A DNA stretch of 64,000 nucleotides from assembly GCF_026571515.1 (NCBI RefSeq), contig NW_026856399.1:1-64000 (forward strand), read 5' to 3'. This DNA comes from Ruditapes philippinarum. Taxonomy: Eukaryota. Shown one piece after another: positions 1 to 64,000 of this stretch; within the stretch, counting starts at the first letter, position 1, and every line of letters begins with the position of its first letter. Below the pieces are notes generated by a model. That model ran no database searches. It saw only the letters and a program-made list of their open reading frames with translations, and was not told where the DNA came from. A program made the translations under genes and the position numbers.

Positions 1-3000
1 GAGATTCAAACGCCAGAGAAATGACAAACGCTGCAGCATACGATACACATAAATGGCCAAGGAAAATGTATATCTAAAATGAGAATACAAATTTCTTAAT
101 GCCAAGTCTTACGTCAAACATATAATAAAAGGTTCCATTGTTGATATCGAGAATATTGAATAAGTCGATATCTAATACTTAATTCATTGAAAGTTAAATA
201 AAATGTTATGCGAGCCTTTGGCAAGCATCATGTTGTTTTATTAAACGAGTTCAATAAATTCAGTTTATGATCTACATAATTATTATATTCTATTAATCAC
301 ATATTTAAAATACAAACAGTTTAATTGTTAGTTGACGCGCCTATAGCTATGTCTGTATATATCGCATATGAAAGTCACGTAAAAGTGTTATTACATTAAT
401 GTAATATTGTTTTATCACGTTGCTAGTGTGATAAAGTGTATAAATATCTACTGCAATACTAACTGTACAACTATCTTTGAAAATATTTATGCTTGTTATT
501 TTTCTATCAAAGTATAATATAGTATGTATCTTTAGGAAAAATGGGAGTTGCATCCAACAATCAAGGTATACTATAATTTCTATAATAAAGAATTTGTATT
601 TTGGACTAACCATTTCAAAATCGTACCATCTCATCAAGGTTCTTTTGCTGGAATAATATGCATACATCACGAGCGGATGTACTAGATATGCACAATACGT
701 CAGGCGGCTCAGAGGAATAATTGCACGCCATGACAATAACTTATTAACAGGGCCTGGAAAGAAAAAAAATAAGATTTCAATAGAAAATACATCCAAAGAT
801 ATTTAAAGTAGAAAAATATCAGGCTCTAATCTTATAGCAGCTGTCATTATTGCTAAATTTTGAAACATTGTTCTATAACGAGACGTGATATAATTTGCTC
901 CCAATCGGTAAAGTCTCAATGCACATTTAAAGACCTTTGATTATTTCAAAATGAACAAATTACCTAACTACTAACCGTGCTATACAGGCAAATCACACAA
1001 GTAGTGATATTGAAAAAAAACCAGAATATTTCAGCCTATTTATAGTTAATGTTGTTTGTTTGTTTGATTGATTTGGTTTTTCGTCACACCGACACATATA
1101 TACTTGTGGAGGAAAATCTCAGGTGCCCTTTCGTGCATTATTTCAGGAACGAACGGGTACCTGAGTACAACCACCGACGTTCCGTTAGCCAAATTGATAG
1201 CATCAACACGTGAAAGAACCCCTGTCCTTGTCGGTATTCGAACCCACAGCCGTGAGAAGCAAGTGGATTGAAGTCAACGGTCTTTTCCACTCGCCACGGA
1301 TGGCCACGAATGTTGTAAATGTATGTGATTTGGTTTGCAATTTATTTAAATTTATTTTCCATTATCTGGATTTCTATAAGAGAAGAACGTTGTAAACATT
1401 CCCTAAATTTATTAATATGTTTCTAACATAAAGATTCGTCATGCATACCTCCATATCCACTGGCACACGCGAAAATAACCCAAGCAACACACATTCCCCA
1501 TGCAGTTCTTGACGTGGCATTATAGAATGCCGACGTATCATCGCTGAGAATTTTTGTACCATCTGGTGAGTACAAGCCGTATAAAACTAGCATAGCAGTT
1601 GTTGTAGCAACAATCCAGCCGACAACATTTAATATCTAAAACAATATGAGAAAAAACACCAATAGCGACAATTATATTAAAACAGAGAAAAACAAAATCC
1701 CTAAAGAAAGCCCATCATAGCAAATTTTACAATGTTGCAGGCTCGGTTTGATTGAGCCTGTTCATGGACCGTACTGGAAAATGCAAGTTACGGTCCACGC
1801 ACACTAGCACCGGCTCAAGCAGAATTCAACATCTTAACACGAAAATGGTGAAATTTATACTAAAGACCCATAATGGCCCAGAAATGTTTTTTGCTTATTT
1901 CTCCAACGGTTTTATTTTTGGTGTCCTCTTATTTTTCATACCAATTATGAACCATACTGGGTTGTGTTACGAACATTAACAGTTTGAATCTTGGGTTATA
2001 TTTTGTTCAATCAGGCTATATTTCCCGTATATCCCGTCAGCATTTTGTATAACCAATGATATAAACGGTTGTTTTACAATATAAATACCTCCAATTGGCT
2101 CGGCCTAATGAAATTTCCAACCAGTTACTGAACGTGTCAAAAGTTTTTTCAACAATGTTGTTTCTACGTGCATAACAATAAAGTTATAAATACAATAAGC
2201 AATTTTGTACGATGAATTTTAGACAAACAATGAAGTTTAATATGGACTAATCTAAACAAGAATATAAAAGAAACCACAAACCTGCGACATTTTGACCTTG
2301 CACTTTGTAATATGTAGAAGATATCCAGTGAAGAATCCTACGACGTAAGGTCCTATACGAGTCCAAGGTTTGATATATAAATCTGCCATCGCCTCATTTC
2401 CACTGTATAACGCAAAATGCAAGAACATAATAATATTGATTACTAATATGTAAGAAAAGCATCACAAATTTAAGGCACAAATACATGCTTTGCAAAAGGG
2501 GAATTTTACATGTATTTATATCTATATACATGTATGTCAATAGATAAGTAAGTATTTACATTATTGTATTGTATTACTGAGTACGATCGCTGACGTCCCT
2601 GAAGGAAACCACAGATGTTCGGCGCGTTGATTGGTCGCTACCACCGGGCCAACTCCCCCCCCCCTCACCCATTCTACAACCCTCCTACCTCTCGAAACCA
2701 TGTAAACTGCAGTATTTTTCATTTTAAACATGTTTTAATATTTGGTATATGCTTTTAATTCAATTACCTTGGTTTTGTCTTGCCTAACTCCTTACATAAC
2801 TCATAAACAATATAACTCATAAACAATATAAATGGTGTACTTACGAACGTTTATCACGTGCTTTCATAATTCAAAAATCTTTTAATTAATCCTATACTAT
2901 ATTATTATGATTTATAATTTGTCTCTTATTTAACAATAATAATAAGATACTAGGTCTTATATCCAGGATGTAAATACTCCTGATAACCACAAAAATAATT

Positions 3001-6000
3001 CAAATAATTTATATTGACACATAAGTAAAATTTCCTTTTCTTATATAAAAATTATCACAGATATTTGCTGTGCAAAACTGACCTATCATCCCAATCAAAG
3101 ACAATGGCCACTTCTCCTTCTCTGAGTTCTATAACTATCCTTCTATATATGCTTCTTCTTTACCATAATTCTTGAGTGTTCATATCAAAAAGTTGAAACT
3201 ATTTGTTCAGACTTAAGATCGAGCTTTTTTTTCCTTCCGTACCCTCTTTATATATAATCGCACATTTAATGTAATTCTCATTTTTTCGTCGTTTGCTGTA
3301 TTTTCATTACTTATCTCACTCTTTCTAGGCGTTATTATATAATTATTTCATGTTAGTAACTAGTTTACTTACAAGTACGTGTTGTTACATTGCAATTTGC
3401 TTTATTTTTACAATTTACAGGAAAGAAATATCTACATAAGTCTTTGACTTCCTTTTCAATCCTGTTTATATAATGTTGTTGTATCATAATTGTATATGTT
3501 TGTATTATATGAAATAAATACTGTTTAAAGATCCTGTATGTTTTGTGATTGATATTGTTACTGTATGTATCATACACTTGCAAAATATTATATATGTATA
3601 TAATTATGCAAATAAAACAATTTTCAAACATCCAAGAATATGTAAAATGTGTGCTGCAAATATTTGTGCACATTATATTTAATCAATAAATTACATGCAT
3701 TTATTTCTTTTTGGAAAATTTGACTTGGAATTTATAGAAAATAAATTTCTAATTACCTCCCTTTATTTACGCAAAATGTTAAATTGGGTAATATCTTTAT
3801 AAATAATGCTTATTTGAACTTACAAGATTGACAAATCTTAATTTGAGCATCATATTTATGAAATAAAACCATGAAAAAAATGTGTTACAGGATCTTTAAA
3901 CCAATTCAATTACCTTTATCTCCTACACAAAAATAAAAAAAGATAAATAATATATTTAGTAAAGGTATGCAACTCGTCGCTCATTTTTCAGCACTCAACT
4001 TAATATGAACTGAACTCCATAACAGCTTAAATTCCTTTAAGAGTAATCAATTCCCTACCATTTGGTACCAAGATATTAAAAATTGGTGAAAAAATGTTGG
4101 AGTTATGGAGCTCATATTAAGATGAGTGCTGAAAAATGAGCGGCCAGTTGCATACCTTTACTAAATATATTATATATAATTTTTTTTATTTTTTTTTGTG
4201 GGAGATGAAGGTAATTGAATTAAAAGCATATACCAAATATTAAAACATCTTTAAAATGAAAAATACTGCAGTTTGCATGGTTTTGAGAGGCAGGATGGTT
4301 GTAGAATGGGTGAGGGGGAGTTGGCCCGGGGGTAGTGACTGATCAACGCGCCTAACACCTTTGAAGGAAACTGAAAAACTTCCTAAATGTCATTAAATAA
4401 TGTATAGTACCAATAATTCATAAAATAATACAATATTACTGAACGTTTTCCTACATATACATATATTCAGTTTTGATTATTTGTCAACTATACATACTTT
4501 GCCGCCAGTAAGTTTGCACTCAAATGGTTCTGTTTAGAAATAACTCCAGCGCTGATGAAGTTTACCAGTATCAGGCAGAGGCATGAGACGGTGCCCCAGA
4601 GGGGTGAACTGAAAACACAACAACAGCAACATAAGATTTACCGTAACTGTAGAAGTAAGATCTAATTGAATGTTAATTTTTATAGGGTTCTTAAAGATAG
4701 ATAGCGTTTACCCTTTATATACATTGTATAAAAATTAAAAATGTTGTGACATAAAAAAAGTTTCCAAAATTCGCCAGGCTTCGATACTTGAGCCTGTAAA
4801 AATGGGATTTGAACCTGGGAGAATGGGCCTTAGAGCTTTGTTAAATTGATGTTTAAGCCGAGTTAAAAGAACATCTAAGCTTGTTAACATGGTGCTTGTG
4901 TCTGGTTCAAGAATGAACTTTTGAGTCTGAGTGAACGATTAAGTTTTTTTGAATGAATGATAAGAACTTGGTCAAAGGACACTTGAGCCTGGTTAAATCG
5001 AATTTAAGTTTGGTTAAATGGACGTCTATTCTTTGTTAAGAGGAAGTCTGAGTCTTGTTGAATGAGCGATTGAGTGTGTATGGATGAACGATTGTGTCTG
5101 TTTTTATGAACGATTAAGTCTGTTTGAACGAACAATTGAGACTGGTAAAAGGACGTTTGAGACTGGTTGAATAAACGATTGATTTTGATTGAATGAACGA
5201 TTGAGACTGGTTCAATGGACGTAAGGTCTGGTGAAATGGAAATTTGAGCCTGGTTAAACAGGAGTTTCGACTTGGTTAAATGGACTTTTCAGCCTGTTAA
5301 ATTTATGTATGTGCTTTGTTAAATGGCCGTTCAAGGCTTGATAATTGGTCGTTTAGAAACGAACGACACTTACTAATACAAGGGAACCAGCATTAAAGGG
5401 CTCAGAACATAGAACTGCATGCATTAGCCAGCGGTCCCAGCCCCACCCCATACATGTCCAAACGGGAAATTTTGTATATGAAAATTTTTTATTAAAAATA
5501 ACGGTTTCTGTTTAGTTGGGTTTATTAATTTACTTAGTTTAATAAAGTTAATTTTCATTTTATTCTTTTTTATACGAAAAATTTTCCCAAGATATCTATT
5601 ATTTTTTAAGTTACTTAATTAAGGGCTTCTCTAAAACTGATTTTTTGGAAACCAAAGGCTTTTTCCCCGTATGGGGTAAACATGCAAAATCATGTATAGG
5701 GAAAATTTCCCGGGGGTTACAGATTGTGTTATAGTTTTTGACTTTAAATAAAAAAAAACCCCCTTTAAATTTTTGTAACATTTTTTAATTTTCGATTTTT
5801 TTTCTTCTTTTTATATAAAAAAACCTTTGAACGTTTTTTTTTTTTGGTTTCCCTTTATCAAATTTTTTTTAAAACATTTACTTTTTTAATTGTCATATAA
5901 AAAAAAATGGGGTTTTAAAAATTACCTTTTTATCAGTTTCTAACTTAAGTTGTTAAATTATAAAAAAATTGTCCCCGGGTTCCTTGCACTCTTTCTCCCA

Positions 6001-9000
6001 TAAACCCCCTTTTTTGACCCACCCTGGTCCTTTTCCCCATTTTTAAAGGGTTTTGGGAAGTAAAACCCTTTAGTAGAAACATGTACGGTGGTTTAATCTA
6101 AGAAAAAAAGAACAAAAAAACTTTTTAAAAACTTAAAAGGGTATAAACTGTATGAAACTCAACATCATTTGATAAAAACGTTCATATTTAAATGTAAATA
6201 CGCCTTAAAGGTCATTATGCCATAGAAACATTTTGTTTAGATTTATCTATCATACAAGGTTTGAGATATAAATATATCTGTCGTAAGAATTAAACTAATA
6301 ATAAGTAGAGTTTTTTCAAGATGATGTTCATTTATATTCATGCTATAATTACGACACACACAAAAACATATGACTTCATTTACATAATGTTAAGACAACA
6401 TTCACTTTTATTACGATATTTACCTCCAAAATCTATGAAAGTAAAACATTCCCCACTTAAATTTACGGGCGCCACCTCTCTTTTCCATTTCACGAAGAGA
6501 AAGGTATGAAACCAACAATCCACTGAAAACAACCACAACAACAAAATAAACAACAACAAAAACAACAACAAATTAGTCTGCCTAGTTTTAATATGAGTAC
6601 GTTGAATGAGTCAGAATATTATAGTGTGTTTGAATTGGCTGAAATGTGATCATTGCGAAGGCTACTGTTTTTATTCGGTCCCTTATTGCAAAGCAACTTG
6701 GGTTATATAGGCAAACAATCGTTTATATAAAGCAATATAACCTTTCAAACCTGTCTTTATAATCTTTATAAATTAGTTATAAAGATTTTTAACAGCAGCC
6801 TTATATATTATAAGTTATAAAGATGCTGACAGGTTATATGGCCCCTTAAGAAAACTGTTTGTTAGGGTAATATTGCAAACAACTGTTTATATACGGTCAT
6901 ATAACCTGTCGGGAATATTTATAACGAATATATAATACTTCAAGTAAACAAAGGCTACATTTTAACTGATATTAAAAACGGTGTGTTGCATATGTGAAAT
7001 AGAGGAAATAAAAATCCCTAAGGAGAGCCCAAAACGGCAAAATTAAAAATTTTGCAAGCTCGGTTTGATAGAGCCTGTTCATGGACGGTATTGTCAATAG
7101 CAAACTATCGTCCACGCCCCTTGTCATCGGCTTAAGCAGAATTCGACATTTAAACATGGAATTGTAAAAATGTTTAATTATAAACATCCGCAGATGTGTT
7201 TATACGGTGATTCTCATGGAACCTTCAATGTGAAACTTTCTTGTCATTCCATGAAAAGCGGCGTATAGTCCCCAAAAAATAGAAAGCGTGTGCTCTAACG
7301 AGAAAACAATAGGTGGAACTAAACAAAATGAAATTTTGAAAGGGAATCAGAGGTTATGAAGCCTGCATACCATAGATAAGACGTCAAAAGACAAAGTTAA
7401 AAATTAGGCAGCATATCCTAATGGTGATTCTACGTTATTCAAGTAGGAATATTGGAACCACTCAACAAGATAATGCCAAAAAGTGAAAAATTAAAAAATA
7501 CCACAAACGAAACACTGTAAACGGACCTGTTTAGCCGAGGTTATATTGCAAACAACCGTTTTCAAAACGCCAAATAACCTGTCATGAATCTTTATAACGA
7601 ATTTCTTATGCAGCAGACTTTTATTAGAGAATAGATGATATATCTTTAGAAATTGACAGCAACCGTATATACATGTATCGTTAATTATAAAAAAATCGAC
7701 AAGTTATATGGCCCTATATAAACGGTTGTATGTATACACGTATATAACCAAAGCCGATAGGCGAGGAATATATCATGTCAAAATATGTATTACGAATTTA
7801 TAATTACACAAACGTTCTTATTTAGAGAAAACAGTGAGAGTTCTTCATAAATAGTCAGCAGTCGTGTATAAAAATTTATATAAACGTCACGATTATCCAA
7901 TAAAAAACGACGTTATAACCGTGCAGTAATATAAACACATTATGTAATCGTGACGAATATCCATTGAAAAGCGACGTTACAAAAACGTGGGTTTCGGGAA
8001 CGGTGTTCAAAATTTGTGAAAATTTGGTGGGAAATCATAATCAACAGTTTTCTTCATTTCCCTTATTCTTTTTTTGTTTTTTACTCTCAAAAAAGGAAAA
8101 GGGTTTTTCCCTTTGAGAAGGGAAACGTGTCAAAAAAACCCGGTTTTAAGCTTTTAGAAAGGGCCTAAAATTTTGTTTTTAAAAATCTTTTTGGGGGTAA
8201 AATTTGGGCAGAAATTGTCTAAAAATTGGTAATCTTTATTAAATTTGGAAGGGTTTTTTAAATTTAATGAAATAAAAAAATTAAGCTTAAATTTTAAAAA
8301 GTTTTAAATTTTTACAATAATATGTGCTGAATTTGTGAAATTTTGTATTTTACAAGATGGAACCATTTTTTGATAGGTAAAGGCTGCAAAATTGTCTGAA
8401 TGGGTCAGCTCTAATGGACATTACGAGTGACCAAGAGTTTCCGGTTTGGGCATATTAGGTCTTGCCGCTTCAAGAGCCCAATAAAGTCCAATAAAAAATT
8501 CATATATAATGCATATTAAATCTTGTAAAACATCATCTTTTCAGTAATTGTTTTCATTTTAACATATCATTCCATATAATAAAATGTATGCGCTGTCAAC
8601 ACAAAAAATCCTTTGCGGGGATTAATTCAAATGTTTTAAACAACAGACCTTTTGAAGTATTTACAAGATGATATTTCCATAGAAACGAAAGTGTTATTTC
8701 GCGCATGCATGTTCCAAAGAATACATTTTATCAGTATTCAACAACTTCAGAAACAATTTGATGTAATCTTAATTATCAACCATTAGTTTAGAATAGTTCA
8801 TTTTGATATAATAACCGATGCAATGGTGAATTTGAGTAATTAACTTGGTCATTACATTATTAACTCATTAATTCAGGGTCTTTTAAATCAAAAGTAGTAC
8901 AGTATTAGTAAATAAATAAATGACGCAAAACTTACCTGTTAAAGTAAATCCAAAGGCATACGTATGTCCTAACATGACCCATGTCATGCTCAGAAACCGT

Positions 9001-11801
9001 ATACCATTTACGCTTGTCAATGTTCCAGATGGTTGGTTCGTGCTAAAAATCTTCGGCCGCATTTTGAGTACACAGAGAATGATAATAGCAGGTTGCCCAT
9101 TTTTCCTGTAAATAAAGCAATCAAGATAGGTTTTAATTAGTGAATATTTCCGAAAAAAAGGAGGTTGGGGAGTAGTAGGTAGCTCAACTTGAATATGCCT
9201 TCAAATTTGTTTTCTGAGCTACTATATCGGTACAATGCACAGGTTGCACTTGATCTTGTTTAGTCACTTTAGTTTCAAACGACTGAAAACGTGTTCCTGT
9301 TGTTATAAATTTGATATAGATTTAAATTTTTCTGGAATGGTCAGTTTAATTTTAAGATTAAAGTTTAGGTACGGTGTTGTTCGAACTCTTCCGAGACTTT
9401 GTCAGACCATAATGGTCTCCCGTCTTAATACGTACACCTTGTGAATAGGAACGTCAGGGGGAAAATTAAACCAAGGGGTTTTTTGAAATAAACAGAAAAA
9501 ACAAAAAATTTTTCCCCTTTGTTGGAATTTTTTTTCCCATTTTAAAAGTCAATTTTGTTAAGATCTTTTTGAATGATTCATTAAATCTCCCCCTTTTTTT
9601 ATTATTTTTTTCCAATTTTTAATTTTCTATTTTCCTTTTACTTTTTGCTCCCTTTTTTTTTTTAAAAGGCCTTTTTTATTCCGGGGTTTTTCAGTAACCG
9701 GGTTTTTCCCGGGTTAGGATAATTTGTTCAATTTTTTCTTTTGGAAAAAACCTTTTTTTGGTTCCCTTTGTTCCAGGTTTTTATTTTCCGGGTGTTTATT
9801 CGGGGGGCGTATTCTTTTTTGGACCCCTTTTGTTTCCAAACCCGTTTCATTTCTTGATGTTATTTAAAGGGGAAACCCTTTTTTTCCTCCCATTTTACAA
9901 AATAATTTTTTTCTTGGTTAGTAAAAAGATTAATTTTTTAATTTTTTTTAAAAAAGCTTTTAAAATATGGGGAACCCCTTAAAATATAAACCCTCGACCC
10001 TTTTAAGTTTTTCGCCCGCTGGGTAGTCTTTTGGCAAATTTAATATCTGTATTTTGAACAAATTTAGTATTGGGATAATTTTAGTGTAAAAATTAGCAAT
10101 TTTTTTTATTATTTACGTGATCTTGGAAAAAACGTCATAAATTTTACGTCATATTTCTCAACGTTTATTTTAAAATCTAGACTTTAAAAACTTTTAGATA
10201 AACAAAAAACTAGAATAAAACAAAACGAACTTTTTTCCCATTTAAAAGGCAAATAATATATTTTAAAAAGTCCCTGCGGAAAAAAAACTATCTTGATAAT
10301 CCCTTTTTTATTGGTTTTTGGTTTTTTTTGTCAAAACCGAAGTTCCCCCTAGTAAAGACACTCTGTCATTTTTCGTATATCTGAGAGTCATAAATGCAAA
10401 TAAGTTAACTCAAATTTGATGCAGCCAAATGTGAACATATAAATTACAACTGCTTTGTTTAAACAATAAAGAGTAAACTGTTCAAAATGAATTAATGCAA
10501 TAGATAAATGTTATACTATTAGTTTGTATTCTGACTCTCTGCTCGCCATATAATGATTAAGGAAGATGTCGTAGGCTGTTGCAAGAATGATAACTGCCGC
10601 AAACAGTGAACATATAACGCTGGAAAAAAAAAGAACATCACATTTATATGCGTTAATGCTTACCGTATATTTTACAAAATCTTCGAAAGGCAAAAAACAC
10701 ATTTTTATTACAATGACATGACTTTGCTTGTTGTGCATTTTTTAGTTAGTTTAATAATAGGTAAAATATTACTTTAAATATAAAACGACTAAGCAAAAAT
10801 GGCGATTTTGTACACGTCTGACATGTTTTTGAAATCATTTATAATAAGCCATTGTTTTCGAATGGCAGTTGATGTACAAAGTTAATTAGTGGGAAATGGT
10901 TTTTTCCTTCGAAAAAGAATAAACATTTCGGCTAGCTTCAACATTTTTAAATTAATAAATAAAAATGTGAAAAAATCATAGTAAATGCTAGAAAGTGTCG
11001 TTATTTATTATTTATTCACAACAGTAGTTTTCAAAATACTTATATACTTATCATAGAAATTACGACAAGCAAATTTATACAAGGAAGAGTCGGCACAACG
11101 TCCAATAAGTCTGACGTCATTTATGCATTTCACTTAAATTGTTAACGGGGCTTTACATTTCATCATTTTTTTTCACACCAATATTTAAATAATATTAAGA
11201 TTCACTTCTTTCATGACTGCTATAGCTTTTCCAGTATATTCCAGAGACTTTTCTTGACACATGACCTGTACACGTGACGTTGCATTCACATCTATCAAGC
11301 TCACCACTGAAAATCGATAAGAATAGGTAGTGTCAACAAAAATCTAAATTGCGATTAAAAAAAAAAGGTTAATCAAACTTTATGAATGAGTAAATCAAGA
11401 TTTAATGGCATATGGTGTATTTTGGGATAATTGGCTTTAGGTCATATCGACGTTGTTATGGCATAAGAAACTGTCCGCAAAAGAAACCGTTTAAGTGATT
11501 CTTTATACAATATCTCAATCAATTCATGCCTTATACAAAATAATTTAACGTGCATACGTGTTTTTGCCAAAGCCGTTGCATCAGAAGAACTACACGTGTC
11601 CGGGAAACACATCCCAATGGCCAACGCTGCGGCCTGTCCAAATGCTCCCTGTGAAAAATAAGGCAATAAGTTGTCTGTATATGTAACTATTGTAAGATAA
11701 GGTCTGTGATTGAAGAAAATGTTAATACAATCTCACTTTAGTCTTATATTCCAACATAAAAAATATTATATAATCATTATAACTACTTCTACTACTACTG
11801 C

Positions 11802-11847
<46 letters not shown>

Positions 11848-12210
11848 ATTTGCGAGGAAGTTATCCAGCAAATTAATGAATATCGGTGTTTGGTTCTCAG
11901 ATGCCCGATTGCCGGAAATAATATTGTGTTTGCGAAAATGCACCTTAAGTGTTCCTCTACCAGTAAAAATGGAAAGTCAGCGCATGACCCTAACAGTCTT
12001 TGTGTGACTTAAAATTAAAACAATTTACCTGATTTCCCAAAGGTATAGACGCCAAACAATATTTGCCGGTAAAAGGGTGACTTGGCCCCGTTTTATTTAC
12101 AGGGTTCTGGTACTCGATTGCCTGCACGTCAATGCATTCACTCCATTCCCCGATCCAATGAATATGAAAGTCCATAATACCACTAGGGGGTTTCCCCATC
12201 GCATCAATCA
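1..12210 (-). CDS. nrf-6: NRF-6-like / O-acyltransferase-like membrane protein (NRF domain + acyltransferase family 3), from the second exon to the last; last exon runs off the window
   Basis: Manually spliced exons, mostly with canonical GT-AG sites: 12210-12029 (IDAMGKPPSG..WIGEWSEC..GKYC), 11648-11558 (GMCFPDTCS), ~11306-11213 (donor uncertain), 10619-~10517 (donor uncertain), 9105-8936 (FSVY..NGIRFLSMTWVMLGHTY), corrupted exon ~8200-8083, 6522-6424 (GLLVSY..FYFHRFWR), corrupted exons ~6099-5925 (LTPPYM-like) and ~5455-5374 (MQFYVLSP), 4608-4498, 2402-2282 (YIKPWTRIGPY), 1635-1449 (RTAWGMCVAWVIFAC), 753-611 (PLSRLTYCAYLVHP), 73-1 (FES). These motifs are typical of the NRF-6 family. Confidence 0.9.
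1051..1304 (-). mobile_element. tRNA-derived SINE (intronic)
   Basis: The reverse strand begins with a tRNA-like head carrying Pol III box A (TGGCGAGTGG) and box B (GGTTCGAAT) and ends in an (AAAC)n tail. Homologous to the copies at 33983-34232 and 35541-35815. Confidence 0.8.
1695..1850 (+). repeat. Dispersed repeat family (copies at ~7011-7390 +, ~33440-33605 -, ~38948-39320 +)
   Basis: Shared sequence AATCCCTAAAGAAAGCCCA...GGCTCGGTTTGATTGAGCC...CATGGAC...AAGCAGAATTC is visible, with substitutions, in all four places. Confidence 0.8.
2610..4363. mobile_element. hAT-type foldback MITE with long TIRs, carrying a nested ~1.1-kb insertion
   Basis: TIR CACAGATGTTCGGCGCG.../...CGCGCCTAACACCTTTG. 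Arms 2610-2770 plus 3903-4025 are reverse-complementary to 4102-4363. 8-bp TSD AAGGAAAC at 2602-2609 and 4364-4371. Confidence 0.85.
2771..3902. mobile_element. Nested insertion with a 14-bp target-site duplication (possibly a decayed LINE fragment)
   Basis: Flanked by AATTCAATTACCTT at 2757-2770 and 3903-3916; splits the left arm of the MITE. Confidence 0.65.
4785..5345. repeat. Degenerate ~21-bp minisatellite
   Basis: Recurring GAGCCTGGTTAAATGGACGTT / GAGACTGGTTGAATGAACGATT-like units. Confidence 0.75.
11800..11848. repeat. (ATT)n microsatellite
   Basis: Direct reading. It explains the poly-I and poly-N ORFs at 11710 and 11722. Confidence 0.95.
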
Positions 12211-13209
12211 CTACAAACAGTAATATCGTCATTAAAACAGGCAAATATAAAGAAAACGATTTTTAACCGCTGTACATTCAATGCATTTTTTTAAATTCTT
12301 TTAAGATTTTTACTTTTCATAGTAGGAATTCATGTTTGTATTGTTCTAATGAAACCAGTCATACAATTAGTCCCAATCAAATCATAAGTTTCTGGTTTAA
12401 CGGCGCACCAACACAACTTTGGCCATATGTCGCTAAAACAGGAGAGATGATTTTTGGTTAACTTCGGGTGATACAAACATCAGGGATCGAAATCGTTTCA
12501 CCTTCTGCAGCTAAGGGATGCACAGACTTCAGTAATTAGAACCCATTTAGTCGCCTCTTACGATCACACGGGAAAACACGGTGGTTGCAATTCTGATGCA
12601 TCAAAACTTAAACCCCTCAGCCACATTGTTGTAGGTAAAAAAAATAAAAGTGTACACAAATCCGTCGTAGTATAAACAATTTATAATTTCTATCATCATT
12701 GCAAGTTGCAATGCATGCCCAGCGTCGTGAACAATGAAATGTAGACTGTGAATGCGCGAGTTATTTTAGAATACCTATTTATCTATTCTAGGAATAAAAT
12801 ATTGGTGGTTTCGGGCTTAATATTTATAAATTTTGCTTGTGTAGTAAAACGACTGAAATGAAAAGCAACAATTATTGATACCCTTGATATTTTACATCAA
12901 ATATGCTTATATGCTGTATTATCCGTGTTAAGGGAAACTAAATCAAACCAAAGTAAACTAGAGGATGCTTTTGTAAAAAAGCGCATGTCTCCCCCACTGC
13001 TGAGAATAACTGTGAATGGAAACAGGAATGGAAATGGAGATAAGATAATGTAAATACCCGGTAGTCACTTCAATGAAGGCTGTCTATGGATGGTTTCTAT
13101 TGTTAAGGTTGTATGAGAAGATGCTCCTAAACTGTTTTTAACCAGGTATTCAATTTTGAAAATCCTGGTTATTCAATCAGCGTATGGCAGGCGGGCGTCA
13201 AACGAAATT

Positions 13210-13766
13210 GCACTTGATGGTCATATCATATATAGTTTCACAAATGAAATTAAATGAAATTGTGTCTGCTCCATAATTCTTCAAACCTTTAAAGGATTTT
13301 GATGATACTTGAAACAAACGTTCATATTGTCAGATTTTTTTACACTATTGAAAGACAACTCAAATTACAATGTATGTAAAATCATGATAACTGTAGTTTG
13401 TTGGGATGACTCCACTCGTTTTCACAATGAAGCCTCTCTGGTAGATACTTGAAACAAAAATTCACCACATCCAGAGAACGTGTAGAGTACATGTTTCGTA
13501 TGGCTGGTTCCAAGGTCAAGGTCTACTTGACACTTGAATGTCATATCATATATAGTTTCACAAACGAAATTAAAGGAAATTGTGTCTGCTCCATAACTCT
13601 TCAACCCTTTGAAGGATTTTGATGATACTTGAAACAAACGTTCATATTGTCAGATTTTTTACACTATTGAAAGACAACTCAAATTTCAATGTATGTCAAA
13701 TCATGATAACTGTAGTGTGTTGGGATGACTCCACTCGTTTTCACAATCAAGCCTCTCTGGTAGATA
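13210..13766. repeat. ~237-bp direct duplication of the endonuclease C-terminus and 3' UTR
   Basis: 13210-13447 is near-identical to 13530-13766. Confidence 0.85.
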
Positions 13767-16482
13767 TGGTCAATAAGTGTGTGTTGTGTGCTGTAGTAGC
13801 CTTGTTTATTATTTGTTTAAAGCGATGTCGTAACATAGTGTGGGTCAATGGATGTTCTAAATATTGAATGAGGTCAATGTTGAAGTCTCCTAGAACTATG
13901 CAGTTTTCTGTTGGTGAATTTTCCAAGACAAGGGTAAGCTTTTGAAGGAACAAGTTAATCGGCAATGACGGAGGTTTATATACAGAGTAGACAGACAGTT
14001 GTTTAGCTAAAAGTTTTACAGCAACACACTCGATTCCACATGCATCCGTGGGTATTCGTTCATAAGCAAAGTCTTGATGAATGAAGAGGGCTACACCACC
14101 TTTAACAGTTGACTGATTAGTGTCCAATGTATTCAGATGATTATTATTATAATGTCGACACTGTAATTCTACATTATAGGTCTGGAGGGGATTTCTGAAT
14201 GTAGAATTCTGGTTCATCCAGGTTTCTTGCAGGGCAATGATATCCATATGTTGAAGGAACAGATTGGAGGTAAATTCTTGAAGATGTGGTAGTAAGCCTT
14301 CGCAGTTGTGACTTGCAATATACATATGGTTGGTATGATCAAAACCTTGATCTGGTTCAAGAGAATTCCATCCTGGTAATGTGTTAGCCTCTGGCATATG
14401 AGACAATTTGTTTTGTATTGATGGGTCACAATATATTGCGTCAAGGTTGAAGTGGTCCTCTAAAAGGTGCAGACCAGAAGAAGATGTGACACGACTGAGA
14501 GCTACATAAGACATTCCAGGTTGAAAAGCTCCTTCCAGAGAAACAACTGCTGTTGATGTTGTAGCACCTTGTATTTTATGGCAAGTAACAGCCCATGCAA
14601 GCATGAAAGGGTATTGATGCCTTGTTATCTGAAATGGTTTAGTTTGGATTGTTTCAGTTTGTGGTCGTATAACAGTTGATGAACTGTGCACATGTGATGG
14701 AGGTCTGAGACGACTTCGTGAGTTAAAGCCAACTCTTTCTTCTTGAAACAAAACACATATAGCTTCAGGCAGTCCTAAAGGTGATGTCCCTGTTATGATT
14801 TCTGTGACAGCGCCCATCACACCATTAGTTAGTCCATCAGCTACGTCAATATTCATGGTGAGCATGACTCGAGTGCCACAACATAGGGACAGATATGCTG
14901 GTAAATTTGCCCTGTTAGACTGTACAGGCTCATTTCGTCTGTATGTTCGTTGAGTTCTGTTGTCATGACAGATATCAGCTGCTTCCAGAGTGTACAATGT
15001 TTCTGTGCTTGCTTTTTTCTCAAGCATAAAGTCATTGTGCTCTTTCAGTTGTTTATGTTTTGGAGCAATGTGAAGTGCATCTACTGGATAAGCAGGACTA
15101 GTTTTGCTTATTTTACGCTGCTCAAGGAACTTCTTGTCAGCAGCTGTCAATGGTTCATTCTTTATTCGAACTCTCAATCTGTTGAGCAGGTCAATAAAAT
15201 CCCTATCACCTTTCTGGCGCACAACTTCTGTCAATTCCCATATATGAAACATACTCCAAAGATCAGTGAGTGAAGAATTGCTGGAAAGCAGGGATTTCTT
15301 TGCGACAGGTGGAATTTGATAGAAATCTCCTACTGCCAAAATGGACACATTACCAAAGCAAGCAGTAGAGGAGAATGGCTGTTTTATTTGTTGCAGTCTA
15401 CAGTGTATAAGTTCAAGCAGGTCAGATGGAACCATAGAGATCTCATCTATGATCAGAAGCTGGAGATCTTGTAGTTTGGATCTAAGTGTGTTAGCAGCAT
15501 CCTCAGATAACACTTTCGACGAGGTCCTGTTTATAGAAAATGCCGAGTGAATTGTTTGGCCACGAATGTTGAAAGCAGCTGTGCCTGTATAGGACAGTAG
15601 CAAAACAACAGGCAAGTCAGGATTTCCACTTTGTCTAGTGAGGATTTTGTTTATTTCATGATAGATACATTTAATGGTAAATGATTTACCAGTACCTGCG
15701 CCGCCAGTTAGGAATATGTAAAAGGGTGCCACATTGTCAGTATTTCGTTTCAGATGAGCCCAGTGTTTGATGAAGTGGAAAATTTGAGCTTGCTGCTGGT
15801 TCATGTTTCTTAGTCTGTTCTTTTGCTCAAGGTGATCATTTGAAGAGATGACTTGGCTGGGAGTTGTGTAATGGGAAGAGGTGACAGGTTGCTGGTTAGG
15901 GGAAAAGTCTGGTATGTCTTCCGGTGGAATTTCTTCAGCTTGTTCTTTAAACAGCTGTAATGCAATACGAAGTTCTTCTTCATCTTCCTGTCTCATTGGC
16001 TCCTGGTTTGGAGCTACATCAGCCCAGGCATCCTCTCCATATCCGTGCTGTTGTAGATCTCTCCAAGCTTCATCTAGATCTGTAGTGAGCTTCTCAAATT
16101 GGGATATGGTAGGTAAAATGACAGCGGAGTGCTGATTAAACATGTGCTCAAAAGATTCTGCATCAGTCAGTTGTAGGTCCTTGCAACGATGAGGAAAGTA
16201 CATTCTGATGAGGTTGTGATAATAATCTTCAGAGTTTTTTTCTTTGTTTACTCTCATGTACCTTACAACAGCTGGTTTGCTCCTTTTCATAATGGTTCCC
16301 AAGCCATTCAGAAGTGTGTAGTGTTTCATGTCTGTATTATCAATAGATTCTTCTTGTACATCATCAACATTAATGGGGCGTCTACTGGTAATAGTGTAGT
16401 CTCGGGCAAATACTGCTAAGGACATCTGTTCAAACTCATCAGTGGTTGGTCTTGCAAGATACCGATCTAGAAGACTAGTCAT
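13679..16482 (-). CDS. PIF1-family SF1B helicase fused to an apurinic/EEP endonuclease (C-terminal part of RepHel)
   Basis: Helicase motifs GGAGTGKS, IIDEISMV, GDFYQIPPV, LAWAVTCHKIQG, YVALSRV. EEP motifs HNCEGL, LQETW, GGVA, VYKPP, GDFNID, and, after a +2 slip in an (AC)n run, LIDHIY...SYH, stop at 13679. Confidence 0.93.
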
Positions 16483-19400
16483 CCAGACATCAGTATCGTC
16501 ATCGTTCTTTAGGACATGGAGAGGTTTAGTAATCTTAGCGGAACGTCTATCAGCGGGCCAAAGACAACTTTGGGGAAAGACGCTTCGGCAACCAGTGACC
16601 TGTACACATTATGAAAAAAATTTCGTAATTAAAAAAACTTTTCCCAACTCCTAAGTTGCTGCAAGTTCCAAATGTCCTTTTTTCTGTTTTTCTGGGGCTT
16701 TTCTTAAAAAAATACCAAAGTTCCCCTTTTCTGCTTTCTAATTAACTAATTTAAATTAATGATACAACGTAGGCTCTAGGAAGGCGATGTTTTTGTTCCA
16801 TTCCGGGCTCTTAAAAGGGGGTTTGTATGGATTGACCAGCTTCTTTTCATCTTTTTTATAGATGCAGTTTTTTTTTTGCTAAGCACAATGGCTGCTTCAT
16901 TGAGCTTGGGTTATATTAAAGAGACTAAAAAGATTTTCGCCTCGGTCATCACTACTTCTTCTTCCTTTTCCTGGCATGTTTTTATGGCATCGGAGACAGC
17001 AGACAACAGGTCAACAGCAGCTTTTTTATATTCTGCTTGCGAAACATTTTCTGGTGGCTCTTTAGGGGTAGCAATAAAAGTATGTAAACATATTGGACGC
17101 GGAAAGCCAAACCTACAGTCTCTGTTTCCCTTTTTGCATGTCCTTGAATGACCTTTGGAATGCATTTGGACATTTTTGACAATGTCATACAATTCGGGAT
17201 TGACGTGTTCGTCTGGAAGGCTACAAGTAATGTACTTGTCAATGTATTTAACGAAATCCTCATTGCTGTCAGCATCTGCATTGAAAGCTGGTGCATCAGA
17301 ACACCAAAACAGACAATGAACGTGGGGCCAGCCACGACTCTGGAACTCTGTTCGGTAAAAGAAGTCTTCAACCTGTCCAATTGGATGTGCAGAAGATAGT
17401 ATAAGGTCTGTTATAAAAGTGAGCACCCGATGTTGGAACATGCGACAGGCAGTTACAGGATTAGAGTTTATTATCTGTGTGTAGGAAGACCAATCCAAAT
17501 CTGTAGGTACAGATTTTCCAAGCTGTGTGCAAATGGCTGTGACTATCTCAGGCCAGCGTCTATCAGCTGCAGAGAAGCTACAGAACCATGTGGGAATTCC
17601 TAATTGTTTGACCATAGCGAACATGTCTTTCAAAGTTTTTTCCCAGTATGGCGGTGAGCCTCGAGCTGTTGAAAGGAAATGGTAGCCCTTATCTGAAGAC
17701 AGGATTTGTTGCCGTCTGTGAGGATTTTTGAGTTCTGTTGCTGTAATATGATCCTGATCAAACACTCCACTGGAACCTTTACGCATAGCTATTGACACAG
17801 AACTGTTAATTGTATTCAGTTCTGATATGTACTGGCTGTAAAAAATATACTGAGGATCACTTGCAAATCGTAAATCAGCACTAAACAACTGCCTGTTAAA
17901 GTATCTATTCAGTCCAAGCTTAACATTTCTCTTTTGGCTGAATGTGTTCTTGCCTGTGGGAAATAAGTAAGGAAATGCCCGAGATTCCATGTCAAACACA
18001 GTTCCTGGCCTAGAACCCTGGCCCGGGGCAATACAAAAAACAGAGTCTGGAAGATCTTGGGTGCCAGCAACTTGTGTCAAGTCTTCTGGTTGGAGACAGG
18101 AGACCATAGGAGCAGATGTCTCATGCAGGTCTTGATCAGTGTCATCAACATCTGAAATATAGAGTGCGGTATAAGTACATGTACTACAAGAAACTTTGCA
18201 AGAAAGAGCGCATAAAGCCCCAGCTACTAACTATATGGCATGGATGTGTACAGAGTGTTTAAAGACAACATAAGACTTTTATGGAGAAAGTTTGATAAAG
18301 GATTTTTAGTTTAGATATATCTAATTGTCAGAATACGTGAACAATAATTTCAATAACATTTTATACAAAAAATTACAAATGTATATTAGAAGAAAATTAC
18401 TGGAATTTTAAGAATTTTATAGTGTGCTTATACAGGTTAAACTGGAACAGGGAGTGATATTACAAGCTATTATATGGCAACTTTTCTAAATGTAATGCAG
18501 TGGGGGTCATATTTCTTTCTAGAACTGAGAATTGGAGTTTGAAGATTGGATGATAAGATTATTGAATAGGGATACCTTCACTTGTGCTGGCCAGGTCAGG
18601 ATGATCAGTGGAAATAGAAGACACAACATCACTTGTGCTGGCTTGGTCCGGTTGATCAGTGGAAATAGCAGACACTCCATCACTTGTGCTGGCCAGGTCA
18701 GGATGATCAGTGACAGGACAATGTTGATGAATATTAGGTACAGCCGGAACTACACATGGTTCACGAAAAGCTGAAAAGTAGAATGAGTATGGGAGAATTA
18801 AGTTACTGAAGGCTGAATCAATTGTCTTAGCAGTTCCTTAAAGTAAGATAAATAGTATAATAAGTATTTTATTATTTTATTGTGTGGTTGGGCTTATGCT
18901 TACACCAACACGTTTTTGGATCATACATCGTATATATTCCAGCTGTCGTGGTAGAGAAAGACTCATGGTGCTCCTTCAGACATATTTCATCACGAATTGG
19001 TATCTGGGAAGAACCACCAACCTTCCGTAAGTTAGCTGAATAGCTTCCTAACATAATGGCTTCTACAAGTATTATTTTTCTAAATTAAGTGTACAATAAA
19101 TTCAGAGGGTAATCTGTTTTTCAACTCATTGAGATTGACTGAGTGAGCAAAAAAGGTTTCTGTTTAGAATTGTACTACATGTACTAGTATGTGTTTGAGA
19201 GGAAACAACTATTGTGAAGACAGAGATTATCTGTAATTAAAATTTACTTACAATATTCAGATTTATCTAATATGTTCGTAGGCTGCTCATTAACTGAAAG
19301 ATTTTCAACAACTGGAAGGGTGTCATCAGATGCAAATATCTGTTCAGTTGTGGAAGTGACATTGTCCAAATTGATATCAATTGCTGAAATGAAGACCAGA

Positions 19401-22400
19401 AACATATGAAACAAACCAGCAAAAAAAACCCTAAATATAGCCGTTATTATCAAATATTAATTATGACAATTATTGTCTACATATCAAAAAGGTAAAAGTG
19501 TTTACATTTTGAAGTTTTGACTAATAAGGCAATTACATACATGAGGCAGAAATACAAGTCTACTGAAGATGGCATTGTTCACTTTTCTCAGTGAAGCGTA
19601 GTAAGATAAAAAGTAGATTTGCAAAGGGGACATGATTATAAAATAGTGTTTCTTTTATTATCTGTTCTTTGGAAAAATTTCACTTATGCTAACGAATAAG
19701 CATAAGATGTTTTAAAGCCATACTTTTGACCGTGTTAATGTTAACGATCATAAACATAAATCTAATTAATATGGTTAAGTCAATGGGTTAAGCAAAAAAG
19801 GTCAAGGAATAATTAAGCAAAGTTCACTTTATGACCCAGCAGAAAATAAGTACCTGTGAAATGTGGACTTTTCCTCTTGAGAAACAACAACGCTTCATGG
19901 ATCTTTTGAAGAGTAACTTGTTGGAAAAGGTGATGACCCCTGTACTGTAACTTGCGTTTCAGCTTCACAGCGATGATTGTTTCACTGTTAAATGATCGAG
20001 GCAGTGTTTCAACAGTTGTAGAAATGTTAGCCGGTACACAAACCACAGGTCCATGTATTCCTTTCTGACTACCTTTAGGAAGTGACACTATTTTCATAAA
20101 CGGAATGACTGGTGACACTAAATGTTTTTCTAGATTATTCAATGTTTTTAAGCAGTCCGGCTGTTCATCAAAGTTTAAATGATTGAGAGAAGCTTGACTT
20201 GGGATTTTTTTCTTCAAGAGATGTTGGTTACATGTAAAACAAATCCATTTTGGACACAGCTTGCAATCGTCATCACATGTTGTCTCAGGTTTATGCATAT
20301 TGTTCACTATAATACATCGTAGAATAAGTTCTTTATCTGGGAATTTAAGTAAATTACAATGTTTTACTTGTTTGCGGAAAAGGAGACGATAGCAGACACA
20401 ACAGGTAAAAACTGGCATCTCTGAACATTTGCTTTTGAACTGCAGGATAGCTTGGTCAGCTGATGTCACTGTTCTTTTTTTCTGTTTGGACGCACTATCT
20501 ATTACGTTCAGTTGCAGCCGTTTAACAGGATCTGCCCTAGATTTCCGTTTTGATTCACTATCTATTACGTTCAGTTGCAGCCGTTTAACAGGATCTGCCC
20601 TAGATTTCCGTTTTGATTCACTATCTATTACGTTCAGTTGCAGCCGTTTAACAGGATCTGCCCTAGATTTCCGTTTCAATGAACTATTGGTTAAGTTTAT
20701 TTGCAACCGTTTAACAGGATCTGCCCTAGATTTCCGTTTTGATTTACTATCTATTGAGTTCAGTTTCTGATGTTTAACAGGATCTGCCCTAGATTTCTGT
20801 TTCGAATCACTATCTAGTAAGTTCAGTTTCTGACGTTTAACAGGATCTGCCCTAGATTTCCGTTTCGAATCACTATCTATTACGTTCAGTTTCTGACGTT
20901 TAACAGGATCTGCCCTAGATTTCCGTTTCAATGCACTATTGGTTGAGTTCATTTGCAACCTTTTAACAGGATCTGCCCTAGATTTCCGTTTCGATTCACT
21001 ATCTAGTAAGTTCAGTTTCTGACGTTTAACAGCATCTGCCCTAGATTTCCGATTCACTATCTATTGAGATGAGTCTCTGACGTTTCACAGGATCTGCTCT
21101 ACACTTTTGTTTCGATTTTCTATATATTAGTTTTTGCTTGTCATATGTATCATTATCAGTTCTAGATATTTGAGATACGTTATTACTAATGTTTGAAAGT
21201 TTAACAGCATCTCTATTTTGCTGATCATCCAAGTATGTTTCAATCCAATCAAAGGAATTTGCAGGGTGTTTTGCAGGAAACCCAAAAATTTTTTGAGAAA
21301 ATCGAAAAAAAAGTTGTTTTAAATCTGTCTGGGCCATTTTTTAAATCATTAAAAGAAAATTCCTTGGGGCGTTTCCTAAAAAATGTTAAACAAAAGGGTA
21401 TTCCATTAACCACAGAGTGGTTATACCTTTTGGGGGTTTCACTTGCATATATAACGTGGCTTACAATTTCCTCTGTGAATATATATTTCAGTTGATCTAT
21501 CACTTCTTGAAGATGTGTATCTGATCGCAAAGAGTCAAAAACAAAGAGTTCTTTAGTACTTGTTTTGTAATATGAGCAAACCCAGTGTCTTGTCAATGGA
21601 TGTATATTTATGATGTCTTTATCAAGATGTGGTTGTGGCAAAACAATAGCTCCAGTGCCTGCAAGATGTAATTCGGCTGGTGTATACTGACCCACAGAAC
21701 AGTTTGTATCACTGGTTGCATGCATCTGCATGAGGATTAATGAAGCAGAGACAATATCATCCGGAATTTCAGTACTGGAGTCACCAATCAAGTTTGTCAA
21801 TGCTTCTGGACTGAACAGAACTGGGGCAAATCTCTGAAATATTAACACACATGTTACTTAACTGAAAACAGGATATGCTAGTATGACAATAAAGGGATTG
21901 AGCATATTAAAGTCGATAAAGTGACACTTTCTTTGATAAAACCCGCCCAAAGTATTCTATTTTTCCGTTTTATAAATTTCATACAGACGATATTTCAGCT
22001 ACGTTACCTAAAGAACGGTATTTCATTGAAAAATATATGCCAACTTTAAACAAATATTGATGACATTATAAAGCAAATATCATGACGTAATATTGACGTT
22101 GCGTACACATATGTACACAGAATTGCGATGTTGCTTAGTTACTTCACATATTTTGACACCATATTGTTATTATATTATTTGCCCTGATAATAAAGAAACC
22201 GGTCGCCAAAATGATCTCTTGATGTTAATTTTTCCTTTTAATATATATATGTATGTATATTTCTATCATTTAATGTTAATGGAGTATCACCTGTACTTCA
22301 ACAACTGCAGAGAAGTCAGTGCTCTCAGATGACAGTTGTGATGTGCTGGGCTCTGGAGATACAGGTAGTTTGCTGTTGCATGTTGTGGTAATACCAGTCT

Positions 22401-22717
22401 CTTGTAGAGTAACACTCTGGTGTGGGTATTGTACCTGTAAATGCAAACAAAAAACTAATAGTGAAGATACACATTACAACATATTACAAGGGGGTAACTA
22501 GTTAACCGTCGGTGATGGTACATTTATATAAGTAATAAATAAAATTGCTTATTCATATAATTAATCTAAAAATTGCTTTTACAAACAAAATTTGCCAAAA
22601 AAAACAATAAGCCGACAATAGCAGTGAGATGGATGACATAAAATTTACCTTTTTACGTTTCCTCAACTTGTCTGCAGCCTGCTGTTGTTTAATAGATTTT
22701 TTCTTCGTTTTTGGCAT
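13679..22717 (-). CDS. Spliced Helentron RepHel-endonuclease polyprotein gene (6 exons; frameshifts present)
   Basis: Phase-compatible GT-AG exons: 22717-22649 (MPKTKKKSIKQQQAADKLRKRKK), 22434-22291, 21833-19854, 19383-19252, 18770-18576, 18151-13679. Frameshifts at ~21250-21430, ~21050, ~16500-16950 and ~13780. Confidence 0.8.
16911..18151 (-). CDS. Helitron Rep (HUH rolling-circle endonuclease) domain
   Basis: FPYLFPTG, YFNRQLFSADLRFASDPQYIF, RGSPPYW..DMFAMVKQLGIPTWFCSFSAAD (motif 1), EFQSRGWPHVH (HUH motif 2), CRFGFPRP. Confidence 0.93.
18576..18730 (-). repeat. Coding 51-bp (17-aa) tandem repeat in a RepHel exon
   Basis: TDHPDLASTSDGVSAIS / TDQPDQASTSDVVSSIS / TDHPDLASTSE. Confidence 0.8.
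18890..19050 (-). mobile_element. Partial SINE (same family as 35541-35815) within a Helentron intron
   Basis: AGAACCACCAACCTTCCGTAAGTTAGCTGAATAGCTTCCTAACAT matches the SINE core at 35676-35720. Confidence 0.6.
20475..21115 (-). repeat. Coding 63-bp (21-aa) tandem repeat, ~10 copies, in the RepHel N-terminal region
   Basis: Unit KRKSRADPVKRLQLNVIDSES; DNA period 63 (e.g. TTTAACAGGATCTGCCCTAG at 20521, 20584, 20648). Confidence 0.95.
21380..21833 (-). CDS. Ulp1/C48-like cysteine protease-like domain at the start of RepHel exon 3
   Basis: IINIH...HWVCSYY...LFVFDSL followed by TPK..., where the QxNxxDCG motif is expected; that segment falls in corrupted sequence. Confidence 0.55.
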
Positions 22718-23148
22718 TTTTACAGCTCATCTACTGCCTGCATATAAATGTTATTTAATCAATGTACATATGCCACAGAGTCAAATAGAATTTATGGTAA
22801 GGCTAAGTATAAATGCAGAATAGTTCTTACAATACTATCAGAAACTAGCTGCAAAATGTGTTTAAGACTTTGATGATGATTCTGTTAACAATATGTGAAT
22901 AAAAATGGCAATAAGTTTTAATGTTTTGTTGTGGAGAGCACATAAGATAATATTAAAATTACATTAAGAAAAAGTTGTTTATTTTATATCAAAAATGCAG
23001 TCAAAGTCTTGTAGAAAACTCGCCTTATATGTGCTTAAGCTCTCCCTTTGTTCTTCTTATGTGTGGCTATATATTTAAATATATCTTCTTGTAACAACCT
23101 AAAATGTATTTATTTCCAATATAAATATATACAAATAAATGGGCTTTA

Positions 23149-23149
<1 letters not shown>

Positions 23150-23202
<53 letters not shown>

Positions 23203-23240
23203 TAATAATAAATTATTATTATAATTATTAATAATAATCA
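23150..23240. repeat. (AAT)n microsatellite switching to (ATT)n
   Basis: Direct reading. Confidence 0.95.
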
Positions 23241-23557
23241 TGGGTATAACTAACATGTACATGTACTTGCATTATTGACTAAGTAAGGAGAAATGATTTT
23301 CATTGTGCCTAAATTTGACCCACCATTTCGAAATCATGTAGGTTGAATTTAAAGCTCTGAGTCAGTGTTTAATCTTGTATATCACATGGTAGTATTAGAA
23401 GTATCTGATAACACTTTTTATAAATATAAAACCAATGTCACTGAGAGTACATTATTGTAGTTGCTGAGACATTTAAATCTTGGGAGAAATTTTATGTTGT
23501 CGTTATAAAACAGTTTTCATTTTATTTCGGTTAAAATTTAGGCAAACATTTTTCACC

Positions 23558-23891
23558 ATGTTTGCGATAAGGATTGCTTTCTTACTGTATTTAATTGTGC
23601 ATTTAAGTACGTGCCTTAAGAGAACAGACGAAACTGTTGATTATTTCAAATTGATTCAGCACGCGCAAAGAACTAGTGAGGCGTCGAGGAAATATTCTCT
23701 CGAGGAGAACGAGCTTCCAATTGAACATTTACAAGTGACGAACAGTTACGAAAAAGTGTTAGCACGTGCGGAAGAGATTCAGGTGTCCGGGTTTGAAGAC
23801 GTAGGCCCTTATGATGTTAGCAGTGTATGTTTAAACCATACAAAATTATTAATTGATGCATTGATACGACGAGAGACTTGGGCATGGAGAA
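23558..23891 (+). CDS. nrf-6: NRF-6-like first coding exon (signal peptide + start of NRF domain)
   Basis: CACCATG start; hydrophobic signal MFAIRIAFLLYLIVHLSTC; VSSVCLNHT..W-A-W-R; donor A|GTAAGT (phase 1). Joining it to the exon at 12210 gives WAWR-M-IDAMGK, the conserved NRF motif. Confidence 0.8.
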
Positions 23892-24608
23892 GTAAGTATT
23901 TTATGGCTGCTTTAATATATTTTTCTTTGCATTTTTAAAAATAATATAAAAAAGAAATAGAAAAGAAACGGTCGCTAGTTTACTGTGTCAATATCTCTAT
24001 TTACATTTACACTCATTTGGATTGCTGTATTACTAAAAATGAAAGATCTAGTTCTTCAACTCTACAAATTTGAATAATCAGTAGGGTTTTGCGTGATTGA
24101 GAACGATCAGTATAAAAGTCGGTTGTAAATCGAAGTTCGAATTATCAGGAGTGAATTGCTGAGTGTAACAAAAAATAACACAATAAATCTGTGGTACACT
24201 CGCTGACCTATCTTCGTATGGGTTTTGAATTACATAGAAAATCACGATTTAAACCCTGTTTAAAGTTAACCGACTAAAAAAATGGTTGAAAAAGGATCAA
24301 TGATTTATGTTTTACATATTTGCTCAGCATACTTCAGATATATATCTAACATTATTTATATATAGCAACGCCATGAACGATATCAAAGTAAACATTACAA
24401 AGTAAACATTAGAGTTGAAAATGTAGTGACACTGTTTATCACTGAAAGGGGAGGTAATGTTCACAGGAGAAGCGTTATTTTCAGTTTATTTTAATAATTT
24501 TGTCTCCCTTTTAGGCACTTTGTCTACCATAAACGAGCCCCGTGGATAACAACAGACATTCTAAAGTACTTTTTGTGTAATTTAAAGTCAATAATTTATG
24601 TGATTAAT

Positions 24609-25250
24609 TATGTCTCCCCCACCTCGGGGGGAGACATATTGTTTTTCCGGATGATAACTAGAGTTCCTTTAGACCTACAGACCTCAAACTTCATAGGATG
24701 ATTGGTCTTATTGAGCTGATGATCCCTATTGTTTTTGGGGTCAGTAGTTCAAAGGTCAAGGTCACACTGACCGTTGGTCAATTTCTCGTTTCCGGATGAT
24801 AACTAGAGTTCCTTTTGACCTACAGCCCTCAAACTTCATAGGATGATTGGTCTTATAGAGCAGATGATCCCTATTGTTTTTGGGGTCAGTAGGTCAAAGG
24901 TCAAGGTCACAGTGACCGTTGGTCAATTTCTCATTTCCGGATGATAACTAGAGTTCCTTTTGACCTACAACCCTCAAACTTCATAGGATGATTGGTCTTA
25001 TTAATCAAATGATCCCTATTGTTTTAATGGTCAGTAGGTCAAAGGTCAAGGTCACAGCGACCGTTGGTTAATTTTCTCCTTTCCGGATGATAACTAGAGT
25101 TCCTTTAGACCTACAACCCTCAAACTTCATAGGATGATTGGTCTTATTGAGCAGATGATCCCTCTTGTTTATGGGGTCAGTAGGTCAAAGGTTAAGGTCA
25201 CAGTGACCATTGGTCATTTTCTCATTTCCGGATGATAACTAGAGTTCTTA
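24609..25250 (+). mobile_element. Helentron/HINE 5' end with 145-bp satellite-like core repeats
   Basis: TT-ATGTCTCCCCCAC..GGGGGGAGACAT subTIR/inverted repeat, then 4.1 units of 145-146 bp (starts 24647, 24792, 24937, 25083, 25228) containing GGTCAAAGGTCAAGGTCAC. Confidence 0.85.
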
Positions 25251-26034
25251 TCAGTGAGGACATTTAACTATTATTGATATATCAGTGATATATCAGTTGT
25301 CTGGTTTTATATACTCTGTTCTTTTTTGATCTTTCCACCCTTATGCGGTCATTTCTTCCCCGCTGCGCGTTCAATGCTACATGGTCACAGCAAGGTGTAT
25401 TACACGCATTGTTTTGTTTGCTGATGATAACTACAAATTCCTACTAGCGAGTGAGTTTTCATGCAATATGTAAGTATATAGTATATCACTTTCTATTCTT
25501 GTTAACTATTACTAATAGTATACATACATGCATGGCACCATTCAGACTATGTACATATTTATTGGTATTGCGTTACAACTTAAAAACTGTCAGTATTGGA
25601 CTATTAGTTATTGTGGTTTAAATAATCAACATCAAATCTATTACTTTATGTACTGCTTTCACTTATAAGTTATGTGATTTACATGTACATGGTTTGAAAA
25701 AGGGAAGGAATAAAAAGTTACAGTTCTATTCCCATTATTCCTTCTTAGGTTCGCCTCCTAGTGGTGGTGCCGGGCGTCACTACATCTGCATGTTCACTCT
25801 CATATAGTGTAGAATTGTGTGTTTTAACAGTACCTTATGCGCATTATTGTATAAATGTACTTTTTCCTTCAAATAAAGTTACTTGATATTTTTCCTTTCC
25901 CTCAGAAAGGGCCATTTCATTTTGCAGCGCTACATGCTGCTATTACCACATTTTATAGCAGATATAGTGATGGCAAAAGAACCTGTTTGTTCAACTCATT
26001 GCATGAAACCTTGTTATCAAATAATCCAGTTTAC

Positions 26035-26265
26035 CCAGGCCTTCAAGGCTGGTGTTTGGCCTTTGTGGCTGTCTTTAATATTTGTGTTGTTTATCCAAGG
26101 CCTTCAAGGCTGGTGTTTGGCCTTTATGGCTGGCTTTAATATTTGTGTTGTTTATCCAAGGCCTTCAAGGCTGGTGTTGGGCTTTTGTGGCTGGCTTTTG
26201 TATTTGTGTTGTTTACCCAAGGCCTTTAAGGCTGGTGTTGGGCCATTGTGGCTGGCTTTATTATT
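26035..26265. repeat. ~61-bp tandem repeat, ~3.7 copies
   Basis: CCAAGGCCTTCAAGGCTGGTGTTTGGCCTTT...TATTTGTGTTGTTTAT units; explains the repetitive ORFs at 25855, 25883 and 26082. Confidence 0.9.
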
Positions 26266-26600
26266 GTAGCCTTGTCATGAGAAAACTGATAATGTGGTCT
26301 TAGGCATTGATATATATATATATATGCGTCTATATTGTCTTATATCACTCTGTACTGTTACTAGATCGCTGGCAACATCATGTTATATATTAGTCAACAG
26401 TGTTACCCTGATCAGTATTCACATGACAAGGCTCTTCATAGTGCATACAATTTATTTTTCCATTACAAACACTTGTTCATTCTAGAACTTGCATTGAACT
26501 CAAGTTGAAACTGTTGTGTCATATTTATAATTCAGCAGTTTCCACTTGACTTCTTTGATGGTTTTGCAGTATTACAAATCTTTCTTTTTATAGCACCAAC

Positions 26601-27020
26601 ATGCAATCAGCTGTATCTGAAATGAAGAGAAATTCCTTGCAATTAACTGGCCTTTTTGCAAGACTTGTACAAAAAAAAATCACCATTGAAGAAGCTAACA
26701 TTGAAATAATGGCAATAACAGATGCCTTAGATCGTAATGCAATGTGTTATGACAAGAACAGGGTTAGGTTAGAGCAAGAAAATAGAGATCTGCGAGTCAA
26801 AAACAAGGACCTGCACAAGGAGATCTACAGGAACAACGAGCAAGTGAAGCGCCTGGAAACCCAAATAGAGAAACTGGACACAGAAAAGACAGACCTTGAA
26901 AGTAAATTAGGTGCATTTGCTGAGTGGCAACAAGGGGAAGACTCATTTCTCCTAGATGCCAGTGTGGCGTCAGAACAACAAGAACACCAAGAAGAAACAG
27001 AAAAGGATGAGCTACATTAA
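26601..27020 (+). CDS. Coiled-coil protein with acidic tail (probable Helentron passenger; may be a terminal exon)
   Basis: 139-aa open frame with a heptad pattern (LEQENRDLRVKNKDLHKEI..LETQIEKLDTEKTDLESKL); candidate acceptor TTTTTATAG at 26593. Confidence 0.55.
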   Translation: MQSAVSEMKRNSLQLTGLFARLVQKKITIEEANIEIMAITDALDRNAMCYDKNRVRLEQENRDLRVKNKDLHKEIYRNNEQVKRLETQIEKLDTEKTDLESKLGAFAEWQQGEDSFLLDASVASEQQEHQEETEKDELH

Positions 27021-30000
27021 AATCTAAAACTAAAGATTAACTTACTTTACTTGTGCTTCTTGTGTAAAAGCTTGCACACAGCTTTTTATTCCTTTATGTT
27101 AAATATTTAATTAGCTTTTTGTTCCTTTATGTTAGGATGACGAACCAAATAGTTTGGATTTTGTACATTGTATCTTCAAGGACAGTTAGTCAGATCACCA
27201 AATGTATTGACATTCTTTGGAATGAAACCTCTGTTTTAATGTATGTTTGTTCAACATTTTTGTAATGTAATATTACAAATTCATTGTTTACCAACTGAGC
27301 CCTGCTGTAAGAAAATCATCATTTGGCATATGGTAGTATATTTCATGAATAGTTGCAGTGCCAAATGTTGATTTTCTTCAGCGGGGCTCATCATGCTATA
27401 TATACATGACTTAGTCTTTAAAAATGCTTTTTTATTTTCCAAAAATGTTTATTTTTTATGTATTCTAGCAGTTTCCATTATGATACTAATTGCTTAAATA
27501 TTACCTGAGCCATCTTTTTCATCTGTTTTTTTTTTATTTTGTTTGTTTTTGTTTTTTTTATTTTTTTTTTTTGGGGGGGGGGGGGATTAGTAACAGTATT
27601 TTGTATGAGGTCAAAATATTATTTTGTTTAAATGCTAATGATTTCAAATTTACCTTCATAATATGGTTACATATTCTTTAACCATTATTTTATTTTAAAT
27701 ACACGCTTGTCCTTTCTTTTCCAAAAAGGAAATAACTATTCTTTTTTAGGGATAATTTAGGGATAATGGACCTTTAATATCGATCAGTGTTAAACCAAAT
27801 ATGTCATGAATAACGTTCCTTAAAACACATTTCAAAAGTCGAGATTATAAAACAGATACAAGAACAATAATCGTTTAAAATTAGAAGAAAAACATCTTTT
27901 CATATTGTTTCATTGAGTAGGTTTCTACGTCCGTGCTTTCAAAATCTCTTAGACTGGTGTAGTTCTTAGTAGACCTAATGCTTATGAAGTTCGGTTTATT
28001 TTGTGTTACGAGTCAACTTTACCGGCGGGCTGTGAATGGATCGAATAACATAAACCTCTGTACATATTTGACATATGCTTCCATAAGATAAGATGAAGAG
28101 ACAGACTTGACAAAACATTTGACTTGAACAGTGCCACCTGGTTGCTATGTTGTAATATTATTTCAATCTTAGAATATTTTAAAATTTTGAAAAGGGGAAG
28201 ATCAAGGAACGATGAAAACGAAAACAATACAGAAAGAAAAGAAAAAGAAATCATAGGTCATAAAGTTAACGTTCAGTGAATATAAAAAAGTATAAATATG
28301 ATTACATCAAATTTTAAACTACATATTAAAATCAATGACTTATTTACTATGACCGTATTTTCAACGTAAACAATTACTAATGAATGGTTAAGAATGATTC
28401 ATTTTCCGACTTTAACTAAATGAAATAAAGATATCATATCAACTTACACTAGATTTTCACTTAGCTTTGGTCGGCCTTTTTATTTTGTTTTATCTGGCTT
28501 GTGATATTTATATATGGGATATAAAGGGGTAAATGATGGTGTTGTGTAAACACTAAATATTTAGGAAATAGATATCAATTCTGAGTGCATTGTTGTAGAA
28601 TAATGCGCGGTTGGAGTTCAAATGCGTTGCAATATAATCACGAAGGCCGATAGGCCTTTTTCACAACAAAATTCGACTACAAATGTTTTTATTTATCAGA
28701 TTTTTCAAACAACATAGCGCCCTCAATGTGAAAATACACAGGGGAATAATAAGAACGGCGAGTGCATTGTTGTAGAATAATGCACGCTTCGGACCTTCTT
28801 TGTTTATATAGAAAAATTTCCGATAGTGTTAGAATAATAAAGAGTGCGCTATATATTCAACATAACGTTGGTTGATTACTTATAATTGGATGTCAACTTA
28901 CTCGTATATAATGACGTCAACACAATAACATATTAAAATGCACGTAACGTTAATTTGACGCTAATATTGCCGCAATAACTAAGTACATGCATGTGTACTC
29001 AAGAGATGGTGAGGATAACGAAAATTTTGGTTGAAAGTTTAACAAAGAACACCATTTTTTTCCTAACTGGTTGCAGCATCTTACCATTTCAAAACTGAAC
29101 GGATTTAACTTATTTCATTGGAGCGGATCGGTGTTAAAAGATGAATTAGACGTTTTAAAATGCATTTCGGAAGACAGGTGTAAAGGCAAAATTTTAGCAT
29201 TTAATCAGTCAAGCGCCTTGTCCGGTATATACCGGAATACGATATTGTAGTGTAGTGCTTTTAGTCTCACTCCAACTGAACATTTTACATACAGGCAGGT
29301 AGAAGATTTTGCTACAATTTCTAAGGTTACATCGAGGGAAGAAACCCACTGATGATTGACTGCAGTTCTTTATGAAAGCCGTTTTTTGTCACCTTTGGCT
29401 GAATTACTTATGTACAAAACAAGTACAAGAATGTCCAAGTTGATATCAATAATCATTACTTCCATAAGGCATTTCAGTTAAAATTTGATAGAATTAACAA
29501 CAACAACAACAAAATTTTGTAGTATCGCTAAAATCCGTGGTAGCACCTTTGATATTTTGATATGAATGGAAAAGATGAAGTTCCTGTTACCATTTGTGTG
29601 AGTCATTTTAAATTTTCTAGTGTAAGTCAAATGAAAATAAATCTCTACTCAATCAGGTGTCATTATTATGATCAAAATATTATGTAAATATTCATTTTGA
29701 AAGTTATCCTGCTTCTATCAGTTCTGATATACTTCCAATTGTACAAAAACATGTAGGATTAAGGCATTTTAATTTTGTTCTTTGGGTTTCGTTTATATAA
29801 AAACGAGATTTTTTAAGCAGACTCCACTGAGGTTTAAACATTTGGATTTCTTTGATGGATGACCTTGGGCACTTTAAAAAGAAATATATGCAAAGATAGT
29901 TAAGAAATATATTTTGAAATAACTTGAAAATCGTATTTTAATGCTTTTCTAAGCTCGATTTGAGTGAAAATTGTTTGAACGCTTTTCATTATTGGTCATC

Positions 30001-31554
30001 CTTTTTTGAAATTTGAATAATTATTCTGGAAAAACGAATTGCGCGAATGATCTGAAGTTTTGCAAAACGATAAGTGGTCTAAACCTATATCAAACGGTAC
30101 ATTATCTTGAAAAAATATTTTCAGTCCCATCATTAAAAAGAAAATCTAAGTGGAGTCCCTTTAATCAAAATGGAATTTCTCAGTAATTTGAAGGAAGAAA
30201 TAAAGGCCTTCATTTTTATTTCGGGAATTTTCTTCTACATTGAACTATTGAGAAGTATCTTAAAATCTATGACATTGTACGACAGTTGTGTTTCTAACAT
30301 CATAATTAAGATCTTTTTCTTGTTGTCACTTAGGATATTTCTTAGCGCTGTTAATGATGGCATCCTGAAGCTTTTGGCTAAACTAAATTGTAAAGTAATT
30401 GTTTCCGAAATCAACTTCAAAGCATCTTTTTTGCACAAAATCGAGATGCATAGTTTATATTACGTTTTATTCTTTCATGAGTGTTAAACAAATCTTTCGC
30501 CTTTATAAATAGTTTTTGTATAAATAGATATTATTTTATATATTTGCTCACATAATAAGGTGTATTATTTTAACTTGAATCTGTAACGGGGATTTATAAA
30601 TTGTAGTTTAGTCATGTGAGTATCTAGATGGAGGGGCTCCTCTGGGATTTTGCTAGAAAATCTACGTAAAATCCCTTTGAGATTTGGCTATCAATATTTG
30701 TTTATAGGGAAAATCTCACAAACGCTAGTGAAATTTAACTAATGGCCTGCTTTAATGAAAACTAGGAAGATGTCAACGGAATATGCTGTTTATCAGTTAT
30801 CTGCATTATGATGCCAATGTATCCGATAATTATTCAATAGTGTAGGCAACATGAGATACTAGGCATTTTTACAGGTACGAAGATAAATCATTCATTACCG
30901 CTTATTACCTGGTGTGTAAAGGAAGTATTTTATAATATGACACAAATTGAATAATCCATCTGTATTAATAATTGTTTCAAGTACCGTTGTAATAATGATT
31001 GTTTATTACAAACATACATTTTGCCTTATGTGATATAATGATGCTTATCAATCTCGGTTGATATGATGCCAAAATCCGTCGGCAATTATAAATGAAAGAT
31101 CAAATATAAATAAACTTCCTATGCCTAATTGTTAACTAGTATAATGTTGGAAAAACAGTTACATAAAGTTATTTTATATTATACAATTGAACTTTATCAT
31201 TTTAACGGGTATAATAAAATGCTAAATTTTCAAAAGAGTATTTGAGGATCTGTGTCCGAATCAAAACATCAGTCGAATGAAATTACTAGCAATTCTAACA
31301 CACCCTCATTTTTCTCTATTGAACATACAAGGAAAGAAAGTGTTTGTGTTATTATGCGATAAATCATTGTGGCCGTTCTCTACCTAACCATTATACATGC
31401 GACGTAACAATTCAAAATGCGACACGCCAAAAAATAAGAACGAAACAAATCAGGCGCAATTTAGCTTGATATCAGATACAGCAGTATTTATTTGTTGACG
31501 GCGTGTTAGAACAGAAATAATATATTCAAATAAGTGATTTTATCGCTTGATAGA

Positions 31555-31645
31555 ATCACTGTTTGTCGTTTGAATGCGCATCAATACATGACTCGGGCTT
31601 CACCCGCGTGATATAATTACTCGCATCGGACCTCCAAACAGTGAT
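31555..31645. repeat. Palindromic (hairpin) MITE-like element
   Basis: ATCACTGTTTG...TGCG...CGGGCTTCACCCG...CGCA...CAAACAGTGAT inverted symmetry. Confidence 0.5.
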
Positions 31646-32809
31646 TTTATTTACTTCTAAAATATAATTTAGCAATAATCAAATTTTGCTGTTTTTTTTA
31701 AATAATTAACAATACAAAAGAATAGCTGTATAAATTGAAATGACAGTTTAATTTTAGTACTGTTTCCTCAAAAATATATGAGACAGACCTTCATGGAATT
31801 TAATTTGATTTCAATAAATGATTAATGAAATTCCTATAAATTACAAAAGCATGTTTTACATAGAAATGTCAGCACAAACCTTTCAAAATACAACTTTTTA
31901 ATATCAGAATTTGTCTGATTTATAGCCATAATTATATTAATTAAGAAAATTGTAACACATGGGTCACTGCTTTTTATTTTCATTAAGGAATATTAGTAGC
32001 TTGAATTAGAAGCCTACATTATTTCTTTTGATTGCTCATGAGTACATTTTACTACAGTTACTGCAATGTTATTATAAATGAATGTATAAAATGTCATGAT
32101 AGTAAATTGATTTAACTAGAGAACATATATCCACTCCTTATCCATCATCCACACACAAAGTATTTACAGTCCGCTTGATAAATTCGTTAGAACATTGGTA
32201 CAATGTATACCTCTTTTTCAAATAAGATTTCAGCAGATTTATTTATGGGCTATATGCGAGTGCACATTAACAAAATGAAACACTTTTCGTTGTTTGAATG
32301 TTATACTTATAGCATATTATTGTATAGCATGATATAACATAATAAGCAATAATTATTTAGCTTTTTTATATAACTATATACTTAGAAACTATGCGTAGTT
32401 GTTGTTTCGATCTGTTTTGTTCATATATCGTATTATGCGACCGATATAAGTGCATGACACACTGAGTGAATAATATGCAAAATACTAAAAAAGGAAGAAA
32501 ATGTGTTAGATGCGAACCACAATAGGAAACAATGTACACGATTACACATTTTCAAATTTCGTTATATATGACTTTTACACACTGTGACCCTCACCGATTG
32601 GTCAGCTACTGTAGAATTACGACTGCACTCTACGAGAAACAAAAACGCAATGAGGAATATCGATACGGTCAATGCACGTCTCATTTGAGCACGGACGTTG
32701 TATGACGTAATAAAATTCCCATTTTGCAAAGCATGTACTGTTGCCTTACATTTGAGATGCTTTTCTTACATATTAGTAATCACATGTTCTTGCATTTGGT
32801 ATTTAACAG

Positions 32810-35349
32810 TGGAAATAAGGCGATGGAAGATTTATATTTCAAACCTTGGACCCGTATAGGACCATACGTCGTCGGTTTCTTCACCGGATATCTTCTACAT
32901 ATTACAAAGTGCAAGGTCAAAATGTCGCAGGTTTGTGGTTTCTTTTATATTCTTGTTTAGATTAGTCCATATTAAACTTCATCGTTTGTCTAAAATTGCA
33001 TAGGTACAAAATTGCTTATTGTATTTATAACTTTATTTTTTATACTCGTAGAAACAACATTGTTGTTATAACAATAATTTTATCAACATAAGAACAACAT
33101 GGTTGTTTATCCATTTCCAGCATGTACATTATTTAATTTAGTTGAAAAAACTTTTGACACGTTCAGTAACTGGTTAAAAATTTCAATAGCCCGAGCCGCT
33201 TGGAGGGATTTATATTGTTAATCAACCGTTAATATCATTGGTTTTACAAGTTGCTGACGAGAAATATGGGAAATATAGTATGATTGAATAAAATACGACC
33301 CAAGTTTTAAATTGTTAATGTTCGTAACACAACCAAGTATGGTTCATAATTGGTATGAAAAACTAGAGGAACAAACACAAAAAAAAAAACGTTGGAGAAA
33401 TAAGAAAAAAACATTTTTGCGCCATTATGGGTCTTTAGTATAAATTTCACCATTTTTGTGTTAAGATATTGAATTCTGCTTGAGTTGGTGCTTGTGGGCG
33501 TGGACCGTAACTCGCATTTTCCAGTGCCGTCCATGAACAGGCTCAATCAAACCGAGCCTGCAACATTGTACAATTTGCTATGATTGGCTTTCTTTAGGGA
33601 TTTTGTTTTTCTCTGTTTTAATATAATTGTCGATATTGGTGTTTTTCTCATATTATTTTAGATATTAAATGTTGTCGGCTGGATTGTTGCTACAGTAATC
33701 GCTATGCTAGTTTTATACGGCTTGTACTCACCAGATGGTACAAACATTCTCAACGATGATACGTCGGCATTCTATAATGCCACGTCAAGAACTGCATGGG
33801 GAATGTGTGTTGCTTGGGTAATTTTCGCGTGTGCCAGTGGATATGGAGGTATAAAAGATAAAATCTCTATGTTAGAAACATATTTATAAATTAAGGGAAT
33901 TTTTAATTTCAAATTTCTCTAGATAATGGAATTTAAATAATATTAATTTGCAGCACAAAACACTTGCGTTTATAATATTCATGGCCTTTCGTGGTCGAGT
34001 TGGTATGGTCGTTGACTTCAATACACTTGGCCGCACGGTTGTAAATACCGACAAGGACAGGGGTTCTTTCATGTGAGGATGCTATTAATTTGGTTTACGG
34101 AACGTCTGTGGTTCTACTCAGGTACCCGTTCGTGCCTGAAATAATGCATGAAAGGGCACATGAGGTCCATCTCCACCAGAAAATCTGTGTCGGTGTGACG
34201 AAAAACCAAATCAATCAAACAAACAAACAACATTTTACTATAAAAAGGCTGAAATATTCTTTGTTTTTTTCTCAATATGATTCGCCTGTGTAGCACGGTT
34301 AGTAGTTTGGTAATGTGTTCATTTTGAAATAATCAATGGTTTCTAAATGTGTTAATTTTTTCAGATGCATTGAGACTTTACCGATTGGGAGCAAATTATA
34401 TCAAGTCTCGTTATAGAACAATGTTTCAAAATTTAGCAATAATGACAGCTGTTATAAGATTAGAGTCTGATATTTTTTACTTTAAATATCCTTGGAAGTA
34501 TTTTCTATTGAAATCTTATCTTTTTTTATTTCCAGGCCCTGTTTATAATTTATTGTCATGGCGTGCAATTATTCCACTGAGCCGCCTGACGTATTGCGCA
34601 TATCTAGTACATCCGCTCGTGATGTATGCGTATTATTCTAGCAAAAGAACCTTGATGAGATGGTACGATTTTGAAATGGTAAGTCCAAAATAAAAATTCT
34701 TTATAATAGAAATTATCGTATACCTTGATTGTTGGATGTAACGTAACTCCCATTTTCCTAAAGATACATACTATATTATACTTTGATAGAAATATAACAA
34801 GCATAAATATTTTCAAAGATAGTTGTACAATTAGTATTGCAGTAGATTGTTAATACACTTTATCACACAAGCAACGTGATAAACCCATTTAATATAAACG
34901 ATATTACATTAATGCAATAACACTTTTACGTGACTTTCATATGCGATATATACAGACATAGCTATAGGCGCGTCAACCAAAAATTTAACTGTTTGTATTT
35001 TAAATATGTGACTTATAGTACTTAGGTATATCATAAACTTAATTTCTTGAACTCGTTTAATAAAACAACATTATGCTCGCCAAAGGCTCGCATAACATTT
35101 TATTTAACTTTCAATGAATTTAGTATTAAATCTCGACTTTTTCAATATCCTCTATATTAACAATTGAACCTCTCTTATATGTTTGACGTAAAACCTGGCA
35201 TTAAGAAATTTGTATTCTCATTTTAGATATACATTTTCCTGGGCCACTTATGTGTATCGTATGCTGCAGCGTTTGTTATTTCTCTTGCGTTTGAATCTCC
35301 AATGATGGGACTAGAGAAAGTGTTGTTGGGAAGAAAGAAAAATAGTTGA
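32810..35349 (+). CDS. nrf-6: NRF-6-like paralog: last four exons only (inverted duplicate of 1-2500)
   Basis: Exons 32810-32930, 33662-33848, 34536-34678 and 35227-35349 (ends FESPMMGLEKVLLGRKKNS*). The first three have the same lengths as the - copy (121, 187, 143 bp); splice sites are intact and introns homologous. No middle exons were found upstream. Confidence 0.85.
33983..34232 (+). mobile_element. tRNA-derived SINE (positional counterpart of 1051-1304)
   Basis: GGCCTTTCGTGGTCGAGTTGG head, conserved core GGAACGTCTGTGGTTCTACTCAGGTACCCG, (AAAC)n tail. Confidence 0.8.
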
Positions 35350-35540
35350 TATCCATGACAACAGAGATAAACGAATTAAAAGTGCAATATGGGTGAACTG
35401 TCCAGTTCATTTACTTACATAACGCTTCTTAAGCAGACTATAACTGATTTTTTTAAAGAAATTTTTCCTTATATTTTATATGTTCCTTTTTGAACGCGTC
35501 TCTTGTTGTTAACATGTCTTTTGTAGAAATTTTATCCATT

Positions 35541-35815
35541 TGTTTGTTTTTGTTTGTTTTGGGTTTTACGTCACATCACAGTATATGTCATATGGCGACG
35601 TTCCAGCTTTACTGGTAGAGGAAGACCGCAGGTGCCCTTCCGTGCATTATTTCAGGCATGAACGGGTACCTGAGTAGAACCACCGACGTTCCGTAAGCTA
35701 GCTGGATAGCTTCCTAACATGAAAGAATCCAAAGTCCCTGTCGGGATTCGAACCCACTGATGTGAGGGGCAAGTGGTTTGATGTCAACGACATTAACCAC
35801 TCGGCCACGGACGCC
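35541..35815 (-). mobile_element. tRNA-derived SINE (best-preserved copy)
   Basis: Reverse strand GGGGCGTCCGTGGCCGAGTGGTTAA (box A)...GGGTTCGAATCCC (box B), core, then (AAAC)n tail. Confidence 0.88.
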
Positions 35816-37149
35816 CCTTTTAAATTTGTGACTATGAGTCTACATCGTAAACATGGAATAATGTCATGCTTAAAAACAGCGATTTCTGTAATAATTCAAT
35901 GTTTGTGGTTTGAGAGTGAATTGCTCTTACAAAAATAACCCAGACCTCAACACTTTATTGTATAAAGTATTAATGCATTTAAAGCTGTAAGGTGAGAGAG
36001 GAGTTTCAGTCAAAATAAATCTGTTTTATTGATAACATGTGCATAATGCGGGAAGTATATATTGAATAATAAAAATAGATATCAAAAAAATGTTCAATGG
36101 AAATTAAACATTTACATGGAAAGCGTTGAAATTCATCAGGCTATCACTTTGTATATTTCGATTATTCTTGATAGTGCTGGCGAAAGTTATGCTGCTTCCT
36201 TATATAAAAAAAACTTAAAAGCAGTTCTGACCCTATATATAATGGACAGACGTATGCCATATGTGTATTTAGTGAAAACACATCTTTTCTTTTTCAATAA
36301 TTTAGTGAATTCACTCACTGATATAAGTTCTATAGCATTGATTAATGCCCTTCAAAATGATATAGTGACTAGTTGTTTTGAACAAAATATCAACATATTA
36401 ATACTATACAGTGCAAAACTTTATTTGGAATTACTTTTTTCCCGCTATAATTATATGTGCAATTAAAGATTTGTTATACAACTTACGACTTTAAACGTTT
36501 TCGTATTATACTTTTGTCGTTATATGGTTGAAATGAAAAACTTCATCTTTCTAAATGTTTCTTGTTTCTTTGCATTACCAAAGTTAGAGTAGATATGAAA
36601 ACATAGCGCTTAAAAATATTATATTACATATATCAATTAATGTTACTTCAAATGAAACTTTTCTTAGTTTTATTTCAATTCACACGAATCTGTTAATGCC
36701 CGGTAAAAAGAGAATAAAATCACTTGTACATCCCACGGAACAGTCAATAAGCGAATTAATTAACAATCAAATTGAATAATATATTCAAAGTACAGAATTT
36801 TCTAAACTTTCTGAACAATATGTTCCATAACAAGCTTTGCCACATCTTACATACCACATTGACATTATAGTATTAATACTATAACGGTTTCGAATCAACA
36901 AGAAAAGCAATCAAGTTATGTAATAAAAGCAAAACTTAAGTAGGTATTTTTATACTTTTTTTATTATAGTTTAAATATTTCTTATTTGATATTTACTCAA
37001 TAACGGTAGACCGCACCTTTATGTGCATTGAATGTTTTCATTCCTTAAGTCATTCTGTCGGATAAATGGTATCCTGTACCAAATAATTATACATTAGCGT
37101 TTTTGAAATTTTACAACAGGAAATATTAGTTTAATCGATAAAGTAGCTG

Positions 37150-37340
37150 TGTTTAAAATATAAAGCTATACGTGTTTGATATATGAAGCTACACGTGTTT
37201 AAAATATGAAACTACAGGTGTAAGAATATGAAGCTACACGTGTTTCCAGTATGAAACATTCAAATGTTTAAAGTATGAATATTCTCGTGTTTAAATCATA
37301 AAACTTCCCATGTTTACGATATTTAATTGGACGTGTTTAA
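37150..37340. repeat. ~22-bp minisatellite
   Basis: ATATGAAGCTACACGTGTTT-like units. Confidence 0.75.
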
Positions 37341-39329
37341 CGGGGATATATTAGCCGTGTACAAAAGAATTCACTTTCACTAATTACTGATTCAGTAAGA
37401 TTTTGATTTTTAAGATCACGTTATCATATACGTGTTAATAAATGATACCTGGTTAATTCCATGTTAAAATTACCTGCTCAGAAACTATAAAGATATCACT
37501 TCTTGAATACTTAAGGTCAAACAAAAATAATTCGTTTTCGTTATATGTTGATTTTGTTTGAAAATTTAATAAAAATGGTGAAATCTTTGGTAACAGAACA
37601 AAGTCGAAGAAAAGATATAAAATTTGTTTTATTCGTTTGTAAAATTTTAAAGTAGATTTCGTTATCCTTACCCCAACGAGTGAAATTATAGTCCAATATT
37701 CGAAGACTGTACTTATTATAAAATAAAATTTACATATCACCAGTAAAAGAATGCGTTACAAAGGGTTATTTCAGTGTTTATTTTATTGCATACCAAATCA
37801 ATAAGAAAGTTCCAATGTAAAGTATTGCTAATACAGACTACTTGTATCTTCTTCACTATGACGTAATCTCAGAAATGTTAGTTTAACGAAAGAGAAACTG
37901 ATATATAAGGTACAATCGGATACACCCAAAGAACGTTATAATGACATCGTTTGTAAACATATATTCTTAAACTATTTAGAGGAGTTTTTCACACGCGTTT
38001 GAAGAGTTAAGTCAATATTACTACACAATTAATGCGTAAAATTGTGTTCTGTTGTTGTTGCGTTTTGTTTGTTTGTTTGTTTGTTTTTGTGCCACAGAAG
38101 GTGCAATATTCATAAACAAATGCCATTTTTTTCAAACCGTGAATAAAAACATTATTTATGTTATCATTTTATTTCAATGCAACGTGATGTTTGAAAAATA
38201 TCCAATATAATATACATGTACATGGAAAGTGCACATTTTCTGCGTATTGTTCTTTTCCTAACAAAGGAAAATAATTGCGCAGGATTATAAACTCGTTTGA
38301 AATTGATTTGTCCTTCCTTATTTGAAAATGTTCAGGACTTTCTGTAAGATACTAGTTTGAACACGACCATATTTTATGAACTATGAACTTTTAATAGCAC
38401 TACTCTTTAAATTGGTACGGTGACAAATAGTGTCCTTGTGGTATATCATAAACATACAGATAACTGAATTGAGTTATTTCAAAGATTTTGTTCCTATGCG
38501 TTAACCTAATACACTTCTAAAATCTAATACAGTTTATTCTTGTTGTTTTTTTTTTTGGATTTCAAGGGACCGGGTATTTAACTTCGAGATAAACGAAATT
38601 CGAGATACAAGTAGCAACTGCCATTATGTAATTCTTGTTTACATGATTTTCTTTTCTGTCAGTTTTGTTTTACATGGTCATCTTCTTTCCTTAAGTGCGC
38701 ATGTTTTTTGGATGCTAGTTTTCAAAATTTAATAATAATTGCACATTTATTTAATGGGTCAAATATCATACAGATTTATTTTCGAACTCATACTCAAATC
38801 GGAGCATTTGACTTGTTAGAAAACAGCACAGAATGTATGTTGGACAATGATAATCCTAAGATACGAGACAGAGCTAAAAAATACACCCGCACTTAAATTG
38901 CTAAATGTTAGTAAAATAGTGGCTAAGTAGAAAATAGATAAATACAGAATCCCTAAAGAAAGCCCAACACGGCAAAATTGAAAATGTTGCAGGCTCGGTT
39001 TGATTGAGCCTCTTCATGGACGGTACTGGAAAGTGCAAGTCACCGTCCACGCCCCCTAGCACCGGCTTAAGCAGAATTCAACATTTAAACGTGAAATACT
39101 TAAATTTTGAATTTAGAAACATCCGCAGATGTGTTCATACGGCGGTTATCATGGAACCTTCAATGTGACACTTCCGTGCCATTCCATGAAAAGCGGCGTA
39201 TGGTCCCCAAGTAATAAAAAGCGTGTGCCCTAAACAAGAAAACAATGGGCGGAACTAAATAAAATGGAATTTTGAAAGGGGATCAGAGGTTATGAAGCCT
39301 GCGTATCACAGATAAACTCGTCGGACACT

Positions 39330-40800
39330 TTGAAAATTACACAACCTCAACAGCAGAGATGAGAATTAGACAGAAAGTTATCAATGTTCCTGAGAATGAA
39401 CTTATTCAAGATGTTCCAATCGATGGGATTATACGCAACTCATGTTAGAGAGACTGTGTGAATAACGGATATTATGTTACACGATAAGTTTACAAAGAAA
39501 AGTGAGAGCTATTTACTGCTAAACGATCACTAGTGGGATGCTATCCTTGATCTCAAGGAAATATTGAAGAACTTTATCGCAGTAACCACAGAGACAAATT
39601 CTCTTGCTCTCAGATGTATCCATTTGAATACCAGTGTGAAAATAAAAAACAGTGATTCGCAGTTAGTTAAAAAATGAAGTAAACAATCGCGGGAGAATTT
39701 GAAAGACGTAATCAGCCATAATCTACCTAGTTTTTTTACTCTACAGCTACGCTTTCCACTATTCGTGATCCGCGTTACAACGTTTATCTTTCTTTAAAAG
39801 TGAGCAACGTAAAATTACTATTGAAGCTCTTGAATCGTGCTTGGATGAAATTTAACTAAAATTACCTTCTCGCGCGCAGAGTGAAAGTGACAGTGTGTCA
39901 TCTAAAAAAGGAGAGTGCTTTGAATTTTAATGTGCTATATAACAGAAAAATGTGACAAAACTAACAATTAACTTGAACGCTGTTTTTCAAGCAAATGTGA
40001 TTCAGAACCACTCAACAGGTTGAAAAAAAATGTAAAGAACTTTCCGAGAATCGCCGAAATTACGAAACAGGTGCTAGTGGTACCCGCAACATCAGTGCCG
40101 TCAGATTTTTCTGCTGCTGGGTAACTTGTAAATAAACTAAGAAACAGACTTTCATAATTATGAACTTGTAGACAAGATGATTGCCCTCAATAAATACAGT
40201 GTTAATAAATATTGACCCGTAATATTGAAAAAAAAAAACTGATGTGTAGACTAAGGAACAGCGTAGTGCTGTGACGTGCATGCATGAACGACCTTAAGAT
40301 GTTAAGATGAAGTAAGACACTTTACTTAGAGAAAAATACTAGAATATTGTTATTGATCTGTTATACCTTTATTTGTTACCATAAAAAATAAATTTATACT
40401 GTCATTGACTAACTCTTATGTTTATAACTATCATGTATTTACTAGTTATATCCATGGCCGCCGTTCAGTCTTCTAGTATATTATTTCAAGAAGAAAAAAA
40501 TGATACTACATATGAACTGCTATACATGTTTTAAATTTGATGTTGCATTAATTAAGATGTTGTAAAATATAATGTTGTTGATTTAAATTTAATTAATTTG
40601 TTTATTGGTTATTCTAAGTCACCTCCCTTGCAGCCCTATTTATATTGACGAATTCTATTAATTTAAATAGAAAACGAAAGTAGCATGTAAACGGTATTGA
40701 TATTGTCTGATCATTAAAAATCTTCCGAGTAACTGAGTTCTCGATCGGAAAAATGACCGAGTTCTCGAGTATTGCTTTTGGTATTCGTTGCCATTCCTTG
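39330..40800 (+). pseudogene. Decayed hAT (ZBED1/Ac-like) transposase C-terminal half plus 3' terminal region
   Basis: Across frameshifts: ELIQDVP.RW...LMLERLCE (39400-39460), RDPRY (39765-39780), dimerisation-domain VPATSVPS..FSAAG (40079-40120), LVDKMIALNK. Subterminal CCGAGT repeats and a probable TIR end at ~40800. Confidence 0.75.
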
Positions 40801-43182
40801 TTTTATAACGTCGATGCCGTCTCTTGTTTAAAACAAGTTTGAAGCACTACTTTGGGTTCTTATTGTGTACTTTAGGTCGAAGATGATACAAACGCACATT
40901 TATCTGACACCTTATTGGAAAATATAAAATGTTTAACGAATCCATTATTTTCCATTATTTAAAGGATGTGTACAACACCAACTGCACATGATTGTCTAAA
41001 TGGATATATTATGAAAGAAAATCAGACTGATCTGTTTTTGACACTGTTATATTCCCTAGGGTTTGATTTTTTCTATTTACAACTTTACCTTACCCACAGA
41101 AATTACGATCAAAGTGGTTGTAGTAAATTTTCACATTTTGCTGAAGATGTTCCCTTTTTTACATTATTTTTGTGGGTATTCTCATTTGATTATACTTAAT
41201 GGAACATACATACCCATGGATGATGAAATATATATTGTCTGTTTGTAATTGTTTTAATCTGTCTATTACACACCGTTACCTTTTATCTTTTCACAAGATT
41301 GCATTTTATGTGTTCCGCCAATTGGTTTCCCTATTTGGATCAACGCATATTATCTAACTCGGGTATCTTACGCCGCCGGAATAGCAAGAAAGTGTTAATT
41401 TGAATGATTCATGGTCACAACCAATGTCCCAAAACAATACCACACATGAATAAAGAATTGTACAAGTAAGATTGGAAGGGGAGTTAAAGGAATAGGGTAT
41501 AGTTAGGGAAAGAGAATTAGAGTTTTTATGGGAATGGGAAACCGAAAAAAAAGCAGAAAAAAACTTCCCGGGAACATTTTTGTTTTATTAAAAGAAACAG
41601 TTAAAGGGTAAACTTTTATTTAATTTTAAACTCGCGAAGTATCCATTTAGGGAAAGCGAAGAAAAATCTTAAACCCGGTATTCCCGTTTTTTACAGGCCC
41701 AACATGGTAACTTTCATTTTTGAAAAAAAAATGCTTTGTGGCCCCAAGTTAATGACTCGACTATCAACATTATTTTCCAAAATATTTTTATGTTAATTTG
41801 CCAAAAGCAGGGGGTTTTCTTCGGAAAGCTAACCTTAATTTTGGTTAAACCTAACATATAGCAAAAAAAATTAAATTTTAGTATAAAAACCAGTTTGCCT
41901 TTTAAAGGTAAATGATATATGAACTTTTATTTCCAAGGGAAAACCCTTTTATCTTTTTTTTGAAAACAAAATTTCGAATCCCCCCGTATAACTGGGAAAT
42001 AAACCCCTTTTTTGGGAAAACCCAATGATAGGAAGGTGTCAAATTTCTTAAAGGGCCCCCCTACTGTATGTAAAAAACTTTTAAAACGCCTCTATTTAAA
42101 TGGGAAAAAACAAAAAACCAACAAAACCTGCAATTTAGTGTTAAAGTGTTTTTGTAATAATGAATCAAATTTAAAGTTTAAGGGAAGTCCCCGTAATTTC
42201 TGTTTCTTTTAATTTTGAAAGTTAAAAAAAACCCGGGTAACACAATTTAAAAACCCTTTAAAAAAAATTTAAAAAAAATCTTTTTTTTCACCCCCACGGG
42301 AAAGTGGGGAAAATTTGGGGGCCTTCTGCGTCGTCAGTTTGTCTGTTTTCCCTTCCCCTCAAAAAAAACTTTTCCGGACTAAATCCTTTAAAAAACTGCA
42401 AAATTGTCCCGGGATTTTTTTTGGTTCAAAAGATTTTTTTTTCAGAGTAATTGGGCCCTTTTTAAAGGGTTTTTTTTTTTAAAAAATTTTTCAGACTACC
42501 TTTTTTTACCCAAAATTAATTCTGTAGCTCAAGTATTGCGATATAAAACCCGGGTTTTTTGGGGTTTAAAGATTTTTGAGTTTTTTTAAGGGGCCCTTTT
42601 CACCCCAATTTACAAGGGAAAGGGGGCATTTCCAATCTTTTTTGTACCCTAAACGTTCCATTATCCGGTTTAAAAAAATTTTTGATTGGGGTTTAAAGAC
42701 CATTTTAATGAATTTTATTTTTTAAGTTTGTTCGGACTTCTTTTCTTATGCCACTTAAGCATTTTCACTAAATTTTACAGGACTGATTACACGAGTGTTT
42801 CGGTTTAATGATATTTGACGAAGTTATGGCACTTCAAAAAAGGTGTTAATAAAATTTGACCGGTCTACTCCTCTTATACCATTAATTTTGTTTGTTTGTT
42901 TGTTTGTTTGGATTTTTACGGCACGTCAACACATAACTGGCCATATCGTGCCGAATGCATACCATAAATGGAATTTAAATGTAACTTTACAGGATTGATC
43001 GGTAGCGTAAGTACTTGCGTATATTACTTAGGTTTTTGGGTCTAAGGATTTGTAACAGCGTTATGTCCCTTGAAAAAATGTTTTGCTGTGTTAATGATTT
43101 TTGTGTGTCTCTTGCTATACAGTAGCTGCAACATGCAATTGGCTATTATGAGGCGACATATGTCCTCTCTGATGGCTTTGTA

Positions 43183-43480
43183 TTTCTAATCTATGTCAAT
43201 GACATGTCTGCAATCATAAGCAATAAGCTTTTGTCATATGCTGATGACTCTAGTATCCTTGTATCTGGTAAAATAAATCTGAAGAAATTCTCTCTTATGG
43301 CATGAGTCTTATTAGTTATTGGTTAATTGACTATAAATTGCCTTTGCATATTGGCAGGAAAAGCATTTTGGGTCCAAGTTTCAACTTAAACAGGGTCCTA
43401 TCCTTCAGGTCACATGTAATGATACTGATATAAAGTCCACATCTTCTGTTAAGTTTATAGAAGCAAGTCTTGATCAAATA
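43183..43480 (+). pseudogene. Non-LTR reverse transcriptase fragment (CR1/L2-like)
   Basis: FLIYVNDM..KLLSYADDSSILVSG (YADD at 43237-43248), followed by WLIDYKLPLHIG. Confidence 0.8.
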
Positions 43481-43977
43481 TAATTTGGCGTCGCATTTGA
43501 TGCTTTGCATCAATGCGTTTCTAGTACAATACTGTTAGATGGTTTTATTTCTCCAGGAACACCTCAAGAATTCGTTGGAAAATTACATGTTTATATATGT
43601 TTGATGAATAAATAAACTTCAGTATGAAATCGCCTACTGACATTTAGATATTTTGAAAATATAATTATTGTAAATATTACTTCCAATCGAAATCTTTTAC
43701 AATGAGAAAGTATAAACAATCACAAAGTCGGAGCATTTTATTCACACCATGATATGGAAATGTAATTATTATACATATTTTAAAACAGTCAATAATATCA
43801 ACATCTGAAAAGAAAAGCTTATTCAACAGTAAGTTTAGTCGCTATAGCAAGCAACAGTATTCTACACTAGACTCAATAAAAGACTCAAAAAGTAAATGTT
43901 TTAACTAAGTTACTATGTTTAAATTCTTGAAAATTGTTACAGAACTGGGTTCGTTCGTTTCTATTTAAATAAATATT

Positions 43978-44682
43978 TTAGCTTTTTCTTAAACCTAAAT
44001 AAACCACTGATATTACAGCAGCTAGACACGCTGTAGCAAATATTTTTAATTTCAAACTATCAATTTCCCTGTTCTTTTTTAGCTGCAAAATGTTGGTAAT
44101 TGTGTCTTTGTTTTTTAAAATTTCTTCTTGCAGTCCATTAATTTGTTCTTCTTTTATGTTCAATTTATCTTCTAAAACCCGAATTACTTCTTTGTTGTTG
44201 GCAAGTTCTTTTTGCAGTATACCATTTATATTTGTTCTGTCATTAATCCTTTCTTTTAAATCCGAAATTGTGTCATTTTTGTTTGCAATTTCGTTATGCA
44301 GTTTATCTTCTAAAATCCGAATTTTGGCATTGTTGCTAGTAATTTCTTCTTGCTTTTCTATATTTTGTGTTTTAAAAACGTTTACCCTGTCTTCTGAATA
44401 ACGAAATTTAGTATTGATGTTAGCAATGTCCTCTTGCAATACTTTGGATTTTTCTTTTAACCGTTCTTCTAATTTTTGAAAATCTACATCATTTGCTTTG
44501 ATATCCTGTTGGCTATCCGTAATCGTCGTGACTTGTTCTGCAAATTTTAATATTGTTTTCAGTTGCTCTAGATCATTGTCACAAAGATACTGTTCAAAGT
44601 CGTAGTATATAGCTGTCCTTTTAATTCTCATCGCTTTTTGTGCGTCTTCAAATAATGTCAGTGTCATTTCGCTTTCTTTTAA
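43978..44682 (-). CDS. Terminal exon: coiled coil + single C-terminal transmembrane helix
   Basis: TTTTTTACAG acceptor at 44683; 234 open codons; internal repeat NNAKIRILEDKL / NKEVIRVLEDKL; hydrophobic C-terminus. Confidence 0.8.
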   Translation of the reverse strand, partial: LKESEMTLTLFEDAQKAMRIKRTAIYYDFEQYLCDNDLEQLKTILKFAEQVTTITDSQQDIKANDVDFQKLEERLKEKSKVLQEDIANINTKFRYSEDRVNVFKTQNIEKQEEITSNNAKIRILEDKLHNEIANKNDTISDLKERINDRTNINGILQKELANNKEVIRVLEDKLNIKEEQINGLQEEILKNKDTITNILQLKKNREIDSLKLKIFATACLAAVISVVYLGLRKS

Positions 44683-47600
44683 CTGTAAAAAAATGAATGG
44701 AGACCAATTCGTGATATTTTATTTTAATTTTAACAAGTACATCTCTACACCTTTGTCATTTTGAATAAAATTCATAGTGGAAATTGCTTTCTTGAAATGA
44801 CAGCAACAATTTATGTTGAGAGACCCTGCATTGTGGAATGAAGGCCCCCATAAAGCGATATACCCTTAATACAAAATGACCAGGGGGTTAAAAATATTGC
44901 AGTTTGGAATATTGATAATGCAAATTTCATAATATACTAGTAGAATATTTCCTCATAGTAATAGGTTAGTTTAGTTTAAACATATTTATTCTCAGAATAT
45001 GTACATAATAACATTTAAAATATATACACATATAAAATTTGACAATATTCAAAGAAGAGGAATAGAACGAAAGACTAGGTCTTATAGAATTCTTCTCCTT
45101 TTAGTTGTTAAATATTTCGGTGTCGAACTGGTGATGTAAAATTTTCTGAGAAAAATATATATAACCATACTATGATAGAAACAAAATATATATGGAGTAT
45201 GAAAGAAGTAGTAATTCACAAAAGAGAAAAAGGGGAAGGAGAGTCTCATAATTATTTGGTATGTGTTAAGTAATAGAAAGAGCACCGAAACACGAGGCTA
45301 TCTGATTTGTACGAGGGGGCGTAGCCCCCGAGTATTAATCAGATTGCCGAGTGTTTTGGTGTTCTTTCTCATTTGTATCATAGTCAAACATAAAAGCACG
45401 TTCCCTGTTGTCACAATATGAAACCCCGGCAAAAACGAACCAATGAACGAACATCTGAATGTGACATTTCTGTCGCTTTCCCTTTCTTTGCCGTCACAAT
45501 ATGTAAACCCCAGCAAAAATGATCCAATCAATGGGCATGCTCTGGAGTAACTCATACCCGCACTCCAGTTACTGCACTGTGCATGTATATGTATACGATT
45601 TAACCCTGACACATTTCCAACAGAAAGGTCTCCAAACTATGATACAAATCGTTAAAGGAATCTTTTAGTTTTTGCTATTAAAGACTGCACGTTAGAGAAT
45701 ATTGTTGAATTATCATCATCTGATAGGCCAGGGTTTCCGAAGAGAAGAATATCGAGATTGATATCAAAAGCTTTAATATTAATAAATAATTTATTTCGGT
45801 ACAAATTGTAGCGATAACATTCAAAGAAGGAGTGATAGTTGATTTCGACTTGGCCACATTCACATAAAGGTGAGGGAGATATGTTTCTTAGAAAAAGATG
45901 ATAATTTAAAGAACTGCATTTTGATCGAAGACGTGTATGGGAACCTGTAATTTTTTGTTACCAGATTAGTAGTATTTAGGTTTGCGTTTCGTGTTACGTG
46001 TTAAGAAGGTTTTGAATGATGAAAGTGTTGGTAAGTTCCGAACTTCGGTTGGTAAGTTGTTCCAATCGCGTATAGTAGAGGGAAGAAAGGAGTTGTAGTA
46101 TAAAGAAGTTCGCGCATAATATTCCAGCAGTATTATCGGAGTTACGTACATTACACCTTGTATTAGTTTGATCAGGAATTAAGGAAGAGAGAAAGTCGGG
46201 AGTCAAATTGTTTTGCATTTTATAAAACAGAAATAATCGGTGATTATACCGTCTTTGTTCTTATGTTTCCCAATTAAGTTCTTTAATTAGGTATTCGATA
46301 GAAACTAATCTTGTCGGACCTGAAGCAATCCTAGCACATTCATTCTGAATCTTATCTAAGCTTTCGAGTTCATATTGAAAAGCATTTCCCCAAATGACGT
46401 CTGCGTATTCAAGAATAGGACGAATGAATGAAGTGTAAATTATCTCAAGAGATTTTCTGTCCAAAAATGTTTTCAACGTTCGCATTATATTGACGCGTTT
46501 CGAAGCCTTTTCGGTTATAAATTCAATTTGTGAATGCCAATTACAGTTATAAGAAAGAAAAAAAATCCTAGGTGTTTATGATCACTAACTTCTGGTATAT
46601 TGTGATTGAGCATATATAAAGAAGGATGGTTTGCGTGATTTTTCCTAGATACAATGAGTGATTCTGTCTTTGATGGGTTGAATGTGACAAGCCACTTGTC
46701 TGCCCATGTTGTGATTGTATGTATATCAGTTTGCAACTGTTGAGCTGCAATTTGTGGATTTTCTATAATAATATAGAGACTTGTATAATCAGAAAAAATG
46801 TTGACAGTTGATTGGAGATCTAGAACAATATCATTTATAAAAATTAGAAAGAGAAGAGGGCCAAGATTAGAACCTTGTGGTACTACAGCTGAAAGAGTAC
46901 CCCAAGATGATTTTGAATTAGATATAACTACACGTTGACGCCTATTAGTGAGATAGCTAGTAAACCATTTGAGAAGGCTGCCGGAAACACCTGCATGTTT
47001 GAGTTTTGAAAGGATACCTTTATGCCAAACTTTATCGAATGCTTTACTGATATCAAAAAAAATAAATAAATAACCCGTGCTTTTAGACCATTGTCAAGTG
47101 CTTTGCACAGTGTATCATAGATAAAAACAAGTTGGAGATGTTTTAAAGGATGTTTGAATATTAGCCGCACAAAACTTTTTCCATTGTATTAAGAAGAGAG
47201 ATTAGGCGGTACTTATTTGGAAGAGAGGAGTCACCTCCTTTAAAAATTGCAGATACATGAGCTATTTTCCATGTCGATGGTATTTTACGACAAAGAAGTG
47301 AGACATTAAACAAGTCACAAAGAGGTTGAGAGAGTTCATGTGACGCTTCGCAAAGAATTCTATTACTGATACCATCCGGACCGGATGCTTATCTTAGGAC
47401 TTTTTCTGTTTCAGTTTAGTGTAAGTTCAGATAGTGAAGTTGTTGTCATTGATGGACCAAGATCAGGTACATACTTATTTGAATCTTCAATGAGTGTTTG
47501 TTTATTAAAATAGTCGTTTAATAAATTTGCTTTGTTTTCATCTGTAAAGTTTAGTTCGAGTGTTTTAGGATTTTGTAATGGGGGTATTGGAGTTATTTGT

Positions 47601-50600
47601 TGTGATGATATAAATGATTTTAACGTTTTCCAACAGTCTTTAGACGATAATGATCCTCTTTTGAGTTTATCCGATAATTTGCAATGATAATTTAATTTTG
47701 CTTCGCGAACTAATAAAATAGTTTCATTTCTTATTTATCGGAATTTTTGCCAATGACGTAATGACTGTGTTTGTTTTGCTTTTCTGTAAATGCGTTTTCG
47801 TTTTCTAATGTGGCTTCTTACTGTGCTAGTCATCCATGGAGCCTCTGATGGTCTTACATGTATTTGTTTATTTGGTATATTAATTTTTGCATTATTTATG
47901 ATCTGATTTGTTATATTGTCAGCATATGTGTCTATATCTGCGTGAGTGCATGTATGCCAGTTATAATTTAGTAGATCTTGTCGGAGTTGATCAAAGTCAC
48001 CCCGATAGTTCGTTGAAATCCACGTTGAGAGGGTTTTCTAAATTTGAGAACACAAAAAACTGGGAGATGGAATCGATGTTTTTGGTTGAGACAGTGTTTA
48101 CCAACACCAGCTATTACGATGCTGTTTATACCCCGGTCACATATTCACGGAAAACGACCACGTAAGAGCCACGGATTAATTCCGGCATCGTCCGTAGCTA
48201 CCCGTACTGGTCAGTAGCTCTCCGTAGTGTAACCGTAATCAATCGTAGTAGTCCTTGTATATCCGTGGCGAACCTTGACAATTTTTGAACATGCACAAAC
48301 ATTTGCTACGGAAAAATCAACCGTAGCGTATCCCTACTAGTCCGTATTAAACCGTACTGATACGCACTGGTCCGTACGAAAACGTACTAGTCCGTATTGA
48401 TTCGTAGGCCCCAACTTGTCAAGGATTTCCACGGTTTGATACGGAGAACTACGTATTTGTACGGTTACCCTACGTATAAGCTACGGTTTTAATACGGATT
48501 AATACGGCATTGTCACGGAAAGCCACGATTGTAATACGTTGTACTACGGAGAGGCAAGGATTAGCACGGTCTTATACGGTTCATTGCGTTGCATTACGAA
48601 ACGGTACGGAATGGTACGGTCCACCACTGTTTAGTACGGATAAATTAAGTTTCATGTACATTTTCGAGATCTTCTTGTTAATAAGAGACATTTTTGCGTT
48701 TTCATGTTGAGAACATAATCATAATCATTCAATAAAAGATATTTGTCGTTAACTGTCTGCAACTGTACATTTATATGGATCAGAATACGGAGGCAGTGAT
48801 CGAGCTGCTTGATTTCATGCATAGAGGTATAAAATATATTAATACTACAGTGCATTAGAAATAGAATAACATTTAAGGTTACATATTTTCCAAAACATTG
48901 GAAAGTGAAATTGGAGTAATTATGTACATTAAACGTAGAGCCTCATAAGCCTCGTACGCTGGACCTTGAGTGATAATTAGATTAACTAACAAGCCTTTTA
49001 CAAAGTGCACATTAACATGTCTCTTATAATGCAGATTTTCACGAACATAGAGGATGAGAATCCATGAGAATCATCAATCCGATCTTTTCGTTCAGGAGTA
49101 TTGTAAGATAAGAGTTTAAGATCATCAGACGATATTGTTTTGTTCAGCCATGTTTCAGAGAAGGCAAGAATATCAAAGTCAACAAGTTCGCAATAAAGAA
49201 TGTCAAGTTTATGTCGTATGCTTTGTAAATTTAGGTGGACAAATGATAAGTGATGTGATATGCTTATTGTTGTGAGCTGGTAGATTCAGGCCCTGGGTGT
49301 TCATGTATATCTCCCGCCAGAAGTAATACTTAATAAAACCACGTACACAAAATACTCCTGATAAAATTTTGAAACAAGAAATAGCTAAAAACGATGTTAA
49401 TATGTACTTTTGTATGATTTATGACATATTGCCTTTTGGGATGAATTATCATTTTTTGCTTATTCATGGCTGTGATTATACCTATATACAAAGCTAATAA
49501 CATCACATGAGATGAGTAGATATTCAACAATATTAAAGAATGAGTAAATATTGGCAGCAGTCCGGAGTTTCTATATGTGTCCATGATGGTCGTCTTACTT
49601 AGTGTATTATATTTATGTAATTGATGATGATTGTACCAGATGAAATTGTTTAACCGTCATGAACATAATGTTGATTTCATAGGTAGGTAAATGTGCAGTA
49701 TCATGATGTGAGACTAAAGTGAAGAAAAAAGAGATAAGAAGAAATAGAGGTAAAGGAGGAAGGAGAGTAAAAGTAGGACTTTGTATGTTATAATTTTGAT
49801 GACTGCAAGAAGAGATGGAATCTGTACTCACTAATCGAGTGTGAAACGAGCTAAACTACACAAAAATAATTTCAGTTAGAATTAAATAGCAAAGTCTAAA
49901 AACAGTTCTGGAATGAAGATGAATTCTATAAGGTGAGATAAGGCAAAACAATGTATAAGTTACATAAAAACACAGCAAAGATACCGTAATATTGCAAACA
50001 AATTAGTATAGGCTGTCAAATGTATAAACAAAGCATTATATATTTATTTTGACCAACCTCATTTCGTTTAGGTTGATTCTTAACAAGAGATTTCTCAATG
50101 ATTCACTAAGATGTAGAGCATTGCAAAAAGTTAATAAAATACTTAATAAAATATGTAATCAAAGTTATGGTGAGAAATTCTCCTGGTGAATATTTTCATA
50201 ACTCAATTGTATATTTTAAAAAATTAAACAAAAAACTCTGACGCAGTTTAAATATTTAAAAAAACAACTGAATAAAATATGTAATCAGAGTTATGATGAG
50301 AAATTCTTCTGGTGAATATTTTCATAACCTAATTGTATATTTAAAAATTAAAAACAACAAGAACGTGTTTGTTAAACACAAATGCCCCCGGCTCAGATTC
50401 TTGTCAGTAGCAATACTTCAAAAAATGTTTACCCATTCACTCAGTTATGGACAGAAAAATCGCCAAAAAATTGTAAACACAAGTTTTATAACTTGACAAA
50501 GTCATGGCATTTTGTAATTGTGAAAAATATAAGTTGCCAAGTCATTGCTCTGACTTGTGAAGTTGAAAAATATTTAACTTCATGCAAGTTATCTTCCTAC

Positions 50601-53600
50601 CAAATATGAAATAAATCTGTCATTAAATAAAGGCTGTATGGGCAAAAGTGTAAAAATCTATTTTGAGCACTGGTGACCTTGACCAAACTGACCCCTAACT
50701 CTATCCAAAAGAAGAATACCATGTAAGTTATCTTCCTACCAAATATGAAATACATCTGTCAATAAATAAAGGCTGTATGGGCAAAAGTGTAAAAATCTAT
50801 TTTTAGCACAAGTGACCTTGACCCAACTGACCCCTTACTCCATCCAAAGGAAGAATACCATGCAAGTTATCTTCCTACCAAATATGAAATACAACTGTCA
50901 ATAAATAAAAGCTGTATGGGCAATGTGTAAAAATCTATTTTTAGCACATTTGACCTTGACCCACTGATCCCTACCCCAATCGAAAGGATGAATACAATGC
51001 AAGTTATCTCCCTACCAAATATAAAATATATTTGTCCCTTAATAAAGGCTGTATGAGCAAATGTGTAAAAATCTATTTTAGCACTGGTGACCTTGACCCA
51101 ACTGACCACTAACTCCATCAAAGTTTATGTTTCTATCAATTATAAATAATATCTGTCTATAGAATAAGGTCAATACACCTGTAAAAATGTAAAAATCTAT
51201 TTTTAACATTGGTGACCTTGACATTGGTAACATTGACCTTGACCCAAATGACCCCATACTACACCCAAAGAAGAAGGTGTTTGTATTAAACTAAGACATC
51301 AACTAAAAAATAAAGGCTGTATGAGCAAAAAGGTATATATTTATTTTTTAAACCAGTGACCTTGACCTTGACCCTAGAGACCGCTTACTCCAAAAAAAAA
51401 TTGGAGGACCATCAAAGGTATCCACCTACTAAATATGAAAGATATCAGTAAAGAAATTAAGCAATTAGGAGAAATTTAAGATAAATCCAACTTGCCAAAA
51501 TAGGTTAACCAGACAAGGCCCTATTTTCAAAGTGAAAAAAGGGAAATAACTGGGAAATATGGATGACACAGTTATATAACTTGGCAATATCATGTGCTTT
51601 GTATTGATAAGTAAGTGTGGAAATTATAAAGCCATTAGTAAATATAGCACTTAAGATATTTCCAACTTGCCGTTTTAGGTTAACCATTATTCATTTTCTA
51701 AGTGCTGAAAAAGGGCAATAACTTGATAAATATGAAAGCCAGAGTTATGAAACTTGCCCAGATCATGTACTTTGTATTGATTAGTAAGTGTGTAAACTTA
51801 AAAGCCATTGGTACAGGTTTCTACCTGTACCAATGGCTTCTAAGTTTACACACTTACTAATCAATACAAGTAAAAAGAAAAATCCAACTTGCCGTTCTAG
51901 GTTAACCTCGTACGGTCAGACGGACGGACGAACGGACGGACGGTTCAATTACTATATGCCCGGGGGCATAAAAAACAAAAACAAAACAAACTCGGACGCA
52001 GTTTAAATAGTTAAAAATAACTTAATAAAGTATACTCTGACGCAGTTTGAGAATAATTCATCAATTTATGGTGAAGTCTATGAATAGCTAACAATTTTAT
52101 AGAAGTTACGTAGTACACATTCACAAGGGTGACAGTGACCTCGAATTTATCAACCAAATGGAAAAGTAAAAGAAGGTTATAAAATAGAGCAAGAAATTCG
52201 TGCGTACCCGTCAGGTTGTCGGCGTATATTTCAAGTAGATAAACAGAAGAAAAAAAGAAGAAATCAACATATATTTACATGACAATGATTTATACTATGG
52301 TATCTAGGTATCGGTCGGATGTTATTTTTTATTAGATGCAACAAAATATGTATTTATGAACGTGTTCAGTATTATGAAAGGACAAGTTTCGTTTTAGGCA
52401 TGCTCACAGTTACAGGCATTACAATTAATTCCAAAGTATTTCGGTTATAGTGATTATACTGTTATCAAACGCTAAAAGTGCCTAAGAAAATTTTCTTTGG
52501 AAATAAATACTAAGTGTTAGCACTAAAACATAAGACAGGTACACAAGATTTCTTGCAAAATTTTTATCGACAGGATAACTATGTTCACAAAACATGATTT
52601 CTTTCACAGTCATGATCAAATGAAGAGACTGTCATTTTCTTCCTGTTACCGAAAGATAACGCACCTTCGTATTTATACTAAGGAAGATTTCAAGAAGTAG
52701 ACAGAATGTTCTTAATATTTGAAAAGAAAAGAATTTGATAAAGTAAATTTATGAAAGAGAATTCGGGGATGCTACTCATTACATTATTTGCCCATAAAGG
52801 AGGGTTTATTTTACTCGTTTACATTATTTTCAAAAGCAAAAGTCTCAATAAGCAAATGTATACTGATATTAAGACGTAAAACCTGACATATAGAATTCAT
52901 TTACCTGTGAAACTGGAGTGACAATGTGTTAGTGTATTTTTTTCAGTGTCTTCAGCACTTTGATCTTATCTGTAGGTATCGTTTTCACCGAAAAATCATT
53001 AAATTCTAAACAAGTTTCTAATAGAATCATAAACATTATTATAATATAGTTCGGGGACCTTTCTGTTGAAAACGTGTCAGAGTTAAATCGTATTCACATA
53101 CATGCACAGTGCGTAACTGGAGTGCAGGTATTAGTTACCTTTACTCCAGAGCATGCCCATTGAATGACCCATTTTTTCGTTCATGTGTTTAAAATACTAC
53201 AGTAGCTCTATTCAAAACGATATCCAGTATTTTCGAAACAATTTACAAAGGTTTTTGATACACTATCTCAAAAGTATTAAGAGTACCACCCACCTTATCT
53301 CCAAAACATACATACGAAAAACAAGATCAACAAGGAATAGTAGCATTCAATGAACGCAACATCCATATGACCAAGCAACACAGGGTCACAGCTAAGTTAT
53401 TAATGAAAACTTTAATTTCAGGCTTTCAAGTGGAAAATTAAAAGAGAAAACAAAAGAAAAAGAAAAACAGAAAGAAAGAATAGATAAAAGTAGGGTTAAA
53501 AAAGACGAGAAAAGTAAAGATCTCAGTGCTATAAAACAGGAAAAGTAGTGTTATCTTACTTACTTATCTATGCAATCAAATGCACCCGATCAATATTTAT

Positions 53601-64000: not shown

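Follow-up and report, generated by a model that had tools for sequence, protein, structure and literature searches.

What could have placed the first coding exon of a gene on one strand and its remaining exons on the other, next to a transposon that is itself in two pieces? The question is raised by a 64,000-nt stretch of Ruditapes philippinarum DNA (contig NW_026856399.1, positions 1 to 64,000; "the window"), in which an NRF-6-like gene and a Helentron are both split. We consider it probable that a Helentron in intron 1 of this gene was split when a 4.3-kb piece (about 23134-27408) was flipped, likely by a real double break with end-joining, and likely begun at the hairpin or palindrome inside the element. 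On this account, the locus is a base-resolved case of a young transposon that probably harmed its host gene after insertion, via a breakable DNA structure and not via recombination with a second copy of the element.

The first coding exon of the NRF-6-like gene (23558..23891, plus strand) extends from the ATG at 23558 through 111 codons to a phase-1 donor after 23891, and exon 2 (12029..12210) lies on the minus strand with its acceptor at 12210. The last base of exon 1 and bases 12210-12209 form a Met codon, after which exon 2 is in frame. Residues 1-111 of the Mercenaria mercenaria NRF-6-like protein XP_053380235.1, a gene model with a putative function, align to 23558-23890 (plus, 55% identity) and residues 110-171 to 12217-12032 (minus, 71%), which places the products of both exons consecutively in one protein. 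Exons 1 and 2 are consecutive exons of one gene, as the first-pass annotation had proposed from their joint. Further exons, corresponding to residues 168-720, occupy 1..11663 (minus); those for residues ~267-327, 384-413, and 450-508 are absent or barely detected there, and error-rich patches of the contig fall in the same intervals. Exon 2 matches the NRF domain (PF20146, E 1.2e-09) above the cut-off and exon 3 below it (E 0.0013), while acyltransferase 3 (PF01757) was matched in Pfam by none of the three single-exon ORFs tried, which are 62-97% identical to the Mercenaria protein that has this domain.

Exon 1 and the intron sequence behind it (23892..24608) are at single-copy depth in all three DNA runs (X1, X2, and X7, short-read contigs of the same organism from other studies; X18-X23, with small word shares, were left out of the run comparisons). 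No second exon 1 occurs within the window, and hence no separate minus-strand one, which the first-pass annotation had named as evidence that would speak against its reading. An exon 1-2 joint was absent among the 15 of 313 joints examined; in the RNA run X24 (4/100 sampled) the strands are equal and depth tracks repeat copy number, so the ~12x in the exon 2 bin and the 2-3x around exon 1 are not evidence on expression. A pattern scan of JGI metagenomes for exon 1 gave 155 matches, 0 confirmed. According to the accessible part of PMC4655091, an NRF-6-like gene in mussels is upregulated by okadaic acid, with nothing direct on the window copy.

The transposon provides the second half of the evidence. 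Segments 24609-27408 and 23131-12958 together make up a single 13-kb Helentron, which is young and of low copy number. In X2, a 3337-nt contig (record 9, depth 24.5) follows 21051-23131 on the plus strand and continues with 27408-26149 on the minus strand, its positions 2077/2078 being adjacent, and a 3390-nt contig of X7 (record 15, depth 32.2) has the same 23131/27408 join at positions 2130/2131. Other copies with a different 5' end had been expected to count against the proposal that a Helentron entered NRF-6 intron 1 and a piece was then flipped; these contigs join the 5' part to the RepHel body and support it. Over pieces of 0.7-2.8 kb, the element contigs and the window disagree at 0-3 letters, and the element halves have 2.1-4.0 times the depth of host DNA in all three DNA runs, whereas 23165-24494 is at host level.

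In the contigs, the intact element reads 5' hairpin, 145-nt repeats, accessory ORF, long hairpin, palindrome, RepHel, and 3' end. The 5' end (24609..24638, plus) combines a subTIR and an inverted repeat in a hairpin with a 12-bp stem, has a sequence common to HINE-type loose ends at 24646, and is followed by 4.2 copies of the satellite-like 145-nt repeat (24644..25247, plus) at very high depth. The accessory ORF (26601..27020, plus; 139 aa, coiled-coil-like) matches no Pfam family above the cut-off, has low recognition and no family in the ESM Atlas, gave 121 matches with 0 confirmed in a pattern scan of JGI metagenomes, and aligns at 45% with proteins that several large contigs of Mya arenaria encode. 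The spliced RepHel gene (13690..22717, minus; predicted start 22717, end approximate) comprises an N-terminal module, 63-nt repeats, DUF6570, Rep (PF14214, E 1.4e-31), PIF1 helicase (PF05970, E 8.8e-25), and a C-terminal AP endonuclease (PF03372, E 4.4e-11). Its Rep has the HUH and tyrosine motifs, F-Y-R before motif 2, and W between the G and P of that motif, a position at which the 120 relatives listed have S in 75, W in 38, A in 1, L in none, and no match in 6. The 3' end (12958..12997, minus) consists of a subTIR, a 6-bp-stem loop, and CTAG followed by Ts. T-runs flank the element at both ends, the 3' boundary meeting a T-run in the 3' part of intron 1 (12211..12957, minus, assigned by sequence) and the 5' boundary a TT in its 5' part (23892..24608, plus, in the flipped piece); no empty site occurs among 15 of 313 joints examined. 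HINE derivatives with the same ends appear as opposite-strand joints at 13000/24913 (depth 3459 in X1 and 54 in X7; 102 reads in X24) and 13040/25233 (71 reads, 48 starts). A near-identical, low-copy, and apparently intact autonomous Helentron is obtained together with its HINE partners.

The orientation of the termini had been the original argument for a flip. The 13-mer shared by the two ends indeed has just two copies, those at 12985 and 24610, each on the plus strand (~0.0003 copies expected by composition), and the subTIRs of the intact HINE are inverted, as claimed (10-mer at 50382-50391 and 51960-51969). In the intact order of the other samples' contigs, the 3' subTIR is inverted to the 5' one; the two are direct in the window because of the flip. 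The 5' hairpin also contains an inverted 11-mer copy at 24627-24637, which the first-pass annotation left out, and an argument from direct orientation in the sequence by itself is thus weaker than was claimed. Since the hairpin is near-symmetric, its minus-strand reading gives a subTIR inverted to the 3' one, and one could picture an intact minus-strand Helentron from 24638 to 12958 that captured exon 1, with no inversion. This is exceedingly improbable: the element contigs bypass 23134-24608, which has single-copy depth and host-like CpG, the host gene would be left without exon 1, and 24640-27408 would be unexplained. As the origin of the locus, it is refuted by the 23131/27408 contigs.

The contigs also fix the extent of the flipped piece, with the breaks at 23131-23134 and 27406-27409. 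CpG observed/expected is 0.47 in 12958-23146 and 0.30 in 25248-27750, against 1.02 in 23240-24608 and 1.05 in 27751-32710, so the contrast seen by eye in the first-pass annotation, with CpG-poor DNA up to ~27.7 kb, agrees in its values. However, 27409-27.7 kb is not element DNA, because the element contigs leave the window at 27408; 27409-27703 has 0 CpG where 3.9 are expected. The inversion stands with limits of about 23134-27408 in place of 23.2-27.7 kb, and the breakpoint suspected near the (AAT)n/(ATT)n tract (23147-23238) is near it but not in it, lying ~13 nt before it. At the right break (27398..27408, plus), the element ends at 27408 with the left arm of an 18-nt palindrome plus TG; at the left break (23125..23133, minus), it resumes at 23131-23133 with the right arm, and the two halves in the window fit together to the base, sharing a 2-nt TG/CA overlap. 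The flipped piece also carries host DNA 5' of the ATG (23134..23557, plus), which includes the tract and has an AG resembling an acceptor directly before the ATG. The segment 27409..32710 (minus), which contains high-copy repeats but no NRF-6 exon, would represent the original 5' flank of the gene, and we infer that 27409 was originally joined to 23134.

The third DNA run fits the same order. A 266-nt tandem duplication deduced from the X1 joint predicts both X1 contig ends exactly (27177, and 22 unplaced letters before 23133), and a fold-back reading of this joint does not; X1 therefore appears to carry the 23131/27408 join together with another rearrangement, whose end lies 5-6 nt past the cut. 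Two distinct rearrangements have an end no more than 8 nt from a single site.

This X1 graph branch at exactly the break site might also suggest an assembly error, in which the 4.3-kb piece was given a false orientation when it was placed or read, a reading that we consider unlikely. The stretch probably represents a repeat insertion in heterozygous state, and the contig has error-rich patches: of five homopolymer-rich ones, that inside the stretch compared with the runs is replaced in all three DNA runs, as is a second bad patch at 21283-21433, so parts of the contig are poorly corrected. At the RepHel-region breaks (16559-16928, 21283-21433, and 13777), no run with coverage agrees with the contig. 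The window's own junctions, moreover, are seen in no run. None of the contigs and reads listed runs across one of them, the element contigs of X1, X2, and X7 cross the site without a fork towards them, and the host-side join, like an empty site or an exon 1-2 joint, is absent among 15 of 313 joints (surveyed outside 23143-23243), 24 of 3433 loose ends, and 24 of 22736 pieces. Yet both junctions cut the element at one base, with a 2-nt overlap, no gap, and no N, and an assembler would have met no inverted repeat that could mislead it. A branch in the assembly graph leaves an overlap of k-1, and a single chimeric read produces a fold-back or just one junction; neither would yield a reciprocal pair. 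Among the contigs of the three DNA runs, the window alleles at 12064 are present in those of X2 alone and the alleles at 28861-29047 in those of X7 alone, and the host word share implied for the DNA runs is 0.24-0.36; none of the three looks like the source of the window assembly, and their silence therefore does not count against its junctions. Because the element halves are exactly reciprocal, we take the flip to be probably real, with an inverted allele that is likely rare and germline, somatic origin being less likely; as an artefact, it would signify a local assembly error only.

How, then, would a real inversion have arisen? The join lies at element position 2800, and the longest perfect palindrome (18 nt, among 13 palindrome centres of 12 nt or more) is centred at 2798. 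The long imperfect inverted repeat just before it (27296..27390, plus) is the strongest predicted hairpin of the element (-32 kcal/mol, z -7.65, 0 of 200 shuffles), and the 120-nt segment ending at the cut is the best predicted fold of 643 (-31.8; median -8.3; best away from the cut, -21.7), although these hairpin and palindrome statistics were computed once the break position was known. Between the break regions there is no long inverted homology, only 2 nt, or 8 nt under the alternative host break considered below. Recombination between inverted repeats (NAHR) was rejected on this basis, and inversion by intramolecular transposition because neither break is at a terminus, one being 2800 nt into the element and the other in host DNA. 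On the element side, the halves are reciprocal with the 2-nt overlap, and because this overlap is so short, end-joining is the likely cause.

In the proposed series of events, the Helentron would have inserted first, at a T-run and in the sense of the NRF-6-like gene. The element would later have broken at the palindrome centre and the host DNA 424 nt before the ATG, next to the AT-rich simple tract, and the piece may have been rejoined in reverse with the help of a 2-nt microhomology or through a stagger of 2 nt. The true 5' start of the element would then face away from its 3' terminator, with the RepHel frame whole and possibly still able to act in trans.

The host break may have been more complex than this, a variant that we hold to be rather unlikely but worth weighing. 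Here the inversion would be real, with the break at an 8-mer (23277-23284 / 27409-27416) that acted as microhomology or became duplicated, and the filler would be 23134-23276, including the (AAT)n tract. The terminal 8 nt of the right flank do recur inverted 143 nt inside the left break, 23277-23284 being the reverse complement of 27409-27416, at about 1-1.4% by chance (8 nt reached in 49 of 5000 Markov resamples and 52 of 3643 random host pairs). The 8-mer was noticed after the fact, however, the gapped alignment around it is no better than chance (34% of 1930 random pairs), an additional insertion is required, and the joint at 23284, where long unique sides are expected, is absent among 15 of 313 joints, a weak objection. 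Two related ideas were rejected: a diverged inverted duplication (23148-23284 / 27409-27564), whose alignment is low-complexity and whose copies would be near-identical after so young an event, and a donor-like site near 27503 (minus) as part of a 5' UTR exon across the break, another donor-like site being present at 23283, inside the flipped piece.

Downstream of exon 1, at 32.7-35.3 kb, lies a plus-strand copy of the last four exons of the gene. If exon 1 belonged to this copy, two head-to-head paralogues could each have lost a part with no inversion, a scenario to which we attach almost no weight. Two deletions would need the same element base, there is no middle exon in 23892-32760, and exon 1 spliced to the 32.8-kb exon is out of frame, with only 16 more codons before a stop. 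Over about 2.5 kb, 201 substitutions and 27 indels separate the copies, and given this divergence against 0-3 letters per 0.7-2.8 kb for the element contigs, the insertion is likely younger than the duplication. Under the inversion, exon 1 could neither splice to exon 2 nor continue in frame into the downstream copy, so the allele is predicted to be null, and the host would probably have lost the function of one copy of its NRF-6-like gene. None of the RepHel coding sequence (start 22717) is in the flipped half; only the ends are uncoupled, so the element is broken in cis with its coding frame uncut, and to this extent the earlier claim that gene and element were both disabled is corrected.

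It is conceivable, though very doubtful, that the flip created a new mobile unit. The 5' hairpin, read in reverse from 24638, is now followed on the same strand by the true 3' end 11,681 nt downstream, and the two enclose the uncut RepHel gene and host exon 1; against this, there is a single T before the reversed subTIR, and X1, X2, and X7 have exon 1 at single-copy level. If Rep did accept the reversed hairpin as a start, a small inversion at the element's recurrently breaking hairpin would offer Helentrons a way to take up host exons without read-through.

The element resembles the Helentrons and HINE/DINE-1 elements described in the available sections of Thomas et al. 2014 (PMC4067079), which also have a Rep-helicase-endonuclease, a 5' subTIR with a nested inverted repeat, a 3' subTIR with a stem-loop, T-runs at both ends, and short tandem-repeat derivatives. 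It differs in its accessory ORF of no known family, in a copy split by an inversion that takes in host DNA, and in motif 2, where those sections give, as a quick marker "in most cases", F/Y-x-R before the motif and then S for Helentrons or L for Helitrons, and our element has W. They also describe the Helentron mechanism as still awaiting biochemical study as of 2014. The PIF1-like protein WAR14429.1 of Mya arenaria shares the W and the domain order, with 63% identity over 98% of the 953-aa helicase-endonuclease ORF; in Mya, relatives of RepHel and of the accessory ORF are on different contigs and offer no linkage support. Among bivalves, Cg_HINE of Crassostrea gigas likewise has a subTIR, IR, satellite-like array, and 3' palindrome, and a TT target as is probable here, but is non-autonomous according to the part of PMC7492417 at hand, as are the elements of the bivalve HINE papers that we found, whereas in the window the coding partner is present, with near-identical copies in other samples. 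No published inversion splitting a Helitron or Helentron together with a host gene was found by title or start of abstract in the mostly open-access literature, supplements aside, which is weak evidence. In Helentron-Da-40 and FoHeli4/5, as far as the consulted portions of PMC4067079 (section 8) and PMC5148889 go, the coding part and termini can face opposite ways, but there the termini stay paired, and PMC5148889 proposes self-insertion; in the window, the termini have become uncoupled and one of the two breaks fell in host DNA. A parallel in mechanism is the O7 inversion of Drosophila subobscura, an NHEJ or staggered-break inversion at non-B DNA, which in the accessible text of PMC7584159 has breaks that fall within palindromes and AT-rich simple repeats or next to them and, as here, little or no homology at the breaks. 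The present inversion differs from it in spanning 4.3 kb with a 2-nt overlap, and in that the structure was brought in by a young transposon.

We found that the NRF-6-like host gene is split between strands, with the element in its first intron. Its exon 1 (23558-23891, +) has one match among 167 candidates, the Mercenaria mercenaria NRF-6-like protein XP_053380235.1 (55%, residues 1-111), and residues 110-171 of this protein align at 12217-12032 (-), with later exons continuing down to position 2; the nearest named proteins of the window come from M. mercenaria and Mya arenaria, which makes a bivalve source likely. The exon 1 donor is in phase 1, and the frame is regained by the acceptor of exon 2 at 12210 (-). 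These data agree with the first-pass annotation, which took the two exons as consecutive, and no separate exon 1 was found on either strand of the window. Of the NRF-6-like exons, just the last four recur in a plus-strand copy at 32711-35350, no middle exon of the gene lies in 23892-32760, and joining exon 1 to the first exon of this copy gives a stop after 16 further codons. The copy, which starts abruptly within an intron, is an inverted partial duplicate of 1-2508 (-) with 201 substitutions and 27 indels (15 synonymous and 9 non-synonymous changes in 177 codons, no stops), and represents either a paralogue or an uncollapsed haplotype. The NRF-6-like exon at 9106-8937 (-) has a frame shift near 9060, either an error or a real lesion, beside an error-rich patch. 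An NRF-6-like intron also holds an element (2610-4363) whose terminal inverted repeats are ~160 nt long and which carries an internal palindrome.

The Helentron ORFs on the minus strand carry DUF6570, Rep, PIF1 helicase, and AP endonuclease domains. Their closest listed relative is the M. arenaria PIF1-like protein WAR14429.1 (63%), while the other 119 listed reach 32-37% (of 8000 scored candidates, 562 matched). The 3' end at 12958 (-) has a subTIR, a stem-loop, and Ts, and the 5' end at 24609 (+) has a subTIR and an inverted repeat followed by 145-nt repeats. Observed/expected CpG amounts to 0.47 and 0.30 for the two element halves, against ~1.0 for both the right flank and the stretch around exon 1. 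The N-terminal module (21815-21378, -) of RepHel, the Rep-helicase-endonuclease gene, is 47% identical to WAR14429.1 residues 92-239, with no match in Pfam or in the other listed relatives; it may resemble a Ulp1-type protease fold. An accessory ORF (26601-27020, +) matches no family and has 45% relatives on three different large M. arenaria contigs, a spread that would be expected of a mobile gene. Near the element 3' end, a ~320-nt tandem duplication (13211-13447 and 13531-13766) repeats the last RepHel codons.

We compared 11860-31800 with four of 24 listed runs, three short-read DNA contig sets, each of a different study (X1, X2, and X7), and a raw RNA run. In both X2 record 9 and X7 record 15, the plus-strand match ends at 23131, and the adjacent record position matches 27408, from where the alignment proceeds on the minus strand to 26149; other contigs cover 25218-26102, 18683-20522, and 13718-18607 with matching depth and 0-3 differing letters each. 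The element has 2.1-4.0 times the host depth, and 23165-24494 is at host level. Opposite-strand joints link 13.0 kb with 24.9-25.2 kb (the short side of one has just 29 letters in contigs and 56-74 in reads), so short derivatives with the element's 5' part and 3' end exist. Together, these contigs, joints, and depths establish the intact element as 24609-27408 followed by 23131-12958, ~12,974 nt. The inversion proposed earlier is thus supported, other copies having no different 5' end, and its breakpoints move from ~23.2 and 27.7 kb to ~23134 and 27408. The RepHel frame breaks at 16559-16928 and 21283-21433 have other letters in all three DNA runs, and two nucleotides at 13777 are missing in all four runs, removal of this frame shift giving a match to the Mya C-terminus; therefore, the breaks are likely assembly errors, and the RepHel ORF appears intact.

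Of the joints, loose ends, and pieces that were listed (15 of 313, 24 of 3433, and 24 of 22736, respectively), none crosses the window's own junctions. Alleles at 12064 and 28861-29047, together with word-share arithmetic, suggest that the three DNA runs come from animals other than the source, so the flip is shown to be not fixed, rather than false. In favour of a local misassembly, the contig has five homopolymer-rich patches (5301-6400, 7801-8500, 9101-10500, 16501-17100, and 41401-43000, with a further error-like stretch at 21283-21433), and all three DNA runs have other letters at the two error-like patches within the compared region; however, both junctions are clean, the element is cut at one base, the sequence is gap-free (0 N in the window), and no repeat is present to confuse an assembler. 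The flip is probably real. Over 426 nt at 28806-29238, X1 and X2 contigs show 43-44 letter differences and 7 gaps relative to the window, and an X7 contig agrees with it at most listed sites, which puts the haplotypes ~10% apart. Structural variants and active insertions are reported to be abundant in bivalves (bioRxiv 10.64898/2026.02.10.705023).

The same element dinucleotide occurs once per junction (TG at 27407-27408, CA at 23132-23133), reflecting either microhomology of 2 nt shared with the host or a stagger of the same length. Of the perfect palindromes in the element, the longest (18 nt) is cut at its centre (0 to +2), and the cut lies 8 nt beyond a 95-nt imperfect inverted repeat (-32 kcal/mol, z -7.65); the best-folding of 643 element windows is one ending at the cut. 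The chance of a random break this close is ~0.04-0.3%, as computed after the break was known. The host break lies ~13 nt ahead of an (AAT)n/(ATT)n tract that folds weakly (-9.0), though an 8-mer match also allows a position at 23277-23284. At the element cut, X1 has a joint of unlabelled kind from 27408 to 27148 (depth 110). Read as a 266-nt tandem duplication, this joint accounts exactly for the two contig ends of X1, whereas a fold-back fails to do so, and we infer a further rearrangement whose end lies 5-6 nt beyond this cut; in X1, ~110 of 263 depth units over 27148-27408 would carry this duplication, long hairpin included. Recurrent breakage at the element's own hairpin is worth following.

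Recombination between repeats was rejected as a cause, there being no long inverted homology at the breaks, as was intramolecular transposition, neither break being at an element terminus. A break at structure-forming DNA, which would then be repaired through end-joining or template switching, fits the junctions.

RepHel starts at 22717, 414 nt within the unflipped half, and the accessory ORF ends 388 nt ahead of the cut, so the element's reading frames are uncut. Of the earlier claim that gene and element were disabled together, the host part stands, as the flipped allele would be null; the element loses no reading frame, but its start is uncoupled from its terminator. No further subTIR of its family lies downstream in the window. 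The reversed 5' hairpin, which by chance may have become a new partner of the 3' end, also merits attention.

Elsewhere in the window, a HINE, a non-autonomous derivative, of another family (50358-51971, minus orientation, 139-nt repeats) contains a 98-nt near-perfect palindrome (51772-51869) and is associated with a 63-nt direct repeat (50218-50280 and 51971-52033). Broken ORFs at 45652-49285 (-) resemble a non-LTR retrotransposon, with apparent endonuclease and reverse transcriptase motifs. A DUF4559 exon (E 2.6e-16) lies at 57759-58394 (-). The ORF at 43978-44718 (-) is 246 aa long and coiled-coil-like, has a hydrophobic end, and matches no family above the cut-off.

For Helraiser, a Helitron, PMC4778049 gives the left end as essential and the right end as dispensable, with more read-through into flanks when the terminator is absent. 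The carrier is a typical Helentron, its end layout being that described for Helentrons and oyster HINEs in PMC4067079 and PMC7492417, and the flip probably behaves as an end-joining inversion at non-B DNA, the same break mechanism being argued in PMC7584159 for the Drosophila O7 inversion.
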